Shown here piece after piece: positions 1 through 64,000 of a stretch of DNA of 64,000 bases. The stretch comes from Thermoplasmata archaeon UBA184. GTDB lineage: Archaea > Thermoplasmatota > Thermoplasmata > Lutacidiplasmatales > UBA184. The DNA lies in the NCBI GenBank assembly GCA_002495185.1, contig DAEB01000040.1, positions 29,184-93,183 on the forward strand, given 5' to 3'. Numbering within the stretch: the stretch's first letter is position 1; every line of letters begins with the position of its first letter. The notes under the pieces are model-generated. The model was not told the origin of the DNA, did no database searches, and was given only the letters and a program-made list of their open reading frames with translations. The translations under genes and the position numbers were made by a program.

Positions 1-247
1 GGGTGGTGATCTCCTTCCAGGTCTTGCCCCAATTGGTCGACTTCTGAAGCATCGGGCCCCAGAATCCGTTGTTCACGGCCGCGTACAAGGTGCCCGGGTG
101 GCGAGGGTCGGCCACGACGTGGTAGACCTCGCTCCCCTCGTGGGCCGCCGGTCCGACCTTCCAGCTCCGACGCTTCGAGTCGCCCGTGACGACGTACGTT
201 CCCTTTCGCGTGCCCACCAAGATCCTGACCGTGCCGCTCTTCGCCAT
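1..247 (-). CDS. BNR/Asp-box repeat protein (sialidase/glycosyl-hydrolase-like beta-propeller), N-terminal fragment; gene continues beyond the window start
   Basis: Reverse-strand ATG at 247 translates to MAKSGTVRILVGTRKGTYVVTGDSKRRSWKV...STNWGKTWKEITT. Two S-x-D/N-x-G-x-T/S-W (BNR/Asp-box) motifs are visible. The reading frame runs off the window edge, so it is absent from the ORF track. Confidence 0.55.
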   Translation of the reverse strand, partial: MAKSGTVRILVGTRKGTYVVTGDSKRRSWKVGPAAHEGSEVYHVVADPRHPGTLYAAVNNGFWGPMLQKSTNWGKTWKEITT

Positions 248-259
248 GTCCGTGACTCG

Positions 260-529
260 CTAGCCCCCCGCAATGGAATGGAGGATATCTACCTCACGGG
301 CGCCGGAAAGGGACGTTCCGACCCCCGTCGTTCCGCTGACGTCTTCTCCGTCCACGAAGACCCGGACGTAGCGACGGAGTCGCCCCGTCTCGTCCCGGAT
401 TCGGAAGCGAAGCCGGGGGTACCGGCCTTCGAGAACGTCGAGGAGCTGCGCGACCGAGCCGGCGTCGACCTTCTCTCGGCCCCGGGGCCCGAACTCGCGA
501 AGCCAACTGTCGAGATGCACGTCCAGCAT
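260..529 (-). CDS. MoaD/ThiS-family ubiquitin-like small protein (SAMP-like) ending in a free Gly-Gly
   Basis: 89 aa. C-terminus ...VDILHSIAGG is followed directly by the stop codon. Size and beta-grasp-like composition fit MoaD/ThiS/SAMP. Confidence 0.55.
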   Translation of the reverse strand: MLDVHLDSWLREFGPRGREKVDAGSVAQLLDVLEGRYPRLRFRIRDETGRLRRYVRVFVDGEDVSGTTGVGTSLSGAREVDILHSIAGG

Positions 530-638
530 CGGAGGTTGGCTCGCCCCATCCGGTTCGGGTTCATGAAGGTCGGGGTCGGCGTTCTTCGGTCGACTTCGGC
601 CTCTCGGGTCCCCCTCGAGTGGACGGAACCCCTCGGTC

Positions 639-1823
639 CTAGGTCGGCGCCCACGGGGCGACCGGCTCGGTCCGGGCCACGATCTCCGTGGGATGGCGCC
701 ACCAGTAGAGGAGAATCAGGGTCACCACGGCGATCCGGAGGTAGATGCTGAGCCCCATCATCCAGGAGGAGACCGAGAGTCCCCAAGCGCCGGCGTTGAA
801 GTAGGTCACGAAGTCGTTCCCGCGGAACCCGAGCTGGCCGAGGATCCACGGACCGAGGTTCACGTGGAAGCCGAAGAGCAGGTTCCCGACGAAATAGTAG
901 CCCAGGTCGTTCATCAGGGAGACCAGGAGGCCGAGACTGACGGCCAGGGGCCAGGACCTCCACCCTTCGAACACGATGAGCACCATGAACGGAGCCATGT
1001 AGGTCAGAATGAGCCAGATCCCGTACGCGGGAGCCTCCTTCCCGAAGAGGTCGATCCAGTTGATGAGGAACAGACCGTAGAACGCCGAGAAGAGGATCAG
1101 CTTCAGGAGGACGAACTGGCGGGGGTCGGTCGGATGAAGGCCCGTGACCACCGTCTCGATGCCGGTCGCGAGCAGCAGGAGACCGACCAGGATGGCGAAC
1201 CCGGTCAGGGCGAGGCCCTCGAAGGTGATGGCGATGACCACGAAGAGGAGGATGAGGGCGCCTGTGCTGAGCAGGGACCCCCGCAGCCAGAGCGGAGCGG
1301 CGACGCCCGCCGCCTGCATGATCCGCCCGAAGCCGAGGAGGATGAGGACGCTCGCCAGGATGAACGTGGCCGCCGTGCCCGCCAGCCGGGGGTCGAGCAC
1401 GGCGAAGGCGGCTCCCGCGAACCCGAGGATGCCGAGGCCCACGAGCCCCCAACCCGGTATCGAACGCCACCAGTAGCTCTGGGGCGCATGGACCCGAAAC
1501 CAGTTCTCGGACAGGACTCGCCCCCCCGCGAGGAGGGTCTGGGCCGAGAGGAGGACGACCGTTTCTCCGAGAAGAAGCAGCAATCCGTTGATCGAGTACT
1601 CGAGCGTCGCCAGGACGACGATCGCGAACCCTACGGAGAAGAGACCGAGGAACACCTGGGCGCCGCGCGCCAGGTCGGTGCGGAGCCGGACCGCCCGCGC
1701 TTCCTGCGACTTCGCGTTGCTCTCGGGTGGACTCGAGCGGGCATCGGGGCCCGGGGAATCCGGTCGAGGAGGCTCGGCCGGTCGTTCCGGTGGCTCGCTC
1801 GCAGGGACGGCGGTCGCGCTCAT
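639..1823 (-). CDS. polytopic integral membrane protein of unknown function (about 10 TM helices)
   Basis: Translation is dominated by long hydrophobic segments (LFSVGFAIVVLATLEY..., ILLGFGRIMQAAGVAAPLWL..., LILFSAFYGLFLINWIDLF...). The start was moved to the internal Met (MSATAV...) because the upstream extension is low-complexity. The antisense ORFs 693..1859 and 289..1470 are charge-rich artefacts. Confidence 0.6.
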   Translation of the reverse strand: MSATAVPASEPPERPAEPPRPDSPGPDARSSPPESNAKSQEARAVRLRTDLARGAQVFLGLFSVGFAIVVLATLEYSINGLLLLLGETVVLLSAQTLLAGGRVLSENWFRVHAPQSYWWRSIPGWGLVGLGILGFAGAAFAVLDPRLAGTAATFILASVLILLGFGRIMQAAGVAAPLWLRGSLLSTGALILLFVVIAITFEGLALTGFAILVGLLLLATGIETVVTGLHPTDPRQFVLLKLILFSAFYGLFLINWIDLFGKEAPAYGIWLILTYMAPFMVLIVFEGWRSWPLAVSLGLLVSLMNDLGYYFVGNLLFGFHVNLGPWILGQLGFRGNDFVTYFNAGAWGLSVSSWMMGLSIYLRIAVVTLILLYWWRHPTEIVARTEPVAPWAPT

Positions 1824-2122
1824 CGTGGGTCGATCCGGCGGCGTCCCTTCGAGACGTAGTCGAAGAACTTCTCCGTGATGCCGCCCGAGGTCCACTCCGC
1901 TCGCAGGCGCGTGCGCTTCTCGGCCCGTCGGAGTTCGGTGAGGACCCCGCGGTTCAGCTCGCGGGCGCTCGCGCCCTTGAGGACGGCCTCGACCCGGAAC
2001 TCCCCGGCCCGGTCCCCCGGCTCGACCGAACCTGCTCCGAAGAGTCGCTCGAGCACGGGACGAACCGCGCGGGGGCGGTCCGTGCTCACCCGGGCGGAGA
2101 GGGTGTACTGGGTGTCCGCCAC
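1820..2122 (-). CDS. hypothetical small protein (100 aa)
   Basis: ORF with a balanced, non-repetitive composition, overlapping the start of the membrane-protein gene by 4 nt (operon-like). No family recognised. Confidence 0.35.
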   Translation of the reverse strand: MADTQYTLSARVSTDRPRAVRPVLERLFGAGSVEPGDRAGEFRVEAVLKGASARELNRGVLTELRRAEKRTRLRAEWTSGGITEKFFDYVSKGRRRIDPR

Positions 2123-2231
2123 GACGAACCCCTACCCTCCCGCGGAAAAAGCACCTTGTGTCCGGGACGCCTCCGGGCCACCGGTCACGGGTCGAGCCAA
2201 GTTGACCGCGAGGTCATAGCGCCAGCGCGAC

Positions 2232-2663
2232 GTGGAACTCGATGGGGCGGCCATGGAAAGTCGCGGGGTCTGGCAGGGGGGATTCGAGGTCCGGCTCGAG
2301 AACGGGCGCGGTCACTCGGTCACGATCGACGAGCCGGTCGAGGCGGGCGGGACCGACAAGGGACCGGCGGCGATCGAGCTTCTCTTGCTCTCGCTCACCG
2401 GCTGCATCTCCACGATCTTTCACATCATCGCGGAGAAACGCCGGCTCCCGTTCGAGGGGTTCTCGGTCTCGTTGAAGGCAGAGCGGCGAAAGGGGGCACC
2501 GACAATCGAACGGGTGCATGGTACGGTCGAGGTGAGGACCCGCGCCCCGAAGGAGGAGGTCGACATCGTCCTGCGGCAGACGCTCCGCACCTGCCCGGTC
2601 GGGGTTCTCCTCGACCGCGCCCAGGTTCCCATGGACGTCACCGCCCGGGTCGTACCGCCATAA
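2232..2663 (+). CDS. OsmC/Ohr-family peroxiredoxin-like protein
   Basis: GPAAIELLLLSLTGCISTIFHIIAEKRRL and a second region with conserved Cys (LRTCPVGVLL) are typical of OsmC/Ohr. The true start may be the second Met, at 2253. Confidence 0.7.
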   Translation: MELDGAAMESRGVWQGGFEVRLENGRGHSVTIDEPVEAGGTDKGPAAIELLLLSLTGCISTIFHIIAEKRRLPFEGFSVSLKAERRKGAPTIERVHGTVEVRTRAPKEEVDIVLRQTLRTCPVGVLLDRAQVPMDVTARVVPP

Positions 2664-2702
2664 CTTCGCGACGGTATCCCACCCTCGCGGTATCGTGGGT
2701 CG

Positions 2703-3344
2703 ATGAAGGTCGAGGTCTGGGCGGACGTCGTCTGCCCGTGGTGCTACATCGGGCGACGACGATTCGAGACGGCGCTCGACCGGTTCGCCGGGCGGAGCTC
2801 GGTCGAGGTCCAATATCGAAGCTTCGAGCTCGACCCGGGGGCTCCGCTCGAGTCGGACATGTCGCTTGACGAGCACCTCGCGGCCAAGTACGGGATCTCG
2901 GTCGAAGAAGCGCACCGGGCGAACGAGCGGGTCGCCCGAGTCGCGGCCGAGGAGGGTCTCGACTTCCATCTCGAGCGGGCGAAACCGACGAACACTCTCG
3001 CCGCCCACCGGCTCCTTCAGCTCGCCAACGTCCGCCACCGTCGCCCGGCGGTCGAGGAGCGGTTCCTCCGCGGGTACTTCTCTGAGGGCGCGCGCCTCAG
3101 CGACCTCGAAACGCTGCTCCGCCTCTCCACCGAATCGGGTTTGAAGGACGACGACGTCCGTCGCGTCCTCGCGGGGCAGGCGTTCACGCTGCAGGTCCGC
3201 CAGGACGAGAAAGAGGCCGCCAGCCTCGGCGCCGAAGGGGTGCCGTTCTTTCTCTTCAACGGCGTCCGCACGGTCTCGGGAGCCCAACCCTCCGACTTCT
3301 TCCTCCGGGTCTTGGAGATGGTCGCGGCGTCCTCGTCACCCTAG
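2703..3344 (+). CDS. DsbA-family thiol:disulfide oxidoreductase (FrnE/HCCA-isomerase-like)
   Basis: N-terminal VWADVVCPWCYIG is the CxxC thioredoxin-fold motif. Length 213 aa and overall layout fit DsbA-like proteins. Confidence 0.75.
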   Translation: MKVEVWADVVCPWCYIGRRRFETALDRFAGRSSVEVQYRSFELDPGAPLESDMSLDEHLAAKYGISVEEAHRANERVARVAAEEGLDFHLERAKPTNTLAAHRLLQLANVRHRRPAVEERFLRGYFSEGARLSDLETLLRLSTESGLKDDDVRRVLAGQAFTLQVRQDEKEAASLGAEGVPFFLFNGVRTVSGAQPSDFFLRVLEMVAASSSP

Positions 3345-3377
3345 CGGGATCGCGCTCACTTCGGATGCGCCCGAAAT

Positions 3378-3412
3378 GTTACTAAAACAGTAACTTTAAT
3401 GCTATACGAACA
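3378..3412 (+). promoter_or_regulatory. candidate archaeal-type promoter (TTTAAT box ~27 bp upstream of the AbiEi start) with a perfect inverted repeat GTTACT-N5-AGTAAC (3379-3395)
   Basis: An AT-rich patch, tgttactaaaacagtaactttaatgctatac, sits in otherwise >65% GC DNA immediately upstream of the 3425 ATG. The palindrome is a plausible autoregulatory operator for the AbiEi-like regulator. Confidence 0.35.
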
Positions 3413-3424
3413 CATGTCCCTCTC

Positions 3425-4252
3425 ATGCGCCTGAGGTCGCTCTCGGCCACCGAGGCTCGGGTGATTCTCTCCCTCGAGGCCGAGGGAGTCCACGAGCTCT
3501 CCCTGGATTCCATCGAGTCGAGGGCCGCCGTGCACCGTGGGTTCGCGCGGAAGATCGCCCACGACCTCGTCCGCAAGGGTTGGCTCCAGCGGGTCGGGCG
3601 GGGCCGATACCTCCTCAACCCGAGCGAGCGAGGTCCCGAAGCGGTCCCCGACACCGACCCCCTGCGGGCCGGCGGCCACGTCGTACGTCCGTACTACTTC
3701 GGCTACGCGACCGCCGCGGAGCTGTGGGGGTTCCTCCTGCAGGTCGGGCGGGTCTACTACATCGTGACCCCCGTCCGCACGACGGTCACCCTCCAGCATC
3801 CCGCACAGTTCCGGTTCGTGCGGATGCCGACGAACCGGTTCTTCGGCCTCCGCGAGATCCGCCGCCGGGACGAACCCGTGGTCGTGAGCGATCCGGAGAG
3901 GACCGTCCTCGACTGCGCGGACCGCCCCGAGCTGTCGGGCGGGATGGGAGGGGTCGTACAGATCATCGCGCGGGCGAAGCCCCGCCTCTCCTGGGGCCGG
4001 TTGAGCGACTATCTTCGCCGGATGGGGAACCGAAGCCTCGCGCTTCGGGTGGGATTCCTCGCGGAGACGGTCCGGCCCTCCCTCGCGCCCCCCCGAGACT
4101 GGCATTCGCGCTGGCACGTCCGGCCCGACGAACCGTGGGTCCCGCTGGGTCCCCCGCGGACGTTCGGTCGGCGGGGGCCGCACGACCGACGCTGGCATAT
4201 CGTCCGGAACGTCCCCGATAGCGTCCTCTACTCGGAGGTGGAACCGACGTGA
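3425..4252 (+). CDS. abiEi: AbiEi-family antitoxin/transcriptional regulator (type IV TA, abortive infection)
   Basis: N-terminal winged-helix-like segment DLVRKGWLQRVGRGRYLL fits the AbiEi_4 pattern. Its stop overlaps the GTG start of the downstream AbiEii-like gene (GTGA). Confidence 0.65.
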   Translation: MRLRSLSATEARVILSLEAEGVHELSLDSIESRAAVHRGFARKIAHDLVRKGWLQRVGRGRYLLNPSERGPEAVPDTDPLRAGGHVVRPYYFGYATAAELWGFLLQVGRVYYIVTPVRTTVTLQHPAQFRFVRMPTNRFFGLREIRRRDEPVVVSDPERTVLDCADRPELSGGMGGVVQIIARAKPRLSWGRLSDYLRRMGNRSLALRVGFLAETVRPSLAPPRDWHSRWHVRPDEPWVPLGPPRTFGRRGPHDRRWHIVRNVPDSVLYSEVEPT

Positions 4253-5154
4253 TCCCTCGCTCGGTCGCCAATCGATTCGCGAACGTGATGGGGGTCGACC
4301 TCCACATCGCCCAGCAGGAGATCGTCCTCCTCTACGCCCTGGACGCGCTCGCCGGCCACGGAGTCCTCGACCGCCTCGTCTTCAAGGGTGGGACGTACCT
4401 TCGAATGATGGTCACCGGAGACGTGGGCCGCCTCTCCGAGGACCTCGACTTCACGAGCCGGGGCCTTCCCGAGGACCCCGAACCGGACGTCCGGGAAGCG
4501 TTCGCCGCTCCTCATCACGGAGTCGCTTTCGAGGTTCGCGAACCGTACCGGACCCAACGGAAGAACTGGGGCTGCCAGGTCCGATACTCCCACGAATGGG
4601 ACATGGGAGCGTTCCGGTTCGAGGTCAGCTATCGGGAGACGACGTTCCTCCCGGCGGGCCGCTGGCGGCCCCTCCCGCAGCCGTACTTCCCGGCACTGCC
4701 GTTCGTCCCCCCCGAGGTCCCGTCGCTCCGGGTCGAGGAAGCTCTCGCCGAGAAGCTCCGGGCGATCCAGCAGCGCGCCACGGAGCGGGACCTCTACGAC
4801 GCGATGCGCTACGGCCGCAAGGGGTTCGATACCGGGCTCGTGCGCCTCCTCGCCGTCGCGAAGCTCTGGAACGACCGCGAGGCGTTCGACCCCGACCGGA
4901 TCCTCCGGACGCTCTCCGAGGGGCGACGGGAGTGGCCCGACCTCGAGCGACTGATCGGTCGGGCCCGTCAGCGGGACTGGAACCGGGACGCCGCCACCGC
5001 GGCCGAACGATTCGGATTCCTCCGCTCGCTCACTCCGTTCGAGAGAGCGCTCGTCGCCGACGTCCGCCGCCATGCGATGCGCGCGGAGCTCCTCGACCGC
5101 TTCGCGACCTATGCCCTCCCGGAGCGGGGCGGGCGCCCCGCTCGGAACGGTTAA
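4249..5154 (+). CDS. abiEii: AbiEii/AbiGii-family nucleotidyltransferase toxin (DUF1814)
   Basis: VFKGGTYLRMMVTGDVGRLSEDLDFT matches the hallmark nucleotidyltransferase motif of the AbiEii family. 301 aa, translationally coupled to the upstream AbiEi-like gene. Confidence 0.75.
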   Translation: MIPRSVANRFANVMGVDLHIAQQEIVLLYALDALAGHGVLDRLVFKGGTYLRMMVTGDVGRLSEDLDFTSRGLPEDPEPDVREAFAAPHHGVAFEVREPYRTQRKNWGCQVRYSHEWDMGAFRFEVSYRETTFLPAGRWRPLPQPYFPALPFVPPEVPSLRVEEALAEKLRAIQQRATERDLYDAMRYGRKGFDTGLVRLLAVAKLWNDREAFDPDRILRTLSEGRREWPDLERLIGRARQRDWNRDAATAAERFGFLRSLTPFERALVADVRRHAMRAELLDRFATYALPERGGRPARNG

Positions 5155-5192
5155 GCCCACCAGTCCGACTCACCGAGCCGAGGAGGCGAAGG

Positions 5193-6146
5193 ATGCCGCT
5201 CCTGGGGCGGACGGGCATCGAGATCACCCCCGTCGGACTGGGCACCTGGGCGATCGGAGGAGGAGGATGGGAGTTCGGCTGGGGACCCCAAGACGACGAC
5301 AAGTCCCGCGCCGCCATCCGTCGCGCGCACGAGCGCGGGGTCTCCTGGATCGATACCGCTCCCGCGTACGGCACGGGGCATGCCGAAGAGATCGTGGGCG
5401 AAGTCGTCCCGGGGCTCGCACCGCGCCCGCACGTGTTCACGAAGGTGTCCCTCATCTGGAATGCCGACCGCCGCATCGCCCACAACCTGAAGGCCGACTC
5501 CCTCCGAGCCGAGGTCGAGGCAAGTCGACGACGACTCCGCGCCGACGCGCTCGACCTCGTCCAGGTCCATTGGCCCGAGCCGGACCGGGATATCGAGGAA
5601 GGATGGCGCACGCTCGCCGAACTCAAGGCGCAGGGAGTCGTCCATCACATCGGGGTCTCCAACTTCAACATCCCCCAGATGGAACGGGCGAGCGCGATCG
5701 CTCCGGTCGAGACCTTGCAGCCACCCTACTCGCTGATCGTGCCCGAAGCGGAGGACGAGATCCTCCCGTACGCGCGGGCCCACGGGATCGGCGTGATCGC
5801 GTATTCTCCGATGGGATGCGGGCTTCTGACCGGGTCGATGACACCCGACCGCATCGCCCGATTGCCCGCCGATGATTGGCGTCGCCAGGACTCCGACTTT
5901 CGCGAGCCCCGGCTCTCTCGCAACCTCGCGCTGGCGAACCTTCTGGGCGAGATCGGGACGCGCCACGGGGGCCGCTCGGCGGGGGAGGTCGCGGTCGCCT
6001 GGGTGCTTTCGAACCCGGCGGTTACGGGAGCCATCGTCGGCGCTCGCTCGGCCGAGCAGGTGGACGGCGTGGTGGGAGCGATGACCCTACGGCTGACGCC
6101 CGAGGACCTCAGGGAGATCTCGGCGTTCCGGACCGAGCACCCCTGA
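5193..6146 (+). CDS. aldo/keto reductase
   Basis: LGTWAIGGGGWEFGWG...AIRRAHERGVSWIDTAPAYG...GVSNF...IAYSPMGCGLLTG are the classic AKR motifs. Start set at MPLLGRT (5193), preceded by GAGGAGG. The longer ORF 4596..6146 in the track is an upstream frame extension. Confidence 0.85.
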   Translation: MPLLGRTGIEITPVGLGTWAIGGGGWEFGWGPQDDDKSRAAIRRAHERGVSWIDTAPAYGTGHAEEIVGEVVPGLAPRPHVFTKVSLIWNADRRIAHNLKADSLRAEVEASRRRLRADALDLVQVHWPEPDRDIEEGWRTLAELKAQGVVHHIGVSNFNIPQMERASAIAPVETLQPPYSLIVPEAEDEILPYARAHGIGVIAYSPMGCGLLTGSMTPDRIARLPADDWRRQDSDFREPRLSRNLALANLLGEIGTRHGGRSAGEVAVAWVLSNPAVTGAIVGARSAEQVDGVVGAMTLRLTPEDLREISAFRTEHP

Positions 6147-6173
6147 CCGGGACGAGTCGGAGCCGACCCGAAG

Positions 6174-6614
6174 TCACTTGGAGCTCTTGGCAAACTCGCG
6201 GATCCCGGCGGCGTCTTCGTTGTACGCCATTTCCCACGCTCCGCGAACCATCGGCTCGAGCTGAGCGGGAGGGATTCCCGACGCGACCATGTCACCGAAG
6301 ATCGAGACCTCGGTCTCGTTGCCGTGCGGTGTGTAGACGTTGAACATCTTCGAACCCGCCAACGGTCCCTCGATCGCTTCGACCGCCATCCCGAGCGGTG
6401 GGAAGACGGTGATCCGGTTCGCGACCTTCACCCACTTGCCGTTCATCTCCTGTTCCCACGAAACGACGAACGAGCTATCGGAGATCGGCTGCATCGCTCG
6501 GTTGCGAGAGCCGCGGTGAGCGCCCCCGTGCGCAGCCGGGTCCTGGAGGTACTTCCAGAGGATTTCGAGGTTCGCGTCAAACTTGCTTCCTTCCTGGTCG
6601 CTGATGCGGGCCAT
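6174..6614 (-). CDS. hypothetical protein, possibly SRPBCC (Bet v1-like) fold
   Basis: ~147 aa from MARISDQE. Size and alternating pattern are compatible with START/Bet v1-like proteins, but there is no diagnostic motif. Confidence 0.35.
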   Translation of the reverse strand: MARISDQEGSKFDANLEILWKYLQDPAAHGGAHRGSRNRAMQPISDSSFVVSWEQEMNGKWVKVANRITVFPPLGMAVEAIEGPLAGSKMFNVYTPHGNETEVSIFGDMVASGIPPAQLEPMVRGAWEMAYNEDAAGIREFAKSSK

Positions 6615-6782
6615 GCCGGTCCCACCCGTCCTCCGATACATGAACTAGCCCTTTTCGAACTCCGGATGTCCCCGGAGAATCGGTTGCAAGCGCGCGGGCG
6701 CCTACGATAAACCTATGCGACGGACCGGCGGTTTCCCGACCGTTATACGCGCTCGAGTCGCTGCGCTGGCCGGTGGTGTACT

Positions 6783-8096
6783 GTGTCTCCTTCATCGCCC
6801 GAAGGGTCATCGGGCAGTATGGTCGCTGCCCCGCCTCCCCCGTCCGCCCCGACCGGTTCTTCGGTGACCTCGCCCCAGCGACGCCGGACGATGTTTCTCG
6901 CGATCGCGGCAGTGCTGATCGTCGCGGTCCTTATCGCCGCGCTGTTCGCCACGGGAATCCTGTCCACCAAGGGAGGTGGCGGATCGGGGACGAGCGGAAC
7001 GCCGTCGACCACCGCCCTCTCGGTCGCGAACGCGTATGCGAACACAACCGTCGGAGGACCCTGGAGCGTGGACGCGCTCTACGGCTTCGACCTCACCGTC
7101 ACGCACACCATTTCTCTCCAACCGTACGACACCAATCCACTCTGCACCTCCTCGGGAACTCAGAACTACACGGTGACGGGGACTTCCGCACCGTACGATG
7201 ACGGCACATTCACGACGTGGCTGGTCGGGTATCTCAACGCGAGCGGCCAGCTCGCGGTGGTCGTGAGCGGCAACGCGGTGGTGGCGCACTACGCCGTGTG
7301 GGGAGGGGCCAGCAACCATTGCTCGGGCATCTACCCGGGTCCCTCGGCGATCAGCACGAGCGGTGTGTCGAGCGAGCAGGCTGCGGCGGCGGCCCGAGCG
7401 AATGGGACCATCGCGTCGTTCATCGCGGCTCATCCGGCCGCGGATGCACGCGCCCTCCTCATCGCCGGGCAATGGACCATCGATTACACGACGTGCGACT
7501 TCTTCTATGACCCGGGAGCACCGGCGCTGGGTGCGAACCTCGAATTCAACGTGAATGCCACCGACGGCGCCTTCTCTCCCCTCTTCACCAACCTACCGTC
7601 CGCGAATTGTGCCGAGCAGTTCTGGTATGGCCAGAACATTCCGGCCGCCGACCTGTTCGCGGTCGGCGACCCCGTCCGAGGTACGTGCGCGACCGGGTCC
7701 ACCTTCGCGACCAACGGATGCCTGGCGGGGGACTTCACCTACCAGCTGACCGTCGGCACTTCGTACCTATCTTTTGGAGGGGTCATCTTCAACGTCGACA
7801 CGTCCACCGGCCCCCTGTACAACGTCCCTTCGCCCGGAGGGTTCTCTGTCGTTGCTCCTTCGAAAACCATCCTGGCGCAAGTCGCGATCCCGGGGGGTGC
7901 ATCGATGACCACGAACGGAGGGGTGGAGACGTTCGGGGTCGGGGAGTCGAGGGCAAACCTCCTCGTCGCCGGTGACACGATCGTCCTCGACATGGGAACC
8001 GCCGACCCGGCTGGGATGGGCTTGGGATTCTCTGCCACGATTTCAGTTCTCATCAACGGTGGGATGGTATTCACTCCGGTCGTCCCGCTCCCCTGA
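6783..8096 (+). CDS. membrane-anchored/secreted protein, paralog A of a lineage-specific family (CATG..NGC..D[FY]TY..GGFSV..LDMG C-terminal module)
   Basis: N-terminal RRR followed by TM helix MFLAIAAVLIVAVLIAALFATGIL. Thr/Ser/Gly/Asn-rich extracellular part with many N-x-S/T sequons. The C-terminal ~150 aa aligns with ORFs 12406..13230 and 33503..34033. Confidence 0.55.
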   Translation: MSPSSPEGSSGSMVAAPPPPSAPTGSSVTSPQRRRTMFLAIAAVLIVAVLIAALFATGILSTKGGGGSGTSGTPSTTALSVANAYANTTVGGPWSVDALYGFDLTVTHTISLQPYDTNPLCTSSGTQNYTVTGTSAPYDDGTFTTWLVGYLNASGQLAVVVSGNAVVAHYAVWGGASNHCSGIYPGPSAISTSGVSSEQAAAAARANGTIASFIAAHPAADARALLIAGQWTIDYTTCDFFYDPGAPALGANLEFNVNATDGAFSPLFTNLPSANCAEQFWYGQNIPAADLFAVGDPVRGTCATGSTFATNGCLAGDFTYQLTVGTSYLSFGGVIFNVDTSTGPLYNVPSPGGFSVVAPSKTILAQVAIPGGASMTTNGGVETFGVGESRANLLVAGDTIVLDMGTADPAGMGLGFSATISVLINGGMVFTPVVPLP

Positions 8097-8317
8097 CGGA
8101 CTCGGGGCCCCTCGGGCCCGCCGAGAATCGCGACCCTGCGTCGACCCACCGCGGATGCAGGTCCCGGGAGTAGATCGAGATCTCACCCCTCCCGCGGCCG
8201 ACCAAGCTCGCACCCATTCGCCCGGATGTCCGCAAGGGCGCCTCCCTCGGTTGGGTATATCGCAGGGAGATTCGCTTATGCAGTAGGGGACGGAGCGGTA
8301 CCTTCGACGGGGGAACG

Positions 8318-9208
8318 ATGTCAGCGGCAGGGACGATGCCCTCGACCAGCGTCCGGCCTCCGGACACGATCGTTCCCGCTCGCGGCGTAGGCCCCACGAT
8401 CCTTCTGGTGATGCTGGTGGTGATCGGATTGGCGGTCTATGTAGCGATCGATGAGGGGAGCAGTCCGAGTAGCTCGGGTCCGCCGAGCTCCTGCGTTCCT
8501 CCCGGCGGCCCGGGTTGTCCTACGGGGTCCAACGTAACGTTGCAGGTCTTCGTTCCGTACCAACCGGGGCTGGGCCAGAGCATCGTGTCGGTCACCGAGG
8601 GCCTCCCGGTCCCCGTGTCCCTTTCCCTTTCGTCCGCGCAAGTCCCGGGGAACTGGACCGTGTTTTGGGGAGACGGAACCTACACGACCCAGCTCGGGAC
8701 GGGCACTTCCGCGGAGTTCGTCCACACGTACACCGGACTTGGGCTCTTCGCTATCCTCGGCGCGGCGAACCTGGGGAACCGGACGGTGCTCAGCACCGGC
8801 GATCTCGTTCCCATCGAGATCGTCCCGGTCTCGCCGAGCGAGAGTTCGGGCGAGTTCCCGCTGCTCTTCACAAACCTCTCCAACGGCTCGTCCGGGGGGG
8901 TGAACTACCCCTGGGTGCACGTCGCCGGGACCGTCACCGTGTCCGCGCAGTACTCCGCGTTGCCCACGGATACCGGCTATCTGGCACAGCCACCCACTAT
9001 CTTCGGGTCGGCCGGAGCCGACCGGCAGTGGGGCTCCGCCACGGCAGTGAGCGCGACCGCGGCGTACTCGTTTGACTCGCCGGGGATGTACGTGCTCGAG
9101 ATGGTCGGCCCGGTCTTGAACCCGACCGGAACGATCTACCAGAACTACACCTGGTCCGTGTACGTCGCACCCATAGGCATCCCGCTTGAATGCAACGCCT
9201 GCGGTTGA
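8318..9208 (+). CDS. membrane-anchored extracellular protein with a PKD-like domain
   Basis: TM anchor GPTILLVMLVVIGLAVYVAI. WTVFWGDGTYTTQLGTGTSAEFVHTYTGLGLF matches the PKD signature (WDFGDG...HTY). Sequon-rich. Confidence 0.55.
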   Translation: MSAAGTMPSTSVRPPDTIVPARGVGPTILLVMLVVIGLAVYVAIDEGSSPSSSGPPSSCVPPGGPGCPTGSNVTLQVFVPYQPGLGQSIVSVTEGLPVPVSLSLSSAQVPGNWTVFWGDGTYTTQLGTGTSAEFVHTYTGLGLFAILGAANLGNRTVLSTGDLVPIEIVPVSPSESSGEFPLLFTNLSNGSSGGVNYPWVHVAGTVTVSAQYSALPTDTGYLAQPPTIFGSAGADRQWGSATAVSATAAYSFDSPGMYVLEMVGPVLNPTGTIYQNYTWSVYVAPIGIPLECNACG

Positions 9209-9246
9209 TGGCACGAAGGACCCGGTCGTAGCAGGATCGACGGTCG

Positions 9247-12200
9247 TCAGGCCAAGCCGGGAGGGGGCTCGGACGATTGACGGCGAACCCGCCTCGTCGC
9301 GACGACCACCGCGCCGATCGCCCCGGCGACTGCAACCCCGAGGACAACGTACCAATCCGTGAGGGGGAGTCCGAGCAAGGTGGTCGGCGCCGGAGCCACG
9401 CGGAACGAGAGCGTCCCGCTCTCGACAGTCACTCCGTTCGCGTCCGTGACGTTGACCATGACATAGAAGGTTCCCGACGCCGAGGGGGTGCATTCCACCA
9501 TCGAGTCGTTCGAGCTGGTACATCCCGTCGGGAGCCCGGACCACGCGAAGCCGAGGGGGCCGCGTCCACCGAGGGTGGTGACGGAGAAGGAGACGAGGGT
9601 CCCGACGACTCCGGAGCTGGAGGAGGAGGCGGGGCCGGTCACCGAAAGCGCAGGGTACACGGTGAACCCCACCGAGCCCTGGACGGGGAGACCATTCGAG
9701 TCCGTGATGGTCACGCTCGCGTTCCGCGTGCCCGATGCCGTCGGAGTACACTTCACCGAGGAGGAGTTCGCCCCGAGACATCCGACGGGGAGGCCGCTCC
9801 ACTGGTAGGTGAAGACGCCGGTCCCTCCCGAGAGACCGGCCGCGATGAACGTCACGTTCTCGCCAAGGTCGATGCTCGCCGGTACGGGAGAGATCCCGAG
9901 GAGGGACGGGTCGTTGTAGACGTGGTAGCTGGTCGTGGTGAAGCTCGTCCCATGGTTCGCGTCGACCACGGTGAGCTTCGCGACGCCCGCGCTCGCATTG
10001 GAGGGAACGCATGAGAGGCTCGTCGCGTTCGCCGAACTGCACCCAGCGGGAAGGTTCGACCACTGGTATTGGTAGGGGCCCACGCCACCGGTGGTGGGGC
10101 CGCTGGTCGCGAAACGGAGGGTCTGCCCGAGGTCCACGGTTTTCGGGAGAGCGGTCAGCGACCCGAGGGAAGGGTCGGAGTGAACGGCGAACGAGACGGT
10201 GCCGCTGGTCCCGACCCCACCCGCGGAGTCGTTGACCTGGACCTGGACGGAAGAGTTGCCGGTCGCTGACGGGGTGCACGTGAGGCTCGCGGAGGAGACG
10301 GGAGTGCAACCGCTCGGGAGCCCTTCCCAGAGGTAGGCGTACCCGCCGGAGCCCCCGGAGACCTTGACCGTGAAGGTGGCCGCCTCGCCAAGGTCGATGG
10401 ACGGGGCCGGAGTTACGGAGGGCGTCGTGACCGACGGGCCGCCCGAGACCACGAACGAGAGCGTCGGGCTCGGGACGAAGAAGCTGCTCGCATCGGTGAT
10501 GTTGACCTGGACGGGATAGGTTCCGGGCGCGGGAGGCGTGCACGTCGGCGCGGCGGTGTTGGTTCGATTGCACGGCGCGGGAAGTCCGCTCCAGCTGAAG
10601 GAGTAGGGGGAGGCGCCGCCCGTCGGGGAGACGGTGAAGGTCACCGGCGCGCCGGTCTCGACCGTCGATCGGCTCGGCGATGGGACTCCGACCGTAGGGT
10701 CGGCGTGGACGGTGAAACTGAGATTCGCGCTCGTGAAGGATCGGCTCGAGGAATCGGTGACCGTGAGGTTGACCTTGTACGTCCCGGTGTTAGTCGGAGT
10801 GCACAAGAGCGTCAGGGTCGTCGAGACACCGCACCCCAACCCCGAGGGACTTGTCTGCCACGTGTACGTGTCCCCGCCCGAGCCGGGCGAAAGAAGGGTG
10901 CTCTCGAAGCTAACCGATTGCCCCAGGTCGACGGTGCCTTGAGTCGGCGCGGGCTTGCTGACCGCCGGGGTGCACCCCTCGGAAACGGTGACGCTCGTGG
11001 TGGACCCCGCGGCCACCAGGCATTCCCCGAGGTCGGTGTGGGACGACGTCGAGTTGACCCATACGTGGTACAGGCCCGGAACCAGGGTGAGGGTCGCCGC
11101 ATCGTTCGTGAAGCGCCAGACGCTCCCAGGGATCGCGACCGTCCCCGAGGGGATTCCGGTCGCGGTGATCGCGATCTCGCCGACCTGGTTCTGAGAATAC
11201 GCCTGAGCCGGCGTCGCGTTCCGTGTCGTCCCGTTGAGCTGGAGGGTGAGGGGAAGTCCCGCCGGGTCGTGCGAGAAGATCGACTGGATGTTGCTGACCG
11301 TCTCCGCCGTGTTGGCTCCGAAGTTCCAGACGGACGGAGTCGCTTCGAAATTGTGTCCGTTCCAGTATTCGAGGCTGGAGGTGAGATGGGTCGGGTTGGC
11401 GGCGGCCGTCGAAGAGCCCCCTCCCGGTCCCCCGATCGCGAGCTCGGCGTCGTAGAACCAGCCGCCGGGGTTGTAGTTGAAACCGTCCACGACGAAGTTG
11501 TTGTCCGCGCTCGTCGCGGTCGCCCAGGGCCAGACGACGTTGTCGTAGGTGACGTAGTAGTTCGTGACCCCGTCCCAGTACTCGAACGCCACTTCGGGGG
11601 TTCCCGACCCACTCATGTAGGACTTTACGAGAACTCCGAAATCCCCGGGGGTTGGCATGTTCTCATTCGCCCCCGGTTGCGTGGTCGCGCCGACGGCGTA
11701 GTAGCCCACGCACCCCGAGATCGGGTAGACCGTGCCGTTCCCCGTGACCGCCGTGTTGTCGAGGCAGCTCGAGCTCGTCGTCATGTTCCAGATGTTGTTC
11801 TCGAACTGCAGGTTCTTGCTCGAGGAATCCATGAACGCGACGTCCTGGATCCAGTAGGCGTACGTGACGCCGGACTGTACGAACTGAAGAACGACGTTCA
11901 GCTGGTCTGAGAAGTAGGTATCCCCGCTCTCCTGGATGTTCATGTTTTGCCAGGAGAAGTTTCCGAGGAACTCGGACGTGCTGTACGTGTAGGGGTTCCC
12001 GCCCTGGCCGACGCCGAAGTCACCGATGCCCATCGGAGCCGGCTCGGAACCGTACCCCCCCGTGGGACTGACCTTCGCCGGAGCAGGGAGACCGATCCGA
12101 TGAACGTGCACCGGGGGAAACGCAATGGGGCGAGAGCCCGGCGCACCGTGCGGCGTAGGGACGGGCACCGAAGGAGGGGTTGTCGACGCAGGATGGGGCT

Positions 12201-12321
12201 CTCCCCAAGAGCCGCCCAGGGCCATCAGGACCGTTCCAATGACCACTCCGAGGGCCACCGACGCGGTGACCTTCCACGTCCGTCGAGATTCCGCGCGAAG
12301 CCGGGGGGTGGGCATAGGCAC
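9247..12321 (-). CDS. large surface protein (1024 aa): signal/TM, ~450-aa N-terminal domain (possibly thermopsin-like peptidase A5), six tandem PKD/Ig-like repeats, C-terminal TM anchor
   Basis: N-terminus MPMPTPRLRAESRRTWKVTASVALGVVIGTVLMALGG. Repeats of ~85 aa each contain Y.W..LP.GC....T...C.P...G (e.g. YQYQWSNLPAGCSSANATSLSCVPSNASAGVAKLTVVD). C-terminus WYVVLGVAVAGAIGAVVVATRRVRRQ. Extremely rich in N-x-S/T. The antisense ORFs 8321..10573 and 10705..11910 were rejected. Confidence 0.7.
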   Translation of the reverse strand: MPMPTPRLRAESRRTWKVTASVALGVVIGTVLMALGGSWGEPHPASTTPPSVPVPTPHGAPGSRPIAFPPVHVHRIGLPAPAKVSPTGGYGSEPAPMGIGDFGVGQGGNPYTYSTSEFLGNFSWQNMNIQESGDTYFSDQLNVVLQFVQSGVTYAYWIQDVAFMDSSSKNLQFENNIWNMTTSSSCLDNTAVTGNGTVYPISGCVGYYAVGATTQPGANENMPTPGDFGVLVKSYMSGSGTPEVAFEYWDGVTNYYVTYDNVVWPWATATSADNNFVVDGFNYNPGGWFYDAELAIGGPGGGSSTAAANPTHLTSSLEYWNGHNFEATPSVWNFGANTAETVSNIQSIFSHDPAGLPLTLQLNGTTRNATPAQAYSQNQVGEIAITATGIPSGTVAIPGSVWRFTNDAATLTLVPGLYHVWVNSTSSHTDLGECLVAAGSTTSVTVSEGCTPAVSKPAPTQGTVDLGQSVSFESTLLSPGSGGDTYTWQTSPSGLGCGVSTTLTLLCTPTNTGTYKVNLTVTDSSSRSFTSANLSFTVHADPTVGVPSPSRSTVETGAPVTFTVSPTGGASPYSFSWSGLPAPCNRTNTAAPTCTPPAPGTYPVQVNITDASSFFVPSPTLSFVVSGGPSVTTPSVTPAPSIDLGEAATFTVKVSGGSGGYAYLWEGLPSGCTPVSSASLTCTPSATGNSSVQVQVNDSAGGVGTSGTVSFAVHSDPSLGSLTALPKTVDLGQTLRFATSGPTTGGVGPYQYQWSNLPAGCSSANATSLSCVPSNASAGVAKLTVVDANHGTSFTTTSYHVYNDPSLLGISPVPASIDLGENVTFIAAGLSGGTGVFTYQWSGLPVGCLGANSSSVKCTPTASGTRNASVTITDSNGLPVQGSVGFTVYPALSVTGPASSSSSGVVGTLVSFSVTTLGGRGPLGFAWSGLPTGCTSSNDSMVECTPSASGTFYVMVNVTDANGVTVESGTLSFRVAPAPTTLLGLPLTDWYVVLGVAVAGAIGAVVVATRRVRRQSSEPPPGLA

Positions 12322-12405
12322 GCTTCTCTGGGTTGCGCTGACCCTGCCTATAATGGTTGAGTCCTGCCGAGAGGAAGTTGCGGTCGGCCGGGCGTCGCGC
12401 GTCGG

Positions 12406-13230
12406 CTACGGAAGCGGGAGGGGCGACGTGGAACCCGAGTAGCTTTCGGTTCCGAACACCGTGAACGTGAGCCCGAGCCCGGTCGGGTTCGACGGGCCCA
12501 TGTCGATGAGGATGACGTCGATGGAGGTGAGCGGATACGTGGCGGCGATCCCGGGGCCGTACACGAGCCAGCCCGTCGCCATCGACAGCTGGTTCCCCAT
12601 CTGGGTCGAGTTGCTCTGGGCCTCCACGTTGCCGATGACACCGATCACCGAGAATCCCCCGGAGCCGGTCAGGATCGGGTACTGCCCGCCGGCGGCGGTC
12701 CGCACGGAGAAGAGGACGTCTCCGAAATCCGCCGAGGACGCTTCGATGGTGATGGAGTAGGTGTAATCACCGCCGTTGCAGCCGTTCGAGACGAAGGTGT
12801 ACCCCGTCGCGCAGTTCCCGGCCACCGGGTTGCCCACGGCGAAAGCGCTCCCGATCGGGAGGAGGGACGACGTGAAGGTGATGTTGACCCAGCTTTGCAG
12901 GTAGAGAGTGGTCACGATGCCCGAGGGCGGGGACGCCGTGTAGTTCTGCACCGGTAGCACCGTGAAATTGTACGTCCCCCCATTGACCGAGAACGAGATC
13001 GAATCGCTCGCGCCCTGGACGGTTGATGTCTCCGTCACGCCGTTGAGGGTGACCCCCCAGAGCACGCCCGGAGCAAGGCCGGTTTCTCCGAACACGACCG
13101 TGTCGCCTCCCCCCGGGGTGGAATTCAGTACGAAAAAGCCCCACAGGGCCACTCCGGCGGCGATGATCCCGATGACCAGGAAGACGACGGTGAGGGACTT
13201 GAGGGACGTGGCGGCCCGGGGCCGGCGCAT
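12406..13230 (-). CDS. secreted/membrane-anchored protein, paralog B of the CATG..NGC..LDMG family
   Basis: N-terminal MRRPRAATSLKSLTVVFLVIGIIAAGVALWGFFVL. C-terminal GNCATGYTFVSNGCNGGDYTYSITI...GGFSVIGV...IDVILIDMGPSNPTGLGLTF...PLPLP aligns residue-for-residue with the C-terminus of ORF 6783..8096. Confidence 0.6.
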   Translation of the reverse strand: MRRPRAATSLKSLTVVFLVIGIIAAGVALWGFFVLNSTPGGGDTVVFGETGLAPGVLWGVTLNGVTETSTVQGASDSISFSVNGGTYNFTVLPVQNYTASPPSGIVTTLYLQSWVNITFTSSLLPIGSAFAVGNPVAGNCATGYTFVSNGCNGGDYTYSITIEASSADFGDVLFSVRTAAGGQYPILTGSGGFSVIGVIGNVEAQSNSTQMGNQLSMATGWLVYGPGIAATYPLTSIDVILIDMGPSNPTGLGLTFTVFGTESYSGSTSPLPLP

Positions 13231-13372
13231 CAGGAGTGTAGAGTTCCTGTCCCCTCATATTGCCTCCGACCAACACCGCGACCAGGTCGCGGTCCGCTCA
13301 ACGCAACTGCCGTCGCGCCCTGACCGGCGGCACGCGGGAATCCACGACGACGGGCTCGCGAGCGACGGTGGC

Positions 13373-15679
13373 CTAGGGCTGCAGCGCCACCGTGACAACG
13401 CTCAGGGAGATCCATCCGATCGAGCGTCCGTTCTGGAGCGCGAGGAATCCTCGCAGCTCGACCGTCGGGTATGGGTAGGCGATGTGGAGGGGAAAGCTCA
13501 GTGAAGTCCATTGGGCGGGCGATAACTCCGACGCGTTCACGGGGACCCGGAAGAAGGTGGAGACGTTCTGGCTCCCCAACCACGTGGAGTCCAGGTAGGC
13601 GATAGGACCCGGCGGAGAGGAGGAGTTGGCGGTACCCCCCTTCACGCTGAACGTCGCGACGTAGTCGCCCGGAAGGAACGTCGCGTACGGGCCGTACCAG
13701 ATACCGGCCTCTACGTCCGCGAGGGGCCCTGTCGCAACTGAGGCGATGACAGTCCCCGTCAGACTGGTCGGGTCCGACACGACCCGCCCGGAGGGTCCCA
13801 GGCTGAGGTGGGAGGCGGTGTACTCGTACACCGTCGGAGGCGGTTGGACCTCCCGCACCTGAGGAACGCCCTGGTATCCAAGTTCGAAGAGGTAGATCGT
13901 CCCCGGAAACGAGTTCGAATAGATGTACGCGACCAGGCCGTAGACGGAGCTGTTGAACAGGTCGCTCTGAAGGAAGGCCGGGACGATCAGGAACTCTGAA
14001 GCGTCCGCGAGCACGAAGCGGGGGAGGTTGTTCGGCGAGAACGGGAAGTCCGGCACGGGATTCTGGGCGTTGATCACGAACCAGGGAAGTGGCCAGGCGT
14101 TCGGGTCGTTCGCAACGTAGGGGAACAGCCGGTCGGAGGCCAGGACCTGGCCGTTCGAGGGAATGTAGGAAACGATCCACGGCATCGATGAGGAGGCCGG
14201 ATTCACGGTGTATCGAAACTCATACCCCGGAAGGGGGGTCGCGCCGAAGTTGGCGGTGTTGAACGGCGACATCGCCCCGTCCAACACGAGAATCGCAACG
14301 ACCGTCCCGAGGACGACCCCCGGGACCGCGAACCGGCTCGTCCGACCGGGCAGCGTCCAACGCCGCGGGGCCGGGCGCTCGGTCCGGACACGGCGGAGAA
14401 GAACCACGAGGATGCTCGCGACGAGAAGCAGGCCCGCGGGAACCCAGAAGTACGGTCCGGCGGTGTACCGCAGCAGGCGCGTCGAGCCTCCGGGAACCAG
14501 AGCGAGCGCCATCAGGAATCCGGAGCCGGCCAGCAGCGGCAGGACGAGCAGGAACGAGCGGACCTCCGTCCAATCCAGTCGCTCGAGCTCCCTCAGGCCG
14601 AACACCGCCCCGATCGTGAGCGGGGGGACGGCGATGAGCGCCTGCGAACCGCCGAAGTACGCGGAGAATCCCGGCGCGACGAACACCGAGTAGAGGAACC
14701 ACGGCAGCGAGAGGATCAGGTATCGAGGGGCCAGGATCGGGAGGAACCCGAGGGTGGCGAGCAACAGCAACCAGTACCCGAAGGAATGGGGCAGGGTCGC
14801 CGCATTGGCACCGTAGCCGAAGATGAGCGACAGGCCGCCCGGTCCACCGGCCGTGACGGGGGCCACTCCCAGAACCGCCGGGACCAGCACGTACTGGATG
14901 GCTCGAACGGCGAAGTAGGCGACCCCGGCGAGGACGAGGAAGGCGAGCATGATCCTCACCGGACGGTCCTTCAGCATCGCTCGCCAGGAGAACCGGAGCA
15001 GCTGCCCCCGTTCCACGAGGACCAGAAGGACCACCGCAACGGCGAGGAAGGGGAACACTTCGAGAGTCATCGTTCCCATGACGAACGGCACCAGCGAGAG
15101 CGAGTAGCGTCCCCGCGACACCAGAACGAAGAACGAGAGAATCTCCACGGGGAGGAACGACTCCCAGTGAAAATCGTACATCAATCCGGCCAGGATCGCG
15201 AACGACACGAAGTAGAGGAGGAGGATCGACCCCACCAGCTCGACCCGCCGAAGCGACCCGCGAGCCAGATAGTAGAGCGGGATACCCGAGGCCGCAAAGA
15301 CCGTCGACTGCACCGCGAAGAGCGTGAGCGGGACGGGCCACGCCGCGTACAGCGGCACGACGAGCGCCGCGACGTACGTGCTGTGGACCTGTAGGAAGGA
15401 GTGCACGCCGTAGAACGAGCGGTCCGGGGTCTCGTAGAAGAGCTGGCCGTGGGCCGTCGTCCACAGAAGCTGTTGGTTCACGCCGAGGTCCCAAGCGCTG
15501 GTGAAGAAGTTCTCGTTGCGGAGGTTCGAGAAGTAGGCGATCACGACCGCGTAGGCGGCCAATAGGACCCCGAGGACGAGCCATCCCCGGTAGGGGCCGC
15601 GCAGGAGAGCGACAAGGCCCCGGGTCCTGGTTTCTTCGCGGTTCGGTGTGGGGGGCTGCTCGCTCGGACTCGCTGACAA
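13373..15679 (-). CDS. large polytopic membrane protein (768 aa), GT-C-like/DUF2079-like candidate glycosyltransferase with ~350-aa extracytoplasmic C-terminal domain; paralog of 19792..22260
   Basis: ~12 predicted TM helices. First extracytoplasmic loop FTSAWDLGVNQQLLWTTAHG carries the conserved acidic residue, as in GT-C enzymes. LTLFAVQSTVFAASGIPLYYLARG and the C-terminal blocks (DRLFPYVANDPNAW, SVYGLVAYIYSNSFPGTIYLFELGY, IWYGPYATFLPGDY) are conserved in the paralog. Confidence 0.7.
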   Translation of the reverse strand: MSASPSEQPPTPNREETRTRGLVALLRGPYRGWLVLGVLLAAYAVVIAYFSNLRNENFFTSAWDLGVNQQLLWTTAHGQLFYETPDRSFYGVHSFLQVHSTYVAALVVPLYAAWPVPLTLFAVQSTVFAASGIPLYYLARGSLRRVELVGSILLLYFVSFAILAGLMYDFHWESFLPVEILSFFVLVSRGRYSLSLVPFVMGTMTLEVFPFLAVAVVLLVLVERGQLLRFSWRAMLKDRPVRIMLAFLVLAGVAYFAVRAIQYVLVPAVLGVAPVTAGGPGGLSLIFGYGANAATLPHSFGYWLLLLATLGFLPILAPRYLILSLPWFLYSVFVAPGFSAYFGGSQALIAVPPLTIGAVFGLRELERLDWTEVRSFLLVLPLLAGSGFLMALALVPGGSTRLLRYTAGPYFWVPAGLLLVASILVVLLRRVRTERPAPRRWTLPGRTSRFAVPGVVLGTVVAILVLDGAMSPFNTANFGATPLPGYEFRYTVNPASSSMPWIVSYIPSNGQVLASDRLFPYVANDPNAWPLPWFVINAQNPVPDFPFSPNNLPRFVLADASEFLIVPAFLQSDLFNSSVYGLVAYIYSNSFPGTIYLFELGYQGVPQVREVQPPPTVYEYTASHLSLGPSGRVVSDPTSLTGTVIASVATGPLADVEAGIWYGPYATFLPGDYVATFSVKGGTANSSSPPGPIAYLDSTWLGSQNVSTFFRVPVNASELSPAQWTSLSFPLHIAYPYPTVELRGFLALQNGRSIGWISLSVVTVALQP

Positions 15680-15831
15680 CCCGTTACTCCCCTACTGCAC
15701 TCTGGGAACAGTCTGTTGGGCCCGGGCCGACCGACCGGGAGCCCATCACACAGTCTCCCCCAAGAACTTTGCCCGGGAGAGGCCGCCTCACCGGAAACGT
15801 CGGTGCCAAGAAGGCGGCGCCCCGGAGGTCT

Positions 15832-16923
15832 TCACAAATCCCGGAACGCCCGCTCGACCGACTCTCGGAACGCGGCGGGCGAAAACCTCTCCCCGCGCCG
15901 AAGGGACCGTTCGGCAGCCGCCTGGTAGGCCGCCGGCCCGCTGAGGCTCGCGAGCGCCGCGAGCCACGGCCCGGTGTCGGTAGGCTCGAACAATGACCCG
16001 GAATCACCGACGATCTCGGCGAGCGGAGCGATGTTGCTGGCGAGCACCGGCAGGCCGAACGCCATGGCCTCGATCACCGGGCGTCCGAACCCTTCATGCA
16101 GGGAAGGATGCACGAGGACGTCGTTCGTCTCGTACACCTGGTCGATGGAGGCAACCTCCGAGATGGTGGTGAGATTGGGGAGGTTCATCTGCGACACGAG
16201 GGCCCGAGTCTTCGACCGCAGGCGCGACAGGATAGTGAACTGAATCCGGTCGGCGTCCTTCCCTCGTGCCGAGTCCTGCGCGAGTCGGACTACGAACTCG
16301 AGGTTCTTGTAGGGGCGGTCGGTCGACACGCAGAGGACGCGGACCTTCCCCGTGGCTCGAATCCGCTCGAGGGACGCGGAGACGTGTTCCGGGTGGAAAC
16401 CGAGCGAGTGCGTTTCGGGAACGACCCGGACCTGTTCTGGCGATACCCCCTGCTGCGTGACCTCCGTGGCCATCGACTCCGTCGGCACGAAGACTCTTTG
16501 CGCCAACCGCAGGCGGGGAATCGCGTAATGAAACATCCAGGTCGATGCGCGACGGTCGGCGAACCGGGTCAGCGGCTTCAGGTCGTGCACCCGAATGGCG
16601 CACCGAGGGTGGAAGCGAGCGGCGTTGACCAGCGTGGGGTCCATCAGGAACACGATATCGCTGGGGATCCGTCGGAGTCGATCGGGGAACGTCCAGAGGC
16701 GGTTGATCCCCATGTCGACCGTCTGATTGGGGAATCCCAGGCCCCGCACGACGTGGTCGGGGTTCGATAGAGGGGATTGCACGCCTCGATCCAGGCACTG
16801 GTACCAGGAGACCCCGTACCCCAGCTCCGTGAGGGCGGTCCGGAAGGCGAGGCCGTCCAGGCTGATCCCGTCGGTCTTCCCGGAGGCGTTCACGATGGCG
16901 ATCGTCGGGGTGGGGGGTCGCAT
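15832..16923 (-). CDS. GT4-family glycosyltransferase
   Basis: C-terminal HEGFGRPVIEAMAFGLPVLASNIAPLAEIVGDSGSLF is the GT4 E-x7-E nucleotide-sugar-binding motif. Start may be at 16956 (longer ORF) or 16923 (MRPPTP). Confidence 0.8.
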   Translation of the reverse strand: MRPPTPTIAIVNASGKTDGISLDGLAFRTALTELGYGVSWYQCLDRGVQSPLSNPDHVVRGLGFPNQTVDMGINRLWTFPDRLRRIPSDIVFLMDPTLVNAARFHPRCAIRVHDLKPLTRFADRRASTWMFHYAIPRLRLAQRVFVPTESMATEVTQQGVSPEQVRVVPETHSLGFHPEHVSASLERIRATGKVRVLCVSTDRPYKNLEFVVRLAQDSARGKDADRIQFTILSRLRSKTRALVSQMNLPNLTTISEVASIDQVYETNDVLVHPSLHEGFGRPVIEAMAFGLPVLASNIAPLAEIVGDSGSLFEPTDTGPWLAALASLSGPAAYQAAAERSLRRGERFSPAAFRESVERAFRDL

Positions 16924-17210
16924 GGCTTCTGGATCCGCGCGCCGTTCAGAGCGCACGAGTTCTAGACAGGTAGGGTGGCGGCCTCACTTTAGGAGTCGGG
17001 GTCGATTCGACGACGGCGGGTGTGCGTCCGCCTCAGTAGGGGGCGCCGGACTCCTCCGCATGGCGCAGAACCTCGTCCTCCCGCACCCCGGGTTCCCCGA
17101 CAGAGCTCTGGTTTAAGCCGTCGCAGTCCTCGTCTCGGCGTTGCCGCAGTACCAAAGATTAATTACCACTGCACGGGCGTTCTCGAGAGAGGACCGGGGT
17201 TGGGATCACG

Positions 17211-18428
17211 ATGAAACGACTCCTCCTCGTCACCGACCCGATCGGCGGGTCGACGTCGGTCCAGTTTGAGATCCTCAGTTCGCTGACGACGGGCCTTCGA
17301 CCCCGCTACGAGCTCTTCGTCTTCACGCCCTACTGCGACGAGGAACGTTCGGCCGCCCTGAGCCAGCTCGGCTGCCAGCTGATCACCCCCCGGTCTTCCG
17401 GCCTCAGCTTCGAGTCCTTCATCCCCGCGGACGGCCGGCGGAACGAGTCGATGCTCTGGGCGACCAGCTGGGTGCGCGAAGCGCTGTTCGCTCGGAACAG
17501 CTCGGACGCCGCTGCGTGCCTGAGGACGCATCCGGTGGACTACACGGTCAACCTCTCCATGACCGTGCCGGCGCATTGTGACCTCTGGTGGATCCTCGGA
17601 ACCCCCCTCGACCAGACCATCCGGGGGATGGCGGGGTTCAACCTGGTCGCACGTCTCGTCGATGCCGCCTCCCATCGTTTGGTCGCTTCGTTGGACGAGA
17701 GGGTGTTGCGCCGGATCCAGTCCCAATCCGTCCGATTCCTGGCGAACTCTCCGTACCTCCAGAGCCTCTACCGAGACCGGGGCTTCCCGGTGGAGGGGGT
17801 CGTCTACACCCTGAAGGACCTCTCGGGATTCCATCCCACGTCGCCGCATCCGACCCGGGATTACGTCCTCCTCTACGTCGGAAAGGAGCTCGACAACCTC
17901 GACTTCCCGGCCCTCGTCCGCGCGGGGGTTCGGATCGTGGGATTCGGGAACAAGGTTCCCGCTGGCACGCAGCTGAAGAAGTTCACCGAATCGATCGAGT
18001 GGCTGGGGCCCGTGAGCCAGAGCGAGCTCATCGACCTCTACGCGAACGCGCTCTTCACCCTGTTCCCCTTCACGTGCGAGCCGATGGGGCTCGTTCCCAT
18101 CGAGTCGATGGCGTGCGGCACCCCGGTCCTCACCTATGCCCGCCAGGGTCCGGGGTCGACGGTCCTCCCGGGCTCCACCGGTTGGCTCGTCGACACCCCC
18201 GACCAGATGCTCGCCAAAGCGAAGGAGATCTGGTCGCGCCGGGATTCCGGCATCTCCCCCGCCGGGTGCATTCGTCGGGCTCGGGAGTTCATCGGCCAGC
18301 GGATGGTGGATGAGCTGGTCGATTGGATCGAGGGGATGTGCGCGTTGGACGGGTCGAACGCCCCCCTCGACCGCGCCCGCCGGGAACTGACGCCGGGCGC
18401 GAAGCCGATGCTGATGGGCCGGGCGTAG
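17211..18428 (+). CDS. GT4-family glycosyltransferase
   Basis: FPFTCEPMGLVPIESMACGTPVLTYARQGPGSTVLPGSTGWLVD is a GT1/GT4 C-terminal domain. The antisense ORF 17163..18629 was rejected as a GC artefact. Confidence 0.75.
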   Translation: MKRLLLVTDPIGGSTSVQFEILSSLTTGLRPRYELFVFTPYCDEERSAALSQLGCQLITPRSSGLSFESFIPADGRRNESMLWATSWVREALFARNSSDAAACLRTHPVDYTVNLSMTVPAHCDLWWILGTPLDQTIRGMAGFNLVARLVDAASHRLVASLDERVLRRIQSQSVRFLANSPYLQSLYRDRGFPVEGVVYTLKDLSGFHPTSPHPTRDYVLLYVGKELDNLDFPALVRAGVRIVGFGNKVPAGTQLKKFTESIEWLGPVSQSELIDLYANALFTLFPFTCEPMGLVPIESMACGTPVLTYARQGPGSTVLPGSTGWLVDTPDQMLAKAKEIWSRRDSGISPAGCIRRAREFIGQRMVDELVDWIEGMCALDGSNAPLDRARRELTPGAKPMLMGRA

Positions 18429-18444
18429 GATCCGGCGCTGCCGG

Positions 18445-19485
18445 CTAGTCCACGCGGATCTGCTTTCGATAGGCCGCGCGACCGATGGAGGGAGCGACGA
18501 GGCAGAGAATCCCGGCGAGAATCGTCGGGAGGCTCTCCCGGACCGGGTACGTGTCCCGGTAGCGGAGGAGTCCGCGAAGCGGTGCCGCGAAGTCTCGCCG
18601 TCTCGAAGCAGGGTCTCGGCAGGCTTCAATCAACTGTACGAGAAGCAGCCGTGCGTCCATGAGGCGGAGGACCTGCGCGTTCCCCGAGCTCGCCACGAAC
18701 TCGCGGATGACGCGGTAATCCCTCTCCGCGAGCTGCGCGAACTCCAGCATCTTCTTCGACCTCGCCTCGGCCAGGCCGGAACCGGCGAGGGACGTGTTGT
18801 CTTCGTGGATCCGGTAGCGCGTCAGGAGCGCGTCGTCCAGGAGGACCGAGTACTCGGATACCAGAGCGGAGAAGAAGAACAGGGTATCGACCGTCGCGAT
18901 GAGACGCTTCAGGTAGGGGAGCGAACGCTCGACGAGTTCGCGACGGACCGCGCTCGAGCTGACGTTGAAGTCCGGGTGGCGAAAGGCGAGCTGGCGCAAG
19001 GATTCCGCGGTCTTCGAGGATGCGAGGAACAGGGTGCCTTTGGAGCGGGAGGGCCCCGACCCGAAACGAGGCACCGAGCGAAGGTCGAGGAACTCCCCCT
19101 TCGGGCCGATGAAGCTCGCCCGGTTCCCGTAGAATCCGAGGTCGCCCCGAGAATCGAAGTACGCCGCGATCGTTCGGAGGCGCGAGGGCTCGAAGAGGTC
19201 GTCGTCGTCCAGCACGAGGAGGATTCGGCCTCGACTTCGAGCCACCCCGGCGGCGACCTTGAGCGCCCCCGGCTGTTCGGTGCAAATGATCGACGTGGCG
19301 CCCACCTCCCGGAAGTACGATTCGAGGGCCGCGTCCTCGTAATTCTTGACGACCACGACCTCGAACTTCGACCGGTCCAGGTCCTGGCGAACGACGCTCT
19401 CCACCGCACCTCGGAGATACTGGACCCGGTTGTGAGCGAGCACGATCACCGAGATCTGGGGGTCGCCGTTCGTTGGCCCGGTCAA
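18445..19485 (-). CDS. GT2-family glycosyltransferase (paralog 1 of 3)
   Basis: ISVIVLAHNRVQYLRGAVESVVRQ...FEVVVVKNYED...ILLVLDDDDLFEP is a GT-A fold with the DxD motif. ~45% identical over its length to ORF 22285..23325. Confidence 0.8.
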   Translation of the reverse strand: MTGPTNGDPQISVIVLAHNRVQYLRGAVESVVRQDLDRSKFEVVVVKNYEDAALESYFREVGATSIICTEQPGALKVAAGVARSRGRILLVLDDDDLFEPSRLRTIAAYFDSRGDLGFYGNRASFIGPKGEFLDLRSVPRFGSGPSRSKGTLFLASSKTAESLRQLAFRHPDFNVSSSAVRRELVERSLPYLKRLIATVDTLFFFSALVSEYSVLLDDALLTRYRIHEDNTSLAGSGLAEARSKKMLEFAQLAERDYRVIREFVASSGNAQVLRLMDARLLLVQLIEACRDPASRRRDFAAPLRGLLRYRDTYPVRESLPTILAGILCLVAPSIGRAAYRKQIRVD

Positions 19486-19791
19486 TGGTCGTCCCCCTCC
19501 AAAGGCTCCCGAGCAGGCCCGGGGTCCTGGTTCGGCCTCCCCTCACTATAACCGTCGCGGTCCCACACAAAACCACGGGGAACGGACAGCGGGCGGGCGA
19601 TCCGATGGATTCACGGCTCTCCACCAACGAGCGGCGGTGGACGAAGGCACCGACCGGACCGGCGCGGCGGAATCCCGTTCGGTACCCGCGGGGCGACCGA
19701 CCGTCTCCAAGAGGGTTCTTATAACCCCGGAACTCGCTGGCAGAACGGGCTGACTTCCGGTGGGTTCACAATCCGGTGGTGGTCGCCGGCT

Positions 19792-22260
19792 GTGGAGACA
19801 AAGAGTGGCACCGATCTCAACGGTGGGCTGCCCGAGCGGAGGAGGGTCGATGAGCCCTGGTCGCCGGCTCGAGCCACTCGACCCGAGCCACCAACGACCC
19901 CGGGACCCCGAGGGATGGTAGGGATGAATCCCCCGCCGGATTCGTCCCAGGAGACCGAGAAAGGTCGAGCGACCGACTCGGAGACAGGCGAGCGCGTCGC
20001 GGGCCTCCTTCCACGGCCCGAGGGTCTCCTGCTGCTCCTCGTCGTCACGGCCTTCTCCCTGCTGTACACGGGGCTCAGCTTCCTTCGATACACCGAATTC
20101 TACGCCGAGAACTGGGACCTCGGAATCAACATGCAGGCGGCGTGGACGAACGACCACGGCTACTTCGCCTTCAGTTCTGCTCTCTCCGAAGGCGTCCGGG
20201 CGCAATCGTTCTACTTCATCCACCCGGCCTACCTGATGTACCCCGTTTCTTGGGTCTACAACCTGGCGCCCTACGCGCTCACGCTGTTCGCGATCCAGGC
20301 GGTGGTCCTGGCCTCGTCGGCGATTCCCCTCTACCTCCTGGGTCGACAGGCGGCCGTGCCCCCGAAGATCGCGTTCGCGGGGATCGCGATCTACCTCGCC
20401 TCTCTCCCCATCCTCTCCGGATTCCTGTTCGACTACCACTGGGAGGCGTTCATTCCCGCGTCGTTCCTTTGGACCTTCTACCTGTGGGGGAAGGGCCGCT
20501 ACTGGTGGGCCGCGCTCCCGGCGACGCTCGGTCTCTTCACGATCGAGGTGTTCGCCGCACTCCTTCTCGCGATCGCCGCATACTTTGCCTGGCCCTACAT
20601 TCGCGCCCTCTTCACGCCTCCGAGGAAGCACTGGGACCAGGTCCGGAGGACCCTCGCCGGTCCGGCACGACCTCTCCTCGGCCTCGTCGCGCTGGCCATC
20701 GTAGGATTCCTCGGGCCCGTCTTCGTGGCGTGGTACTGGCTTCCCTCACTGACCGGCGCGACCCCGGTGTTCCCGCCGCCTCCCCCACACAACATCATCG
20801 GCATTCCGTACTGGGGCGTCTCCGCTTCGAACCTCGGACCTCGCCTGTTCTACTGGCTCATCCTTCTCTCGTCGTTCGGGTTCCTTCCCCTCCTTCACCG
20901 GCAGAGGCTGCTGATCCTGAGCATTCCGTGGGTCCTCTACTCGGTGGTGATGACCCCCAACCCCGCGTTCACTCTGATCCGGTATCACTACTCGTTGATC
21001 GCCGTGGCTCCGCTCGCGATCGGATTCTTGGAAGGATTGGGTGCGATGACCCGCTCATCCGACCGCGAGTCGGTCGCGGGGCTGCCGTTCTGGGGCTGGC
21101 TGGTCCTCCTCGTGCCCGTCTTCGTGGTCGGAGTGATCGCACCTCTCACGTTGATTCGACCGACGACCACGGACCTCTGGGTCGGCCTCGGGATCGCTCT
21201 CTGGGTGCTGGTCGGCTTCTTGGCGATGCGATTCGTCGCGCGCCGGAGGGCATCGACCCCCCCTCGAGACCCCCGCGGAACGGGGCCCGGCCCGGCGAGG
21301 CGTCGCACCGCTCTCCGGGTGACGCTCATCGTCTCCCTCGTCGTGCTGGTCTCGAGCAATATCGCGCTCTCCCCGCTGAATCCGGCGACGTTCCTCGGCC
21401 CGGGGGAGGCGAGCTACTCGTTCACCTACTCGCCGAGTCCGAGCTTCGACCAGATGCCCGGGCTCCTCTCCCACATTCCCTCCGGAGCTTCGGTCTTCGC
21501 ATCGGACAACCTCTTCCCGTTCGTCGCCAACAACCCGCGGGCGTACTCCACGTTCTGGTATCCGGGTCCGATCCCCTATCTTCCGTTCAACGCGTCGAAT
21601 CTGCCGGAGGTCGTCCTCCTGAGCTCGACGCAATGGTTCCTCCCAACGTTCCTGAACGGGGTGCTGTTCAACCAGAGCGTCTACGGGCTCGTCTACGTCA
21701 TCTATGGGAACCAATACCCCGGGTCGATCTTCCTCTACGAACTGGGGTATTCCGGTTCGAGCCACGTGGTCGAGGCAACACCATTTCCGGCGACGACCGT
21801 CCTCTGCGGCAATGATCTTGCGATCGGTCCGTCGGGCTCGGTCGCTCCGCTGTCGGGATCCCGATGCGGGAGCATCATCGAGAGCCGCCCGGCCACGAAC
21901 CTTTCGGGGAACAACGCCACGATCTGGTACGGGCCGTACTCGGACCTGCTCCCGGGCAACTACACCGTCAAGATCTCCCTTCGGGGGGAGTTGAGCGGCC
22001 CCGGGCCGGCCAACTCCGCCGTGCTGGTCATGAACGCCAACGCGGCGGGGGTGCCCTACTGGTACGACGTGGTGGTCTACGAGAATCAGATCTCCCCGAC
22101 GCAGTGGACCAACCTGACGTTCCATTTCTCGCTCGGCGCCCCCCGACCGCTCGCCGAGTGGCGAGGCTACCTCGCCGGTGCGACCGTCAGCGGGACGTTC
22201 GTCCCGGGAAGCTGCCAGCTGAACTACATCGAGGTCGACTACACGTCCGGACCGTACTGA
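19792..22260 (+). CDS. large polytopic membrane protein (822 aa), GT-C-like/DUF2079-like; paralog of 13373..15679
   Basis: FYAENWDLGINMQAAWTNDHG, LTLFAIQAVVLASSAIPLYLLGRQAA, DNLFPFVANNPRAY, SVYGLVYVIYGNQYPGSIFLYELGY and IWYGPYSDLLPGNY are all collinear with the paralog. The start is uncertain (an in-frame Met at 19915 is also possible). The antisense ORFs 19546..20631 and 21055..22125 were rejected. Confidence 0.7.
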   Translation: METKSGTDLNGGLPERRRVDEPWSPARATRPEPPTTPGPRGMVGMNPPPDSSQETEKGRATDSETGERVAGLLPRPEGLLLLLVVTAFSLLYTGLSFLRYTEFYAENWDLGINMQAAWTNDHGYFAFSSALSEGVRAQSFYFIHPAYLMYPVSWVYNLAPYALTLFAIQAVVLASSAIPLYLLGRQAAVPPKIAFAGIAIYLASLPILSGFLFDYHWEAFIPASFLWTFYLWGKGRYWWAALPATLGLFTIEVFAALLLAIAAYFAWPYIRALFTPPRKHWDQVRRTLAGPARPLLGLVALAIVGFLGPVFVAWYWLPSLTGATPVFPPPPPHNIIGIPYWGVSASNLGPRLFYWLILLSSFGFLPLLHRQRLLILSIPWVLYSVVMTPNPAFTLIRYHYSLIAVAPLAIGFLEGLGAMTRSSDRESVAGLPFWGWLVLLVPVFVVGVIAPLTLIRPTTTDLWVGLGIALWVLVGFLAMRFVARRRASTPPRDPRGTGPGPARRRTALRVTLIVSLVVLVSSNIALSPLNPATFLGPGEASYSFTYSPSPSFDQMPGLLSHIPSGASVFASDNLFPFVANNPRAYSTFWYPGPIPYLPFNASNLPEVVLLSSTQWFLPTFLNGVLFNQSVYGLVYVIYGNQYPGSIFLYELGYSGSSHVVEATPFPATTVLCGNDLAIGPSGSVAPLSGSRCGSIIESRPATNLSGNNATIWYGPYSDLLPGNYTVKISLRGELSGPGPANSAVLVMNANAAGVPYWYDVVVYENQISPTQWTNLTFHFSLGAPRPLAEWRGYLAGATVSGTFVPGSCQLNYIEVDYTSGPY

Positions 22261-22284
22261 GCGGCGACCCGCCTCCCACGGTGA

Positions 22285-23325
22285 CTAGCCCCTCTCCGAG
22301 CGTTCCACCTCCCGGGCGTACAGCCATCGACCGAACCCGGGGGCGACGGTGAAGAGCCAGAGAGCGCGTCGCAATCGCGTCTCGGACCGCACGAAGTATG
22401 TCCGCTTCTGGCGAGCGAGGTCTCGACGCAGACGGGCGAACTCCTCCCTCGGCGTGGTCGGTTCTCGAAGGGCCTGGTACGCTCGTTGCACGGCGAGAAC
22501 GCCGTCGGCCTCCTCCGTTGCGCTCCGGTCGCCCGTGGCGCGCACGGCCTCCGCCAGCCTCGCGTAGCTCGGAAGGAAGAGCTTCGAGAATCCGGCGCGG
22601 CCCGCCAGCGGGGAAACGCCGGTCCGGACGTCGAGCGAGATGTTGCGGGGGTGGATCCGATACTCGGTCAGAACCTCGGGCTCGATACACAGGTCGAGCG
22701 GTGACGTGAGCGCCGCAAAGAACACCAGCCCGTCGAGCAGGCGGTAGCCGGCCAGGTCCATCCCCCGGACGAACGGGGTGACGACCTCCTTGCGGACCGC
22801 CATACTGCTGCTGTTGAAATCGATGCCGAGATCCGGAAGCTGGCGGAGCTGCTCCACTCGGCCGGGGCCCGAGAGCACGATTCTTCCCGAGCGGACCGAG
22901 TTCCTTCGCTGGCGGGCGCGGAACTCGCTGTTCGGCAACTCGTTCCCGGCCGCATCGATGACCGCGTAGTTGTTCCGGCAGAACCCGATCCTCTCGCTCG
23001 ACCGAAAGAGCGTTGCGAGAGCGCGAAGCCGCTCGGGACGGTATCGATCGTCGTCGTCCAGAAACGTGAGGACCGTCCCTCGGCTTGCCTCGACCCCCGC
23101 GCGAATGGCCGGCCCGATATCGCCGGGGTCCACCGGAACCGACCGTCCGTTGAGGGCCTGGACGGCCCGCTCGAGCGGTTCGCTCTCATAATCGCGGACC
23201 ACGACGAGCTCGAACTCGGATGGGTCCAGGGTTTGCCGACGCACCGATTCGACCGCTTCGAGAACGTAGTCCGGATGGCGAGATGCCATCACGATGACGC
23301 TGATGTACGGGTCGGTCGGGGTCAT
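22285..23325 (-). CDS. GT2-family glycosyltransferase (paralog 2 of 3)
   Basis: ISVIVMASRHPDYVLEAVESVRRQ...FELVVVRDYES...TVLTFLDDDDRYRPERL. Collinear with 18445..19485 and 38750..39781. Confidence 0.8.
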   Translation of the reverse strand: MTPTDPYISVIVMASRHPDYVLEAVESVRRQTLDPSEFELVVVRDYESEPLERAVQALNGRSVPVDPGDIGPAIRAGVEASRGTVLTFLDDDDRYRPERLRALATLFRSSERIGFCRNNYAVIDAAGNELPNSEFRARQRRNSVRSGRIVLSGPGRVEQLRQLPDLGIDFNSSSMAVRKEVVTPFVRGMDLAGYRLLDGLVFFAALTSPLDLCIEPEVLTEYRIHPRNISLDVRTGVSPLAGRAGFSKLFLPSYARLAEAVRATGDRSATEEADGVLAVQRAYQALREPTTPREEFARLRRDLARQKRTYFVRSETRLRRALWLFTVAPGFGRWLYAREVERSERG

Positions 23326-23448
23326 TCGTCGAAATCCGCTATCCCCTCGACCGCTTGAGGCTGCTCGGGCATCGGACGGACCGCGGCGCGACTCCGGGAG
23401 TCTCCCCCGCCTCCGGTGCGAGACCTCGATCGATGCGATGGGGAGAGG

Positions 23449-24522
23449 CTACAGCCGGAGCCGGCACGCGTCGCCGACCAGAAGCTCGATCTCCTCCGGC
23501 ACCGGTGCGACCGCCCGGAGGTCGACGTACCGGCCGATCAGGGAGTCTCGCAACCGGACGGGTCCCGAGATTCGAGCTCCTTCGAGGACGATGCTTCGAC
23601 GGATCGCGCACCCGTTCAACTGGACCCCGTCTCCGATCGACGTTCGGGGGCCGATCTCGGTCCGGCTGCCGACCCGAACGTCACGCCCGATCACCACCGG
23701 CCCGTGAACCGATGCCCCCGATTCGATCACCGAATCCTCTCCGAGCGCGACCGGGCCCTTCAACGTGGCCCCCGACTCCACGGTTCCGAGGACTTCGAAC
23801 TCCGCCCCGGGGCGTGAATCGAGCACGAGGTCGTTCGCATGAAGGAGGTCTTCGGGCGCGCCCGTGTCCTTCCACCAACCGTGAACTCGCTGGACCACCA
23901 CGCGGTCGCCCCGCTCGACGAGCGCTCGGATCGCGTCGGTGATCTCGAGCTCTCCTCGTGCGGAGGGCGCGAGACGGGCGATCACGTCGTGGACCTTCGG
24001 GGAGAAGACGTACACCCCCACGAGGGCCTGGTTCCCCTTCGGGTTGCGGGGCTTCTCCTCGATCGACACGATCTTCTTTCCCGAGAATTCGACGATCCCG
24101 TACTGGTGGGGGTCGGCGACCGTCGTCACCCCGATCACGGCGTCCGCACGCTCGCTCTCGAAGAGCTGGAGGAACGACTCGAGGCCATGCTCGAGCAGGT
24201 TGTCGCCGAGGTACATCACGAACGGCTCTTCCGCGAGGAACGAGCGGGCACAGAGGACGGCGTGGGCCAACCCCTTCGGTTGACCCTGGTTGATGTACGT
24301 GACCTCGAGCCCGAACGCGGCACCGTCCCCCACTGCCTCTCGAATCCCTTCGTGGATCGGACCCAGCACGATCCCGACCTCGGAGACCCCGGCGCGCGCG
24401 AGCTGCCGGAGCCCGTAGAAGAGGATCGGCTGGTTCGCGATAGGGATCATGTGCTTGTTCCCGGTCGAGGTCAGCGGGCGAAGGCGCGTTCCGTGGCCGC
24501 CGGCGAGGAGAAGCCCTTTCAT
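23449..24522 (-). CDS. rmlA: glucose-1-phosphate thymidylyltransferase, long form with C-terminal left-handed beta-helix domain
   Basis: MKGLLLAGGHGTRLRPLTSTGNKHMIPIANQPILFYGLRQL is the G-x-G-T-R-L nucleotidyltransferase signature. Hexapeptide repeats lie in the C-terminal third. Start set at the internal Met (24522); the 484-aa ORF in the track has a spurious N-terminal extension. Confidence 0.85.
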   Translation of the reverse strand: MKGLLLAGGHGTRLRPLTSTGNKHMIPIANQPILFYGLRQLARAGVSEVGIVLGPIHEGIREAVGDGAAFGLEVTYINQGQPKGLAHAVLCARSFLAEEPFVMYLGDNLLEHGLESFLQLFESERADAVIGVTTVADPHQYGIVEFSGKKIVSIEEKPRNPKGNQALVGVYVFSPKVHDVIARLAPSARGELEITDAIRALVERGDRVVVQRVHGWWKDTGAPEDLLHANDLVLDSRPGAEFEVLGTVESGATLKGPVALGEDSVIESGASVHGPVVIGRDVRVGSRTEIGPRTSIGDGVQLNGCAIRRSIVLEGARISGPVRLRDSLIGRYVDLRAVAPVPEEIELLVGDACRLRL

Positions 24523-24742
24523 GGACCCATCTCCGGAGGCAAGACCCCTTCTAAGCGTTCGCCAAGACGGCCCGCGCCTGCTTGTCCCCCGGCCCCCGAC
24601 GGACCCGCGGTCCGCCTCGGTCGGAGCGTGGGAATCGTTTTTACGGCGAAGCGCGACATGGGGCCTCGTAGGCGGCTGTGAAGGAAGTTCCTGTCCCGGT
24701 CCGGGACCCCGATGACACCCCGATCTTCGCCCGAAGGGGTCG

Positions 24743-26071
24743 ATGTCCGAGAGCGTAGGAGCGGCGCCGGCATCGCAGCCGCCATCGGGACTCAAGCGCG
24801 TGCTCGTCTTCCCCGGGGGGACGGAGGTCGGTCTCGAGATCTGGCGCTCGCTCCGCTGGCACCGACAGGTCGAGCTGTATTCGGCGGGGGCACCGGTTTC
24901 CAACCACGCCCCCTACGTGTTCGCGCGGCACTTCGAGGTGCCGATGGTGACCGACCCCCGCTGGTTCCCGATCCTGAAGGAGATCGTGGAGCGGGAGCGG
25001 ATCGACTTCATTTTTCCGGGCCATGACGACATCGTCGAAGCGCTGGCCCAGCACCGAGATGACCTTCGCGCCCTCGTCGTGACGTCCCCCACCGAAACCT
25101 GCGAAACGTGCCGATACAAGTCGCGGACGTACGATGCGCTCTCGGGCGTCGTCCCGATCCCCCGCCGGTACTCCGCCGCCGCCGAGGTCGACGCGTTCCC
25201 CGTGTTCGCCCGGCCCGACCGCGGTCAGGGCTCCCAGGACGCGCATCTCGTCGCGGACGCGTCCGAGCTGGAGGCGCTGCTGCTTCGCGCCCCCGGCCGC
25301 TACATCGTCACGGAGTACCTTCCGGGCGAGGAGTTCACGGTCGATTGCCTCACGGACCGAGAGGGGAGGCTGATCTACTGCGCCGGGCGCCGTCGCATTC
25401 GCGTTCGCAACGGCATCTCGGTCGACACCGTGACGGTGGACAATCCGACGTTCCAGGAGTATGCGACGGCCATCAACCGTCGCCTTCGGCTTCGGGGGGG
25501 CTGGTTCTTCCAGGTGAAGTTCTCGAAGCAAGGGACCCTCACGCTCCTCGAGGTCGCGCCCCGCATCGCGGGGGCGATGGCCCTGGACCGGGTGCGCGGA
25601 GTGAACATCGCCCTGCTGAGCTTGTTCATCGTCCAAGGGATGGACGTGGAGGTGCTGCCGAACCCGATGCCGGTCGAGATGGACCGGGCGCTCACGAACC
25701 GGTATCGGTTCGACCTCCGATTCACTCGGGCGTACCTCGACCTGGACGACTCGCTGATCGTTCGGGGTCAAGTGAACACCGAGCTCGTCCAGTTCCTGTT
25801 CCAATGCGTGAATCGCGGGGTTCGCTTGACGCTCCTCACTCGCCACGCGGGAGACCCGCTCGAAACCCTCCGTCGATTCCGCCTCGCCGGCGTGTTCGAC
25901 GAGATACGAACCGTGCCGGCGGGAACGCCGAAGAGCTCCGCGATCGATCAGACCCGCGACGCGATCTTCATCGATGACAGCTTCGCCGAGCGGCGGGAGG
26001 TCGCGCGGGCCACGGGCCTGCCGACCTTCGACAGCAGCATGGTCGAGCTTCTTCTCGACGACCGGTCCTGA
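24743..26071 (+). CDS. ATP-grasp domain protein fused to a C-terminal HAD-like hydrolase domain
   Basis: Central YIVTEYLPGEEFTVDCLTDREGRLIYCAGRRR..GGWFFQVKF is an ATP-grasp fold. C-terminal ~140 aa (VRLTLLTRHAGDP...DAIFIDDSFAERREVA) looks like a HAD-type hhhhDD motif. The antisense ORF 24641..26080 was rejected. Confidence 0.6.
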   Translation: MSESVGAAPASQPPSGLKRVLVFPGGTEVGLEIWRSLRWHRQVELYSAGAPVSNHAPYVFARHFEVPMVTDPRWFPILKEIVERERIDFIFPGHDDIVEALAQHRDDLRALVVTSPTETCETCRYKSRTYDALSGVVPIPRRYSAAAEVDAFPVFARPDRGQGSQDAHLVADASELEALLLRAPGRYIVTEYLPGEEFTVDCLTDREGRLIYCAGRRRIRVRNGISVDTVTVDNPTFQEYATAINRRLRLRGGWFFQVKFSKQGTLTLLEVAPRIAGAMALDRVRGVNIALLSLFIVQGMDVEVLPNPMPVEMDRALTNRYRFDLRFTRAYLDLDDSLIVRGQVNTELVQFLFQCVNRGVRLTLLTRHAGDPLETLRRFRLAGVFDEIRTVPAGTPKSSAIDQTRDAIFIDDSFAERREVARATGLPTFDSSMVELLLDDRS

Positions 26072-26133
26072 ATCACCCACCGGGCCGGTGGCCCACGAAC
26101 GCCCTTATCTGCGGCAGGGACCTTTGAGCGAGG

Positions 26134-27255
26134 ATGGGCCACCGCAGGTCGAAGAAGCCGGTGCTACCGGTGACCCTCCCGAGCCTTCCGCCGTTCGAAG
26201 AGTACACCGAGCTCCTTCGGGAAGTCTGGGATACCCATTGGCTGACGAACCAGGGGCCGCTCGCCGACCGTCTGGAGGCGGGCCTCCGGCGGTACCTGCC
26301 GTCCCCGCACGTCGACGCGGTGACGAACGGCACGCTGGCCCTTCAACTGAGCTACCGAGCGGTCTTTCCCCGCAAGGGAGTGGTGATCACCACCCCCTTC
26401 ACGTTCGCGGCGACGACGACATCTCTCGTCTGGGAGGGCTACACGCCACGGTTCGTCGACATCGACCCGGTCACTTTCAACCTGGACCCGGCTCTCGTCG
26501 ACGCCGCCCTCCGCGACGATGTGGTGGGGATCGTCGCGGTCCATGTCTTTGGGAACCCGGCGGGCGGCCCCGCGCTGTCGCGGCTCGCGGCCTCACGGAA
26601 CGTGAAGCTGGTGTTCGATGCGGCTCACGCCTTCGGGGTCCGGACCCGCCCCGTCCCCCTCTGGTCGCTGGGGAACGCCTCGACGTTGAGCTTCCACGCC
26701 ACGAAGAGCTTCCACTCCTTTGAGGGCGGCGCGGTCGTCACCTCCGAGGCGAACGTCTCGCGCCGGGTGCGCCGTCTTCGGAACTTTGGGCTCCGGGGCC
26801 CGGAAGAGGTCGTGGAGGCGGGCATCAACGCGAAGTTGAACGAAGCTCAGGCCGCGATGGGCCTTCTCAACCTCCGATACATCGATGGCTGGATCCGCCT
26901 CCGCAAGGAACGCTACGACCGGTACCGCTCCGAACTCGAGGGGACGGGCGGGGTCCAGTTCCAGGAGCTGGCAAAGTGCCGCTACAACTACACGTACATG
27001 CCGATCCTTCTGCCGACGAAGAGGCTTCGGGACCGCGTCGCCCGCGATCTGGAACGCTCCGGAGTCCGCCCGCGCAAGTACTTCTTTCCCCCGACGCACG
27101 TCGCGCCGTATCTCCGTGGGTCGAGGAGAGCGTCCTGCCCGGTCGCGGAGAGCGTCTCCTCCCGTGTCCTCTGCCTGCCGCTCCACCCTGCCCTTGGGGT
27201 TTCGGACGTCCGCCGCATCTCGGCGATCGTGCGGACGGTCGTTCAGGGTCGATAG
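26134..27255 (+). CDS. DegT/DnrJ/EryC1/StrS-family PLP-dependent sugar aminotransferase
   Basis: LSFHATKSFHSFEGGAVV (PLP-lysine region) and the N-terminal LP..LPPFEEY...W...WLTNQGPL are typical of nucleotide-sugar aminotransferases. Confidence 0.85.
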   Translation: MGHRRSKKPVLPVTLPSLPPFEEYTELLREVWDTHWLTNQGPLADRLEAGLRRYLPSPHVDAVTNGTLALQLSYRAVFPRKGVVITTPFTFAATTTSLVWEGYTPRFVDIDPVTFNLDPALVDAALRDDVVGIVAVHVFGNPAGGPALSRLAASRNVKLVFDAAHAFGVRTRPVPLWSLGNASTLSFHATKSFHSFEGGAVVTSEANVSRRVRRLRNFGLRGPEEVVEAGINAKLNEAQAAMGLLNLRYIDGWIRLRKERYDRYRSELEGTGGVQFQELAKCRYNYTYMPILLPTKRLRDRVARDLERSGVRPRKYFFPPTHVAPYLRGSRRASCPVAESVSSRVLCLPLHPALGVSDVRRISAIVRTVVQGR

Positions 27256-27335
27256 CCCTCGGAGCTCCCGTGCGGACGCGGGCGGCTCGAGACTTTACTA
27301 ACACCGGTGTCTGTGGCCCGGTCAGGTAGGCAACG

Positions 27336-28310
27336 GTGAAGGTAGTCCTCACGGGAGGCGCCGGCTTCATCGGCTCGAACTTGGCCCATCACTGGGCCGC
27401 CCGGCACCCCGAAGACACCGTGCTCGTGGTGGACGCCCTCACGTACGCCGGTCGCCGGGAGTCCCTCGCGGACCTGAACCATCGGCCCGGCTTCTCGTTC
27501 TTGAAGGGGGACATCACGGACCCCCACGTCTGGGACGAGGCCCTTCCGGGCACCGACCTCGTGCTGCACCTGGCGGCGGAGACGCACAACGACCGGGCGA
27601 TCGCGGACCCGCTCGTCTTCGTCCGAACCAACGTCCTCGGGACCGCCCAGCTTCTCGAGGGATGCCGCCGGCACGACGTGCCGAGGTTGCACCACGTCTC
27701 CACGGACGAGGTGTTTGGCTCCCTCGCCCTCGACTCTCCCGACCGATTCGACGAGAACTCCCCCTACCGGCCCCGCGGGCCTTACTCCGCATCGAAGGCG
27801 TCCGCCGACCACCTCGTCCGCGCCTGGTCCGAGACGTACGGGCTCGCGTACACCCTTTCGAACTGCGGCAACAACTTCGGTCCCTTTCAGCATCCCGAGA
27901 AGTTCATTCCCCTCGCGATCACGAGAGCCCTCCGGGGAGGCCGCATCCCGTTGTACGGGGACGGGAAGAACGTACGAGACTGGATCTACGTCATCGATCA
28001 CTGCGAGGCGGTCGACCTCATTGCCCACCGCGGCCAGGTCGGTTCCACCTACCTGGTTTCGGCCGAAAACGAGCTCTCGAACCTCGAGGTCCTGAGACGC
28101 CTACTCGCTCTTCTCGGAACGGACTGGAAGATCGTCGAGCACGTCACCGACCGGCCCGGCCACGACCGAAGGTACGCTCTCGACCCCGGCCGTTTGAAGG
28201 CGGAGCTAGGATGGCAGCCTCGATTCACGTTCGACGAGGGGCTCGAGGCCACGGTCGAATGGTACCGTGCCCACGAGACGTGGTGGTCTCCCCTCCTCGC
28301 TCCGTCGTAA
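27336..28310 (+). CDS. rmlB: dTDP-glucose 4,6-dehydratase
   Basis: MKVVLTGGAGFIGSNLAHH (GxxGxxG Rossmann motif), YSASKASADHLVRAW (YxxxK) and DGKNVRDWIYVIDHCEAV are diagnostic of RmlB. Confidence 0.9.
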   Translation: MKVVLTGGAGFIGSNLAHHWAARHPEDTVLVVDALTYAGRRESLADLNHRPGFSFLKGDITDPHVWDEALPGTDLVLHLAAETHNDRAIADPLVFVRTNVLGTAQLLEGCRRHDVPRLHHVSTDEVFGSLALDSPDRFDENSPYRPRGPYSASKASADHLVRAWSETYGLAYTLSNCGNNFGPFQHPEKFIPLAITRALRGGRIPLYGDGKNVRDWIYVIDHCEAVDLIAHRGQVGSTYLVSAENELSNLEVLRRLLALLGTDWKIVEHVTDRPGHDRRYALDPGRLKAELGWQPRFTFDEGLEATVEWYRAHETWWSPLLAPS

Positions 28311-28398
28311 GTTCGTTGACCCCCGCGACGCCGAGCCCCCGAGTGCCGCGCGGGCTCGGATTGTGGCACGCTTAAGTCCTGCCTGACCGACGGGTATA

Positions 28399-29934
28399 TT
28401 GGTTCGACCTCCGATCCAGGAAGGTCGCCGGGTACCAGTTACGCGGAGCTCACGGGAGGTGCCGTTCCGGCCCGACGTCGTGGTCGTCGTGCTCGATTGC
28501 GTACGCGCCCAAGACTGCCCGGGCGGAGCCGATCCCGCCCCGAACTTGCCCGTGATGCAAGGACTTCGCCACGACTCCGTCGTCTTCCCGAAAGCCGTGG
28601 CTCCGGCGCCCTGGACCATTCCCTCGCACTTTTCGATCACATCCGGGCTCTATCCCTGGCAGCACGGGGTCCACGCCCAGAATCGGCTCGTGCCTCGGGC
28701 GGGGCTCCCCTCGACGGTTCGCGACCTTCGGTGCTCGGGCTACAGTACCGCGTTGTTCTCGGCCAATGCGTTCTTGGGATCCGATTCCGCCTTCGACCGC
28801 GACTTTGAGCTCTCGACGGTCGCGACGCCGAGGGAGCTCCTGGTCCGGCGAGCCCCCCACTCCCGTTCCAAGCCCAAGAGGAGAGGCTCCCAAGGTGGCA
28901 GGCTTCTCGGGTCCGAGATCATCGGGAATCCGGTAGGTAGGATCCTTCGACGGTACCCGTTCCTGTTCGACGTGGTGAATCGGACCTACCGCCAGGTCCG
29001 GCAGCTGAGCGGACCGCCGGTGGTGGCGCCCTGGATCGAGCCCGCCTTCCGAGAATGGCTGCGAACGGTGCCCCGGAGCCAACCGCTCTTCGGAATGGTC
29101 AACTTCCTCGATGCCCACGAACCGTACATGACGGACCCCGAGTCCACCCGGAAGCTCACCGATTGGTTCCGGGAGGCCCGGATCTCCCAACGGGCGTGGA
29201 GGTATCTGGGAGATTCGAGGGCGGAGAGTCGTTCGCTCAGCCAGCTCTTCCGGAGGTTGTACCAACGGACCCTGAGCACGCTCGACCACCGGGTCGGGAA
29301 CCTGATTCGAGCGCTCAAGGAGGCGGGTCGGTGGGATTCGACCCTGTTCGTACTCACCAGTGACCACGGTCAGGCACTGTTGGAGAAGGGATTCTTGTTT
29401 CATGGAACCCGCCTCGACGAGGAGATCGCTCGGGTTCCCCTGACCGTACGGTTCCCCTCGGGGTCCCACGGTGGGTCCACGGCGAAGGGGTGGGCGAGCC
29501 TGGTGGACATCCTTCCTACGATTCATCACGCCGCTGGTTTGGCGGTGCCGAGTTCGTGCGAGGGACGCGACCTGGTCGACATGCTCGACCGCGAGCGGGA
29601 GGATGCGGTCTACTCCGTCGGAGACGGGGTGTTCGACCTGCAATCGGCCACGCGGTTTCTGCCCCGAACCACGCTCGATACTCTGAACACCTTGAGCGCG
29701 GCCGTCTATCGGAACGAGTTCAAGGTGCGGTTCCATCGACACCCTGACACGTTCGAGGTCTACAATCTTGAAAACGACCCGGGCGAAACGAACAACCTCT
29801 GGCCCCTAGAGGAACCGCTCGTCCGAGCGGCCGGCCAAGAGGCGCAACGGGTCGTCGAGATCATGTCCCACACGGATGCGGGCCGGCGGGACCGGAGCGT
29901 CGCCGCGCGACTCGCATCCTGGGGCTACCACTGA
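28399..29934 (+). CDS. sulfatase-like alkaline-phosphatase-superfamily protein with non-canonical T-x-P-x-H active-site motif
   Basis: PWTIPSHFSITSGLYPW aligns to the sulfatase C-T-P-S-R-AALLTGR region with Cys replaced by Thr and Arg by His. The C-terminal metal-binding SDHGQ is conserved. The start is uncertain (TTG at 28399 or GTG near 28459, which follows GGGAGG). Paralog of 46562..48085. Confidence 0.75.
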   Translation: MVRPPIQEGRRVPVTRSSREVPFRPDVVVVVLDCVRAQDCPGGADPAPNLPVMQGLRHDSVVFPKAVAPAPWTIPSHFSITSGLYPWQHGVHAQNRLVPRAGLPSTVRDLRCSGYSTALFSANAFLGSDSAFDRDFELSTVATPRELLVRRAPHSRSKPKRRGSQGGRLLGSEIIGNPVGRILRRYPFLFDVVNRTYRQVRQLSGPPVVAPWIEPAFREWLRTVPRSQPLFGMVNFLDAHEPYMTDPESTRKLTDWFREARISQRAWRYLGDSRAESRSLSQLFRRLYQRTLSTLDHRVGNLIRALKEAGRWDSTLFVLTSDHGQALLEKGFLFHGTRLDEEIARVPLTVRFPSGSHGGSTAKGWASLVDILPTIHHAAGLAVPSSCEGRDLVDMLDREREDAVYSVGDGVFDLQSATRFLPRTTLDTLNTLSAAVYRNEFKVRFHRHPDTFEVYNLENDPGETNNLWPLEEPLVRAAGQEAQRVVEIMSHTDAGRRDRSVAARLASWGYH

Positions 29935-30125
29935 CCGACGCCCCTCCCTCGTGACGGACACGACTTGTCGGCCGAGTCGCCCATCAATCCGGGAGCACGG
30001 CAGAAGGTGAGCCGACCGGCTGGCAATCCCCTCGCGAACTGCCGCCGGAGCTGCGCAGAGGGCTCCTCGAGAGGACTTTCCGGGTTCCAGACCTTTAAGC
30101 CCGCCGGGCTTCCTTTGTCTCCAGG

Positions 30126-30659
30126 ATGGCGGCCGCTGGCGGGACCCGAGCGAGCATCCGCGCGCCTCCGGCACGCACCATCTACGTTCTCCGAGAGCCG
30201 AGCGTGGGAACGAGGGTTCTGCGGGTCAGCCTCATCTGGGTGGTCATCGGCATCGTCATGGCGACGGCGGACGCGCTGTCGCCCCAGACGTTCGTCCAGG
30301 TCTCCGCGTGGTTGGCGCTCTTCTTCCTGGGAGTCCTGCTTTCGTTCTGGGCGGTCTTCAACCTCTCCCGAGCCGCCGCCGCCACGGGGGCCCTGGTCGG
30401 CACGTTTCTCGGTCCGTACAGCCTGACCTGGCAGCTCTGGGTCACGTACGTCAAGCACTGGAGCTCGTTCTTCCCGGTCCGGCTCTATCCCTTCACGATC
30501 GTCCTCGACGAGGGCGCCTGGTATCTCATGATGGCGCTCGGCTTCGTTCTCTTCGGCGTGTCGATCGCGGCCCTCGTCCGTCTGTCCCGGCCCCGGCCTT
30601 CGTACGTTCGAGTCCACCATGATACGGGGGAAGCCTATCGGCTGGGCGACCCCCCGTGA
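30126..30659 (+). CDS. hypothetical membrane protein (4 predicted TM helices)
   Basis: Hydrophobic segments VSLIWVVIGIVMATA, VSAWLALFFLGVLLSFWAVF, WYLMMALGFVLFGVSIAALV. The overlapping antisense ORF 29925..30926 is charge-rich/low complexity and was rejected. Confidence 0.35.
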   Translation: MAAAGGTRASIRAPPARTIYVLREPSVGTRVLRVSLIWVVIGIVMATADALSPQTFVQVSAWLALFFLGVLLSFWAVFNLSRAAAATGALVGTFLGPYSLTWQLWVTYVKHWSSFFPVRLYPFTIVLDEGAWYLMMALGFVLFGVSIAALVRLSRPRPSYVRVHHDTGEAYRLGDPP

Positions 30660-30800
30660 GAGGGGACTGTCTCCGGTGAGAACGTGGGCTGGGGGCGCGG
30701 CCATCCCCGTACGACTGACGGAGGGCCGGCCGCCCGCTCCTCTGTTGTCGATCGTCTCTCGGCGGGTTCCTCCCCCAAAGGGTTCTAAGTCGCCCGCGCA

Positions 30801-31028
30801 GTGAGCCGGCCGATGCCTTCCCTGCTCCATCCCTGTGCCGGTTGCGGCCACGGAACGATGGACGAGTGCTGGGCAGTCGGCCAACGGATCCCGTCGAACG
30901 ACAAGCGGCTTTGCCTCGAATGCCACGACGAGTGTGTTCGGAGGTCCGATGGACGGTCAGCCACACCCGCGGGAAGGAGCGCTGGTCCTCCCGAGCGCCG
31001 CGACGTTCGGCTCCTCCTGTTCGGTTAG
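30801..31028 (+). CDS. hypothetical small Cys-rich protein (possible zinc ribbon)
   Basis: PCAGCGH...CLECHDEC: two CxxC pairs in 75 aa. Confidence 0.2.
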   Translation: MSRPMPSLLHPCAGCGHGTMDECWAVGQRIPSNDKRLCLECHDECVRRSDGRSATPAGRSAGPPERRDVRLLLFG

Positions 31029-31110
31029 GTGGGGTACTCGAATCCGGCCGATCGGGTCCTTCCGGCCCCCGAGAGGAAGACGGATTATCCTCACGACCCT
31101 AGCCCATGCG

Positions 31111-31428
31111 ATGCCGATTCCGAGGGGGGACTTCGATACTGGACGCACGGAGGACTCGGACGAGAGCCGGGTGATCGGCTACCTGGACGCCCATCCGAAC
31201 GAGGCGTTCAGCTCGTTGGAGATCGCGACGGCGATCGGCCATGAACTCGCCAAACCCCCCGCCCCGGGCGCCTCCAAGGCGGGGACCGAGTTTCGGGAGC
31301 TTCAACAGAGCGTTCACCTGGCGATTTTCGAGACCTTCCTCGTGCGGCTCGCGAGCGAAGGGAAGATCGAGAGGAAGGTCATCGAGCGCAAGAGCGGAAG
31401 GGGCTGGTACTTCGCGTCCAAGATCTAG
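31111..31428 (+). CDS. hypothetical small protein (~105 aa), possible winged-helix DNA-binding protein
   Basis: From the internal Met (MPIPRGDF...) to stop. C-terminal part (ELQQSVHLAIFETFLVRLASEGKIERKVIERKSGRGWYFASKI) is helix/wing-like. The longer ORF 30835..31428 has a low-complexity N-terminus. Confidence 0.35.
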   Translation: MPIPRGDFDTGRTEDSDESRVIGYLDAHPNEAFSSLEIATAIGHELAKPPAPGASKAGTEFRELQQSVHLAIFETFLVRLASEGKIERKVIERKSGRGWYFASKI

Positions 31429-31527
31429 CGACCCCGAACTCCTCGCTCCCGCGGGCTCCGGCGATTTCCGGCTCCTCCGGCCGTCTCGGCCACTGACATT
31501 ATTACAGGGGAGACGCGTCCGCCGGCG

Positions 31528-32463
31528 ATGCGGGTCCTGATTACCGGCGCGTCCGGCTTCATCGGCCGCTACCTGTCGGCCTACGCCGTCTCCCAGGGCC
31601 ACGAGGTCGTCGGGACCTATCTCTCGAAGGAGGAGCTCTCGGCGCGAGACCTCCCGAAGGACGGGGTCGAGTGGGTCCATCTGAGCATGCAGGACTTCTC
31701 GGAGATCCGGTCGGTGGTGGAAGCGAGCCGGGGAGACGCGGTGTTCCACCTGGCCGCCCAGGCGTACGCGAAGAAGGCGTGGAGCGACCCCCTCGACACG
31801 TTCCGGACGAACGTGCTCGGGACGATCGCGCTCTACGAGGAACTCCGCAAGCATCCCCCCAAGAACGGCGTCCTTCTCGCGGCGTCCGCGTCCGCCTACG
31901 GGGTCGCGAAGGAGCTGCCGATCCGGGAGGACACCCCGTTGAACCCGACCAACCCGTACGGCGTCTCGAAAGCCTGCCAGGACATGCTGTCGCTCCAATA
32001 TTCCCTGAACTTCGACCTCCGCATCCTCCGGGCCCGCCTGTTCGGGACGACCGGGCCGGGAAAGACGGGCGACGCGCTGAACGACTTCGCACGACAGGTG
32101 GCGTCCCTCGAGCTGGACCGAAAACCCGGGGTCCTGAGAGTGGGGAACCTCTCGACTCGTCGCGACGTGGTCGACATCCGGGATTCGGTGCGCGCCCTTT
32201 GGTTGATCTTCGAGAAAGGGAATCCGACGGAGCCCGTGAACGTCGGGGCCGGCCAGAGCTACTCGGTCGCCTGGATCGCGGAGACCCTCGTGCGCCTCGC
32301 CCGCGTGCCCATCGAGATCCGCCCGGATCCCGCTCTCATGCGTCCGACCGACGAGCCGGAGAATCGGTCGGACATCTCCCGCCTGCGTGCTCTCGGGTTC
32401 GAGCCGAGATTCCCGATCGAGAGGACGATCGCGGACTCGTTGGAGTTTTGGCGGAATTCCTGA
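31528..32463 (+). CDS. NAD-dependent epimerase/dehydratase, extended SDR (GDP-4-keto-6-deoxyhexose reductase-like)
   Basis: MRVLITGASGFIGRYL Rossmann motif and YGVSKACQD (YxxxK). The antisense ORF 31099..31998 was rejected. Confidence 0.8.
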   Translation: MRVLITGASGFIGRYLSAYAVSQGHEVVGTYLSKEELSARDLPKDGVEWVHLSMQDFSEIRSVVEASRGDAVFHLAAQAYAKKAWSDPLDTFRTNVLGTIALYEELRKHPPKNGVLLAASASAYGVAKELPIREDTPLNPTNPYGVSKACQDMLSLQYSLNFDLRILRARLFGTTGPGKTGDALNDFARQVASLELDRKPGVLRVGNLSTRRDVVDIRDSVRALWLIFEKGNPTEPVNVGAGQSYSVAWIAETLVRLARVPIEIRPDPALMRPTDEPENRSDISRLRALGFEPRFPIERTIADSLEFWRNS

Positions 32464-32774
32464 GACGCGGAACCGATACGCGGGGCACCGCGGCGCCTCG
32501 GCTTCTCACGTTGCCAAGGACCCTCAAACACCGAAGGGGCGGAAGACCGAATCTAAAGCCCGCTCGCGACCTTGGCTGCGATCAAGGTTGCACTCCGTCG
32601 GGCGGAACCCCCAGCCGACGCGCGTGACCCTCGCCCGGGTCCCGCTTCGTGCTGAACGACCGAGGTCGGCTCGATCTCGGATCGGGTCGGACCGTTCCGT
32701 TGGACCGGGTGCCGCCTCAGCGACGACAGGCGTTCTTGCCCCTCGGCGGAACGACGTGCATGGCCGAGGTCCGA

Positions 32775-33389
32775 TCAACGGGGTTCCGCCTTGGACCGGC
32801 GCCTCAGACGGTTGACCTCCCGCTCGATCGCGTCCAACTCGACGAGGACCTCGTCGAAGGTCGCGGGGTCGTACGCGGGCTCCGGCTCGATGGGAGCGAC
32901 CGGCGCGGGGACGGGCTCGGCCGAACCGGCGGGCTCCTCGGGCCAGGTTTCGCGCCATGGTTCGGCAGGAGATTGGGAAACCACCACATTGGGCCGGGGC
33001 CGGCCGAACTCCTTCTTCGCCTCCTCGACAGCGGACACCTGCCTCTGGGGAGACGCGGCCTGGACCGGTCCCGTCTTGGGCTGGTCTTCCTCCGCGAAGA
33101 AGAAGGCAACCATCCCGCCCGCGGCTGCAACGAACCCTGTAGCGAACAGGAGGATCCATAGGGGAATCCGGCCGGGGAGCAGGACCAGGGTCCCCCTCGA
33201 AGTGAGGAAGGCCCCGACGAATAACACCAGAGCCAGAAGGAAGAGCGGAGCCCCGCTTGGGAGAGCAGCCCACCCGCTAGGGATTCGCTTCGCCGAGGAC
33301 TGTCGCGCGTCGGTCACCCTTCGCCCCACCGTGTTCGAACGCACTGGAGAGATGGCCTTCGAATCAGATAGTCGTTTTCGGTCCACCAA
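32775..33389 (-). CDS. hypothetical membrane protein (2 TM) with acidic Pro/Glu-rich C-terminal tail
   Basis: TM segments APLFLLALVLFVGAFL and IPLWILLFATGFVAAAGGMVAFFFA. Preferred over the overlapping + strand ORF 32791..33462, which is Arg/Ser low-complexity. Confidence 0.35.
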   Translation of the reverse strand: MVDRKRLSDSKAISPVRSNTVGRRVTDARQSSAKRIPSGWAALPSGAPLFLLALVLFVGAFLTSRGTLVLLPGRIPLWILLFATGFVAAAGGMVAFFFAEEDQPKTGPVQAASPQRQVSAVEEAKKEFGRPRPNVVVSQSPAEPWRETWPEEPAGSAEPVPAPVAPIEPEPAYDPATFDEVLVELDAIEREVNRLRRRSKAEPR

Positions 33390-33502
33390 GCCGTACTACG
33401 GCAACTGCGAAATGGATACGCATAAATACGCAATCACCGCCTGTTTAATCCTGCTCGCTTGAGGCGCGAGAGAACCAGCGCGGAAAGGAAGGGACGGGAA
33501 GT

Positions 33503-34033
33503 ATGAGGAAGTCGATTCCACGAAAGACAATCTATGCCGCGACGATCGTCGCGATTTTCGCGATGGTGGGCGGGTTCGCGGTGGCGAGTTTCGTGAACTC
33601 AATCACCGTTACGTCGACCGGCCAGAACCTCGGTACCGTCGTAGGAGGCAACACCGTGTGGGGCGGAGGATCGGTATCCGTGAGCCTTCAGCAGGCCACT
33701 TCTACGGCTGCCTGTGACCTATCGCCAGTGGCTGTTGCCGCCACTTCGGTCTACTTGATCGGAGGGGCTGCGTGTGCAGCTTCGGGCAGCACTGAATGGT
33801 ACGAGGTGTTTACCTTCCCCACCGTGGCGAGCTATCCGGCCACCGGCTCGGACACGTTCTACTTCTACGTGGTGGGCGGCGCCGCGGGCTCGGCCCAACA
33901 GAGCTTCACCATCTCGGGAGGGGGAACCGCCGTCACCAACATGGTGCTCACCGTCTACCTCGACATGGGACCGTCGACGGCCAACCCGACCCCCATCACG
34001 GGTGGAATCTCGTTCACGGTGAACGGGAGCTGA
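33503..34033 (+). CDS. small secreted/anchored protein, paralog C of the CATG..NGC..LDMG family
   Basis: N-terminal MRKSIPRKTIYAATIVAIFAMVGGFAVASFV (signal or pilin-like anchor). C-terminus MVLTVYLDMGPSTANPTPITGGISFTVNGS matches the motif in 6783..8096 and 12406..13230. AGGAAGG precedes the ATG. Confidence 0.55.
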   Translation: MRKSIPRKTIYAATIVAIFAMVGGFAVASFVNSITVTSTGQNLGTVVGGNTVWGGGSVSVSLQQATSTAACDLSPVAVAATSVYLIGGAACAASGSTEWYEVFTFPTVASYPATGSDTFYFYVVGGAAGSAQQSFTISGGGTAVTNMVLTVYLDMGPSTANPTPITGGISFTVNGS

Positions 34034-34495
34034 GACAGGGTGCGAGGGGCCGAAACCACCCCGCTACCCACGCCCAACCCTTTCCTTGTCGATCCCGCCA
34101 TCAGAATCCCTGGCGCGTGACCGGTCCGAAGCTGTCTCAATGAGCCGAATCCTTGAGAGCAGGTTGCCTTCGTCACTCCACCCTTGTTCCAAGTGCGGGC
34201 ACATCACCATGTACGGATGATCGGCAACCAGCCAGCGACTTCAATCGAGCGGCAAGCGGCCGTACCTCGAGCGCCTTAACAATCCTCTTTCGAAGACCGA
34301 CACTCAACGGTTCGCTCGGCCCGCTGTGGCCCCGGGGCCCGTCTGGTCTCGGGACGTCAAGATGCTTCCCCTCGAATAGTCAGTCCGCGGCACACGGGGT
34401 GGATTCCCCCATTCGATACTCGCACCGTTCCGAGGGTGTGCAATCCCCATTGCACTTACCTTCCGTCTCGAACCGGGCCTCGTTACTCCTTTCGG

Positions 34496-34978
34496 TCAAA
34501 TCCGACGGAAGCGCGCCCACAACGCTCCCAACATTGCACCGATTCCCACGAGGTACCAGAACAGGTCCATCGCGCCGGCCCACAGGAAGGGTTGATTCGC
34601 CTCATTGGCGGGGTCCCAGAACAGCTCCTTGACCAGTACGATGGCCACGAATCCCGCGACCGCGAACCTGGACACATTCGGATGTTCTCGGCTCGGGTCC
34701 CCCAGTCTCCCCGGGGCCAGTACGTACGCAACTGCGACGGCCAGCGCTCCGATTGCCGCATGGTCCTCGGGGAGGATGATAGCCGGACTGAGCCAATCAA
34801 CCATGCCAAGCCCTACGGCAACCTTCGGTAAAGCTATCGACTCACGGGAAGAACGAGGGAAGTGGCCATCGCTGCGAGTGGGTGCGTGTAAGCCCAATTG
34901 CACACGCTTCCTACCCCCGGCTGTTCCGCGAACCAATATCCGTTCGATTCCGGGCCGATTCACTTCTGCGCGGTCCAC
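34496..34978 (-). CDS. hypothetical membrane protein
   Basis: C-terminal half is hydrophobic (FAVAGFVAIVLVKELFW, LFWYLVGIGAMLGALWARF). The start is unclear and it overlaps the VapC-like gene by 19 nt. Confidence 0.3.
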   Translation of the reverse strand: MDRAEVNRPGIERILVRGTAGGRKRVQLGLHAPTRSDGHFPRSSRESIALPKVAVGLGMVDWLSPAIILPEDHAAIGALAVAVAYVLAPGRLGDPSREHPNVSRFAVAGFVAIVLVKELFWDPANEANQPFLWAGAMDLFWYLVGIGAMLGALWARFRRI

Positions 34979-35388
34979 TCAGAGGGCCGAATCGCCCGCT
35001 TCACCGTCTTCAGAAGCAAGGAATCATCCGTGACGAGCGGGCAAGAGCGACCCTCGGCGAGTGTGGCATAGCATGCATCGTAGACAGTGACCATTCGGCG
35101 GCGTGCGAAATCCGCCGCAGCGCTGAGGTCGTTGGACGTGGGACGAACAAGGGAGATCTGGAGGTCGTAGAGGTAACGAATGGATTCCTCGAGGCGATCA
35201 CTGCCAATCGCGGGGTGGTATCGCAGGGCGTTGGCTACCTCGTAACAGATCAAATCGGGGGCCAGAATCCTGACCCGACCCTCGATGTGTTCATCTCGAA
35301 GAGCTCTCGCGTCGTCAGCGCCCTTTTCCGGGAGGAACCACTTGACCGCCACCGAGGCGTCGGCGACTATTTCCGGGATTCGCGCCAC
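34960..35388 (-). CDS. vapC: PIN-domain ribonuclease toxin (VapC-like)
   Basis: N-terminal IVADASVAVKWFLPE with the conserved Asp, plus downstream acidic residues in PIN spacing (ILAPDL, VTVYDACYATLAEG, LVTDDSLL). Confidence 0.7.
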   Translation of the reverse strand: MARIPEIVADASVAVKWFLPEKGADDARALRDEHIEGRVRILAPDLICYEVANALRYHPAIGSDRLEESIRYLYDLQISLVRPTSNDLSAAADFARRRMVTVYDACYATLAEGRSCPLVTDDSLLLKTVKRAIRPSEWTAQK

Positions 35389-35621
35389 TTGCGGATTTCC
35401 CGGGTGGAGGCGTAAGGAAGTACCGGGAGGCTCTTTCGCATCGCATCCATTCTGCGCGCGGCACGCCGAGCGCGAGCTCGGTCAATGGGCTGCCGCAGGT
35501 CCTCCTCGATGTCGAGGCGCTCCCGGAGTGCCGATCGTACAACCTCCGCCCAATTCACGTCCTTCATACTGGCCATTCTGCCTCGTGTCGCGGAGTCTAC
35601 CCGGACGCTGATGACATCCAT
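35367..35621 (-). CDS. vapB: ribbon-helix-helix-type antitoxin (VapB-like)
   Basis: MDVISVRVDSATRGRM (beta-strand) followed by helical segments (VNWAEVVRSALRERLDIEED). Overlaps the VapC start by 22 nt. Confidence 0.55.
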   Translation of the reverse strand: MDVISVRVDSATRGRMASMKDVNWAEVVRSALRERLDIEEDLRQPIDRARARRAARRMDAMRKSLPVLPYASTREIRKWRESRK

Positions 35622-35786
35622 CGTCGTGTTCTGTAGTACTTGTACTACGTACCCTATAACCCTTCTCGCCCCCCTGAACTGTGGTCACGATGGGAGGTCT
35701 CCTCGACGCGGGGAGTCCGAGTGGTTGCGATCCCAATTACAACCACACGACCGGCCGCGAAGGAGCCGCTATCGGGGCTCCCCCGT

Positions 35787-38237
35787 TCACAACAGCGCGC
35801 TGGTTTCGAACCCGAAGAGGTAGGCGTTACCGATTCCACTCGTGTGGTCCGAACCCTGACCGTCGGCTCCCACAACCACTCTCACGGCCTCGAAGACGGA
35901 CTGCCCGAATTCCCCGCCAAACTGTGCGTCGGGACTGTAGTATCGGTCCATCGGGACGCCGGTGCCCGCGTTGTACATGTAAACGGCCCCCGCCCCTGAG
36001 AAACCGACCGAAGTATCCCCCGGAGCGCCGACGATCACGGTACCTCCGTTCGTGGAAACGCTCGTGCCAAAATGCGCGCCCTGCTGGACCTGCGTGCTGA
36101 TCAGGGTGGCTACGAGCGAAAACGTCGATTGCGAGAAGATGTAGGCCCGACCAGCGTCGAGGTACCCCTGGACGGTCTCCGAGGGAGCACCGATAATGAT
36201 CGTACCCCCGGAGACCGAGACCGATTCCCCGAAGAATCCGCCGCCTTGCGCGTTCGGGCTAAAGAACGACGCGATCGCCGCACCGGTCGTCGAAGAGTTG
36301 AGGTAGGCCCGGCCGGCGCTGCCTGCGGCGCCCACGCTCTCGCCCCAGGCCCCGACGAGCGTGTCGCCGCCACTGATCGACACCGAGATCCCGAACTCGC
36401 CACCCGAGGAGACGTGTCCACTTGCCATCGACGTGACGAGGGCGCCCGTCGACACGTTGAAGACGTACGCGCTCCCCGCATTGCCCAGACCCCCGACGGT
36501 CGCAAGAGGAGCTCCGACCGCCACCAAGCTTCCGCTCAGCGCGACGCTGAATCCAAAGAACGCACCGGGCATCGGGCTGGGCGTCGTCCAAGTCCGGTAG
36601 AGGGAAAGGTCGGACTCATTGAACACGTAGACCTCTCCTTGGAGGGTCGATCCGCCGGGCGACTCTCCCGGGGCCCCGACGACGATCCAGTTCCCGTTGG
36701 TCGCGACCGACCGGCCGAAGAACCCGTCGACGGTCGGGTTCGGGCTCATCAGCGTCTTTACCGCGAGGCTGGGACTGGGATCGACCGGCACGACGTACAC
36801 ATCCCCTTCCTGGGTGACCCCGCCGGGACTCTCCGAGGGAGCTCCCGCAACCATCACGCCTCCACCCACCGCAACCGATCGGCCGAGGTCCCCACCGGCG
36901 ATGGCGTTCGGACTCGTCAGCTTCAGTGGGATCTGGTTGAACACGTAGGCGAGACCGGCTCGGAAGACGCTCGACCCGTTCTCGAATATGGCACCGACGA
37001 CGACCGTGCTGCCCGTCTCGGCGACCGAGAATCCGAATCGGCCGTTGTTCGGCCACCCCGGAGCGGAGAAGGCCGACGAGACGAGCTCTCCGCTCTGAAC
37101 GCTGAACAAGTAGGCGTTGCCGGCCTTGATCTGTCCCCCCGAAGTCTCTTCCTGCGCACCAATCACGACCGTCACAGGATCGATCGCTACATCTCCTCCG
37201 AAGAACCCATCGAAGGTGGGCGCGGGAGAGGTGAAGGTGATGGAGCCGTTCGTGATCATGTTGGTCTCGAATGCAGCGCCCGCGGATGCTATGGGTGGGA
37301 GGGACTCGGCGGGCGCCCCTCCGAGAACGGTGGTCCCACTGATCGAGACCGACCATCCATAAAGGGCGCCGATGGTCGGCACCGGGTTCTCGATCTCCTC
37401 GACCACGTTTCCGGTCGGGACGGCATAGACGTACACCGCACCCTCATTCAGGGTTCCACCGGTGGAGTCGTAGGGGGCGCCCACGGCGACGAGGTTGCCA
37501 CTGATCGCGACCGAGTTTCCGAGTGCCGCATCACTCTCGAGATTGGGACTGATGAGCAGGCGATATGTGTCCGTCAGAAGGTTGATCAGGTAGGCGTCGC
37601 CGGAGAAGAGATACCCCGACTGACCCTCGCTGGGAGCGCCCACCACGGCAAAGTTCCCGGAGAGAGCAACGGAGTTTCCGAAGGCGCCGCCCACCTCTCC
37701 TTCGGGACTGGTGAACGTCTGCAGCAGAGCGCCGCTGCTCGCGTTGAACAGGTAAGCATTGCCCGAGCTGCCCGCCCCGTTGGCCGATTCGCCCGGAGCT
37801 CCCACGAGAACGACGTTTCCACTGGCGGCCACCGAGTAGCCGAAGAGTCCCGTGACTTGGGGACTCGGACTGACGATTCGAAGCATCGCCCCCGTGGTCG
37901 AGTTCTCGATGTAGGCGGCCCCCGCCTCCGAGATTCCGAACGGGGCTTCGTTGGAGGCACCGATCACCACATAGGACGGTGTGACGACCACGGATTGCCC
38001 GAAGTGACCGGTCGATGCCGGTTGCGTGGAGCTCAGCGTGATGGGCAGGAATTGTGGGTCAACGGCCGTGGTCGTTGGCACCGGGGGCGCGTGGGGGGCC
38101 GTGGGCCCGGCGCCCGAGCCAGAATGCCCAGGAAACGGGACGAAGACAACCGCGAGCGAAGCGAGGACTACGACCGTCACAGCGGTGATTCGGAGCCACA
38201 GCGGTCGAGTTCGGAGGTGATAGGGGCGGCTTGACAC
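35787..38237 (-). CDS. secreted beta-propeller surface protein with ~12 FG-GAP-like repeats
   Basis: N-terminal signal anchor RPLWLRITAVTVVVLASLAVVFV. Repeated units of form SVA.SGN.V.VGAP..S..G...GAVYV(F) throughout (e.g. VVLVGAPGESANGAGSSGNAYLF). The antisense ORF 36072..38234 was rejected. Confidence 0.7.
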   Translation of the reverse strand: MSSRPYHLRTRPLWLRITAVTVVVLASLAVVFVPFPGHSGSGAGPTAPHAPPVPTTTAVDPQFLPITLSSTQPASTGHFGQSVVVTPSYVVIGASNEAPFGISEAGAAYIENSTTGAMLRIVSPSPQVTGLFGYSVAASGNVVLVGAPGESANGAGSSGNAYLFNASSGALLQTFTSPEGEVGGAFGNSVALSGNFAVVGAPSEGQSGYLFSGDAYLINLLTDTYRLLISPNLESDAALGNSVAISGNLVAVGAPYDSTGGTLNEGAVYVYAVPTGNVVEEIENPVPTIGALYGWSVSISGTTVLGGAPAESLPPIASAGAAFETNMITNGSITFTSPAPTFDGFFGGDVAIDPVTVVIGAQEETSGGQIKAGNAYLFSVQSGELVSSAFSAPGWPNNGRFGFSVAETGSTVVVGAIFENGSSVFRAGLAYVFNQIPLKLTSPNAIAGGDLGRSVAVGGGVMVAGAPSESPGGVTQEGDVYVVPVDPSPSLAVKTLMSPNPTVDGFFGRSVATNGNWIVVGAPGESPGGSTLQGEVYVFNESDLSLYRTWTTPSPMPGAFFGFSVALSGSLVAVGAPLATVGGLGNAGSAYVFNVSTGALVTSMASGHVSSGGEFGISVSISGGDTLVGAWGESVGAAGSAGRAYLNSSTTGAAIASFFSPNAQGGGFFGESVSVSGGTIIIGAPSETVQGYLDAGRAYIFSQSTFSLVATLISTQVQQGAHFGTSVSTNGGTVIVGAPGDTSVGFSGAGAVYMYNAGTGVPMDRYYSPDAQFGGEFGQSVFEAVRVVVGADGQGSDHTSGIGNAYLFGFETSALL

Positions 38238-38749
38238 GGTGTAGCACTCCCAACGGAGAGTGGTCTATAAACCTGCCGAAAGGCACCAACTGGCCGGTGG
38301 CCGACTACTTCGCCTACACGGCCCGCGTACCAGCCTCCACGCTGGAAGAGCGGATTCGAAGCCGTGTCTCAGGTGCAATCTGAATTGCATCCGCGACTCG
38401 CTCGGACCCCGAATGCTCGGGGTCCATACTTTCAGGGGCAGGTCGGTTCCCTCAGCAACCCGAGGCAAGCGAGGCGCCCTCTGAATTACGCATCCCACCG
38501 GTCGAACGCTGACCGAAGGCGGAGCTTCTCCCGCTTGGGGCGGCGCACCGAACCGGGCTCCACACACTCTCGGGGCGGACGGCGGTTATATGTCGCCGAG
38601 ACCTGAGTCAGCGATAGCGCGGCTCAAACATTCAGAAGATTGGCGCGAAGGCACGTCACGGTCTCTTTCAGTCTGCCAAGTGACCAAGATAATAGACCTG
38701 TTACGTGATGCACCTCTGCGGGTCGGCAGCAGTGGGTACCTGATCGTCC

Positions 38750-39781
38750 TTGACGAGTTTGTCGTGTCTTGTAACTGCCTTCAATCGCCGCGAGTTCCTC
38801 GTTCAAGCCTTAACGTCTGCACTTTGTCAAGAATCTATCTCGGAGTCGTATGAGATTGTCTTGCTGACAAATCTTGACATCACGGGGACCCAGGTCGAAA
38901 GAATCACAACAAGATCGCAGGGCGGACCAGAAATCAAGGTAGTCCACTGCGACAATGCAGGAGTGGGACGTTTTTTCTGGGCTGGAGTTGAGGCGTGCCA
39001 AGGGGAAGTTGTCTGTTTCCTAAACGACGATGACACCTGGCTCCCGCGCAAGCTCTCGGTTGTTGCAAGGATGTTTGATGCGAATCCTCGGCTCGGATTC
39101 TTCCGTCACAACTTCAGATATGTCGACCGTTTCGGCAAACCCCTGCCTGACCTCGATCGTCGGTGGAGTCGTAGACGTGGGAACCTGGTAGCCCCTGCCG
39201 AAGGGCAGGTTGTGCTTGGGGAGAAGCGCGATGTTTCGTCGATTCGGCACCTCAATCGCTACGCACCTTACGCAAATGAGTCCACTATGGCTGTTAGGCG
39301 GCGACTCTTGATGGATGTGAGCACAGAATTTCAAGAAATCTTGGCTGGAGAAGATGCTTTCTTGTATTTTTCAGCATTGTGTTCGCAGTACTCCCTTGCG
39401 GCTAGCGCTGAACCCCTTAGCGAATACAGAATCCATGGAACCAATGCTTCTGTGGCTCATTCTGCTTCTATAGTTGAGTCGACAAGTGCAAAGTTTGTCT
39501 CAGGCATTGACGAGTCGATGGAAGTGATTGTCCGAATGTGCAGCGACTCGCCTTACCCCGCCGTGGCAGACCTCGCTCGGCACCACAGCCTGCAGCTTCT
39601 AATTACTCGCGCGATAAACGGAGGAACTCGGCTGCCAGTGAATCTGCACCGCCAGGCACTCAATCTCATCGCCTCTGGATTTGCCCTCTCTCCGATCCAA
39701 GATCTCGGGATCTTGGCGTTACTGGTTCTCAACGACATCTCACCTTCGTTGTCGGGAAGAGCCTACAGGGCGGCGATCTGA
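38750..39781 (+). CDS. GT2-family glycosyltransferase (paralog 3 of 3; lower-GC copy)
   Basis: LSCLVTAFNRREFLVQALTSALCQ...EIVLLTNLD...VVCFLNDDDTWLP is collinear with 18445..19485 and 22285..23325. Lies in the lower-GC block. Confidence 0.8.
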   Translation: MTSLSCLVTAFNRREFLVQALTSALCQESISESYEIVLLTNLDITGTQVERITTRSQGGPEIKVVHCDNAGVGRFFWAGVEACQGEVVCFLNDDDTWLPRKLSVVARMFDANPRLGFFRHNFRYVDRFGKPLPDLDRRWSRRRGNLVAPAEGQVVLGEKRDVSSIRHLNRYAPYANESTMAVRRRLLMDVSTEFQEILAGEDAFLYFSALCSQYSLAASAEPLSEYRIHGTNASVAHSASIVESTSAKFVSGIDESMEVIVRMCSDSPYPAVADLARHHSLQLLITRAINGGTRLPVNLHRQALNLIASGFALSPIQDLGILALLVLNDISPSLSGRAYRAAI

Positions 39782-39833
39782 ATTGCACTCAGCCTGGAAA
39801 GGGCCACAGTTTCGTGATTTCTCGGCCATTACC

Positions 39834-42800
39834 GTGAGAGTTGGTCGGGTAATCCAGCAGTGGTTCATCGCGGAGCATCGATTCTGGAAGGTGGGTCTTT
39901 CGCTTGGATTCGGAGTCTTGACCCTGCTTTGGACATTGCCGCTAAACTCATTCGTGTACGGTCAAGATTCCTTTCACTTCTTTGTTCAGCCCTTCAACTA
40001 CAACTTCAGCCCGACCATTCCCTACAACTACGTCTACTCCAGCAGCACGCCCCTTTACGACACATCGCAGTACTTTTACCTGACAACTTTTTCACAGTTC
40101 TTCCACATATTGGGAATTTCGGACGCGCTCGCTGAACACGTCGAGATTGTTCTGGGTACGTCTCTAGCTGTATTCGGCCTAATCGATTTGATCCAACTCA
40201 CAGAACGGCTGAACCACAGTGACCGCCAAAGAGTCGACGGGTGGTTTCTTGCGGCGGCCTTCTTTGTGTTCAATCCGTTTTCTCTGAGTGTAGTTTGGTG
40301 GCACTTCGAGGCCTGGACACTCTTCTTTATTTTGACCCCTTATTTGATTTCCTTATGTCTCTCAATTTGCTTCTCGAAGAACCTTCCATGGAACAGACTA
40401 ATCGTCACAGTCATCGTTTCAATTCTCCTTGCACCGGGTCTAACAGGAGCCTACGGAATCTCGGCAGGGCTGATCTTCCTTTACACCGGGTGCGTAGTCG
40501 TTGGGCTCGTGATTACGGGGCGACTACAATGGACAGATGCCTGGAAGCGACTTTCTCTCGTCTTTCTCTCGGGGTTGCTGCTCCTGACATGGACTAACCT
40601 GCCTCTCCTGATTCTTGGACAGCAAGTAGGATTCGGCCTTCTTACGGGTCCCGGAATACCTCAGGAGTTTCTATATCAGTCGCGTCACACAAGTTTGTTG
40701 AACGTTGTGACTCTGCTTGGCCTCTCCTGGATTTATGATCACCCAGGTGCCTATGGATGGACTCCTCAGTTGGCGTACCTTCTCGGTGCGGCATTCATTT
40801 GTCCGGCGTTGTTGACTCTGTCTGGTTTCTTTCTCCGGAGCAGGCGCGAGGTATCGTTCCTGCTGCCATTTGTCCTGCTGTGCATTCTCATCTCAACGGG
40901 AAACAACCCTCCCGCGGGACCGGTCAACAACTTCCTGGTCAACCTCGGCGGCTTCGGGTCTTACTTGGTCAACCCGTACTACTTTGTATGTGAGTACTAC
41001 GCTGTGTTTCTGAGTATTATCATGTATCTTCTCTGGGTGGGTTCCACAAACGAGTTCCGTTCAGTGGGCGTAGAAAGCTCCACTGACGCGGGGGACTCTC
41101 CTAAACCCCCGGACAAGGCTCCTTACCTACAGAAGAAGAGTGCCTTGTTTCGAAGGACCAAACGAAAGTACTTGCGTCAGACAGCATTACTCGCGGTATG
41201 CGCGGTGCTGGTTGCCACGACCTCGGTCATGGCGGCTCCATTCATTGAGGGGAGGGTCTACGTCTCCACCGGGAGCTTCGAAGACCAATTCGTTCCACCC
41301 TCCGATCTTACGGACCTTTCGAATTTCTTCCAGCAGAATTACTCGGGTCCCATTTACTACGTCTTGGTGTTACCAATCAGTCCATCAAGCGTACCCCTTG
41401 TGAACTACTCAAATGGGCAATTCGTCGATTCTAGCGAGCTCCTGGCAAGTTACATCCCGTATCCGCTCTATTACGCAACCCCGAATTCCATTGGGAATTA
41501 CCTGTTTGATGGGATTGCTTCGGGCGCAGTCCTGAACTTTACAGTTCTTTTTGCAAGTCTGCACATTAAGTACATCGTCCTGAATCCTTTCTATGCGGCC
41601 CAACCCGGTCTTCCAACACATTCCCTCAATGGTTCGAGCTATAATGCCTCGGAGACGTCCATGCGACTATCGGCGGGACTTGGTCCCAGCAGTCGAGCTG
41701 GCCAGTTCGAGATCTTCACGGTCGCTGACGTGACCCCCATCGCGTACGTAGTGGCCAACCCGATGATTCTGAATTCGCCCAATCCCGGGTCGCTGATGGG
41801 CTTCATGTCAAGCTTGAAGAGCACGCCGTCGAACCTCGCATCCGCCTTGCGTCTAGCGATTTGGAGTCTGAATACGAGTACCGATTCAAACTTCTCAGTC
41901 GGCCAGGTCCTTCCGCTTAATGGCGGATTCCAGACCTTCTCAGTCGGGCCTAACGTAACGCCATACATCGTCAACGGATCCGGTTCGGTACAGACTTGGA
42001 ACACCTCTGCCACCGATTCTGGGATTCCAGGGGTTTCTTGGGACCCCACCACTGGGAAAGTTATGCTGGTTCCCGGGGAGATTCAGAGTCCGAATTCGAC
42101 GGCGGCCAACCTCACGACTCTGGTTCCTGTGAATGGATCATTCAGCAACCCCCTCGGAAGAGCTGGAACTCTTGGCTGGTGGTTACACGGGGTTCCACCA
42201 CCCCTTTGGTTCCATACCGATGTAAACGTAACTGCTCTGGCCCCCCGCAACTGGATTACAGTCACTGTTTCGCTTGGCAATGTTTCTATCCAATTGAGTT
42301 TGTACAACGACTCCTCAACGCAGAGCAGTGTGATTGCCGCAACCGCATTCAATGACGGCAACCGTTACGCATGGAACAATGCTGCACTGCCCGACGGGTT
42401 CTTTGATGGGATAGAAAGTATTGACACTTGGGTGAACTCAACTACCATTCGAGTGGCCACTGCTTCTCATCTTCCGGGGCGCCCGATCGTGTGGGACACA
42501 CTGAATTATTCGGGCGAGTACTTGTCGCACAACGGTGGGAGGAACCTAACCGCGGCTCCATCCGTTGCACCCGGCTTTCAGAGTTATTCGGTGACCGTTC
42601 TCGCCAATCAGGTCGGAGCCGAGTTGGTCGACCCATCTATCCTGAAACCATTGTCCTTCTCATACCTGCTCGATTGGCTTAGAGAGCGAACCCCTATGTT
42701 GCAGCAGCAGAGGGTTTCATTCAATCCAACGGGTCAGATATTGACCTCAGTTACGACCAATCAATCTACTCAGCCACTCTTTGTTGTACTCGATTTTCCT

Positions 42801-43091
42801 GCTACACCGTTCTGGCAGCTCTCTTCCAGTGCTGGCACGTCGACAAAGATAGCAAACCTTACCTACGCAAATGTCTACAAAATCTCGGACCTCGGCTCGC
42901 TTGGACAGGTCCACTTTACTTTGCAGTTCGAGGCACCTTACTTGGCGAGCGTTGAATTGTCCGGCGTAGAACTGGCCTTCGCATGCACGATCGGCGCTTG
43001 GCTGGGATTGACCTCGATTCGTCGAACTAGGCGTCTCCGACGGAATGATTCTGCCAGTTCAGAAACAAGGCCAGAGAACCAATCGCGCTGA
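39834..43091 (+). CDS. very large polytopic membrane protein (~1085 aa) with ~650-aa extracytoplasmic C-terminal domain and terminal TM segment; candidate GT-C-like enzyme
   Basis: N-terminal ~430 aa has about 11 hydrophobic helices (VGLSLGFGVLTLLWTL..., FLAAAFFVFNPFSLSVVWWHF..., etc.). First loop FVYGQDSFHFF contains an acidic residue. The C-terminal region is sequon-rich and ends in a hydrophobic segment (LAFACTIGAWLGLTSIRRTRR). Start taken at GTG 39834 after the GT2 stop; the first ATG of the ORF (39681) overlaps the GT2 gene. Confidence 0.6.
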   Translation: MRVGRVIQQWFIAEHRFWKVGLSLGFGVLTLLWTLPLNSFVYGQDSFHFFVQPFNYNFSPTIPYNYVYSSSTPLYDTSQYFYLTTFSQFFHILGISDALAEHVEIVLGTSLAVFGLIDLIQLTERLNHSDRQRVDGWFLAAAFFVFNPFSLSVVWWHFEAWTLFFILTPYLISLCLSICFSKNLPWNRLIVTVIVSILLAPGLTGAYGISAGLIFLYTGCVVVGLVITGRLQWTDAWKRLSLVFLSGLLLLTWTNLPLLILGQQVGFGLLTGPGIPQEFLYQSRHTSLLNVVTLLGLSWIYDHPGAYGWTPQLAYLLGAAFICPALLTLSGFFLRSRREVSFLLPFVLLCILISTGNNPPAGPVNNFLVNLGGFGSYLVNPYYFVCEYYAVFLSIIMYLLWVGSTNEFRSVGVESSTDAGDSPKPPDKAPYLQKKSALFRRTKRKYLRQTALLAVCAVLVATTSVMAAPFIEGRVYVSTGSFEDQFVPPSDLTDLSNFFQQNYSGPIYYVLVLPISPSSVPLVNYSNGQFVDSSELLASYIPYPLYYATPNSIGNYLFDGIASGAVLNFTVLFASLHIKYIVLNPFYAAQPGLPTHSLNGSSYNASETSMRLSAGLGPSSRAGQFEIFTVADVTPIAYVVANPMILNSPNPGSLMGFMSSLKSTPSNLASALRLAIWSLNTSTDSNFSVGQVLPLNGGFQTFSVGPNVTPYIVNGSGSVQTWNTSATDSGIPGVSWDPTTGKVMLVPGEIQSPNSTAANLTTLVPVNGSFSNPLGRAGTLGWWLHGVPPPLWFHTDVNVTALAPRNWITVTVSLGNVSIQLSLYNDSSTQSSVIAATAFNDGNRYAWNNAALPDGFFDGIESIDTWVNSTTIRVATASHLPGRPIVWDTLNYSGEYLSHNGGRNLTAAPSVAPGFQSYSVTVLANQVGAELVDPSILKPLSFSYLLDWLRERTPMLQQQRVSFNPTGQILTSVTTNQSTQPLFVVLDFPATPFWQLSSSAGTSTKIANLTYANVYKISDLGSLGQVHFTLQFEAPYLASVELSGVELAFACTIGAWLGLTSIRRTRRLRRNDSASSETRPENQSR

Positions 43092-44259
43092 ATCCTATGG
43101 ATAGGTTTCTTCGGACGGTGTCCGCCCTATCCGGAGAAACCGGCTCCCGTAAGCCCCGCTCGATCGCCGACTTCAGCTGGAGGTAGTCGCGGGGCGGGAT
43201 GAATTCGACTGGGTAGTTGAGGAGCTTTGCCGACTCCCTCAGCTGGGGTTGATCATAGGCTACAATCCGGATACCGCAAAATGCGCCACAGTTTAGCGCT
43301 CCCGAGTAACCTCCTGTTGCTAGATACGGAAGGACCATTAGATCGTGGCCCAGGATGAGAGGAACGGTGCTTTCCTCTGAAACCCGCCCTATGAAATTCA
43401 CTTGGTTTGACTCATATCGTGCCCTAAGCTCGGAAACTGTCGAAGCGTATTCAGGGAAGTTGGGATTTACGGAACCGGCGACCGTCACCTGCACGTCGGG
43501 ACGGTTCGCCAAGATGCTGCTCAAGACCTCTAGCGTGCCGGAAAGGTCCTTCTGGGGGCTCCAATTCCCGAAGAGAAGAATCTTCGAGGGGGCCGAGCTC
43601 TGATTCACCGGGATTGGCTTGCCGGAGTGCAGCGCAATTGCACCACTTACAAGCGATTCGACATACGGCAAGAAAACCTGAGACACCCCCTTTCTGAACT
43701 CCTTCTGAATGATGCTCACTTGACTCGGGAGAGGAACCACAACTCGAGTGGTGTTGATGAGAGCGCGCTCGAGGAGAGAAGCCACAACGCGAGCCAGAAG
43801 TGATGGCTCATACCCCATCTGAGCGAGGTCCTGTGTTTCGACCAAGCTATGCATGAAGGTTGTTACGGGGCGCCTTGCTGCAATTCTGACAATTGTCGGA
43901 AGGAGGAGTCCGAATGCGCTACACAGCCGGGACCTACCAAAGGATGTCGGGAAGATGTTGAAGAGGACTGAGTCAGTTTTCCTCGCGAAACGGGTCAGAA
44001 TCAGGCCCGCCCGAACCAGCGACGCCGCATCATTCACCTTCCAGACCCTGTGGAGCTCCAGCTTCGTGAATGCTCCCAGAGCCGGTGGGACTTGGCTAGA
44101 GGTCTGAGCCACCAAAACCACTCGACTGATGATGTCCGATTGGGAGAGCCCGAACACAATTCCCGTGGTCGAGTTGCCAGCAAAAGCATGGTCGGGGTAG
44201 AACACACCAAACACTAGTATCCTCTTTTGATTGGATGGCTGCTCACCCCCGATTGACAT
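43027..44259 (-). CDS. GT1/GT4-like glycosyltransferase
   Basis: ILLFGNWSPQKDLSGTLEVL...VNFIGRVSEE...LATGGYSGALNCGAFCGIRIVAYD resembles the GT-B C-terminal domain. Lower-GC region. Confidence 0.6.
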   Translation of the reverse strand: MSIGGEQPSNQKRILVFGVFYPDHAFAGNSTTGIVFGLSQSDIISRVVLVAQTSSQVPPALGAFTKLELHRVWKVNDAASLVRAGLILTRFARKTDSVLFNIFPTSFGRSRLCSAFGLLLPTIVRIAARRPVTTFMHSLVETQDLAQMGYEPSLLARVVASLLERALINTTRVVVPLPSQVSIIQKEFRKGVSQVFLPYVESLVSGAIALHSGKPIPVNQSSAPSKILLFGNWSPQKDLSGTLEVLSSILANRPDVQVTVAGSVNPNFPEYASTVSELRARYESNQVNFIGRVSEESTVPLILGHDLMVLPYLATGGYSGALNCGAFCGIRIVAYDQPQLRESAKLLNYPVEFIPPRDYLQLKSAIERGLREPVSPDRADTVRRNLSIGFSAIGSLALFLNWQNHSVGDA

Positions 44260-44464
44260 TTGACTAACTCATCACCTGATGGTCGCGAGCCGCCAAGCCC
44301 GCGATCTCGGTCAATCGAACGGAAGAGGCGATCCTAATCGTCATTTCGACCTTACCTACACCGATCCTATCTCTCCCTTGGTGTTCCGAGTAATGAATTG
44401 ATGTATGGAATGGTACTGCACTCACGCGCTCACGCGGAGCTGTCCGCCGCCGGCAAGAGATTGA

Positions 44465-45319
44465 ATGAATCTAGATCTGGAAATGGCCCCCCACTCACAC
44501 GGACCTGACCTAGAGCACTCGCAGGGCGGAAGTCATCAACCTGGACGGGGCGACGTCAGTGCCGAACTGTTGCGCTTCGTATATGCCCGGGGAGATCATG
44601 TCTCGCGTTACAAGCTTGCCGCAGCCCTCTCGCGAGGATGCCGCGTCCTAGACTTTGGCTGTGGACACGGGTTCGGTGCATTGTTTTTGGAACCGAGCTG
44701 TGAAAGTATCGTTGGAGTTGACACCGACCGGGGAGCCATCGAATGGGCGAGGTCTAACATTGAATCGCGAGCATCGAACGCGCGTTTCTTCCACGTTGAC
44801 GATCCCAAGATTAGGGGTCTGAATCGGCACTTGGACATCGTCTTGTCGTTCGAAGTCATCGAGCATGTCCATGATCCTCTCGCTCACTTGGGCACTCTTT
44901 GTGGGTTCGTGAGGCCGGGAGGTAGAATCGTCCTTTCGACTCCTAATGGAGGGATATCCGCCGGGAATCCTAGGATGTTCATGTCTCCCTATCACGTGAA
45001 CGAGTTCAGCTTGGGACAGCTTTCAAAACTTGTCGGGGCACGCTCGCGGTCGGCGTCTTATCTCGGACAGAGGAGAATTGATCGTCTCGATTCGACCATT
45101 CAGCAAGTCCGCAAGAGAGTGTTCTATCCGAAGGCAGGCCATGAGTCGACGCGCCCCGCGGACAGTTACAGGAGCGCTCTCGGGAGGAGTCTGGGAGACA
45201 CACTGGTAAACAAGATACCCAATTTTGCATCATTTTGGGAACTTAATCCAGTAAGCCAACAGTCACACGACCTTGGCTCGTACACGCACTTCATAGCCAT
45301 TTTCACCCCGGAATCCTAG
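44465..45319 (+). CDS. class I SAM-dependent methyltransferase
   Basis: VLDFGCGHGFGALFL (motif I), VGVDTD (motif II acidic), LDIVLSFEVIEHV, VRPGGRIVLSTPN. Confidence 0.75.
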   Translation: MNLDLEMAPHSHGPDLEHSQGGSHQPGRGDVSAELLRFVYARGDHVSRYKLAAALSRGCRVLDFGCGHGFGALFLEPSCESIVGVDTDRGAIEWARSNIESRASNARFFHVDDPKIRGLNRHLDIVLSFEVIEHVHDPLAHLGTLCGFVRPGGRIVLSTPNGGISAGNPRMFMSPYHVNEFSLGQLSKLVGARSRSASYLGQRRIDRLDSTIQQVRKRVFYPKAGHESTRPADSYRSALGRSLGDTLVNKIPNFASFWELNPVSQQSHDLGSYTHFIAIFTPES

Positions 45320-45357
45320 AATGAGCAACGTGCGTACGGAACTGCGGTCTAGGTTGC

Positions 45358-46485
45358 GTGCTCCGGTTGTTGATGATGAGTGATAGGACAGAGACGATTG
45401 GTATCGTCGCACCTCCCTTCAAGGTACTGCCTCTCGACGGGTATGGTGGGGTTGAGAGAGTGGTGGTAGATCGTTCATCTGCACTCCGCGAAGCAGGTTA
45501 TCGTGTTGAGTTGGCGGCTCCGACAAGCACGCCAAGTTTGGCGGATCGAACGACCCAGGTCAGGATAGTGAAAACGCCGAACCTGTCAGGTCCGACTTCC
45601 GGGGACAATGTACAGCGGGTGCGATGGCTCCTCTCGAGCGCACCATATGCGTTTCCTCTAGCTTACTCAAACTGCCGGTTCGATCCTTCGGTTCGAATAA
45701 TCTTCAACGATGCGTTTCGCAATGAGCTTTGGATAAGCTATCTGATGTCGGCTCGCTTTGGAGTGAGCCGGACAATCAATGTGCTGCACGGGTTCGTGAA
45801 CTGGGACTCAGTACCATACAAACAGCTCACACGGGCAGTGCGAGGACTGAATTTCGGAAGTCTGAATCGACCTACATACGATTGGATGAAGGACCGCGGC
45901 TTCAGAGTCTTCTACACACCTAATGGGGTTCGCATCCATTCGAATTTTCCTGCCGAACGACTCGTTCGTGAGAGTCTCTTGTTCGTCGGTAGAATTGATC
46001 GGATGAAGTCCCCCCACTTGGCAATCAAACTTGCGAAGATGTGCAAACGCCCGTTGAGAATTGTCGGACCGATTACCGATCTTGGATACTACCGTTCACG
46101 TGTTCAGCCGGAGCTTGGTGGCCAAATTGCCTATGTAGGAGAAGTTTCGGATCAAAGGCTGGAGGAAATCTTCCACGATAGCTCTGGGCTGGTCTACATC
46201 GGAACCTACAACGACCCGCTGCCGGATGTCTTATTGAGATCCATCACGCATGGTGTTCCGGTCATAGGAATCCGACCCGGTCCCTTCTCAGGCTTCCACG
46301 ATGTGGTGGTCGACGGACGGAATGGCGTCGTTTCGGATAGTATAGAAGGATTGGCCGCAAGAATCGACGACTTGGACCACTTCGACTCCGCCAGAATCAC
46401 AGCCGAGGCATTGGAGAAATGGTCGTGGGACAGTGTGATTCGGAGGTTCTACGAGCCGACTTTCAAACAGCTCCTCGCCGCGTAG
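45358..46485 (+). CDS. GT4-family glycosyltransferase
   Basis: LLFVGRIDRMKSPHLAIKLAK...VYIGTYNDPLPDVLLRSITHGVPVIGIRPGPFSGF. Confidence 0.7.
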   Translation: MLRLLMMSDRTETIGIVAPPFKVLPLDGYGGVERVVVDRSSALREAGYRVELAAPTSTPSLADRTTQVRIVKTPNLSGPTSGDNVQRVRWLLSSAPYAFPLAYSNCRFDPSVRIIFNDAFRNELWISYLMSARFGVSRTINVLHGFVNWDSVPYKQLTRAVRGLNFGSLNRPTYDWMKDRGFRVFYTPNGVRIHSNFPAERLVRESLLFVGRIDRMKSPHLAIKLAKMCKRPLRIVGPITDLGYYRSRVQPELGGQIAYVGEVSDQRLEEIFHDSSGLVYIGTYNDPLPDVLLRSITHGVPVIGIRPGPFSGFHDVVVDGRNGVVSDSIEGLAARIDDLDHFDSARITAEALEKWSWDSVIRRFYEPTFKQLLAA

Positions 46486-46561
46486 GACGCTCGTCGTGGC
46501 TTCGAAAACCTAGGCCCCTGGGGGGTGAATTGCCGAGCGTATCGAGCTCCAATCGATATAT

Positions 46562-48085
46562 TTGAAAGGAACATGGATTCCTGTACCACCGCGTGAGATG
46601 ACTCGGGCTCCGGACGTTCTAGTAATTGTCGGCGATTGCATCGGCAAGACCGGATTCGACAACGCTCGGCTGGCCGGCCATGGACTGCCTACGCTTGACA
46701 AACTCGCGAAGGCAGGGATCAGTTTCGAGGGTGCGATTTCCCCCTCGTCGTGGACCCTCCCAGCCCACGCGAGCATTTTCACGGGATTGTACCCTTGGAA
46801 CATTCGAATGCTGAACTCGCTGTCCACTCTTCCGGCCGGGACTAAGACTGTCGCGACCGAAGCCCTCAGCTCTGGTTACCGAACCGCTTCGTTTTCGTCA
46901 AATCCTTTCATTTCGCCGAGGACCGGGTTGACTCAGGGATTCTCGACGGTGAAGTGGGGCAGCTTTATCGAGGAGACTTTGCGCATGCCTTTCGTGCGGT
47001 CTCAGGGATCCCCTCCCAAGGGGAAAGCCCCCGCGACCGGTGTTCGACAAGTGGGGACCACGCTCCCCGACCAGCTTGTCAAACTCGGGCATTCCATCAT
47101 CGAGACCTATCCCTCGGCTTTGGACATGTCAATCCGATGTTGGACCAGATTGCACGCAGACCGCGCGATACCAAATCCGTGTGTGTCTCCTTGGATAGAA
47201 GCACATGTCGAATCCTGGCTTCGAAACATTCCACAGGACAGCCCAGCGTTCTGTTTTGTGAACTACATGGACGCCCACGAACCCTACGTTGGCGTCGAGT
47301 GTGGTTCCGCAGTGACATTGAGCTCCCTGAACCGGATGCGCGCTATTCGTCTCAGTGTTTCGAGGAGCAAGCGGACCGATAGACCGAGAGCGGATCCGGC
47401 GTTGGACGGGCTCAAATCATTGTACGAGCAGTCAATCCGAACAGTCGACTCCCGGATCGGAGTGATTCTTGATCTCTTTTCTCGGTATCGCGACAGTTCA
47501 AACTGCTGGATCTGCTTCCTCGGCGATCACGGACAGGTCTTTGGTGAGGATGGGAACCTGTTCCATGGGAGCGGGGGGACCGAGTCCCTCTTTCGCGTCC
47601 CGCTAATCATCAAACCCCCGCGATCTCAAGAACTCTGGGACCCGGCTAGTACACTAGTATCTCTCAAAGACTTGGGCAATCTTCTCTTTCGCGCAGTGAC
47701 GTCTACAACACGTGACCCTCCTGGCTTTGACATTCAATCCTGCTTTGTGCCTCGAGAGAATCGACTGATCTGGGCATTGGCCGATATCGGAACGTTCGCT
47801 CATGAAGGGAAGTCCCACGGCCTGCGACTGGATAGAGCTTCGACACATCACTTGCTCGCGTTCGCAGACAAAGATAGATTCGTCATCGACCCATCAGCCA
47901 AGTGCATTACCATCGTGAAGAGTTCACAATCTGTGGATGGGGGAGCAGCCCGTGGTGTCCCCGTGGAGTATGAGCGGTGGCTCCGCGAGGAGGCCGGGAA
48001 CGTGAGTCGAGCGCTCGATGCAGAGTCGGGCGTCGACCATGCGGATGCTCTGGAACGTCGGTTGCTTGCTTGGGGCTACGACTGA
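46562..48085 (+). CDS. sulfatase-like alkaline-phosphatase-superfamily protein, second copy with T-x-P-x-H motif
   Basis: SWTLPAHASIFTGLYPW and GDHGQVFGEDGNLFHGSG. Collinear with 28399..29934 (LDAHEPY, LF..TSDHGQ, RVPLI). Lower GC than the first copy. Confidence 0.75.
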   Translation: MKGTWIPVPPREMTRAPDVLVIVGDCIGKTGFDNARLAGHGLPTLDKLAKAGISFEGAISPSSWTLPAHASIFTGLYPWNIRMLNSLSTLPAGTKTVATEALSSGYRTASFSSNPFISPRTGLTQGFSTVKWGSFIEETLRMPFVRSQGSPPKGKAPATGVRQVGTTLPDQLVKLGHSIIETYPSALDMSIRCWTRLHADRAIPNPCVSPWIEAHVESWLRNIPQDSPAFCFVNYMDAHEPYVGVECGSAVTLSSLNRMRAIRLSVSRSKRTDRPRADPALDGLKSLYEQSIRTVDSRIGVILDLFSRYRDSSNCWICFLGDHGQVFGEDGNLFHGSGGTESLFRVPLIIKPPRSQELWDPASTLVSLKDLGNLLFRAVTSTTRDPPGFDIQSCFVPRENRLIWALADIGTFAHEGKSHGLRLDRASTHHLLAFADKDRFVIDPSAKCITIVKSSQSVDGGAARGVPVEYERWLREEAGNVSRALDAESGVDHADALERRLLAWGYD

Positions 48086-48248
48086 GGCACTTCCCGAGGT
48101 AGCGCTCCTTCGGCCACTTATGCTCAGTCGAAAGCATCGCTCCGATGCGATGCGCGAGCATCGAGCCAAAGCGAGCAATTGACGTGGCAACTTGACTCAC
48201 GTTGGCGAAGCTACATGCGTGAAATCGAACTTGCAGGACTCGTTATGA

Positions 48249-49145
48249 CTAGCCTAAGTGCGTGTAAAACCAGTGTGCAATCGCCCTCGTCGGTCTGGCT
48301 AGTCGCGGGTCGTTCATCATTCTAATCCCGATAAGGGATAGGAACATCGCCGGGATCGTTCGACTGAGATTCAACTTTGTGCTTGGGTCAGCACTCCAGT
48401 TCACAGGAACTTCCACAACACGGAACCCAGCACGTTCGAAGTGGAACAGCAGCGAAGCATCGAAGGCCCAATTCGTCAGGAAGACCTTCGGGAGGATACT
48501 CATGACCGCTTGGCGTCTGAAGAATTTGGCCCCGCATTGCGTGTCTTTTAGCTTCAAGCCCAAAACCACTCTCACCAGGAGGTTCCAGCTTTTCGAGAAC
48601 ACTCTTCTCGAAAAACGTGGATAAAGATCGCGATTGCTGCGATTGTCCCAGCGACTAGCAATTGCGCCTTCAGCAGTGGTCAACTCTGCCAAGAGATATG
48701 CCATGCTCACAGCAGTTATCGGCGCGTCCGCATCGATGAATCCGACGAGGTCGAACTTAGCTCTCCGAAAGCCTTCCATGACGGCGCCACCTTTGCCGAG
48801 ACGGTCTTCGAATTCAATAGCCCGTACCCCACGAGATTCGAATATTCGGGCGACCTCGGCCGTCCGGTCGGCTACACCATCGACGATCACGAGAACTTCG
48901 AAGGGTCTCCCGTACGATTCCAGGAGAGGCAGGTATCTCTCGAGTGCAATCGGAAGCCGTGCTTCTTCGTTCCAGGCGGGGATAATGAGGCTCACTCCAT
49001 CGGGCCCTTCAACCGGCTCTAACTGCTCTTCGTACCTTGACCCTGATACGGCCACGGGAAACTCGACGGCCGAACGTAGCGCCGCACTCCTGGGGAGGCT
49101 CGGCATCATGAAGGGGACCTCATGACTGGGGCGCAACAGATCCAA
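48249..49145 (-). CDS. GT2 glycosyltransferase, dolichyl/polyprenyl-phosphate hexose synthase-like (DPM1/AglD-like)
   Basis: SLIIPAWNEE, VLVIVDGVADRTAEVA, RLGKGGAVMEGF, FIDADAP, QCGAKFFRR are the motif set of Dol-P-Man/Glc synthase-type GT2 enzymes. Confidence 0.8.
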   Translation of the reverse strand: MDLLRPSHEVPFMMPSLPRSAALRSAVEFPVAVSGSRYEEQLEPVEGPDGVSLIIPAWNEEARLPIALERYLPLLESYGRPFEVLVIVDGVADRTAEVARIFESRGVRAIEFEDRLGKGGAVMEGFRRAKFDLVGFIDADAPITAVSMAYLLAELTTAEGAIASRWDNRSNRDLYPRFSRRVFSKSWNLLVRVVLGLKLKDTQCGAKFFRRQAVMSILPKVFLTNWAFDASLLFHFERAGFRVVEVPVNWSADPSTKLNLSRTIPAMFLSLIGIRMMNDPRLARPTRAIAHWFYTHLG

Positions 49146-49577
49146 TGAGACGCATTCATGTTAGCGTCCCGTAACTCCCACCTAAGTGCGCCGGGTCGTC
49201 GGGGCAGGCCGGAGATATCGCGATTGCCAGCACTCCACTAGGTTCAACCGCATTCACATCCGGGCGAATGGTATGTAGAGTCGACAATGGGGAATAAACT
49301 CTCGTTCGTCCGATTGGTTATTCAACAGGAAATGCACATCCGGCCCGGTCCAGGGTTCGCCTAACGTGCAATCGAGCGCCGGAACCAATGCTGCCAATTG
49401 GAGTTGCGACACAGTCCCTCTCGGTCAGGTGTAGTTCGGGATTAATGTCGAGTACCCCCCCCGCAAGCACGACGTTGGCTGTACCCTTTAGGCTGCGAGT
49501 ACCCCATGTTATACGTCGAGTTGTTGCAAGGCAGCTTGCAACCAAGTCTTCGTCTCGAACCGGTCCGTGTGGCAGGA

Positions 49578-50021
49578 CTACGCTCCCACCCACTCGGTCT
49601 CTGGAATCCCTTCGAAGTGCTTGTCCGCGGTGAGAACTCTCGCCCCAAGACAGCGAGCGAACGAAAGAATGATTGCATCGGCGAAGCTCGGGAGGCCAAT
49701 CTTTCGGATACGGCCGCGTTGTCGCAGTTCCTCGTCAGCGCTGATTGCTCCCAAGGCGACATCGATGTCTATGGATTGAATCGTGCTGAGGGCCCCCATC
49801 GACCGAAGGTGCCCGACAATCTGGTCGCGTTCCATCCCCTGACGTGCGAACACCCTCGCCAGTTCCGCCAGCACGATGTCCGGCGTGACCAGATCGCCTG
49901 AAGACTCGAATTTCTCGCGGACCCTCGGCCCCCGGGGGCCAGCGGTAAGGAACTCGACCCAAGCGTAGGAGTCAACGATCAGCGTCAAGACGGTCCGACT
50001 CCCGGAACGCACGCATCCCAC
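49578..50021 (-). CDS. vapC: PIN-domain protein (VapC-like toxin)
   Basis: LIVDSYAWVEFL with conserved Asp, then LTADKHF. The start is probably internal (near 49990). Confidence 0.6.
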   Translation of the reverse strand: MGCVRSGSRTVLTLIVDSYAWVEFLTAGPRGPRVREKFESSGDLVTPDIVLAELARVFARQGMERDQIVGHLRSMGALSTIQSIDIDVALGAISADEELRQRGRIRKIGLPSFADAIILSFARCLGARVLTADKHFEGIPETEWVGA

Positions 50022-50202
50022 GAGCGCTCCCGTAGATCTGGGCGACGAGCTCCTTGCGTTTCACGGCAAGGAGAGTACGAATCGCGTCGTCCAGGGTCCT
50101 GCTTCCAAGCGCCCGTTGAAACCTCTCCAGTTCAGAAAGGGTTTCACGGGACACGCGTACCGAGCTGATCGCAGCAGACATCTCGGCGTGTGCATGCCGC
50201 AT
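49972..50202 (-). CDS. putative antitoxin partner of the PIN protein
   Basis: 76-aa ORF overlapping the PIN gene start. SRETLSELERFQRALGSRTLDDAIRTLL is helical. Confidence 0.4.
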   Translation of the reverse strand: MRHAHAEMSAAISSVRVSRETLSELERFQRALGSRTLDDAIRTLLAVKRKELVAQIYGSARGMRAFRESDRLDADR

Positions 50203-50359
50203 GCATTATATCAGCATTTCCGACCGTGCGGAATGTGAGCGGTGGCTCGGCAAGAATCGAGGGACTGGCGCGGAGGACTCTCGCGCGTCGCGGGGGGGCG
50301 GTGCAATGCTGCTTACACCCACTGGATTCCGGAGACCGCCTGGGGCCCCCAATCAGCCA

Positions 50360-50734
50360 TTACCGGACGAACTGAACGCCCTCGACGCCACGAAACGCGG
50401 GATCCCCCGTCAGGAACGGTACCCCGAGATTCCCTGCCGCGGCGTATCCCCAGGCGTCGATGTAGGAACAGTCCTTCCGATGGGACCTCATGGATTGGCG
50501 AAACTCACCTGCAATGAAAGCAACCTCCGGCGGAACCGGGACGATCATGGCCAGGATGCCCGATGCGAGCTCTCGGCTCTCGACGGGATCGATGCGGCGC
50601 AAGAGAGTAGCGTAGACCTCCAAGAGATTCAGGGAGCTCGTCACTACATCCTTACGTCGGAATATGCGGACGTAACGCTCGTTTCCCTCGAGGACCGCTA
50701 CGAGGGCGTAGCTATCGGCGAAGAGGTCAACCAA
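50360..50734 (-). CDS. vapC: PIN-domain protein (VapC-like toxin)
   Basis: MVDLFADSYALVAVLEG with conserved Asp, plus downstream YIDAWGYAAAGNLGVPFLTGDPAF. Confidence 0.65.
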   Translation of the reverse strand: MVDLFADSYALVAVLEGNERYVRIFRRKDVVTSSLNLLEVYATLLRRIDPVESRELASGILAMIVPVPPEVAFIAGEFRQSMRSHRKDCSYIDAWGYAAAGNLGVPFLTGDPAFRGVEGVQFVR

Positions 50735-50939
50735 GGTCCTCGCCCTCGTTGCTCAATCGGGTGAATTCGTCGGCGGTAAGCCTTCCTTTCAGCCGCCCCG
50801 CCATTTGGACGAACTTCGGAAGACGCTCGAGCGAGACGTAGAGCTCGTCCCCAGGGGAGAGCTTCAGATCCCGGACCATCTCGTGGGGGATCGGCAACCC
50901 GAGGGAGTTTCCCGTTCGTCGGACGACCAGCTTCGGCAT
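50727..50939 (-). CDS. vapB: AbrB/MazE/SpoVT-family antitoxin (VapB-like)
   Basis: RRTGNSLGLPIPHEMVRDLKLSPGDELYVS is a swapped-hairpin AbrB-type motif. Overlaps the PIN start by 8 nt. Confidence 0.6.
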   Translation of the reverse strand: MPKLVVRRTGNSLGLPIPHEMVRDLKLSPGDELYVSLERLPKFVQMAGRLKGRLTADEFTRLSNEGEDLG

Positions 50940-51082
50940 CCGGCGGTGTAATACAAGATGTATTACATTAGGTCATCCCGGGCGACGGAAGGTGGGATCT
51001 GGCGGTCGCTCACTGCTCGAGAATCCGGCGCTCACCGTCCCTCCCATCTCGGAATCCCCGAGCCGAACGGTATTTCTCATCC

Positions 51083-52954
51083 ATGCCCATCGACCGCATC
51101 GTGTTCCCGTCGGTGCGCGAACCCATTCTAGGCTCCACCGCTCCTTGGAAGAGGCGGTTCCTGCTGCCCCGAATCGCCGCGAAGGTAGCGTCGGGAGCGC
51201 CGGATCGGGTCCTGATTGGCAGCAACAAGTCGGGCAAGTTCGAGCTCTACTCGTACGACCTAGCTCTCGGGACCCTTCAGCAGTTGACGAATCGACCCTT
51301 TGGCACGCCGAACGGTTACCTGTCGGACGATGGCCAGCACGTGTACTATCTCGACGACGAGATGGGGAATGAGACCGGCCACTTCGTCCGGATTCCATTC
51401 GGCCACCCGGAGGCGCACCCTCAGGACCTTACTCCTGCTATGCCAAAGTACTCGACTTCCGAGTGCTTCGTAGACGGGCACAGCTCGCGCTTCGGTTTCA
51501 CTCTCCCCGGTCCCGAGGGGTTCGATTCGTATCTGCTCTCCATCTCCTCGGACGGTCCCGTCGGGAGTCCGCGGAGGCTTAACCGGAGTCCCAAACTCGC
51601 CGGCGGCCCTATCCTATCGGCCGATGGGACCCGGGCCATCGTGGCCTCCTGCGAGGCGCAGGGCGGCCTCGATTTCGGTCTGTTCTCTTTCGATTCTACC
51701 TCGGGGGAAAGGATTGCCGAACTCTCCCTCGATTCGAGCAGCGTTGAACCTGTCGCGTTCTCGCCGCTCGAGGGAGACCCACGGATCCTCGCGACGAGCA
51801 CCGAGAGCGGCCCTCGAAGACCCGGGATCTGGGACGCGACGAGCGGAAAGCTCGTCGCGCTGGAGGTCGGCTCCCTGGAGGGGGACATCGAACCTCTCGC
51901 GTGGTCACCGGATGCCGGTCGGGTCGTTCTCTCCCAGCTCCTCCGGGCCTCTCAGCGACTGTATCTCTACGACCTCGGCCGCTCCGCCGTCACCCGATTG
52001 GACCATCCCTCCGGCGCCTTCGACTCGGCATGCTTCCGTGGGAGAGAGATCCTCCTCCGCTGGCAGAATTCTACCCACCCTCCCCAACTGATTGCTCTCG
52101 ACCCGGACCGGGGTTCGTCGAGAGTGCTACTTCCGAGCGAGGAATCACCGCCCAACCGCGCCTGGACCTCCGTAACATTCCCTTCTTCCGACGGCCAAGA
52201 GATCCAAGGCTGGGTGGCCGTACCGCCGGGGGACGGCCCGTTCCCGACCATCCTCGAGACACACGGTGGTCCCACTTACGTCGAGCGGGAGGGCTTCTCC
52301 CCTTCGAGCCAGATGTGGCTGGACCACGGGTTCGCCTACGCTTCGATCAACTACCGAGGGTCCACGACCTTCGGGAAGGAGTTCGAGAAGAAGATCTACG
52401 GGGACCTCGGCCACTGGGAGGTCGAGGACATGGTCGCCGCCCGAGACTGGCTCGTGAATGACGGCGTCGCTCGGGCCGACACGATCTTTCTCACCGGCTG
52501 GTCCTACGGGGGATACCTGACCCTGCAGGCCATGGGGTTGAGGCCGGACCTCTGGGCGGGGGGGATCGGGGGCGTCGTCGTGGCCGATTGGGTGACTCAG
52601 TTCGAGGATGAGTCGGAGAATCTACGGGGATACGACCTGGCCCTGTTCGGGGGTCCTCCGTCGGAGAAGCGGGAGAGCTACGAGAGAGCATCTCCGATTC
52701 GCTACCTCGAGAACGTCTCGGGACCGATTCTCATCATCCAGGGGAGGAACGATTCTCGAGACCCGCCTCGGCAAGTCGAGCTCTACGAAGCCAAAGCGCG
52801 CGCTCTGGGCAAGGAGGTCCGGGTCCTATGGTTCGACTCGGGTCATATAGGGGCCTTCGTCGATATCGGGCTGTCCATTAGCCACCACGAGGCCATGCTG
52901 CGCTTCGTCTACGACGTCCTGAATCGCCAGCCGAAAGCCTCGCCCCAGTCCTAA
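51083..52954 (+). CDS. S9-family serine peptidase (prolyl oligopeptidase/acylaminoacyl-peptidase-like) with N-terminal beta-propeller
   Basis: GWSYGGYLTL (G-x-S-x-G nucleophile elbow), downstream RNDSRDP (catalytic Asp region) and GH near the C-terminus. Confidence 0.85.
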   Translation: MPIDRIVFPSVREPILGSTAPWKRRFLLPRIAAKVASGAPDRVLIGSNKSGKFELYSYDLALGTLQQLTNRPFGTPNGYLSDDGQHVYYLDDEMGNETGHFVRIPFGHPEAHPQDLTPAMPKYSTSECFVDGHSSRFGFTLPGPEGFDSYLLSISSDGPVGSPRRLNRSPKLAGGPILSADGTRAIVASCEAQGGLDFGLFSFDSTSGERIAELSLDSSSVEPVAFSPLEGDPRILATSTESGPRRPGIWDATSGKLVALEVGSLEGDIEPLAWSPDAGRVVLSQLLRASQRLYLYDLGRSAVTRLDHPSGAFDSACFRGREILLRWQNSTHPPQLIALDPDRGSSRVLLPSEESPPNRAWTSVTFPSSDGQEIQGWVAVPPGDGPFPTILETHGGPTYVEREGFSPSSQMWLDHGFAYASINYRGSTTFGKEFEKKIYGDLGHWEVEDMVAARDWLVNDGVARADTIFLTGWSYGGYLTLQAMGLRPDLWAGGIGGVVVADWVTQFEDESENLRGYDLALFGGPPSEKRESYERASPIRYLENVSGPILIIQGRNDSRDPPRQVELYEAKARALGKEVRVLWFDSGHIGAFVDIGLSISHHEAMLRFVYDVLNRQPKASPQS

Positions 52955-53110
52955 GATCGAATTCCCGACGACCCGCGGTCCCGATCATCGAAGTGCGTTG
53001 CTTGCACTTGCACCCACTGCCCCAATGCGCTGGGCGACTGGCGACAAATTCCGGCACTGTGGGTCAGGAAGTATCGGTAGGTCCCAAACCCGGTCTTCAG
53101 GTCCTGCGAA

Positions 53111-53938
53111 TCACTCCAATCCGTAGCCGCGGAAGACCTCGTACTTGACTCGATAGGCGGCGACCCCCAGCCCTAGCAGATTGCGATACGTCTCCTGCAC
53201 CATCCCGGGCGTGCCGCACACGTAGTACGTTGGCCCGTCCAGCCCGCGCGACGCCTCGCTAAGGAGGTCGCTCTCGATGCGTCCGCGACGTCCCGTCCAG
53301 GACGAGTCCTTCGGGGCGCGCGTGAGAGTGTGAAGGACGTGGAAGCGGGGGTTTTGCCGCGTCAGACCATCCAGTTCCAAACGGTACGCGATCTCTGTTT
53401 CGTCTCGGCTCGAGTACACGAGGCGCACGTCCAAGGGAAGGTGACGGTCCGTCGCATACTCGGCCATCCCCTTGAGGGGCGTGATGCCGATGCCCCCCGC
53501 GACGAGAACAGCGGGAGTGGTCTCATCGAGCACGAAATGGCCGTAGGCGCCGTCCACTTCGGCATCATCGCCCGGACCGAGCGCCGCAAACGCCTCTTTC
53601 CAGGGAGAGTTCGAAACCCGCGCCCCGAACTCCAAATAGGGCTTGGTCGGAGAACACGCGAGCGACATCGGGTACTCGATAGGACCGCGCCCGGTTGAGA
53701 GCTCCAGACCGCAGAACTGGACGGGCGCGAAGTCGAATCCGGCAGGCTTCTCGAACTTCACATCATGCACGGTTGGAGTCACGCGAGTTGACTCCAAGAC
53801 CCGGACCCGAGAGATCACGAACCTGCCTCTTTCCACTCCATCCCGGCCTGCAGATAATGACTGAGTTGTTGGGGATTCGATCGGTTGGGTGCATGGGAGC
53901 TTGCTGCCGCCGGACGGGCTTTCCCCAAGGTGGCGCAC
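53111..53938 (-). CDS. FAD/NAD(P)-binding oxidoreductase, ferredoxin-NADP reductase-like
   Basis: VLVAGGIGITP (NAD-binding), YYVCGTPGM (C-terminal motif). The N-terminal region is an FAD-binding barrel. Start probably internal (about 53836). Confidence 0.65.
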   Translation of the reverse strand: MRHLGESPSGGSKLPCTQPIESPTTQSLSAGRDGVERGRFVISRVRVLESTRVTPTVHDVKFEKPAGFDFAPVQFCGLELSTGRGPIEYPMSLACSPTKPYLEFGARVSNSPWKEAFAALGPGDDAEVDGAYGHFVLDETTPAVLVAGGIGITPLKGMAEYATDRHLPLDVRLVYSSRDETEIAYRLELDGLTRQNPRFHVLHTLTRAPKDSSWTGRRGRIESDLLSEASRGLDGPTYYVCGTPGMVQETYRNLLGLGVAAYRVKYEVFRGYGLE

Positions 53939-54088
53939 GGGGCCCTAGGCGACCGAGACCTCCAACACTGTCCTCTTTGGACCACCGCAAGATCCCAGAA
54001 TCGCGCCTCATCCGAGTGAATCCTTGCTGATTCCCCGCGAGCGGTCGCGAGCAGGACCGGACCGGGCAGCGGACCGATCTGCCGAGTG

Positions 54089-54472
54089 TCAGTGCAGCCG
54101 AACTAGCCCGCGAATCTCATCGAAGTCGGAGTCGAACGACACAATGGTCGTCTCGCCCTCCCGGACCATGGCTTCCACCATCGCGCAGTCCGGGACGGAC
54201 AGCCGCCCATCGTGGGCCACGTGCCGCGCCATCGCGGAGTCCAGCAACTCGTCATCCAGGTAGATGATGTGGCAGGAGTCGCAGAAGAATTGGTAGAGCT
54301 CGCGCGCCGGCTTTCCTCCCTTCCGTGACCCGATGATGGTAACCGCCTCAGATACAGTAAGGTCGAGAACTCGGAGCTCCCCTCGAACGCGCGGTTGGAG
54401 GGCGAGAGCAGGCTTGTGCCACTGGTCTTTCGCGTCGACCAGACCAACCCAGTAGGATGAATCAACGAACAC
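54089..54472 (-). CDS. vapC: PIN-domain protein (VapC-like toxin)
   Basis: MFVDSSYWVGLVDAKD (conserved Asp), ...IYLDDELL..., SFDSDFDEI: the PIN acidic quartet. Confidence 0.65.
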   Translation of the reverse strand: MFVDSSYWVGLVDAKDQWHKPALALQPRVRGELRVLDLTVSEAVTIIGSRKGGKPARELYQFFCDSCHIIYLDDELLDSAMARHVAHDGRLSVPDCAMVEAMVREGETTIVSFDSDFDEIRGLVRLH

Positions 54473-54710
54473 GATCGCGAAGTCCCTGAACGGTCTTCTT
54501 GCTCGCGACGGCGTCCCCCCCGTGGCTCACGATTCCCACGATGTCCTCCATCGTGACCGGCCTCCGGACCCGGACCATGAGCTCCGTCCCCCGAAGCTGC
54601 CATTCGAGCCGGTCACCCTCCCGGGCACCCATCGCCTGACGGACATCCCGGGGCACTACCGTCAAGAAACCCCGAGAGATCTTGCTCTCCCTAAGCACAT
54701 CTGTCCCCAT
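54462..54710 (-). CDS. vapB: AbrB/SpoVT-family antitoxin
   Basis: SKISRGFLTVVPRDVRQAMGAREGDRLEWQL is an AbrB-type swapped hairpin. Overlaps the PIN gene start. Confidence 0.55.
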   Translation of the reverse strand: MGTDVLRESKISRGFLTVVPRDVRQAMGAREGDRLEWQLRGTELMVRVRRPVTMEDIVGIVSHGGDAVASKKTVQGLRDRVR

Positions 54711-54849
54711 AGTGACCGTGAGAACTAAGCGGTTCTATCTATTAAGGATTGACTCTGCGCCGATGAAGATCTTGTCCGTTGCGGGTGCAACACAACTTGC
54801 ATCCTCTCGTTCGATCCGGCGCGCAGGTTAGCCTCCCGGGAGGCAAGGG

Positions 54850-55353
54850 CTAGTACTCGCCCTCGAGCCGTTTCGCCGCCGTGTAGTTCACGAGGGGTCC
54901 CCCCAGCAGGTTGGAGTTGCTCACGAACACCAAGGTGCCGTCCTCCTGCTTGACGACCGTGGTCACGAGTCCGAAGCTGACGACCTCTCCCTTCACGCCT
55001 CCGAACTGGATGACGTCGCCGATCCGAATCGCCCGGTGCTGCAGCAGGATCACGCCCGAGACGAAGTTCTGGAGGGTGGTCTGCAACGCCAGCGTCACGG
55101 CGATCCCGGTGACCGCGGAGAAGGTGATGGTGGAAAGGAGGCTGATCGGGCCGAGAGTGACGGACGTCCCGATCAGTACCAGCGCCACCCAGATGACAGT
55201 GACCAGGATCTCAAGGCCCCGGACCTGAGCGGGGCTGGAGCCGGCCCGTTTCGCTCGTTCCCGGATCCATCGGGTCAGAAGAATCCCAACGACCGCCGGG
55301 ACGAGCACGAGCAGGACGATGTCGAGAACCCACACGTCAATCGATAACGCCAC
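54850..55353 (-). CDS. small-conductance mechanosensitive channel (MscS family)
   Basis: LQNFVSGVILLQHRAIRIGDVIQFGGVKGEVVSFGLVTTVVKQEDGTLVFVSNSNL is the MscS pore-helix/beta-domain signature. Confidence 0.75.
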   Translation of the reverse strand: MALSIDVWVLDIVLLVLVPAVVGILLTRWIRERAKRAGSSPAQVRGLEILVTVIWVALVLIGTSVTLGPISLLSTITFSAVTGIAVTLALQTTLQNFVSGVILLQHRAIRIGDVIQFGGVKGEVVSFGLVTTVVKQEDGTLVFVSNSNLLGGPLVNYTAAKRLEGEY

Positions 55354-55543
55354 GGTGTCGGTTCCCCAAGCGGGGCACCGGTTTCGAGGCTATTTCATGA
55401 CTCTCACCGGCGCGGGGCGCTACAGTGCCCGGTGATCTGAGCGGGGCCGAAAGCGAAGCGGGGGTCCCCGGGCTCGTCACGCCGCGCGACGGATTCTGCT
55501 CTCAGTCCCCCGAGGGGGTCGACTTTCCTCTTTCGTTCCAGGC

Positions 55544-55774
55544 TCAGGAGGGATACGCTTTCGAGAGCCCGTACCACATGAACCACGCCCCGAGGGCCAT
55601 CAGGACCATGGCAATCCCGGTGAGGATGACCGAGATCCAAGCGGCGGAGATCAGCCCCTCGAAGAGCACGATTCCGAGGAGGACGCCTCCGAGGAAGAGG
55701 ACGACCAGGCCGAGGGCACCGATGAGAATCGCGTGGCTGTAGGGCAGCGCGACGTGCGGCCCCGGCACCGCCAT
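55544..55774 (-). CDS. hypothetical small membrane protein (2 TM)
   Basis: 76 aa, mostly hydrophobic (ILIGALGLVVLFLGGVLLGIVLF, ISVILTGIAMVLMALGAWFMWYG). Confidence 0.3.
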   Translation of the reverse strand: MAVPGPHVALPYSHAILIGALGLVVLFLGGVLLGIVLFEGLISAAWISVILTGIAMVLMALGAWFMWYGLSKAYPS

Positions 55775-55927
55775 GCCAGGTAGATTCGCGCTCCCTCCCT
55801 AAGAATGTGCGGACCTCCCCGAGGACGAGCCGGGGATGTATAACCCGCCCCGCGGCCGTCCGGCGGAACAAGGCGAAGCCGACCGCCCGGCCGCGGGGCC
55901 TGGTCCGTGCGCTCTCTCTCGATGGCC

Positions 55928-56395
55928 TCAGACGTAGAGGCCGTCGGTGTAGCAGTAGTAGCGCCCGTACTGGGCGATGTACGTGGTCGGCTTGCCACAC
56001 TTCGGGCAGAGCGGGGCGGCCGGGGCCGCGACGGGAGCCGGAGCGGGAGGGGGCGGGGCCTGAGCCATCGCCTCGGGTGCGGGGGCCGCCATCGGCGCCG
56101 GCGCGGGCGGGGCGTAGACCGCGGGGGCCGGGCGAGGTCGAGCCTGGAATTTGGGCCAGATCGAGTGCATCAGCCAGCCGCCGACCGCGAGGAGCAAGCC
56201 GAACGCGGTGATGATGAAGAAGCCCTCGAAGTCGCCCTGGTAGTTCGAGAGGTTTCCCTGGTTGGTGGCGGACGTGGGGAAATTGGTCATCGCCAGGTAG
56301 CCGAAGATGAACCCGATGAAGATCAGGAGTCCACCGATGCCGCAGACAATCTGGCCGATGTCAATCCAACTGGGAACCTTCGCCGGGCCTGCCAT
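55928..56395 (-). CDS. membrane protein with Pro/Ala-rich linker and C-terminal zinc-ribbon
   Basis: Two TM helices, PAPAVYAPPAPAPMAAPAPEAMAQAPPPPAPAP, then CPKCGKPTTYIAQYGRYYCYTDG. Confidence 0.45.
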   Translation of the reverse strand: MAGPAKVPSWIDIGQIVCGIGGLLIFIGFIFGYLAMTNFPTSATNQGNLSNYQGDFEGFFIITAFGLLLAVGGWLMHSIWPKFQARPRPAPAVYAPPAPAPMAAPAPEAMAQAPPPPAPAPVAAPAAPLCPKCGKPTTYIAQYGRYYCYTDGLYV

Positions 56396-56662
56396 GCGGC
56401 CCGCTACTGTCTTCACCTATAGGAACCTATTCCTGTCGGCCGAACCGTCCCGAGACCCGCCTTCGGTCGAAAGCCAACGGTCAGTCCGGGTCGGTTCACA
56501 CCATCACCCCTTCGCCTGCGCCGGGGGGGCCGAGGAGAAACGCCCCCGCGCTCGAGTGGAGGCGAAGGCCCTCGGCGAGCGCCGGGTAAGGACCTGGTAG
56601 CTCTTCGCGCCGGACGGCGCCGCGGACCAAGGGCTAATATTCGAGCGGGGTTCGGACGCACG

Positions 56663-57640
56663 GTGGCGGACCGAGTTGCCCTCGTCACGGGCGTTACCGG
56701 CCAGGACGGGTCGTACCTTGCGGAGTTCCTCCTGGGGAAGGGCTACCGCGTGTACGGGCTCATCCGACGGCTTTCGAGCCCGAACGTCACCCACATCTCG
56801 GGGTTCCGGGAGAAGATCGAGATCCTCGACGCGGACCTGATGGACCAGGTCTCCCTCAACGAGGCGATTCGTCGGTCGTCACCGGACGAAGTCTATAACC
56901 TCGCCTCGCAGTCGTTCGTCGGGGCCTCGTTCAGCCAGCCGGTGCTGACCGGCGAGGTGACGGGTCTCGGAGCTCTGCGCCTGCTCGAGGCGGTCCGGAC
57001 CCAGGCGCCTCATGCGCGGGTTTACCAGGCGTCCTCGAGCGAGATGTTCGGCCACGTCGACCGGGAGCCGCAGAACGAGCTGACGCCGTTCCATCCCCGG
57101 AGCCCGTACGGGGTGGCCAAGGTCTACGCCTTCTGGGCTTCCATCAACTACCGGGAGGCGTACTCGATGTTCATCAGCAACGGAATCCTCTTCAACCACG
57201 AGTCCCCGCGGCGGGGGCTCGAGTTCGTGACGCGCAAGATCTCGGACGGGGTGGCGCGGATCGCCCTCGGACAGGCCCAGTCGCTCTCGCTCGGGAACCT
57301 AGATGCGAAGCGGGATTGGGGCTATGCGCCGGAGTACGTCGACCTGATGTGGCGGACCCTCCAGCACCCGACCCCGGGGGAGTTCGTCGGGGCGACCGGG
57401 GAGTCGCACACCGTCCGAGAGTTCGTCGAAGAGGCGTTCCGGGTGGTTGGGATCGAGAACGGGATGTCGCACGTGACCTCGGAGGCGAAATTCCACCGAC
57501 CGTCCGAGGTCTACAACCTACGGGGAGACGCCTCCAAGGCCGCCCGGGAACTCGGGTGGGTTCCCAAGGTCAAATTCAAGGATCTCGTTCGGATCATGGT
57601 GCGCGCCGACCTTCAGCGGTTGAGCGGGCGAACCAACTGA
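56663..57640 (+). CDS. gmd: GDP-mannose 4,6-dehydratase
   Basis: ALVTGVTGQDGSYLAEFLLGKGYRVYGLIRR, SPYGVAKVY (YxxxK), ILFNHESPRRG, RDWGYAPEYV are Gmd hallmarks. Confidence 0.9.
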   Translation: MADRVALVTGVTGQDGSYLAEFLLGKGYRVYGLIRRLSSPNVTHISGFREKIEILDADLMDQVSLNEAIRRSSPDEVYNLASQSFVGASFSQPVLTGEVTGLGALRLLEAVRTQAPHARVYQASSSEMFGHVDREPQNELTPFHPRSPYGVAKVYAFWASINYREAYSMFISNGILFNHESPRRGLEFVTRKISDGVARIALGQAQSLSLGNLDAKRDWGYAPEYVDLMWRTLQHPTPGEFVGATGESHTVREFVEEAFRVVGIENGMSHVTSEAKFHRPSEVYNLRGDASKAARELGWVPKVKFKDLVRIMVRADLQRLSGRTN

Positions 57641-57938
57641 AGAGCTCGGTCGAGAGCTCCCGCCCCCGCCCCGGTGACCCGGGAACGGGTGCTGTCGGTC
57701 CATGGCCGATGCGGGTGAACCGGCCCTCCGTAGTACTTCGAAAACCGCCGAGTGAACATCCGTTCACCGAGCGCTCATTTAACGGACCAAGAGTCAGCGG
57801 TTGGGTCACCGATGTTCGCTGCGTCGGTGCCGGGCAGCCGGACGGACAGAAGGACGACGCGTCGAGCTCTCGAACGAGGGACGGCGAGACCTCGGCCATC
57901 CAGGTTCGACCATCTGCAAGACGAAGCGGGAGGGTAGC

Positions 57939-58616
57939 ATGCCGGAATCGGTCGTGGTCGGTGAGGAAGTCTGGAAAGTGTACGGGCAGGGAGAGACTCA
58001 GGTCCCGGCGCTCCGGGGCATCAATGTCGACATTCGCCGAGGCGAAATGGTGGCCGTGATGGGCCCTTCCGGATGCGGGAAGACGACCTTCCTCAACTGC
58101 TTCAGCGGACTCGACGACATCACCCGCGGGAAGGTGACGCTCGAGGGGACGGACATCCATGCCATGTCCGACCGTCTGAAGACCGAGTACCGAGCCCGCC
58201 GGGCCGGGTTCGTGTTCCAGTCGTACAACCTGCTCACGATCCTGACCGCGGCCGAGAACGTCGAGATGCCGCTTCTCGCGTCCGGGGTCCGGGCGCGAGA
58301 GGCCCGGCCGCGGTCGGTCGAGATGCTCCGGGAGCTGGGGCTCGGAGACCGGGTCAACCACCGACCCTCGGAGCTCTCGGGGGGGCAGCAGCAGCGAGTG
58401 GCGCTCGCCCGGGCCCTCGTGTGCCGGCCCGCGATCGTGTGGGCGGACGAGCCCACCGGGAACCTCGATGAGGAGGGCTCTCGCCAGGTGACGAGCCTCC
58501 TCCGGCAGCTCAACCGCGACTTCCAGCAGACGATGGTGGTCGTGACGCACGACCCGGACGTGGCCGCGGCGTGCGACCGCACCCTCCGGATGCGCGACGG
58601 ACGCTTCGTCACCTAG
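57939..58616 (+). CDS. ABC transporter ATP-binding protein (MacB/LolD-type)
   Basis: Walker A GPSGCGKTT, signature LSGGQQQRVALARAL, Walker B IVWADEPTGNLD. Start set at MPESVVVG (57939). Confidence 0.9.
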   Translation: MPESVVVGEEVWKVYGQGETQVPALRGINVDIRRGEMVAVMGPSGCGKTTFLNCFSGLDDITRGKVTLEGTDIHAMSDRLKTEYRARRAGFVFQSYNLLTILTAAENVEMPLLASGVRAREARPRSVEMLRELGLGDRVNHRPSELSGGQQQRVALARALVCRPAIVWADEPTGNLDEEGSRQVTSLLRQLNRDFQQTMVVVTHDPDVAAACDRTLRMRDGRFVT

Positions 58617-58628
58617 AAGGATAGGCCC

Positions 58629-61574
58629 GTGACCGACCCCATCGTCCTCTTCGCCGCCACCACCCTCGGCGCGGTTGGCGCCGTCTCGGCGTACCTGGCG
58701 GTCCGGAACCGACTCTCGCTGCGGATCGCGCTGCGGAACATCGTGCGAGCGCGAGGTCGCTCCGTTCTCGTGATCCTAGGCCTCCTCGTGGCGACCGCGA
58801 TCGTGTCGGGGAGCCTCGTGGTGGGGGACACCGTGCACACCGCGACGGTGCACTACTCCTACATTGGGTGGGGGTACACGGACGAGGCGATCTACGGCAC
58901 CTCCTCCTCGGGCGGCTATCTCTACTTCTCCTCGATCGTGGCGAACTCGGTCGTCACCGCCTCCGCGAACGACTCCCGGATCGACGGAGTGAGTCCCGAA
59001 ATCGTCGGCACGGTCCAGGCGTTCGACAACACGACCGGCATCCCTCAGACCAATCTCTACCTGGTCGGCAGCAACGCCTCGCAGAGCGCGGCGCTCGGGC
59101 CGTTCACCTCCGTATCGGGCGGGAATCCGGGGTCCCCGGCCCCGGGAAGCATCTTCCTCGACAAGCTCGCGGCCCAGGACCTGAGCGCCTCGGTCGGCGA
59201 TTCCGTGCTCCTCTACGGGAAGTTCGCGGCCCCCGAGAAGGTCGGGGCGATCGTCCAGGACGACATTCGCGGAGGGTTCCTCACCGCCGGGGTGAGCGGG
59301 GGCAGCGTGTTCGTCGACCTCGCGACCGCGCAGGCCCTCCAAGGGACGCCGCAGGAAGTGAACTTCATCGCCGTCACGAACGCGGGCTCCCAGGAGAGCG
59401 GAGTCGGCCTCTCTTCCGCGGTGAGCGCGAGCCTCACCGCCGCTCTCGCGACGATCCCCGGGACCTCGGCGCTCTCCGTCCACCAGGTCCTGAGCGATTC
59501 CCTCGCGACGGCCCAGTCGGCGAGCACGAGCCTCACGACGATCTTCCTCGTGTTCGGCCTCTTCTCGATCATCGCGGGAGCGATGCTGATCATCGGGATC
59601 TTCACGATGATCGCCGAGGAGAGGAAGGGCGAGATGGGGATGCTGCGCGCCGTGGGGATCCAGCGGCGCACCCTCGTACTGGCGTACTATTTCGAGGGTC
59701 TCGTCTACTCGGCGGGCAGCGCCCTCGCCGGCACCTTCGCGGGGGTCGCCGCCGGATACATCCTCCTCTGGTTCTACGTCCACACGGTCCCGACCCCGGG
59801 GTTCGACGTCAACGTCCTCGGGGCGTCGTTCACGTTCAGCTCGAGCTCGCTCATCACGAGCTATCTCGTCGGCTTCCTGCTCACCCTCGCGACCGTGGTC
59901 GTCGCGAGCGTCCGGGTGAGCCGTCTCAACATCGTTCGGGCGATCCGGGACGTTCCGGAACCGCTGCCGCCCCTTCGGACCTACACGTACCTCGCCTACC
60001 TCGGGGGGGTCTCGCTGGCCGTCGGGGCCCTATTGTTCCTGACCACGTTCCGAGGATCGTCGGACATCTCCTATCCCGTGATCGGAGGTGCTCTCGTCAT
60101 TCTCGGCGCGGGGTTGGTCGCGTCCCGGTTCTGGAAGAACCGAACCGTCTTCACGTCGGTCGGCGCCGGCCTCCTCCTCTGGGCCGGGGTCGAGCCGCTC
60201 CATGATTGGGTGCTCGGAACCGGTCACTCCGGAGGGATCTTCTTCGTCTTCGTCGACGGCGTGATGCTCGTCGCCGGCGCCCTGATGATCGTCGCCTTCA
60301 ACGGGGTCGACCTCGCCCGGAGCGTCGAGCGGTTGGCCGCCGGCCGGAAGGGGGCAACGCCGGTGACCCGCATCGGCCTCGCCTACCCGAGTCGAAGAGC
60401 GGCCCGGACGTCCATCAGTCTCACGATCTTCGCGCTCGTCCTGTTCACGATCATCCTGCTGGCGGTGTACAGCGCGACGCTCACCGGCAACCTCAACAAC
60501 TCAGTCACCAGCCAATCGGGAGGGTACACCTTCCTCGGGATCTCGTCCCAGCCGATCCCGGACCTCCCGTCGAAGGTCGCCACCAACTCGACCCTCTCGG
60601 CCCTGTACTCCGGAGTGGTGCCGGTGACGACCGGGCTCGCGTTCGTCTCCGTGCAAGGCTTCTCCGCGAACCCGTACCACGACAACCTGTTCTCCGCTCC
60701 GGTGAATACCACGGCGGAGACGAGCTTCTACGCGACGAACCAGTTCACCTTCCAGTCGACCGACCACGGGATGAGCGCCTCCGCAGTGATGGCGGAGCTC
60801 CAGTCGAACCGCTCGGTCGCGGTCGTCGACGGAGGGTACGCCGGCGGGAGCGGGTTCGGGCAGGCGGGCCCCCACCCGAGCGTCGCTCCGGGGGACATGA
60901 TCGAGGTCGAGAACCCTGGGACCCTGGCCGCGCAGAACGTCACGGTCATCGGCGTCCTCGAGGAGTCGATCGTCGGCGGGGTGTGGCTCAACCCCTCCAC
61001 GGCCGCCTCGCTCGGCTACCTGACGCTCAACGGCTACTTCCTGACGGTCCACCCGGGAGTCTCGTCGACCCTGGCCGCCCAGAAGATCAAGTCCGCCTTC
61101 TACCAGTACGGGCTCGTCCTGGTCGACTTCCGGGCGATCCTCGCGCAAACGACCGCCATCATCTCGGGCGACATCGGGCTGCTCGAGGTGTTCATCGCCC
61201 TCGGTCTGGCCGTCGGGATCGCCGCCCTCGGGATCCTCGCGCTGCGCGCGGTCACCGAGCGTCGCCACGAGATCGGGACCCTGCGCGCGACCGGGCTCAC
61301 CCGACCGATGATCATCAAGGCGTTCCTCGTGGAGTACTCCTTCATCACCATCGTCGGGGCGCTCGTCGGAGGGTTGCTCGGCCTTCTCGTGGTCTACAAC
61401 TTCACGATCAGTCCCGGCTCGTCCGCCGCCTACGCGGCCACGCTGTTCGTCCCGTGGTGGAATCTTCTGGCGGTGATCCTGGTGACGGGCCTTCTCGCGA
61501 CGCTCGCCGTGATCGGCCCGTCCCTCCGGGCGGCTCGGCTTCCGCCCGCGGAGGCGATCCGGGGGGTCGAGTGA
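58629..61574 (+). CDS. ABC transporter permease with two FtsX-like 4-TM modules and two large extracytoplasmic domains (MacB-type, 981 aa)
   Basis: GTG start 13 nt after the ATPase stop. N-terminal TM, ~280-aa loop, 3 TM (LTTIFLVFGLFSIIAGAMLIIGIF...), then a second TM/large-loop/3-TM set (LLEVFIALGLAVGIAALGILAL...). The antisense ORFs 58776..59783 and 60501..61592 were rejected. Confidence 0.85.
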   Translation: MTDPIVLFAATTLGAVGAVSAYLAVRNRLSLRIALRNIVRARGRSVLVILGLLVATAIVSGSLVVGDTVHTATVHYSYIGWGYTDEAIYGTSSSGGYLYFSSIVANSVVTASANDSRIDGVSPEIVGTVQAFDNTTGIPQTNLYLVGSNASQSAALGPFTSVSGGNPGSPAPGSIFLDKLAAQDLSASVGDSVLLYGKFAAPEKVGAIVQDDIRGGFLTAGVSGGSVFVDLATAQALQGTPQEVNFIAVTNAGSQESGVGLSSAVSASLTAALATIPGTSALSVHQVLSDSLATAQSASTSLTTIFLVFGLFSIIAGAMLIIGIFTMIAEERKGEMGMLRAVGIQRRTLVLAYYFEGLVYSAGSALAGTFAGVAAGYILLWFYVHTVPTPGFDVNVLGASFTFSSSSLITSYLVGFLLTLATVVVASVRVSRLNIVRAIRDVPEPLPPLRTYTYLAYLGGVSLAVGALLFLTTFRGSSDISYPVIGGALVILGAGLVASRFWKNRTVFTSVGAGLLLWAGVEPLHDWVLGTGHSGGIFFVFVDGVMLVAGALMIVAFNGVDLARSVERLAAGRKGATPVTRIGLAYPSRRAARTSISLTIFALVLFTIILLAVYSATLTGNLNNSVTSQSGGYTFLGISSQPIPDLPSKVATNSTLSALYSGVVPVTTGLAFVSVQGFSANPYHDNLFSAPVNTTAETSFYATNQFTFQSTDHGMSASAVMAELQSNRSVAVVDGGYAGGSGFGQAGPHPSVAPGDMIEVENPGTLAAQNVTVIGVLEESIVGGVWLNPSTAASLGYLTLNGYFLTVHPGVSSTLAAQKIKSAFYQYGLVLVDFRAILAQTTAIISGDIGLLEVFIALGLAVGIAALGILALRAVTERRHEIGTLRATGLTRPMIIKAFLVEYSFITIVGALVGGLLGLLVVYNFTISPGSSAAYAATLFVPWWNLLAVILVTGLLATLAVIGPSLRAARLPPAEAIRGVE

Positions 61575-61635
61575 CCCCCTCCCGTCGGCCAAGGTAGATG
61601 AGCCTCCGCCAGCTGCGCTCCGCCGGTGTCCCTTC

Positions 61636-62943
61636 TTGTCGAGCTCCCCGGGGGCGCAGGATCGTCCGTCCGCTCCCCCCGAGGAACGGGAGGAGGCGCT
61701 GCCGAGCGCTGCAGCTCCCGGTCGGCCGAGCTACACCCGCACGCTTCGGAACCGCCCGTTCTTCCTCGTCTGGCTGGCCCAGCTGATCTCCCAGTCGGGC
61801 GACTACATCTTTGACGTCGCGCTCCTCTGGTTCGTTCTCCAGGAGACCCATTCGGCGTTCGCGGTGGCGGTGGTCGTCACCGGAGCGATCCTCCCGAGCG
61901 TGCTCCTGGGTCCGTTCCTCGGGGTCTACGTCGACCGATGGGACCGGCGAAAGACCCTCGTCGCGACGAACATCGGCCAGGGGGTCGTGGTCGCCGCGCT
62001 CTCGGTCGTCGTGGCGCTCGGGCACGCGAGCCTGCCGGTCGTGTTCGTCGTCGTCCTGCTCCTCGGGGTCGGATTCACGATCGTCCGGGCCGCGACCAGC
62101 GCGTACGTCCCCTCGGTCGTCCCGCCGGACGACCTTCCCCCGGCGAACGGGCTCCTCTCGCTGAGCGGCTCCCTGAACCAGGTCGTCGGACTCGGGATCG
62201 GCGGCGCCTTCGTGGCGCTGCTCGGTGTGACATTGCCCATCGAGTACGACGCGATCTCGTTCTTCGCGGCCGCGGTCCTTCTCGTTCTCATCCCGCGGAT
62301 CCGCCCGACCGCCGCCTCCGCCCCGGTCGCTCCGACGACCTTCCGGGAGGAGTTCGTCGAAGGGTTCGCGTTCATCCGGAAGAACCGGTTCCTGCTCGAG
62401 ATCATCGCGATCGGGGTCCTGGTCAACTTCTTCGGGAACGGGCTCTCCGCCCTCTTCGCTCCCTACACGCAGTTCGTCCTGCACGCCGGGGTCGTCGTCT
62501 ACGGCCTCCTCGGCGCGATCCTCGCGGTGGGGTCGTTGGTCGGCGCCGGCATCATGGGGAAGGTCAACATGCACACGACGGCGGGAAAGTACCTCTTCGC
62601 GGGCGGCATCACCCTTGGCCCCCTCCTCCTCGCGCTCGGCCTGACCACGAGCATCCCGGTCGCCTTCGTGGTGATGGCCCTCTTCGGGGTGGCTCTCGCG
62701 GTCACGAACCTGCCGATCTCGGTCGCCATGCAGGCGAAGATCCCCGGCCGTCTCCTCGGCCGGGTGAGCGCCACGTTCGGGGCTCTCGTCACCGCGACGA
62801 GTCCCGCGGGTCCGCTCTTCGCCGGCTGGTTCGCCCAGACCTGGTCCGTCGCGGCGTTCTTCGTCCTCTCGGGGATTGTGATGACCGTTGTGATCGGGGT
62901 CGGTGCGCTGACGATGCGTTCGTTGCGAACGCTCCAGTACTAG
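61636..62943 (+). CDS. MFS transporter
   Basis: 12 predicted TM helices. NRPFFLVWLAQLISQSGDYIFDVALLWFVL is a typical MFS N-terminus. The antisense ORF 61408..63288 is a DRE-rich artefact. Confidence 0.8.
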   Translation: MSSSPGAQDRPSAPPEEREEALPSAAAPGRPSYTRTLRNRPFFLVWLAQLISQSGDYIFDVALLWFVLQETHSAFAVAVVVTGAILPSVLLGPFLGVYVDRWDRRKTLVATNIGQGVVVAALSVVVALGHASLPVVFVVVLLLGVGFTIVRAATSAYVPSVVPPDDLPPANGLLSLSGSLNQVVGLGIGGAFVALLGVTLPIEYDAISFFAAAVLLVLIPRIRPTAASAPVAPTTFREEFVEGFAFIRKNRFLLEIIAIGVLVNFFGNGLSALFAPYTQFVLHAGVVVYGLLGAILAVGSLVGAGIMGKVNMHTTAGKYLFAGGITLGPLLLALGLTTSIPVAFVVMALFGVALAVTNLPISVAMQAKIPGRLLGRVSATFGALVTATSPAGPLFAGWFAQTWSVAAFFVLSGIVMTVVIGVGALTMRSLRTLQY

Positions 62944-63003
62944 CGAGCGCGGCTCCCCCGCGGGCGCAAGCTCCAAGTCCGCTCTCGCCTCCCTCGACGC
63001 TCG

Positions 63004-63948
63004 ATGAGGAGCGAGAGTCCCGGGTCCCGACGCGCCCTCGTCGCGGGCGCGGCGGGGTATCTCGGCGGGTCGGTCGTCCGTGCGCTGACGGCGGCCGGCT
63101 GGGAGGTCCGGGGACTCGTCCGGCGCCCCGAATCGAGCGCTCGGGTCGAGGAGGCGGGAGGGGTCGCGGTCGTCGGGAGCATCCTCGACTCGCACTCGGT
63201 TGACGCGGCGCTCCGAGGATGCGAGCTCGCGGTCCACGTCGCGGCATCGGGTTCCGCGAGTCCGGAAGACCCCCGCCGGGCCGAACACGTCCGGGTCGGT
63301 GGCTGCCGGATTCTGCTCCGAGGAGCCCGGACGCAGGGGGTTCGCCGGGTGGTCGTGGGCTCGGGGTACTGGGTCTATGCCGACCAGCCCGGCACGATCA
63401 CCGAGGAGTCCGAGGTCGACCCCCGCGGCGAGTCGTTCGTGAACTGGATGACGGAGCGGGTGGCGCTCGACCCGGGGTTCCGCGGAACCGTCGAGACCCT
63501 CGTCGTGCGCCCCGGGATGGTCTACGGGGACGGCTCATGGTTCCGGCCCCTCGTCGAGTCGATCCGGGACGGGAGCTACCGGTACATCGACGGCGGCTCG
63601 AACGCCTGGTCGTTCGTTTCCCTCGAGGACGCCGGGACCGCTTTCGCGCACGTTGCCGAGGTCGGTGCCCCGGGCGAGGTGTACAACCTCGTGGACGGTC
63701 GCCCCGCCCCCTGGAGGGAGTTCGGGGATTTCGTCGCCGGCCGGATCGCGCGACCCTCTCCGCCGTCGATCTCGATGAGCGAAGCGTCGGCGGGCTACGG
63801 AGGGGACGTGGCGCACCATCTCCACGCGCGCCGGGCCTGCTCGTCCGCCAAGATCGCGCGGCTCGGGTGGACCCCCCGGTCCTCCGACTTCCGCGAGGGA
63901 CTCTCCGAACTCCTCGCGAAGATGGCCGGGGTTCCGCCCCCCGGGTGA
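63004..63948 (+). CDS. NAD(P)-dependent epimerase/dehydratase-family SDR
   Basis: ALVAGAAGYLGGSVVRAL Rossmann motif. Atypical SDR overall; the catalytic YxxxK is not clearly identified. Confidence 0.65.
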   Translation: MRSESPGSRRALVAGAAGYLGGSVVRALTAAGWEVRGLVRRPESSARVEEAGGVAVVGSILDSHSVDAALRGCELAVHVAASGSASPEDPRRAEHVRVGGCRILLRGARTQGVRRVVVGSGYWVYADQPGTITEESEVDPRGESFVNWMTERVALDPGFRGTVETLVVRPGMVYGDGSWFRPLVESIRDGSYRYIDGGSNAWSFVSLEDAGTAFAHVAEVGAPGEVYNLVDGRPAPWREFGDFVAGRIARPSPPSISMSEASAGYGGDVAHHLHARRACSSAKIARLGWTPRSSDFREGLSELLAKMAGVPPPG

Positions 63949-64000
63949 CCGATGCCGCCCGCGGAACTCTATCGGGTCGACCCGAACCGTGACGCGGAGC

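Follow-up and report, generated by a model that had tools for sequence, protein, structure and literature searches.

Two sulfatase-fold paralogs with a T-x-P-x-H motif from an uncultured Thermoplasmata archaeon are candidate glycan sulfotransferases

In a 64,000-nucleotide stretch of contig DAEB01000040.1 from Thermoplasmata archaeon UBA184, hereafter the window, two paralogous proteins, ORF A and ORF B, combine a sulfatase fold with a threonine at the position where sulfatases carry formylglycine (FGly). Both most likely add a group, sulfate or phosphate, to glycans rather than remove one. The explanation that we tentatively favor, although we hold it with somewhat less than even confidence, is that they are cytoplasmic glycan sulfotransferases with a covalent Thr intermediate and the Thermoplasmata counterparts of Agl30 and Agl31. 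In Halobacterium salinarum, Agl30 (VNG1056C, UniProt Q9HQQ3) and Agl31 (VNG1057C, Q9HQQ2) act as sulfotransferases on the N-glycan (Zaretsky et al. 2025, PMC11980604).

Both reading frames are present on the + strand exactly as a sequence-only reading of this DNA had given them. In the longest forms, ORF A covers 28399..29934 (511 aa) from an upstream TTG start at 28399, and ORF B covers 46562..48085 (507 aa), also from an upstream TTG. The true starts are likely the GTG at 28459 for ORF A (28459..29934, 491 aa), a sulfatase-fold, putative Thr-nucleophile enzyme of the alkaline phosphatase (AP) superfamily, and the ATG at 46598 for its paralog ORF B (46598..48085, 495 aa), rather than the upstream TTGs. 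In homologues, the metal-binding Asp lies at median residue 16, no further than about 13-16 residues from the N-terminus, which leaves no room for a signal peptide; the public JGI call for ORF A, with its start at 28555, removes this Asp. For ORF B, an exact-sequence look-up with two alternative starts returned no record, and its context was annotated by hand. The two proteins are full-length paralogs with 27% identity (BLASTP, E 1e-43). Both match the Pfam family Sulfatase PF00884 (ORF A, 3.8e-25; ORF B, 1.7e-18) as well as Phosphodiest PF01663 (E 3.4e-14 and 8.9e-6, respectively). No TM segment was found in either protein, the maximal 19-residue Kyte-Doolittle means being 1.14 for ORF A and 0.82 for ORF B. 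Their earlier description as soluble sulfatase-fold paralogs without a TM domain is borne out by these results and by the fold described below.

Based on structure prediction (AF2 pLDDT 90.8), the ORF A and ORF B proteins have the S1-sulfatase fold, with its two alpha/beta subdomains and the Asp ... Asp-His/Asn metal ligands. The best structural matches are FGly sulfatases, choline sulfatase, and PMH, and both choline sulfatase (Foldseek E 2e-24) and the PMHs are among the closest solved folds. In ORF A, the first metal-ligand Asp (D33 in the 511-aa numbering) lies in L-D-C-V (28492..28503, +) and is followed by a conserved Arg; this segment aligns with VDQWRA of PMH and DGFRA of ENPP3. The nucleophile motif is W-T-I-P-S-H in ORF A (28612..28629, +; aa 72-77), in which Thr73 stands in the FGly column and His77 in the Arg column, and W-T-L-P-A-H in ORF B (46751..46768, +; aa 64-69). 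When the two proteins are aligned with sulfatases and PMHs of solved structure, by sequence and by profile, Thr falls on the FGly/Cys position of C-x-P-x-R and His on its Arg position, in agreement with the sequence-only reading. Further along ORF A, V-N-F-L-D-A-H-E-P-Y (29098..29127, +) contains an invariant Asn and an invariant His, which may serve as general acid/base residues or as ligands of a second metal. The C-terminal DHGQ metal site, also recognized previously, is kept at aa 321-325 of both proteins, as SDHGQ in ORF A (29359-29373, +) and GDHGQ in ORF B (47522-47536, +). This site provides the Asp-His metal ligands, and an invariant His follows at +12, roughly on the sulfatase/PMH Lys column (S-D-H-G-Q ... 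L-F-H-G, 29359..29406, + in ORF A; G-D-H-G-Q ... L-F-H-G, 47522..47569, + in ORF B).

The metal ligands Asp, Thr, and Asp-His are thus all retained. Moreover, the 20 residues that are invariant in the family, among them T53, H57, N103, N215, H220, D302, H303, Q305, and H315, are all kept in both ORF A and ORF B, with the metal-ligand set complete, and the family carries an extra invariant His/Asn set. In contrast, the sulfate-binding Lys/His loop (G-K-x-H) and the distal Lys of true sulfatases are gone from both proteins. The sulfatase G-K-W-H loop is overlain by an S-A-N-P loop of the family (5g2v alignment), and the invariant His315 occupies the column of the PMH distal Lys or the one beside it.

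The motif is not a local artefact, since W-T-x-P-x-H is present in 122 of 122 close homologues; consistent T-x-P-x-H among homologues was the check proposed on first inspection. Another 134 representatives of 50%-identity clusters carry TxPxH in 105 cases and SxPxH in 10, and degenerate motifs (TxPx[V/T/I/F/C], SD[R/F/A/S]G) occur in a minority of family representatives. Of 120 haloarchaeal relatives, 104 have T and 14 have S at the nucleophile position, and all 118 carry the His. Exchange between T and S only is what is expected of a direct hydroxyl nucleophile, and judging from these alignments the Thr is likely the catalytic nucleophile. A large clade of uncultured Thermoplasmata includes ORF A and ORF B; relatives number thousands in Halobacteria and are scattered in Nitrososphaerales and several bacterial phyla. 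Over its whole length, the Thermoplasmata clade shows homology to a very large clade of haloarchaea (hhalign prob 100, E 3.3e-70), with only ~24-26% identity to the haloarchaeal T-x-P-x-H clade.

We compared ORF A and ORF B with the other branches of the AP superfamily. FGly S1 sulfatases, choline sulfatase (6G5Z/7PTH), and PMH (2VQR, 2W8S) share with them the metal-ligand positions Asp ... nucleophile ... Asp-His, and PMH shares the DxxRA motif as well. Choline sulfatase and PMH are cytoplasmic and have a C-terminal extension, as do ORF A and ORF B. Unlike the FGly sulfatases, the two proteins have Thr/Ser for FGly, His for the CxPxR Arg, S-x-N in place of the GKxH loop, and His for the distal Lys. 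With C/S-x-P-x-R absent, an invariant His in place of its Arg, and the GKxH loop lost, the earlier claim that they are not FGly-dependent sulfatases stands. Going by the motif, maturation by FGE or anSME cannot take place, and unlike FGly sulfatases the two proteins are probably transferases rather than hydrolases.

The nucleophile segment corresponds to that of the NPPs position by position. In particular, ENPP3 DGFRA...TFPNHYTIVTGLYPESHG aligns with ORF A LDCVRA...WTIPSHFSITSGLYPWQHG, with D, R, T, P, H, GLYP, and HG all in register (NPP signature D-G-F-R ... T-F-P-N-H ... TGLYP..HG), and NPPs (ENPP1-3, Xac NPP; PF01663) share the Asp-His pair that follows the central strand. Similarly, EptA, MCR-1, EptC, LtaS, and GacH, the Thr branch of PF00884, have a Thr nucleophile and an Asp-His followed by a His ~12 residues on, and the D-H...H(+12) region of ORF A gives local matches to EptA/MCR models. 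The Thr had been likened to the nucleophile of NPP and PEtN enzymes, and the likeness persists, as only Ser replaces Thr and the TFPNH motif of NPP lines up with the segment. PEtN and phosphoglycerol transferases form a covalent Thr intermediate and transfer to glycan or lipid acceptors; they have an N-terminal multi-TM domain and an extracytoplasmic catalytic domain, whereas ORF A and ORF B have no hydrophobic segment. We decided against placing the two proteins in the LtaS/EptA-type or NPP-type families because of the missing TM domain and the fold ranking.

Both genes are located in glycosylation clusters, as previously proposed, and are flanked by NDP-sugar, glycosyltransferase, and methyltransferase genes. 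Upstream of ORF A, a co-directional cassette (24743..28310, +) encodes an ATP-grasp protein, a DegT aminotransferase, and an RmlB-like 4,6-dehydratase, with gaps of 62, 80, and 148 nt. The rest of this glycan-assembly region (13373..23325, both strands) holds two DUF2079 genes (13373-15679, - and 19792-22260, +), two GT4 genes, and two GT2 genes. Upstream of ORF B (44465..46485, +) are a co-directional SAM methyltransferase and a GT4/GT1 glycosyltransferase, with gaps of 38 and 112 nt. The GT2 gene downstream (48249..49145, -) is DPM1-like on sequence inspection and belongs to the neighbor cluster found most often with the family (18 loci). One of the two glycan clusters is carried by a low-GC island. 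FGE, anSME, Sat, and CysC were all absent from the window by Pfam on called ORFs, tblastn, and motif scan. The window thus differs from the Agl30/Agl31 setting in having no sulfate-activation gene, and no aglB was seen in its annotated part.

Recognizable glycan genes were found in 31 of 56 related loci. In one of them (L006), a GT4 gene overlaps the start of the family member, and the homologous haloarchaeal clade is placed in AglB-anchored N-glycosylation clusters. Genomes contain many paralogs of the ORF A/B type, each within a glycan cluster. In 7 loci, an ATP-sulfurylase gene is found no more than ~8 kb from family members, and in two of these a GT2 gene follows it directly; an APS kinase is near family members in 2 further loci, so that about 9 of the 56 Thermoplasmata loci, only ~16%, have either gene. 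A count of 12 ATP-sulfurylase loci for cluster c6 was rejected as partly a fused-ORF artefact, the motif check leaving the 7 distinct loci. A classical sulfotransferase domain is absent from the fully annotated sulfurylase locus L003. Because all related loci were chosen for containing a family member and PF01663 paralogs co-occur, the association of sulfate genes is with the type of cluster. Furthermore, some arrays mix family members with PF01663-only and PF04185 phosphoesterase paralogs, and some loci resemble phosphate-scavenging arrays.

As reported, N-glycan sulfation in vivo requires VNG1056C and VNG1057C, which also suffice for it; these sulfatase-fold proteins sulfate the lipid-linked N-glycan of Halobacterium, their heterologous expression leads to new sulfation, and Agl31 is soluble and cytosolic (PMC11980604). 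The evidence for their activity is genetic, not in vitro, and the paper describes no donor, catalytic residues, or mechanism (PMC11980604). Similar to Agl30 and Agl31, ORF A and ORF B are archaeal, have the sulfatase/AP-superfamily fold, and are encoded in glycosylation gene clusters, and the best solved neighbors common to all four are FA22070 (6HHM) and BT1596 (5G2U/5G2T). This likeness is drawn from fold, cluster setting, and primer-derived C-termini; the VNG1057C 5' and VNG1056C 3' primers gave zero matches against metagenome contigs, as did the primer-derived peptides against word-indexed proteins. The primer-derived C-termini of Agl30/31, HLEDLGYL and LEELGYT, match the tail of the haloarchaeal clade. 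This tail reads L-x-x-L-G-Y in Agl30/31 and W-G-Y in our two proteins: ORF A ends in ...SWGYH (W-G-Y-H and stop, 29920..29934, +) and ORF B in ...AWGYD, with G-Y invariant and in register with the haloarchaeal RLEDLGYLQ (hhalign). As a diagnostic of the T-x-P-x-H clade, the LGY tail was rejected and is no proof of membership, because other AP-superfamily subtypes carry it too (T-A-P-A-M, the PF01663-type T-A-P-A-W, and a short 325-aa haloarchaeal paralog).

In the sulfotransferase mechanism that we propose, the metal-activated Thr would attack an activated sulfuryl donor, PAPS or APS, and a covalent Thr-O-sulfate enzyme would form; this Thr-sulfate intermediate is purely our inference. A Thr ester lacks the gem-diol elimination by which FGly sulfatases release sulfate and would therefore have to be resolved by an incoming hydroxyl. 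This hydroxyl could belong to a sugar in a dolichol-phosphate-linked glycan assembled by the neighboring GT4/GT2 enzymes and would probably be activated by one of the invariant His residues, and the two paralogs would serve two different glycan clusters. The suggestion that the proteins are phospho- or sulfo-transferases or esterases acting on glycans or lipid-linked intermediates has narrowed, with sulfo-transfer now best supported by Agl30/31 and the sulfate-activation genes in related clusters.

The main rival to sulfo-transfer is the transfer or hydrolysis of phosphoryl groups, which we regard as possible but rather unlikely. The Thr would then attack a phosphodiester or pyrophosphate donor, such as a nucleotide-sugar, a CDP-alcohol, or archaetidyl-ethanolamine/-glycerol, with either NPP-like hydrolysis or transfer of phosphoethanolamine, phosphoglycerol, or sugar-1-phosphate onto a glycan as the outcome, as with bacterial EptA/EptC, LtaS, and GacH. 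To our knowledge, all biochemically characterized Thr-nucleophile enzymes of the AP superfamily act on phosphorus. The NPP-like nucleophile segment and the PF01663 matches of both ORFs, the local EptA/MCR matches, and the arrays with phosphoesterase paralogs point in the same direction. Further observations speak against the sulfotransferase reading itself: both sulfate-binding lysines of sulfatases are missing, with His/Asn in their place in a His-rich site that resembles phosphoryl-transfer enzymes (EptA/MCR, NPP), and neither ATP-sulfurylase nor APS kinase is encoded in the window, with few of the related loci (~16%) having one close by. However, all known PEtN and phosphoglycerol transferases have the membrane anchor that ORF A and ORF B lack, the recurring neighbors are sulfate-activation genes and not CDP-alcohol genes, and the sole functional data for sulfatase-fold proteins of archaeal glycosylation clusters lead to sulfation (PMC11980604).

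Hydrolytic trimming or salvage by a cytoplasmic sulfatase- or phosphatase-like esterase using Thr or Ser directly appears quite improbable. Its substrates would be transient sulfate or phosphate on glycan intermediates, or small esters as with choline sulfatase and PMH, and these hydrolases are the closest solved folds. AP-superfamily Ser/Thr enzymes have promiscuous sulfatase and phosphodiesterase activity, and the loci resembling phosphate-scavenging arrays would fit such a role. Against this, translational coupling and co-orientation with glycosyltransferase, methyltransferase, and NDP-sugar genes favor biosynthesis, as do the multiple paralogs per genome, and heterologous Agl30/31 create sulfation instead of removing it (PMC11980604). 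Finally, a non-catalytic sulfatase relic serving as a scaffold or glycan-binding subunit would account for the absence of FGly and for the degenerate motifs in a minority of representatives, but it is very hard to reconcile with the conservation of all 20 invariant columns and the complete metal-ligand set in ORF A and ORF B, and with the tolerance of Thr or Ser alone at the nucleophile position across thousands of sequences.

It was not until 2025 that archaeal proteins with a sulfatase fold were shown to function as glycan sulfotransferases (PMC11980604), and a review of December 2024 lists four sulfotransferase classes (PMC11625862). It is conceivable, though we rate it as somewhat doubtful, that the T/S-x-P-x-H proteins form a large undescribed mechanistic class, in which a hydrolase became, through the switch from FGly to Thr, a sulfuryl transferase of the ping-pong type that passes through a covalent Thr-O-sulfate and is supplied by PAPS or directly by APS. 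If so, the missing mechanism of Agl30/Agl31 would be supplied, and an alkaline-phosphatase-superfamily class would join the four reviewed (PMC11625862). A conserved catalytic signature is now available, consisting of the Thr/Ser nucleophile, the invariant His set, and the loss of the sulfatase Lys/His loop; together with a chemical rationale for transfer rather than hydrolysis on a sulfatase scaffold, it makes the mechanism directly testable. Moreover, many Thermoplasmata and Halobacteria entries named 'sulfatase' or 'arylsulfatase A-like enzyme' cannot be FGly sulfatases. For the organisms themselves, the findings hint that several paralogous enzymes may equip the surface glycans of uncultured Thermoplasmata with sulfate (or phosphate).

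The two sulfatase-fold paralogs, ORF A (28399..29934, 511 aa in its longest form) and ORF B (46562..48085, 507 aa), lie on the + strand where the sequence-only reading had placed them, and their full-length alignment (BLASTP 27% identity, E 1e-43) bears out the proposed paralogy. Both fall in the Pfam family Sulfatase PF00884 (E 3.8e-25 and 1.7e-18), with Phosphodiest PF01663 as a secondary match for each and SGSH_C as a further one for ORF A only, while no NCBIfam model came remotely near its own cut-off against either. The motifs were also located as claimed, namely, WTIPSH (28612-28629) and SDHGQ (29359-29373) in ORF A and WTLPAH (46751-46768) and GDHGQ (47522-47536) in ORF B, all on the + strand. 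Because the N-termini of homologues point there, the true starts are probably GTG 28459 (ORF A) and ATG 46598 (ORF B). The public JGI call for ORF A (protein P0001, 459 aa; the window corresponds to JGI contig Ga0120198_0000106) begins at Met53, nt 28555, and therefore lacks the β-strand LDCV (nt 28492-28503) that carries the metal-binding Asp. Among homologues, the median position of this Asp is residue 16, too close to the N-terminus to accommodate a signal peptide, and no hydrophobic segment was found in ORF A or ORF B (highest 19-residue KD mean 1.14 and 0.82, respectively), in agreement with the claim of soluble proteins without a TM domain.

Aligned by phmmer and by profile with solved sulfatases and phosphonate monoester hydrolases (PMHs), the proteins place Thr at the formylglycine (FGly)/Cys column of C-x-P-x-R and His at its Arg column, confirming the suggested replacement of Cys/Ser and Arg. 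The first homology search returned 211 matches, all named ones being Thermoplasmata MAGs; the best 120 show 32-40% identity and a length of ~500 aa. W-T-x-P-x-H is present in 122/122 close homologues, which carry the motif consistently. Additionally, 20 columns are invariant in the 120-sequence alignment (numbered from nt 28459): W52, T53, P55, H57, G63, Y95, N103, W192, N215, H220, R278, D302, H303, G304, Q305, H315, P327, D350, G489, and Y490. An exhaustive profile search over 1.84 billion cluster representatives, of which the best 150 (each with E < 1e-115; 134 of them new) were considered, shows what is by sequence a large T-x-P-x-H family. TxPxH occurs in 105/134 new representatives, SxPxH in 10/134, and Thr without His in 7/134; the DH pair is absent from a few. 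A minority of the family has degenerate motifs, such as TxPx[V/T/I/F/C] and SD[R/F/A/S]G. Among the proteins P0245, P0253, and P0211, two of ~950-1030 aa combine a signal peptide with an N-terminal sulfatase-like domain (T-I-A-S-H or T-L-T-S-H), and one of 932 aa is an apparent tandem fusion.

An AlphaFold2 model built from the family alignment reached pLDDT 90.8 and pTM 0.94. Its best Foldseek match in the PDB is choline sulfatase (E 2e-24, TM 0.63), followed by carrageenan and Bacteroides sulfatases and the PMHs. The structure comparison figures are 26-34.5 for FGly S1 sulfatases (355-394 residues aligned), 30.1 for YejM, 25.5 for LtaP, 24.7 for MCR-1, 23.8 for EptA, 23.6 for LtaS, and 23.5 for Xac NPP. 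On these figures, the modelled scaffold is that of an S1 sulfatase/PMH rather than of the LtaS/EptA or, probably, the NPP type. By motif, however, the N-terminal catalytic segment of ORF A is NPP-like; this 104-residue segment matches PMH/sulfatases and ENPP1-3 about equally, and ENPP3 DGFRA...TFPNHYTIVTGLYPESHG pairs with ORF A LDCVRA...WTIPSHFSITSGLYPWQHG in the alignment. The sulfatase G-K-x-H loop is replaced by S-A-N-P in the family (5g2v alignment), the distal Lys of PMHs falls at or beside the invariant H315, and EptA/MCR models give weak local matches to the D-H...H(+12) stretch. Collectively, these comparisons show an S1 scaffold with an Asp/Thr/Asp-His ligand set, an NPP-type nucleophile helix, and an invariant His/Asn constellation, from which the sulfatase Lys/His loop has been lost. 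We conjecture that D/E218, H220, and H315 form a second metal site.

Both genes lie inside an extended glycan region of the window (~13 to 49 kb), as their proposed location in glycosylation clusters implied. Directly upstream of ORF A, an ATP-grasp gene, a DegT aminotransferase gene, and an RmlB-like 4,6-dehydratase gene (24743-28310, + strand; gaps of 62, 80, and 148 nt) suggest synthesis of an amino-dideoxy sugar with an amide-linked acyl or amino-acid group. GT4, GT2, and NTP-transferase genes and two genes for DUF2079-type polytopic membrane proteins (13373-15679 and 19792-22260) are also near. ORF B is preceded on the same strand by SAM methyltransferase and GT4/GT1 genes and followed by a GT2 that is DPM1-like on sequence inspection. 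Its cluster lies on a low-GC island (38000-50000; GC 0.52-0.57 vs 0.65-0.68 elsewhere) flanked by PIN-domain genes, and it resembles a glycosylation island that is hypervariable or was acquired horizontally. The cluster is preceded by a 1136-aa ORF without a Pfam match (39681-43091, + strand), which might encode a surface glycoprotein or other glycan-assembly protein; a convergent GT1 gene (43027-44259, - strand) overlaps its 3' end by 65 nt. Genes of the toxin-antitoxin type occur around the glycan regions and encode an AbiEi antitoxin, three PIN-domain proteins, and one RHH partner (3425-4252, 34960-35621, 49578-50021, and 54089-54472). The clusters are flanked by a 1024-aa thermopsin-PKD protease (9247-12321, - strand) and an 816-aa FG-GAP-repeat protein (35787-38237, - strand), which are likely to be secreted to the cell surface and could thus be modified by the glycosylation machinery. 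A search covering the window found no gene for FGE, anSME, ATP-sulfurylase, or APS kinase; the sequence-only reading had proposed looking for the first two elsewhere in the genome.

A scan of GTDB species genomes yielded 494 relatives, the best 80 mostly from Thermoplasmata; more distant members (23-35% identity) belong to Nitrososphaerales, Halobacteriales, DHVE2, and several bacterial phyla. WT[LIV]P[SA]HAS.FTG is present in every distant member inspected, the majority of which terminate in ...LGY(x). Clustering of ORFs from 84 loci placed 94 family copies in 75 of them, with DPM1-like GT2, GT4, RmlA, RmlB, Wzx-type flippase, DUF2079, other 8-10-TM proteins of ~800 aa, Kelch proteins, and PF01663-only paralogs as recurrent neighbours. 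A recognisable glycan gene is present in at least 31 of 56 non-redundant Thermoplasmata loci, and in locus L006 a GT4 gene overlaps the start of the family member. Directly beside 11/65 family genes, on the same strand, lies a large polytopic membrane protein. The recurring ~800-aa polytopic proteins (8-10 TM segments, DUF2079 or no Pfam match; L003 11500-14058, L008 6494-8968, and L013 10786-13458), one of whose starts overlaps the stop of the family gene in L003, may be uncharacterised GT-C-like transferases. Immediately downstream of the family member, four loci encode a conserved ~470-580-aa protein anchored by an N-terminal TM segment and lacking any Pfam match (L052 7337-8749, L071 6438-8036, L078 11073-12653, and L013 15086-16822).

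Within ~8 kb of family members, ATP-sulfurylase (Sat) was found in seven distinct Thermoplasmata loci, in two cases directly upstream of GT2, and APS kinase (CysC; PF01583, E 4e-56 and 1e-53) lies near family members at two further loci. L003, the fully annotated sulfurylase locus, contains no classical sulfotransferase domain. A sulfate-activation gene is thus present at ~9/56 loci, greatly exceeding the 1-2% roughly expected for two single-copy genes, the 56 loci being phylogenetically related and each selected for holding a family member. This gene context offers independent support for a putative link to sulfation. Beside the ATP-sulfurylase of the L034 glycan cluster (Thermoplasmata; 11334-16785) are genes for a PNGase-A-like protein (PF12222) and an FkbM methyltransferase; the ORF call fuses this sulfurylase in frame to an upstream region with no intervening stop codon. 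A second family of the alkaline phosphatase (AP) superfamily, PF01663-only and ~470-630 aa, accompanies the T-x-P-x-H family and Sat/CysC genes in Thermoplasmata (L003 2108-3508 and 5108-6544, L054 9478-10962, L065 9485-10939, and L067 4727-6619). One inspected representative has S-L-P-A-W at the nucleophile, and this equally uncharacterised family is a candidate for sulfuryl or phosphoryl transfer.

Zaretsky et al. 2025 described VNG1056C (Agl30, membrane-associated) and VNG1057C (Agl31, soluble) as 'alkaline phosphatase domain' proteins encoded in the aglB cluster of Hbt. salinarum, with sulfatases BT1596 and FA22070 as the closest structures (PMC11980604). Sugars 3 and 4 of the Dol-P-linked tetrasaccharide depend on them for sulfation, and their expression in Hfx. 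volcanii led to sulfation of its glycan; the paper mentions neither PAPS, a donor, formylglycine, Thr, nor Cys (PMC11980604). A later paper places both at the cytoplasmic face, and the four sulfotransferase classes set out in a review of December 2024 include no AP-superfamily class (PMC11625862). Haloarchaeal relatives of ORF A/B gave 4,256 matches, including many cultured genera; among the 120 listed, the nucleophile position is T in 104 and S in 14, with His in 118/118, and 95 end in ...DLGYLQ and four in ...RLEDLGYL. Over their full length, the haloarchaeal clade and the Thermoplasmata family align (hhalign probability 100, E 3.3e-70, 473 columns), and every catalytic residue as well as the C-terminal tail is in register. 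Halovenus rubra has a member within an AglB-anchored cluster, and Haloplanus salinarum has an overlapping tandem pair and a third copy amid GT2, GT4, flippase, and methyltransferase genes. The C-termini of Agl30/31, read from cloning primers, are ...HLEDLGYL and ...LEELGYT (PMC11980604). RL[EK][DA]LGY(x) also ends other AP paralogs of haloarchaeal clusters (T-A-P-A-M, PF01663-type T-A-P-A-W, and a 325-aa form); the shared tail is seen in L084 (4893-11473), L085 (91-11461), and the window (29920-29934 and 48071-48085), its Thermoplasmata version being WGY(x), and on most bacterial relatives inspected. As judged from these termini, the LGY tail is the mark of a wider AP-superfamily group than the T-x-P-x-H clade; we therefore rejected it as proof that Agl30/31 carry T-x-P-x-H. 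By analogy with choline sulfatase, the tail could be an oligomerisation arm, or else a docking motif.

In FGly sulfatases, the aldehyde hydrate allows the covalent sulfate to be eliminated. A Thr ester is incapable of this elimination and requires attack by an acceptor, as in EptA and LtaS, which are Thr-based transferases. Exchange of FGly for Thr is therefore what would be expected if a hydrolase scaffold had become a transferase. According to SulfAtlas, Thr is not convertible to FGly. The active-site columns, solubility, and clusters all support the initial interpretation of non-FGly enzymes with a Thr nucleophile that are linked to glycans, and the ORF A/B family very probably comprises group-transfer enzymes of this kind in glycan assembly. 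Our best reading of the reaction, held tentatively, is ping-pong sulfuryl transfer, in which the sulfuryl group would be taken up from PAPS or APS and passed to a hydroxyl group on a sugar of a lipid-linked glycan. Transfer of a phosphoryl group, or phosphodiesterase activity, is favoured by the NPP/EptA-like site and by the PF01663 and PF04185 paralogs co-occurring with the family, and we consider it somewhat less likely. A hydrolase for trimming or salvage appears improbable. Members with degenerate motifs may be pseudoenzymes; for ORF A/B, such a role is highly improbable.

Thr in PF00884 has long been known from the LtaS/EptA branch. TxNxE proteins have been discussed by SulfAtlas, and sulfatase-fold sulfotransferases have been in the literature since 2025 (PMC11980604). 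We found no literature description of T/S-x-P-x-H as a signature carried by a complete soluble S1 fold, of its very wide distribution, or of what it means for the mechanism of Agl30/31.

Follow-up and report, generated by a model that had tools for sequence, protein, structure and literature searches.

Clusters of genes for O-chain, S-layer and flagellin glycosylation have been described as replacement flexible genomic islands, or glycosylation islands (Lopez-Perez et al. 2014, PMC4033161), and the cell-wall island of Haloquadratum walsbyi represents an archaeal example of a replacement island (PMC4535781). Two further systems are relevant here: mycobacterial AftD, a GT-C arabinofuranosyltransferase (PDB 6w98; bioRxiv 10.1101/2019.12.22.885152), and the three-component GtrA/GtrB/Gtr* systems, which are composed of a polyprenyl-phosphate synthase (GT2), a flippase and a GT-C enzyme (PMC11127046). 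We analyzed a window of 64,000 nucleotides from Thermoplasmata archaeon UBA184, in which a preliminary description had reported an AT-richer block of glycan genes. Like the replacement islands, this block appears to share the same kind of site with loci of equivalent function that carry divergent or unrelated genes; it further resembles them in the absence of integrase and att hallmarks, in encoding exposed structures and in its atypical composition. The best reading of our results is that the block constitutes an archaeal case of the known replaceable glycosylation island, and not an integrase-type island held by toxin-antitoxin modules.

Composition and edges of the block

The block, its genes and the adjoining intergenic regions are as follows:

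38581..49790, no strand: low-GC block, with a GC-content of 0.54 vs 0.66 elsewhere (maximum-likelihood change points, GC profile, tetranucleotide usage, GC3 and codon adaptation)
38238..38749, no strand: intergenic DNA separating the cassette from the FG-GAP gene (sequence, 300-nt GC profile)
38750..39781, plus: GT2 glycosyltransferase (PF00535, E=1.9e-13)
39834..43091, plus: giant membrane protein, predicted AftD-like GT-C glycosyltransferase (1085 aa from GTG 39834; the ORF opens at 39681)
43027..44259, minus: GT-B glycosyltransferase of the GT1/GT4 group (PF13692 and PF00534)
44465..45319, plus: SAM-dependent methyltransferase of the Methyltransf_23 type (PF13489, E=1e-19)
45358..46485, plus: GT4 glycosyltransferase (PF00534 and PF13439)
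46562..48085, plus: sulfatase-like enzyme of the alkaline-phosphatase superfamily (PF00884, E=1.7e-18)
48249..49145, minus: polyprenyl/dolichyl-phosphate glycosyltransferase-like GT2 at the right-hand GC boundary (PF00535, E=2e-20)
49146..49577, no strand: intergenic region 5' of the boundary GT2 (GC 0.54-0.58, graded climb to host GC)

The 1-kb windows located outside 33-55 kb present a mean GC-content of 0.668 (sd 0.018, minimum 0.626), and a sliding window reveals a clear step to 0.538 within the block (38.6-48.6 kb; sd 0.018, maximum 0.572), which is 7.2 host standard deviations below the host mean. The change points inferred by maximum likelihood lie at 38,581 and 49,790 (log-likelihood gain of 275). 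The difference is found mostly at third codon positions, with a GC3 of 0.55-0.64 for the genes of the block vs 0.77-0.92 for host genes. Codon adaptation was computed relative to the host-GC gene set, the window containing no ribosomal genes, and the values of the block (0.36-0.42) and of the host (0.60-0.79) do not overlap. Finally, the tetranucleotide z-scores of the block are decoupled from those of the host (r=0.17), compared with correlations of 0.66-0.83 for host chunks of equal size. The AT-richer block that had been noticed in high-GC surroundings is thus recovered by every one of these measures, and it is compositionally foreign-looking.

The two edges of the block differ. The left edge is sharp (approximately 38,581-38,600) and the step is completed within about 150 nt of intergenic DNA in a 300-nt GC profile. 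It falls inside the 512-bp gap, presumably a divergent promoter region, rather than at the start of this gap, from which the low GC-content had been thought to extend. The right edge is graded and reaches about 49.8 kb, slightly farther than the 49.2 kb initially proposed.

Gene content of the cassette

Pfam searches assigned the seven genes of the block (about 11 kb) to the classes in which they had first been placed, and this gene content supports the view that the block is a surface-glycan cassette. The best matches of the first GT2 are weak and of the PglI/WcaA type; homologs of this gene are found immediately 5' of the giant gene in five related loci or locus pairs (L002, L083/L166, L084/85, L121 and L168). 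The GT-B enzyme shares 35-37% identity with genes that adjoin the boundary GT2 in L093 and L096. The methyltransferase, probably a sugar O-methylase, is 31% identical over 268 aa to the one of the L002 cassette, and the GT4 presents weak similarity to Agl16 and 37% identity with a GT4 of the L168 cassette. The sulfatase-like protein has no predicted TM segment and carries the motif W-T-L-P-A-H, in which Thr and His replace the formylglycine Cys and the Arg when aligned to choline sulfatase. The T-x-P-x-H signature that had been read from the sequence is therefore present as T-L-P-A-H, and a type I (formylglycine) sulfatase can be rejected since the C/S-x-P-x-R motif is absent. The motif T-I-P-S-H is found in the high-GC sulfatase-like paralog of the window and in L002.

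Many of these enzyme classes are also encoded in a glycan cluster of host GC-content:

13373..32463, no strand: host-GC glycan cluster (context)

This cluster comprises two DUF2079 membrane proteins, two GT4, two GT2, an NTP-transferase, an ATP-grasp protein, a DegT aminotransferase, two epimerases/dehydratases and the sulfatase-like paralog. Several genes of the block had been regarded as second copies of high-GC genes; only two of them qualify, the GT2 with 29-32% identity and, with 29%, the sulfatase-like gene. In particular, the giant protein is not a divergent copy of the DUF2079 proteins (hhalign probability of 1%).

The boundary GT2 matches ArnC (E=1.6e-12) and the dolichol-phosphate-mannose synthase of P. 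furiosus (5mlz; E=4.7e-8) in the PDB, in agreement with its earlier description as Dol-P-hexose-synthase-like. Among NCBIfam models, it matches ArnC, DPhHxTase_Halo and AglJ, every score being below the equivalog cut-offs. Because of its resemblance to ArnC and dolichol-phosphate-mannose synthase, this enzyme likely makes the lipid-linked donor of the giant protein. No flippase of the GtrA, SMR or MATE type is encoded in the block: each of its seven ORFs has been assigned, and a small or MATE-type polytopic protein is not among them. The block contains no oligosaccharyltransferase gene either. Outside the block, a 186-aa ORF with four TM segments (30099-30659) is a loose flippase candidate only.

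A giant membrane protein with a predicted GT-C fold

The giant protein is 1085-1136 aa long, depending on the choice of start (GTG 39834 or the opening of the ORF at 39681). Its N-terminal part crosses the membrane with about 11 TM helices and leads into an extracellular region of about 570 aa, which is built of beta-sandwiches and contains 25 N-x-S/T sequons; a TM anchor closes the protein at the C-terminus. No sequence match was found in Pfam, NCBIfam or the PDB, and no homolog above 41% identity among 15 billion proteins. An exhaustive HMMER search nevertheless defined a family that comprises about 100 clusters when grouped at 50% identity. The AlphaFold (AF2) model, which is a confident one (pLDDT 83.6, pTM 0.78), has AftD as its best Foldseek match (6w98; E=2e-13), with a TM-score of 0.45 that refers to a multidomain alignment of about 1400 columns, followed by AftA (8if8; E=1.3e-3) and CBM/lectin folds. 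The model thus predicts a GT-C fold, with an N-terminal module that superposes on known GT-C enzymes. Residue D45, within the motif LYGQDS, is conserved at 90% or more in 31 members of the family; in the model, this residue follows TM1 (residues 2-33), precedes the next helix (78-92) and thereby occupies the first external loop, where GT-C enzymes carry a conserved acidic residue. Because of the linkage to the ArnC/DPM-like GT2, the donor may be a polyprenyl-phosphate sugar used at the outer face of the membrane.

Word-index searches with the giant protein or its family alignment returned the protein itself and one distant match (P0002; P0103), because homologs share too few exact words; the family alignment has no conserved stretch of 7-10 columns. 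The metagenome scan was anchored on the alignment of the boundary GT2.

Recurrence and divergence in related loci

Homologs of the boundary GT2 (approximately 40-57% identity) are located on a GC step in L088, L096, L098, L099, L121, L084 and L168. When steps at either the GT2 or the FG-GAP gene are considered, boundary genes coincide with a step of 0.08-0.125 in at least eight independent related loci. Where 8-kb flanks were measured, GC-content is 0.62-0.68 upstream and 0.53-0.58 downstream over at least 8 kb. The step is missing at two GT2-anchored loci (L105 and L092). On the low-GC sides of eight loci, we identified 12 GT4 ORFs, eight GT2, seven Methyltransf_23 (7 of the 52 cassette ORFs of relatives), four FkbM and three sulfatase-like ORFs. 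In all eight, there is also one long ORF (1070-1330 aa) for which about 8-14 TM segments at the N-terminus and a TM anchor at the C-terminus are predicted, the topology of the giant. The repeated occurrence of the GC step at these boundary genes shows that the low-GC glycan locus is a lasting trait of this uncultured group of high-GC peat/soil Thermoplasmata and not a one-off insertion. The horizontally acquired cassette of the preliminary description is thus retained in its foreign-looking and variable character and not as a single insertion.

The FG-GAP gene marks the opposite side of the cassette:

35787..38237, minus: FG-GAP beta-propeller surface protein, left-hand anchor (PF14312, E=1.5e-86, nine repeats)

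This protein has an N-terminal membrane anchor and its gene is divergent to the cassette. A low-GC glycan cassette adjoins the 5' side of FG-GAP homologs in L169 (65% identity), L176 (45%) and L166 (37%), and is absent beside those of L172-174 and L175. The orthology of this anchor is uncertain because paralogs exist. The cassette of L169 contains GT2, GT4 and FkbM genes whose best match to the island genes is 23% identity over 113 aa; this is an unrelated low-GC cassette with an equivalent toolkit on the same side of the anchor. The cassettes of L176 and L166 carry a giant of the same family as that of the island, and L168 possesses homologs of five of the seven island genes.

Across loci, cassette proteins share 26-55% identity, and gene order and content are shuffled. 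Neighboring genes are better conserved, with 58% identity for an NTP-transferase and 62-63% for a VapBC pair. These comparisons bear out a variation cassette, with unrelated content at one FG-GAP anchor and homologous content at 26-55% identity elsewhere, and the block is not conserved and syntenic in all relatives. The relatives are distant and their flanks are non-syntenic beyond the two anchor genes. Indeed, the closest ones found present about 65% (FG-GAP) and 57% (GT2) amino acid identity, so that replacement within a species was not observed, and the flanking proteins have no relative of at least 90% identity in the 15-billion-protein collection. A genome scan that took the flanking S9 peptidase as its anchor yielded best matches of 55-59% identity in Nitrososphaerales-labelled and Chloroflexi MAGs with zero synteny; this gene is a poor anchor and may itself have been acquired horizontally.

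Mobile-element hallmarks and toxin-antitoxin modules

Pfam searches of the block, its flanks and the boundary ORFs revealed no integrase or transposase domain, and the small ORFs of both boundary gaps had no Pfam match. No tRNA was found in the window and no Rfam match was obtained, which confirms the lack of integrase and tRNA reported earlier. Direct repeats had been suggested as a possible mark of insertion, and the direct and inverted matches flanking the block are short and do not exceed chance length. An integrative island of the integrase/tRNA/att type is accordingly rejected, as none of these hallmarks was found.

Four VapC/PIN genes are located near the block, two in pairs at the right edge and two farther away (within 6 kb):

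34960..35481, minus: extra PIN-domain gene, left transition zone (PF01850, E=3e-10)
49578..50202, minus: VapC (PIN; 49578-50021); the gene of a putative 76-aa antitoxin overlaps it upstream (49972-50202)
50360..50939, minus: VapC (50360-50734; PF01850, E=5e-9) with an AbrB/MazE-type VapB (50727-50939; PF04014, E=2e-5)
54089..54734, minus: extra VapC (PIN; 54089-54526) and MazE-like pair, right transition zone

At 49578-50202 and 50360-50939, a small antitoxin gene precedes and overlaps the PIN toxin gene, as in VapBC modules, and the two VapBC-like pairs that had been proposed are well founded (PIN twice, MazE/AbrB once). The first VapC matches PF01850 (E=5e-12) and the NCBIfam VapC model (E=5e-6); its 76-aa partner has no family match and is a putative antitoxin by position. 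PADLOC detected no system among the PIN and antitoxin genes, its sole match being AbiE (3.4-5.2 kb). The outermost right-hand pair shares 62-63% identity with one in the vicinity of the L084 cassette, and toxin-antitoxin genes occur at varying distances from the cassettes of L084, L168 and L176, as expected for flexible regions generally. Stabilization by addiction modules finds no support, because most relatives have no VapC gene at the boundary: in five relatives, no PIN domain was found up to 6.5 kb from it.

Origin of the block

We consider it probable, with some reserve, that the block represents the allele carried here of a hypervariable surface-glycan locus of lower GC-content, i.e., a flexible glycosylation island of the replacement type. 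Divergent or non-homologous cassettes at comparable sites suggest that their content was most likely swapped via flanking recombination, site-specific integration or an integrative element being a less probable route. A rather unlikely alternative is that the locus is native and vertically inherited without exchange, its low GC-content and odd codon use resulting from local forces such as weak expression with relaxed codon selection, AT-rich regulatory or structural selection, or fast diversifying evolution of glycan genes. The concentration of the GC difference at third codon positions, the homologs of five of the seven genes in L168 and the conservation of cassette type and position beside the same anchor genes in distant relatives are consistent with such a history. 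However, the tetranucleotide signature remains decoupled after correction for lower-order composition and the GC step spans a mere 150 nt or so of intergenic DNA. Gene order and content are also shuffled among loci, and the cassette of the closest FG-GAP relative has no detectable homology. Moreover, the host-GC glycan cluster shows no GC depression despite its shared enzyme classes. Independently of these arguments, persistently low GC-content could also arise without exchange.

A classical one-off acquisition, by which an integrative or mobile element would recently have introduced the block from a lower-GC donor and the adjacent VapBC genes would have maintained it, is disfavored and appears improbable to us. 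Not only are integrase, transposase, tRNA and direct repeat all absent, but the boundary gene and GC step recur in at least seven related loci, and the best homologs of the island genes sit precisely in those low-GC cassettes with high-GC flanks. The strong compositional contrast and the sharp left edge would fit a single insertion, as would the proximity of the VapBC pairs and PIN genes and the isolated sequence of the giant; the scarcity of PIN genes at the boundary in relatives does not. A chimeric contig assembled from two organisms is very improbable. The sequence comes from a metagenome contig (JGI 3300039002, Ga0120198_0000106) and some JGI gene calls are truncated within the block, but a single host signature is common to both flanks (r=0.66-0.83) and the architecture is repeated in many independent assemblies. 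In addition, a 193,644-bp contig (NCBI/ENA/Logan assemblies) contains the giant protein and the GT1 of the island together with the flanking FG-GAP, PIN and S9 peptidase genes, and the shared proteins are identical except for the notation of an alternative start codon.

Under the replacement-type island, the cytoplasmic GT2 and GT4 and the methyltransferase would assemble or decorate a dolichol-linked glycan, and the boundary GT2, similar to ArnC and DPM synthase, would load dolichyl phosphate with a sugar. The charged carrier would be flipped by a putative flippase, and the giant AftD-like GT-C would then move the sugar onto a surface glycan at the outer face, where its lectin/CBM-like beta-sandwich domains might grip the acceptor, possibly a lipoglycan or else the glycan of a glycoprotein. 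The Thr/His sulfatase-like enzyme would probably act on a phosphoester substituent. A swap of the cassette, between the FG-GAP gene and/or the boundary GT2, would alter the "serotype" of the cell surface, presumably under pressure from viruses or predators. A more specific proposal, which we advance tentatively and hold to be doubtful as a whole, is that of a serotype-like exchanged low-GC locus with an undescribed archaeal family of AftD-like GT-C enzymes. With sugars from dolichyl phosphate, these would extend a lipoglycan or the glycan of a glycoprotein at the outer face, as an archaeal counterpart of mycobacterial arabinan/lipomannan assembly, and the sulfatase-like enzyme would add or remove a phosphoester.

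These results widen the pattern of replaceable glycosylation islands, known in aquatic bacteria and haloarchaea, to uncultured soil/peat Thermoplasmata. A change in GC-content of about 0.1 at a boundary gene that is conserved represents a signature of the whole lineage and offers a means to detect further loci of this kind, and a family of unannotated giant membrane proteins gains a predicted structural identity, that of an AftD-like GT-C, along with a donor pathway that can be tested. The results also serve as a warning that standard gene callers truncate genes in compositionally deviant blocks.

Comparison with known systems

The two DUF2079 proteins (PF09852) of the host-GC cluster are probable functional analogs of the giant: they too are large, polytopic and encoded beside GT2 and GT4 genes, and DUF2079 belongs to the GT-C clan of Pfam. 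They differ from the giant by their size (772-902 aa), few sequons and lack of a C-terminal anchor.

As in the three-component systems, which diversify surface serotypes, the cassette combines genes for an ArnC/DPM-like GT2 of the polyprenyl-phosphate type and for a predicted GT-C enzyme. Haloarchaeal AglD/AglR/AglS presumably constitutes an analogous three-component system of extracytoplasmic glycosylation. In contrast to these systems, the block has no flippase gene, the GT2 that always adjoins the giant is of the PglI/WcaA type, the DPM-like GT2 is at the opposite end of the cassette, and the giant exceeds Gtr* or AglS in size by a factor of 2-3.

AftD and the giant share an N-terminal multi-TM GT-C module (predicted for the giant), a huge extracytoplasmic part of beta-sandwich/CBM-like folds, a C-terminal TM segment and genetic linkage to a polyprenyl-phosphate sugar pathway. 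Yet the two proteins are about 10% identical, without sequence-level relationship; the giant presents about 11+1 TM segments in 1085 aa, compared with 16 in the approximately 1400 aa of AftD, and its carrier would be dolichol, its host being archaeal, rather than decaprenol.

Finally, relative to replacement islands, which have been compared between strains of one species and are marked by synonymous-SNP peaks in the genes at their borders, our comparison is made at the genus level or deeper. The block further differs from the cited islands in that it belongs to a peat/soil lineage of Thermoplasmata and in its content of a predicted AftD-like GT-C enzyme.

Composition and limits of the block

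The block of low GC-content is real and well delimited. Based on 1-kb windows, the host GC-content is 0.668 ± 0.018 (minimum 0.626; region outside 33–55 kb), whereas the ten windows of 38.6–48.6 kb present a GC-content of 0.538 ± 0.018 (maximum 0.572), a shortfall of 7.2 host standard deviations. From a likelihood fit with two change points, the limits of the block are 38,581 and 49,790 (log-likelihood gain of 275). The left edge is abrupt: GC-content falls from 0.61 to 0.52 over ~150 nt within the 512-bp intergenic gap 38238–38749. The right edge is graded, spanning the 432-bp gap on the 5' side of the last block gene and continuing into the first VapC gene. The seven block genes have a GC3 of 0.55–0.64 versus 0.77–0.92 for host genes and a similar GC2; the difference is mostly synonymous. 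Codon adaptation, computed with the window's own host-GC genes as reference, is 0.36–0.42 in the block and 0.60–0.79 in the host, without overlap between the ranges. Once lower-order composition is removed, the tetranucleotide z-score signature of the block correlates weakly with that of the host (r = 0.17, against 0.66–0.83 for equal-sized host chunks). The AT-richer block announced in the preliminary description is confirmed by GC profile, change points and GC3, and the codon-adaptation and tetranucleotide comparisons both separate it from the host.

The atypical region extends beyond the core block. Tetranucleotide correlation is lowered from ~28.5 kb to ~54 kb, and the transition zones (33.4–38.3 kb and 49.6–54.8 kb) are intermediate (GC3 of 0.67–0.78; codon adaptation of 0.42–0.64), with four PIN-domain toxin genes and several small ORFs without family. 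An S9 prolyl-oligopeptidase-family gene (51083–52954, plus strand) also lies in this intermediate-GC sequence. Its best homologues (55–59%) belong to Nitrososphaerales-labelled MAGs and Chloroflexi rather than to Thermoplasmata, with no synteny, and the gene may itself have been acquired horizontally.

Gene content

Pfam searches agree with the seven genes initially listed for the block:

38750–39781, plus strand, GT2 (Pfam)
39834–43091 (ORF opens at 39681), plus strand, 1085-aa polytopic membrane protein, hereafter the giant (no family match)
43027–44259, minus strand, GT-B transferase (Pfam)
44465–45319, plus strand, Methyltransf_23 SAM methyltransferase (Pfam)
45358–46485, plus strand, GT4 (Pfam)
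46562–48085, plus strand, sulfatase-fold protein (Pfam)
48249–49145, minus strand, GT2, the boundary GT2 (Pfam)

None of the seven ORFs is interrupted, and each can be aligned with homologues from end to end. In the JGI copy of the window (metagenome 3300039002, contig Ga0120198_0000106, 80.8 kb; window 44465–48085 corresponds to 3899–7003 of this copy, L001), three genes are called shorter: the methyltransferase (112 vs 284 aa), the GT4 (199 vs 375) and the sulfatase-like protein (102 vs 507). Homology supports the full-length versions; wrong scoring of starts by the gene caller, in a block of deviant composition, is the probable cause.

The boundary GT2 matches the solved structures of ArnC (E = 1.6e-12) and Pyrococcus dolichol-phosphate-mannose synthase (E = 4.7e-8), in keeping with its first reading as resembling a Dol-P-hexose synthase. 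It also matches the NCBIfam models of ArnC, dolichyl-phosphate hexose transferase and AglJ, all below cut-offs. The left GT2 (38750–39781) weakly resembles PglI/WcaA-type enzymes. Aligned with choline sulfatase, the sulfatase-fold protein carries Thr where the formylglycine Cys would be and His at the Arg position (W-T-L-P-A-H), and is therefore not a canonical sulfatase. This change is common to its high-GC paralogue and to its homologue in the related locus L002. The W-T-[IL]-P-[SA]-H subfamily (formylglycine C-x-P-x-R in sulfatases; window 28387–29934 and 46562–48085; L002 5861–7396) has neither TM segment nor signal-like N-terminus and was found in many related cassettes.

The preliminary description also regarded several block genes as second copies of high-GC genes. 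This holds for the GT2 (29–32%) and the sulfatase-like gene (29%), but for no other block gene. A second glycan cluster of host GC-content (13373–32463) encodes a pair of polytopic DUF2079 proteins sharing 33% identity, two GT4, two GT2, an NTP-transferase, an ATP-grasp protein, a DegT aminotransferase, two epimerase/dehydratases and the sulfatase-like paralogue. Counting the island as well, the surface-glycan region extends over ~36 kb.

The giant membrane protein

A word-index search with the giant returned a single homologue. Exhaustive HMMER searches of 1.84 billion representatives yielded ~100 clusters of homologues, mostly 1020–1140 aa long and 25–30% identical, none with a source name beyond "hypothetical protein". 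Two features stand out in the alignment of 31 family members: an almost invariant Asp, D45, within the motif LYGQDS, and the motif NPFTLSVxWWHxExW. The AlphaFold2 model built on this alignment is confident (pLDDT 83.6; pTM 0.78) and predicts about eleven N-terminal helices, a ~570-residue mixed/beta-sandwich region and a long C-terminal helix, with D45 placed in the loop following the first helix. Searching the PDB with Foldseek, the top match was mycobacterial AftD (6w98; E = 2e-13; whole-length alignment), followed by AftA (1.3e-3), and the C-terminal half matched beta-sandwiches of CBMs, lectins and GH43 appendages. AftD is a GT-C enzyme whose large periplasmic part carries three CBMs (bioRxiv 10.1101/2019.12.22.885152). 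Pfam and NCBIfam searches gave no sequence-level membership in any described family. Because the predicted fold matches AftD without such membership, the name AftD-like GT-C glycosyltransferase given to the giant refers to its predicted fold and architecture and does not imply that it belongs to the AftD family. This AftD-like family is unannotated and is the most novel element of the block. Profile comparison likewise showed no relationship between the giant and the two DUF2079 proteins of the window.

Assembly and lineage

A 193.6-kb contig (NCBI/ENA/Logan assemblies) also carries the giant and the GT1 of the island, along with the FG-GAP, PIN and S9 proteins of its flanks. For the giant and for the PIN protein, the sequences were compared and are identical to those of the window except for translation of an alternative start codon, making a chimeric join very unlikely. 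Outside the same genome, no match to the flanking proteins at ≥90% identity was found in the protein collection. Several features point to an uncultured Thermoplasmata archaeon as the host. Among NCBI MAGs, the closest homologues of the giant and of the FG-GAP surface protein are labelled "Thermoplasmata archaeon", and an archaeal pilin is present in the flanks of related loci. The window also encodes another archaeal marker, a thermopsin-domain protease of large size, secreted or anchored, that carries PKD domains and 19 N-x-S/T sequons (9247–12405, minus strand) and is probably a glycoprotein. A 524-aa protein (639–2213, minus strand) has ~8 predicted TM helices, no Pfam match and no N-glycosylation sequon.

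Related loci

Most related loci were found in metagenome assemblies (JGI, ENA and Logan), presumably of peat and soil samples. Homologues of the boundary GT2 were found at 40–57% identity in a metagenome scan. Five of them (L088, L096, L098, L099 and L121) sit exactly on a GC step, as in the window: GC-content is 0.62–0.68 upstream and 0.53–0.58 in the gene and at least 8 kb downstream (difference of 0.084–0.125). L084 shows a similar step, judged on a short upstream flank (~1.1 kb), and L105 and L092 show none at this gene. The low-GC sides of eight such loci encode the toolkit of the island, with GT4 (12 ORFs), GT2 (8), Methyltransf_23 (7), FkbM methyltransferases (4) and sulfatase-like proteins (3); no mobile-element family is among the 25 most frequent families. 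Each of the eight carries one ORF of 1070–1330 aa with the topology of the giant, ~8–14 TM segments being predicted at the N-terminus and a single one at the C-terminus. Those of L099 and L121 are giant-family members, three others are remote matches (E = 4e-14 to 1e-5), and for the last three no relationship could be detected. Giants of the family also occur in L084 and L002, which were retrieved apart from these eight. L168, a 113-kb contig, contains a complete 12-kb cassette with both borders (GC3 of 0.66–0.71 versus 0.83–0.85 in the flanks), in which five of the seven genes of the island have homologues (28–55% identity), arranged in a different order.

The FG-GAP gene (35787–38237, minus strand), which is divergently transcribed from the cassette, served as a second anchor. 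The 5' side of its homologues is as follows:

L169, FG-GAP 65% (aa) and 67.5% (DNA): low-GC cassette (GC3 of 0.56–0.62 versus 0.74) with a 269-aa GT2, a 401-aa GT4 and an FkbM methyltransferase
L176, FG-GAP 45%: low-GC cassette that includes a member of the giant family (27%); a MazE-like antitoxin lies at its border
L166 (Thermoplasmata MAG), FG-GAP 37%: rml genes, a 1.5-kb gap with a GC drop, a GT2 (39%), then a giant
L172–174, FG-GAP 53–55%: no cassette within the sequence available
L175, FG-GAP 43%: no cassette within the sequence available

The cassette genes of L169 have no meaningful similarity to the island genes. The giant of L166 is the closest known to that of the window (41% identity).

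Toxin–antitoxin and defence genes

The island had been proposed to be stabilised by VapBC addiction modules. Both VapBC pairs are confirmed, and the window contains two further PIN genes and one AbiE pair. In five relatives, no PIN domain occurs within 6.5 kb of the GC boundary. L084, L168 (with SIR2) and L176 do have toxin–antitoxin or defence genes close to their cassettes, at distances that vary. This pattern fits co-residents of a flexible region and lends no support to the possible stabilising role. Such genes (SIR2_2, PIN/VapB and MazE-like antitoxin) adjoin the cassettes at L168 17785–19518 and 22263–22896, L176 9417–9644 and L084 734–1355; the VapBC pair of L084 is 62–63% identical to window 54089–54734. 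The AbiEi/AbiEii abortive-infection/toxin–antitoxin pair (3386–5154, plus strand; PADLOC E = 3e-46 and 3e-56) has homologues at 58% and 72% aa in L173 (Thermoplasmata MAG GCA_035502015.1). Homologues of AbiEi/AbiEii, a four-TM ORF (30099–30659), FG-GAP and a VapC fragment all lie within 9 kb in L172/173; the corresponding genes span 46 kb in the window, with both glycan clusters between them.

Proposed function

In the proposed scheme, the block joins a cytoplasmic set (GT2, two GT-B transferases and the methyltransferase) to a GT2 of the polyprenyl-phosphate type and a GT-C. The product of the boundary GT2 would be a dolichyl-phosphate sugar; once flipped, this sugar would be added by the giant to a surface glycan, with the beta-sandwich domains holding the acceptor in the manner of AftD. 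Candidate acceptors are a glycoprotein, for instance the neighboring FG-GAP protein, and a Thermoplasma-type lipoglycan. The giant model resembles AftD over its whole length, including the large beta-sandwich/CBM-like part, but lacks sequence-level relationship to it. Three-component extracytoplasmic glycosylation systems use the logic of a polyprenyl-phosphate GT2 and a GT-C (PMC11127046). The block shares these two components but differs in that no flippase is found among its genes. Haloarchaeal AglD/AglR/AglS follow the same three-component logic. A 186-aa ORF in the host-GC glycan cluster (30099–30659, plus strand; four predicted TM helices; no Pfam match; 73% conserved in L172/L173) can be regarded, very tentatively, as a small flippase of lipid-linked sugars.

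A probable replacement-type island

The preliminary description interpreted the block as horizontally acquired, and named conservation and synteny in all relatives as one pattern that would speak against this. Half of this pattern is seen: relatives share the locus type and its anchors, but what the locus contains is hyperdivergent or replaced, and synteny is lacking in the other flanks. Strictly vertical inheritance of a locus whose GC-content is lowered locally is a possible but less likely alternative: the tetranucleotide signature of the block is decoupled from that of the host, the closest relative (L169) carries an unrelated cassette, and the host-GC glycan cluster of the same window encodes the same enzyme classes with normal composition. 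As previously reported, no integrase or tRNA was found in the window, and neither were att repeats, including in the flanks (Pfam, tRNA, Rfam and repeat searches). Because the locus type recurs with differing content and the window lacks these elements, sequence comparison across relatives with FG-GAP proteins at ≤65% aa suggests that the block is best described as a replacement-type glycosylation island. Such islands appear to be systematic in this Thermoplasmata lineage.

Replacement flexible genomic islands occupy the same location and serve the same function with different genes, show no hallmarks of illegitimate recombination and encode exposed structures (PMC4033161); an archaeal case has been described (PMC4535781). 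The block resembles them in the absence of these hallmarks, in its predicted function and in its differing genes; its site may also correspond to theirs, a cassette adjoining the FG-GAP homologue in L169, L176 and L166.

Follow-up and report, generated by a model that had tools for sequence, protein, structure and literature searches.

Three-component glycosylation modules are typically horizontally mobile and diversify surface antigens. The paradigm of a GT2 enzyme, a flippase and a GT-C enzyme has been established in bacteria (PMC11127046), and AglD/AglR/AglS provides an archaeal case (PMC3871713). The agl clusters of Haloferax differ between relatives and are thought to be exchanged horizontally, possibly driven by viruses, and the documented pattern among haloarchaea is that homologous recombination swaps one glycan cluster for another at a fixed site (PMC5867893). 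A further point of reference is AftD, which is directed at glycans and has extra CBMs that bind the polysaccharide acceptor; its essential residues include D41 in EL1 and D474, and of its five C-terminal transmembrane (TM) helices (TM12-16), TM13-16 form an ACP-binding bundle (bioRxiv 10.1101/2019.12.22.885152).

In the window, i.e., the whole 64-kb stretch of Thermoplasmata DNA that was analysed, a gene for a 1085-residue membrane protein (the giant protein) was noted within an island of atypical composition. This protein is likely to be a GT-C-fold glycosyltransferase that represents a previously unannotated, highly divergent AftD-like branch (Pfam GT-C_AftD) and is encoded in a cassette that was probably acquired horizontally.

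Composition and origin of the island

The island, its seven genes and the related genes found elsewhere in the window were as follows.

38601..49700, no strand assigned: atypical island of about 11 kb, a seven-gene glycan cassette
38750..39781, + strand: GT2_c, 343 aa, TTG start, PF00535 match (E 1.9e-13)
39834..43091, + strand: giant protein, 1085 aa, predicted divergent AftD-like GT-C glycosyltransferase
43027..44259, - strand: GT4_c, 410 aa, GT-B glycosyltransferase
44465..45319, + strand: SAM-dependent methyltransferase (Methyltransf_23/11), 284 aa
45358..46485, + strand: GT4_d, 375 aa, weak likeness to Agl16, well under the curated cut-off
46562..48085, + strand: sulfatase-family (alkaline-phosphatase superfamily) protein, 507 aa, no TM helix
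48249..49145, - strand: GT2_d, maximal ORF of 298 aa, DAD motif
13373..15679, - strand: DUF2079 paralog A, 768 aa, GC3 0.86
18445..19485, - strand: GT2_a, 346 aa, partner of DUF2079 paralog B, homologous to GT2_c
19792..22260, + strand: DUF2079 paralog B, 822 aa, GC3 0.85
22285..23325, - strand: GT2_b, 346 aa, directly downstream of DUF2079 paralog B, homologous to GT2_c

The GC content of the island (38601-49700) was 54.1%, the remainder of the window having 66.0%. The ~45-50% given for the low-GC genes in an earlier note on this DNA was too low, since individual island genes ranged from 52 to 57% and only a few 300-nt windows fell to 47-50%. Composition was also not uniform at the level of codon usage, each of the seven island genes having a GC3 within 0.55-0.64, as opposed to 0.78-0.92 in host genes, the membrane-protein DUF2079 paralogs (0.85-0.86) among them. 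The left edge of the island was sharp, at about 38600, while the right edge was gradual, from about 49.1 to 49.9 kb, and adjoined VapBC-type toxin-antitoxin pairs (PIN/antitoxin genes). No integrase, tRNA or att repeats were found at the island.

Composition and cassette-level synteny with loci of other organisms support the arrival of the cassette by horizontal transfer into a Thermoplasmata genome of ~66% GC, a transfer whose direction and timing we infer. Horizontal acquisition, as proposed in the earlier note for the GT2 and giant genes, was thus upheld, although the unit concerned is the seven-gene, 11-kb cassette rather than the pair. No donor of the cassette was found among the sampled sequences. 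Alternatively, the low GC could mark a native, fast-evolving surface-glycan locus at a conserved chromosomal site, with a composition lowered by local mutational bias, weak codon selection or diversifying selection. Several observations fit such a locus and count against transfer. Thus, the closest relative of the giant protein, 41% identical along its entire length, belongs to a different Thermoplasmata MAG, and its gene forms, with a GT2 gene, a pair located downstream of an FG-GAP protein, as here, in a related region (NTP-transferase 60% identical) and 6-10 GC points below its flanks; the same offset from flanks was noted for the cassettes of loci L003, L005 and L006, mobility genes, tRNA and att repeats were lacking at the island, and a second assembly of this organism contained the identical island. 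On the other hand, the fall in GC3 of about 25-30 points was uniform over seven genes and began at a sharp left edge, a host-like GC3 of about 0.85 was retained by glycan genes nearby, the membrane-embedded DUF2079 paralogs among them, and cassettes of the same family were host-like in composition in the high-GC hosts of L090 and L091 (GC3 0.90) as well as in the 36% GC host of L092, which indicates that low GC is not intrinsic to the cassette genes. Moreover, the exchange of one glycan cluster for another by recombination at the site, as in haloarchaea, would itself be horizontal transfer. A purely native origin was therefore considered unlikely, though still worth weighing, and transfer of the cassette is the reading followed below.

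The giant protein and its probable relationship to AftD

In agreement with the earlier note, the GT2 gene at 38750..39781 was followed by a gene for a membrane protein of ~1085 aa, and both ORFs were intact. The reported overlap of the giant ORF with the GT2 stop codon applies to the maximal ORF (39681-43091, TTG start, 1136 aa) but not to the ORF from the likely start, GTG 39834, which lies beyond a 52-nt gap and was also picked independently by JGI and by NCBI/ENA/Logan gene callers. Homologs of about 1,050-1,100 aa aligned with the protein over its entire length, and it gave a single confident model, both of which speak against a chimera created by a frameshift. The predicted parts of the protein are listed below.

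39834..41252, + strand: GT-C membrane core, residues 1-473, 11 TM helices
39966..39968, + strand: codon of D45, YGQDS motif, first outside loop
41253..42935, + strand: extracellular domain, residues about 474-1034, 21 N-glycosylation sequons
42936..43088, + strand: single C-terminal TM helix and Arg-rich cytoplasmic tail

This topology is the one described earlier (about 11 N-terminal TM helices, an outside domain and a C-terminal hydrophobic segment) except that the outside domain measured about 560 aa instead of ~650 aa. Its richness in sequons was borne out by comparison with composition-preserving shuffles, which contained 7.7 +/- 2.4 N-x-S/T sites as opposed to 21. Within the membrane core, the first extracytoplasmic loop comprised residues about 35-96, a disordered EL4-like loop residues 264-271 and a basic cytoplasmic linker residues about 405-446; conserved motifs included NPF-LS and WWHF-W (residues 147-161). 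The ectodomain began with an alpha/beta 'soluble GT-C' domain (about 480-680), in which P514, S516, D532, H577 and K/R579 were conserved, followed by three lectin-like or CBM-like beta-sandwich modules.

No match to the giant protein was found in Pfam, even at E<=1, in NCBIfam or among PDB sequences, nor did the profile of its family match any PDB sequence. An exhaustive HMMER scan of 1.84 billion proteins, however, returned 101 cluster representatives at E<1e-3, of which 72 remained at E<1e-30; the majority (about 70 of about 100) were co-linear proteins of 1,000-1,100 aa. Judged by sequence, then, the giant protein is not an orphan and belongs to a real family, albeit one in which nearly all relatives were only 25-30% identical to it. 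Among 42 members, the most strongly conserved positions (D45, N147, P148, W161, P169, D532, H577) fell within the membrane core or the domain next to the membrane rather than in the distal beta-sandwiches. Position 45 was Asp in 40 of 42 members (95%), and D45 is proposed to be a putative catalytic or metal-binding residue; together with the further conserved charged residues E101 and H157 and with D532, H577 and K/R579, it occupies, in the model, predicted catalytic or metal-binding positions of a GT-C enzyme.

The AlphaFold (AF2) model of the giant protein (pLDDT 85.7, pTM 0.82) had its best PDB matches by Foldseek in AftD (6W98, 6WBY and 6WBX; E 2e-13 to 1e-10, probability 1.00), followed, for the membrane core, by ArnT and AftA, and, for the ectodomain, by beta-sandwiches of lectin, LamG, galectin or GH43-C type. 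The global TM-score against AftD was 0.44, a modest value that is to be expected when multi-domain proteins differ in their C-terminal parts, and identity in the structural alignment was about 11-12%. A sequence link was provided by P0130, a protein that the scan linked to the giant protein (E 5e-5) and that scored 44.6 bits against PF11847, above the gathering threshold of 26. When the giant-family profile was compared by hhalign with the group containing P0130, the probability was 100% (E 6e-43; 527 columns, giant residues 16-597) and YGQ-D45-S aligned with a conserved DS of that group, which had been recruited by the giant query itself, such that the independent part of this result is the Pfam match of P0130. 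Weak PF11847 matches were also seen in 2 of 42 family members. As the giant protein lacks a Pfam or PDB sequence match of its own, its link to AftD rests on structure prediction plus this one transitive step.

A large, lectin-like ectodomain with many sequons and the extreme divergence within the family (25-30% identity) might also be expected of a protein that is not an enzyme, i.e., a surface glycoprotein, adhesin, lectin or export/scaffold component with a degenerate GT-C-like membrane domain. Such a role appears highly improbable in view of the location of the conservation peaks noted above, the retention of the EL1 Asp and the position of the gene in GT2/GT4 operons with overlapping start and stop codons.

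Partner genes and proposed function

The occurrence of a third GT2 paralog beside the giant gene was confirmed, and GT2_c was assigned to the same ~345-aa subfamily as GT2_a (29% identity, E 2e-24) and GT2_b (32% identity, E 1e-27). One such subfamily thus partners the DUF2079 genes, the giant gene and homologs of the latter elsewhere. GT2_c contained an intact DDD motif (residues 93-95) and no strong TM helix, its C-terminal helix (about 309-327) being only weakly hydrophobic, and resembled WcaA/PglI-type transferases that act on lipid-linked glycans rather than Dol-P-sugar synthases. In consequence, the tight coupling of this GT2 to the giant gene is unexplained by the three-component model. 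GT2_d, on the other hand, was most like the polyprenyl-phosphate sugar synthases ArnC, Dol-P-hexose transferase, AglJ and PgfS, had no TM helices and scored far under every curated (equivalog) cut-off; it was 50-55% identical to ArnC-like GT2s of the L003 and L005 cassettes and is a candidate for the maker of the lipid-linked donor. True sulfatases have the motif C/S-x-P-x-R, in place of which the sulfatase-family protein of the cassette had T-x-P-x-H. The GT4_c gene was convergent with the giant gene, their 3' ends overlapping by 65 nt. No flippase or oligosaccharyltransferase gene was found within the 64-kb window.

Comparison of nine distinct giant-family loci identified GT2-giant-GT4 as a core that is conserved in other metagenomic loci. 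Thus, a co-directional GT2 of ~345-360 aa was immediately upstream in seven of the nine loci, and an eighth had one no more than two genes away; a GT4 was directly downstream in all seven loci where that gene was visible, and a sulfatase-family gene was present in four of nine. One cassette adjoined a PNGase A gene.

The two DUF2079 proteins were found, as had been suggested, to belong to a distinct family at the level of sequence. BLASTP comparisons of the giant protein with both were non-significant, it had no PF09852 match, the WDLGxN and LTLFAxQ motifs were confined to the DUF2079 genes, and hhalign of the giant-family profile (42 sequences) against a DUF2079 profile (19 sequences) gave a probability of 1.2%. 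The model of paralog B nevertheless had a GT-C fold and a CBM-like C-terminal domain, with AftD as its best PDB match and ArnT and STT3 as further neighbours, and a near-invariant Asp occurred a few residues past TM1 in both families (D45 in YGQDS; DUF2079 D109 in WDLG). Since both families are predicted to fold as GT-C proteins with AftD as the best PDB match, a very ancient common origin is possible. The suggestion that they do an analogous job draws inferential support from these folds, the outer beta-sandwiches, the Asp after TM1 and the GT2 partners. The host genome already carries two GT2+DUF2079 modules, which are also of GT-C type.

The best reading of the giant protein is that of a glycosyltransferase that would depend on a polyprenyl-phosphate sugar and act outside the cell on a glycan acceptor. 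GT2_c, the two GT4 enzymes and the methyltransferase, as soluble or peripheral enzymes, would build and decorate a dolichol-linked glycan on the cytoplasmic face, while GT2_d, as a DPM/ArnC-like enzyme, would load a single sugar onto dolichol phosphate. A flippase encoded outside the window would take this lipid-linked sugar to the exterior, where the giant enzyme could move it onto a surface glycan, either the N-glycan of a glycoprotein or a lipoglycan chain. D45, in the first outside loop, and D532, H577 and K/R579, in the alpha/beta domain next to the membrane, would flank the active site, and the three lectin-like modules may grip the acceptor as do the CBMs of AftD. The ectodomain is probably itself heavily N-glycosylated.

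Some GT-C enzymes act on proteins, and the acceptor might instead be a protein that is O- or N-glycosylated in the manner of PMT, AglB or PglB, with the beta-sandwiches binding protein or S-layer. The presence of protein-directed transferases in the GT-C class, of ArnT and STT3-type chains lower in the Foldseek lists and of PNGase A beside one family cassette, which hints at N-glycoprotein biology, accords with this alternative, as does the failure to find an AglB/STT3 gene in the window. A protein acceptor seems distinctly unlikely, however, given that glycan-directed AftD led the other matches by about 10 orders of magnitude, that the giant protein has neither a WWDYG-type motif nor a PF02516 or PMT match and that its ectodomain matched the carbohydrate-binding folds LamG, galectin and GH43-C.

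Comparison with known systems

Compared with the DUF2079 proteins (PF09852), the giant protein shares a GT-C fold, CBM-like outer beta-sandwich structure, the Asp just after TM1, a partner from the same GT2 subfamily and a place in the 13-50 kb glycan region; it differs in size (1085 as opposed to 770-820 aa), in its three outer beta-sandwiches rather than one, in its motifs and in its foreign composition, that of the DUF2079 genes being host-like (GC3 0.85).

In both the giant protein and AftD (PDB 6W98; PF11847), an 11-TM GT-C core precedes a large extracytoplasmic domain in which several beta-sandwich modules of carbohydrate-binding type accompany an alpha/beta 'soluble GT-C' part, and their conserved Asp residues (D45 and D41, respectively) are topologically equivalent within the first outside loop. 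AftD is, however, a mycobacterial cell-wall enzyme, an alpha-(1->3)-arabinofuranosyltransferase, while the giant protein is archaeal, falls below the Pfam threshold and has one C-terminal TM helix in place of five. In addition, its gene has a ~345-aa GT2 and a GT4 as partners, unlike the mycobacterial arrangement, and the window lacks genes for decaprenyl-phospho-arabinose synthesis.

The cassette departs from three-component systems (GtrA/GtrB/Gtr*, C. youngae ORF12-15 / GT136 and AglD/AglR/AglS) in that no flippase gene was found in it or in the window, in that the coupled GT2_c has no TM helices and is not of GtrB/ArnC type, and in that its core is GT2, GT-C and GT4 rather than the classical trio. 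It resembles them as a surface-glycan locus with a GT-C gene beside GT2 genes, in the likeness of GT2_d to polyprenyl-phosphate sugar synthases and in the CBM that is an optional part of their GT-C enzyme. Unlike the Haloferax agl islands, it occurs in a member of the Thermoplasmata and not in a haloarchaeon, has no AglB and has an enzyme of an uncharacterised GT-C family at its centre; like them, it brings together genes for glycosyltransferases, methyltransferase and sugar modification. The giant protein and its GT2 would be part of a swapped surface-glycan cassette, which is a known kind of system.

Cassette composition and genomic setting

GC content was approximately 66% in the window and 54.1% at about 38.6-49.7 kb, an island of seven genes whose left edge, at about 38600, is sharp.

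Genes of the low-GC island (window coordinates, strand, description)
38750-39781, +, GT2_c, 343 aa, partner of the giant gene
39834-43091, +, giant membrane protein, 1085 aa
43027-44259, -, GT4_c, convergent with the giant gene (65-nt overlap of 3' ends)
44465-45319, +, SAM-dependent methyltransferase
45358-46485, +, GT4_d
46562-48085, +, sulfatase-family protein
48249-49145, -, GT2_d, best matches (sub-threshold) to ArnC, Dol-P-hexose transferase, AglJ and PgfS (polyprenyl-phosphate sugar synthases)

An earlier note on this DNA had described a GT2 gene followed by a gene for a giant membrane protein, and both ORFs were found whole (38750-39781 and, from GTG, 39834-43091). GT2_c starts with TTG, carries a DDD motif and matched PF00535 (E 1.9e-13). 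The giant ORF extends at most over 39681-43091, and its likely start, picked independently by JGI and NCBI/ENA/Logan callers, is GTG 39834, which yields 1085 aa. Given this start, the two genes are separated by 52 nt and the overlap with the GT2 stop that the note had reported does not exist. Obvious differences between island and host genes were noted in codon usage. Thus, GC3 was 0.55-0.64 for the seven island genes as opposed to 0.78-0.92 for host genes, a drop that amino-acid composition does not explain since the two DUF2079 membrane proteins encoded in the window had values of 0.85-0.86. The per-gene deviation in GC and codon usage expected from the note was therefore present and the anomaly itself stood, but it extended over an 11-kb cassette rather than a gene pair, and the GC content of 45-50% first estimated was too low for whole island genes, for which 52-57% was measured.

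In the JGI calls for this contig, the island (38750-49145) was fragmented: GT2_c was given a length of 156 aa, with truncated or split genes for the methyltransferase, GT4_d and sulfatase, probably because low-GC genes starting with TTG or GTG were met by a caller adapted to the high GC of the host. Since most island genes were fragmented by host-trained gene callers, foreign cassettes may be systematically under-annotated in MAGs. The sulfatase-family proteins encoded at 46562-48085 (+) and 28399-29934 (+) both lack TM helices and have T-x-P-x-H (WTLPAH and WTIPSH, respectively) at the site that reads C/S-x-P-x-R in formylglycine sulfatases; judged from this motif, both may act as phosphotransferases or phosphodiesterases with a Thr nucleophile and not as sulfatases.

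The island forms part of one large glycan region (13-50 kb of the window) that includes two DUF2079 genes with adjacent GT2 genes, several GT4 genes, an NTP-transferase, a DegT aminotransferase, epimerases/dehydratases, an ATP-grasp enzyme and a second sulfatase-family gene. A thermopsin-PKD surface protease of 1024 aa (9247-12321, -) adjoins the DUF2079/GT cluster; this thermopsin gene and the source names attached to DUF2079 homologs identify the host as a Thermoplasmata archaeon. An AbiEi/AbiEii type IV toxin-antitoxin (abortive-infection) pair is located at 3425-5154 (+). VapBC-type (PIN plus RHH/MazE-like) pairs of intermediate GC content, which may serve to stabilise a flexible region or be a mark of one, occur on both sides of the island (34960-35621, 49578-50202, 50360-50939 and 54089-54472, all -). 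No tRNA genes were found in the 64 kb and no Rfam family reached its gathering threshold. Directly upstream of the cassette is a gene for a large FG-GAP-repeat surface protein, both in the window (35787-38237, -) and at the related locus L007 of another Thermoplasmata MAG (1053-3401, -), suggesting that variable glycan cassettes occupy a conserved position on the chromosome.

Horizontal acquisition, as proposed in the note, was supported, and transfer of the seven-gene cassette as a whole is the explanation favoured by the sequence comparisons. This reading draws on the uniform drop in GC3 together with the sharp left boundary, on cassette-level synteny with loci of other organisms, and on the presence of same-family cassettes at host GC in hosts of 67-70% and 36% GC. 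The alternative that low GC is intrinsic to the cassette genes was rejected on the last of these observations. Exchange of glycosylation clusters is documented in haloarchaea (PMC5867893) and was also counted for horizontal transfer. No integrase family was present, and flanking repeats were limited to chance-level matches of 18-25 nt that were not convincing as att sites. The closest relative of the giant protein (41% identity over the full length), from Thermoplasmata MAG GCA_052916105.1, belongs to the same class as the host, lies beside a similar FG-GAP gene and has a lower GC content than its flanks, a combination more in keeping with recombination that replaced the cassette in situ than with the insertion of a mobile element. 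The sole other assembly of the UBA184 organism carries an identical giant gene; neither close relatives in species-representative genomes nor an island-lacking strain were found. Just outside the island, the S9 prolyl-oligopeptidase gene (51083-52954, +) has a GC3 of 0.78, near the lower limit of the host range, and its best relatives in species-representative genomes (identity of 59% or less) were from Nitrososphaerales, Chloroflexota and Krumholzibacteria, not Thermoplasmata. This gene may also have been acquired horizontally and, as its relatives are not the host's kin, a scan of this flank was uninformative on the island site or an empty site.

Fold and family of the giant protein

Hydropathy and an AF2 model indicated 11 TM helices with a basic linker on the cytoplasmic side, an ectodomain of some 560 residues, one C-terminal TM helix (residues 1035-1077) and an Arg-rich tail, in agreement with the approximately 11 N-terminal TM helices and C-terminal hydrophobic segment described earlier. 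The outside domain, previously put at about 650 aa, was smaller than stated but sequon-rich as claimed, with 21 N-x-S/T sequons compared with 7.7 +/- 2.4 in shuffles. The first extracytoplasmic loop (EL1) comprises residues about 35-96.

Matches of the giant protein in Pfam, NCBIfam and PDB sequences were all absent; PF11847 (GT-C_AftD) gave no match even at E<=1, its gathering threshold being 26 bits, and PDB sequence searches with either the single sequence or the family profile returned nothing meaningful. A word-indexed search of 5.8 billion proteins with the single sequence recovered only the query itself, and the same search with a 42-sequence profile added no other full-length member, its one further match being a remote LamG-type protein that aligned in part (24% query coverage). 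The family was detected solely by HMMER, in an exhaustive scan against 1.84 billion cluster representatives, which gave 101 matches at E<1e-3, of which 72 had E<1e-30; approximately 70 were 1,000-1,100 aa long and co-linear with the giant protein at 25-30% identity. All 18 members looked up were from clusters of one or two sequences with source names that were absent or read 'hypothetical protein'. A family-pattern scan of species-representative genomes gave 21 pattern matches, none of them relatives, and broader alignments contained no stretch conserved enough for a pattern.

Conservation in the 42-sequence alignment was concentrated in the membrane core and membrane-proximal domain (D45, E101, N147-P148, W156-H157, W161, P169, D532, H577 and K/R579). 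D45, which occurs in YGQDS right after TM1, was Asp in 40 of the 42 members. The AlphaFold model built from this alignment was confident (pLDDT 85.7, pTM 0.82), and the top three Foldseek matches in the PDB were all mycobacterial AftD (E 2e-13 to 1e-10, probability 1.0). Further matches were to ArnT and AftA in the membrane core and to lectin, LamG, galectin and GH43-C beta-sandwiches in the ectodomain, where the model has three beta-sandwich modules (residues about 688-1032) that match lectin, LamG and GH43-C folds. The protein thus has predicted structural features of the GT-C superfamily, with a TM helix count within the range of 7-13, an extracytoplasmic loop after TM1, a conserved acidic residue in EL1 and structural similarity to solved enzymes. 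Marks of the STT3/AglB oligosaccharyltransferases were absent: there was no match to PF02516, the conserved motif of the family is WWHF-W, not WWDYG, which is absent from the giant protein, and no STT3/OST chain was present among the 50 structural matches listed, where AftD led.

Sequence evidence agreed with the structural match. Thus, PF11847 was matched weakly by two of the 42 members (best E 0.0016), and P0130, a remote match of the giant protein in the HMMER scan (E 5e-5 library-wide), scored 44.6 bits on PF11847 (threshold 26). Alignment of the giant-family profile with the P0130 group, a group recruited by the query itself, gave an hhalign probability of 100% (E 6e-43, 527 columns) and covered the TM core and alpha/beta domain, with D45 opposite a conserved DS. 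From the fit of the predicted fold and the agreement of sequence evidence with it, the giant protein is a divergent AftD-like GT-C and a putative glycosyltransferase.

Partner genes and the DUF2079 pairs

Conservation of gene order was evident from nine distinct loci (the window, L003/4, L005, L006, L007/8, L009, L090, L091 and L092). A GT2 gene of about 345-360 codons was directly upstream and co-directional in seven of the nine, and within two genes in L091, while a GT4 gene was directly downstream in all seven loci with a visible downstream gene, its start often overlapping the stop of the giant gene. A sulfatase-family gene was present in four loci, including the giant-family cassettes of L005, L009 and L090. 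Homologs of GT2_d in the L003 and L005 cassettes were 50-55% identical, compared with 27-30% for the giant genes. P0107 was considered as a 'Rosetta stone' fusion of GT2 and giant protein and rejected: the remainder of its giant gene is split into ORFs of 182, 307 and 151 aa, so that a frameshifted assembly or pseudogene is more likely than a true fusion. In L009 (6001-10238, on a contig of 70% GC), GT2 and the N-terminus of the giant-family protein were called as one 597-aa protein with the rest in three ORFs, which reflects either pseudogene decay or indels from assembly. In L090, a gene for a 904-aa PNGase A (peptide N-glycanase) homolog (14085-16799, -) adjoins the cassette, which may indicate a connection with the processing of N-glycoproteins.

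The note had suggested that the giant protein may be of a family distinct from the DUF2079 proteins that performs an analogous job, and both parts of this suggestion were supported. Direct kinship was rejected, as BLASTP found no similarity and the hhalign profile-profile probability was 1.2%; the giant protein has no match to PF09852, and its lack of the WDLGxN and LTLFAxQ motifs was confirmed. The model of DUF2079 paralog B, of moderate confidence (pLDDT 70), matched AftD, ArnT, STT3, ALG9 and AftA and has a C-terminal CBM4/6-like sandwich, and in DUF2079 proteins W108-D109, directly behind TM1, is invariant. All three GT2 partners are homologs of one another, the identity of GT2_c being 29% with GT2_a (E 2e-24) and 32% with GT2_b (E 1e-27), and GT2 partners in the window were 28-39% identical to those upstream of giant-family genes elsewhere. 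Thus, one GT2 subfamily serves two GT-C families unrelated in sequence, and this sharing, along with the AftD and ArnT matches of both models, supports a probable analogous role. Literature searches found no papers on DUF2079 and, for Thermoplasma lipoglycan glycosyltransferases, a general review only.

Proposed pathway and comparison with known systems

GT-C enzymes assemble the outermost glycans of cells and, to our knowledge, those studied so far in archaea are of the AglB and AglS types only. What is new here is an unannotated AftD-like GT-C in a surface-glycan cassette that was probably exchanged horizontally; the kind is known and no new principle is involved. The results define a rare, fast-evolving family (about 100 of 1.84 billion cluster representatives) that escapes both Pfam and NCBIfam and in which an AftD-like GT-C with lectin-like modules has a conserved partnership with GT2 and GT4. 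They also indicate two sequence-unrelated GT-C families with one GT2 subfamily inside a single Thermoplasmata genome, offer concrete candidates for assembly and diversification of the poorly understood Thermoplasmata surfaces (glycoproteins, lipoglycans), and provide a clear example of probable surface-glycan cassette exchange beyond haloarchaea.

The best-supported model is a pathway from lipid-linked donor through flippase to GT-C, as known in bacteria (PMC11127046) and, in its archaeal form, from AglD/AglR/AglS (PMC3871713). Cytoplasmic GT2, GT4 and methyltransferase enzymes would assemble a dolichol-linked glycan, GT2_d may make a Dol-P-sugar donor, and the giant GT-C would move the Dol-P-linked sugar onto a surface glycan that its lectin-like modules hold in place. 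A putative polyprenyl-phosphate-linked donor at the outer face has indirect support from the ArnC/AglJ-like sequence of GT2_d, which lacks TM helices and whose best NCBIfam matches reached 34-52 bits where the cut-offs are 325-529. As GT2_c does not belong to the GtrB/ArnC type, the classical model does not account for its tight coupling to the GT-C, and the conserved GT2 - GT-C - GT4 core differs from the classical trio. A bolder proposal, which we regard as unlikely, is that this core is a self-contained builder or extender of a polymeric surface lipoglycan or glycocalyx in Thermoplasmata, with priming or hand-off by GT2 and swapping of cassettes. If so, the core would be an archaeal counterpart of mycobacterial LM/LAM/arabinan assembly, a non-GtrB-type GT2 would act outside the three-component model, for example in priming or direct hand-off to GT-C, and whole-cassette swapping among lineages would amount to serotype switching under virus pressure.

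Compared with three-component extracytoplasmic glycosylation, the cassette has the GT-C transferase but no dedicated flippase gene, as no Pfam family of the GtrA/SMR/MATE/Wzx/AglR type was found among island or window ORFs; AglB/STT3 is likewise not encoded in the 64-kb window. Unlike AftD, the giant protein falls below the Pfam PF11847 threshold, is archaeal and has one C-terminal TM helix as opposed to five that include the ACP-binding bundle TM13-16, and an arabinose-donor pathway is not visible in the window, with neither DPPR synthase nor DprE1/E2 (decaprenyl-phospho-arabinose pathway) among the annotated ORFs of the 64 kb. In AftD, the essential residues are K39 and D41 (EL1), E251, K361 and D474, and the arabinan acceptor is bound by three CBMs (bioRxiv 10.1101/2019.12.22.885152). 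The giant protein resembles AftD in carrying several predicted extracytoplasmic beta-sandwich modules of the CBM type on the GT-C soluble domain.
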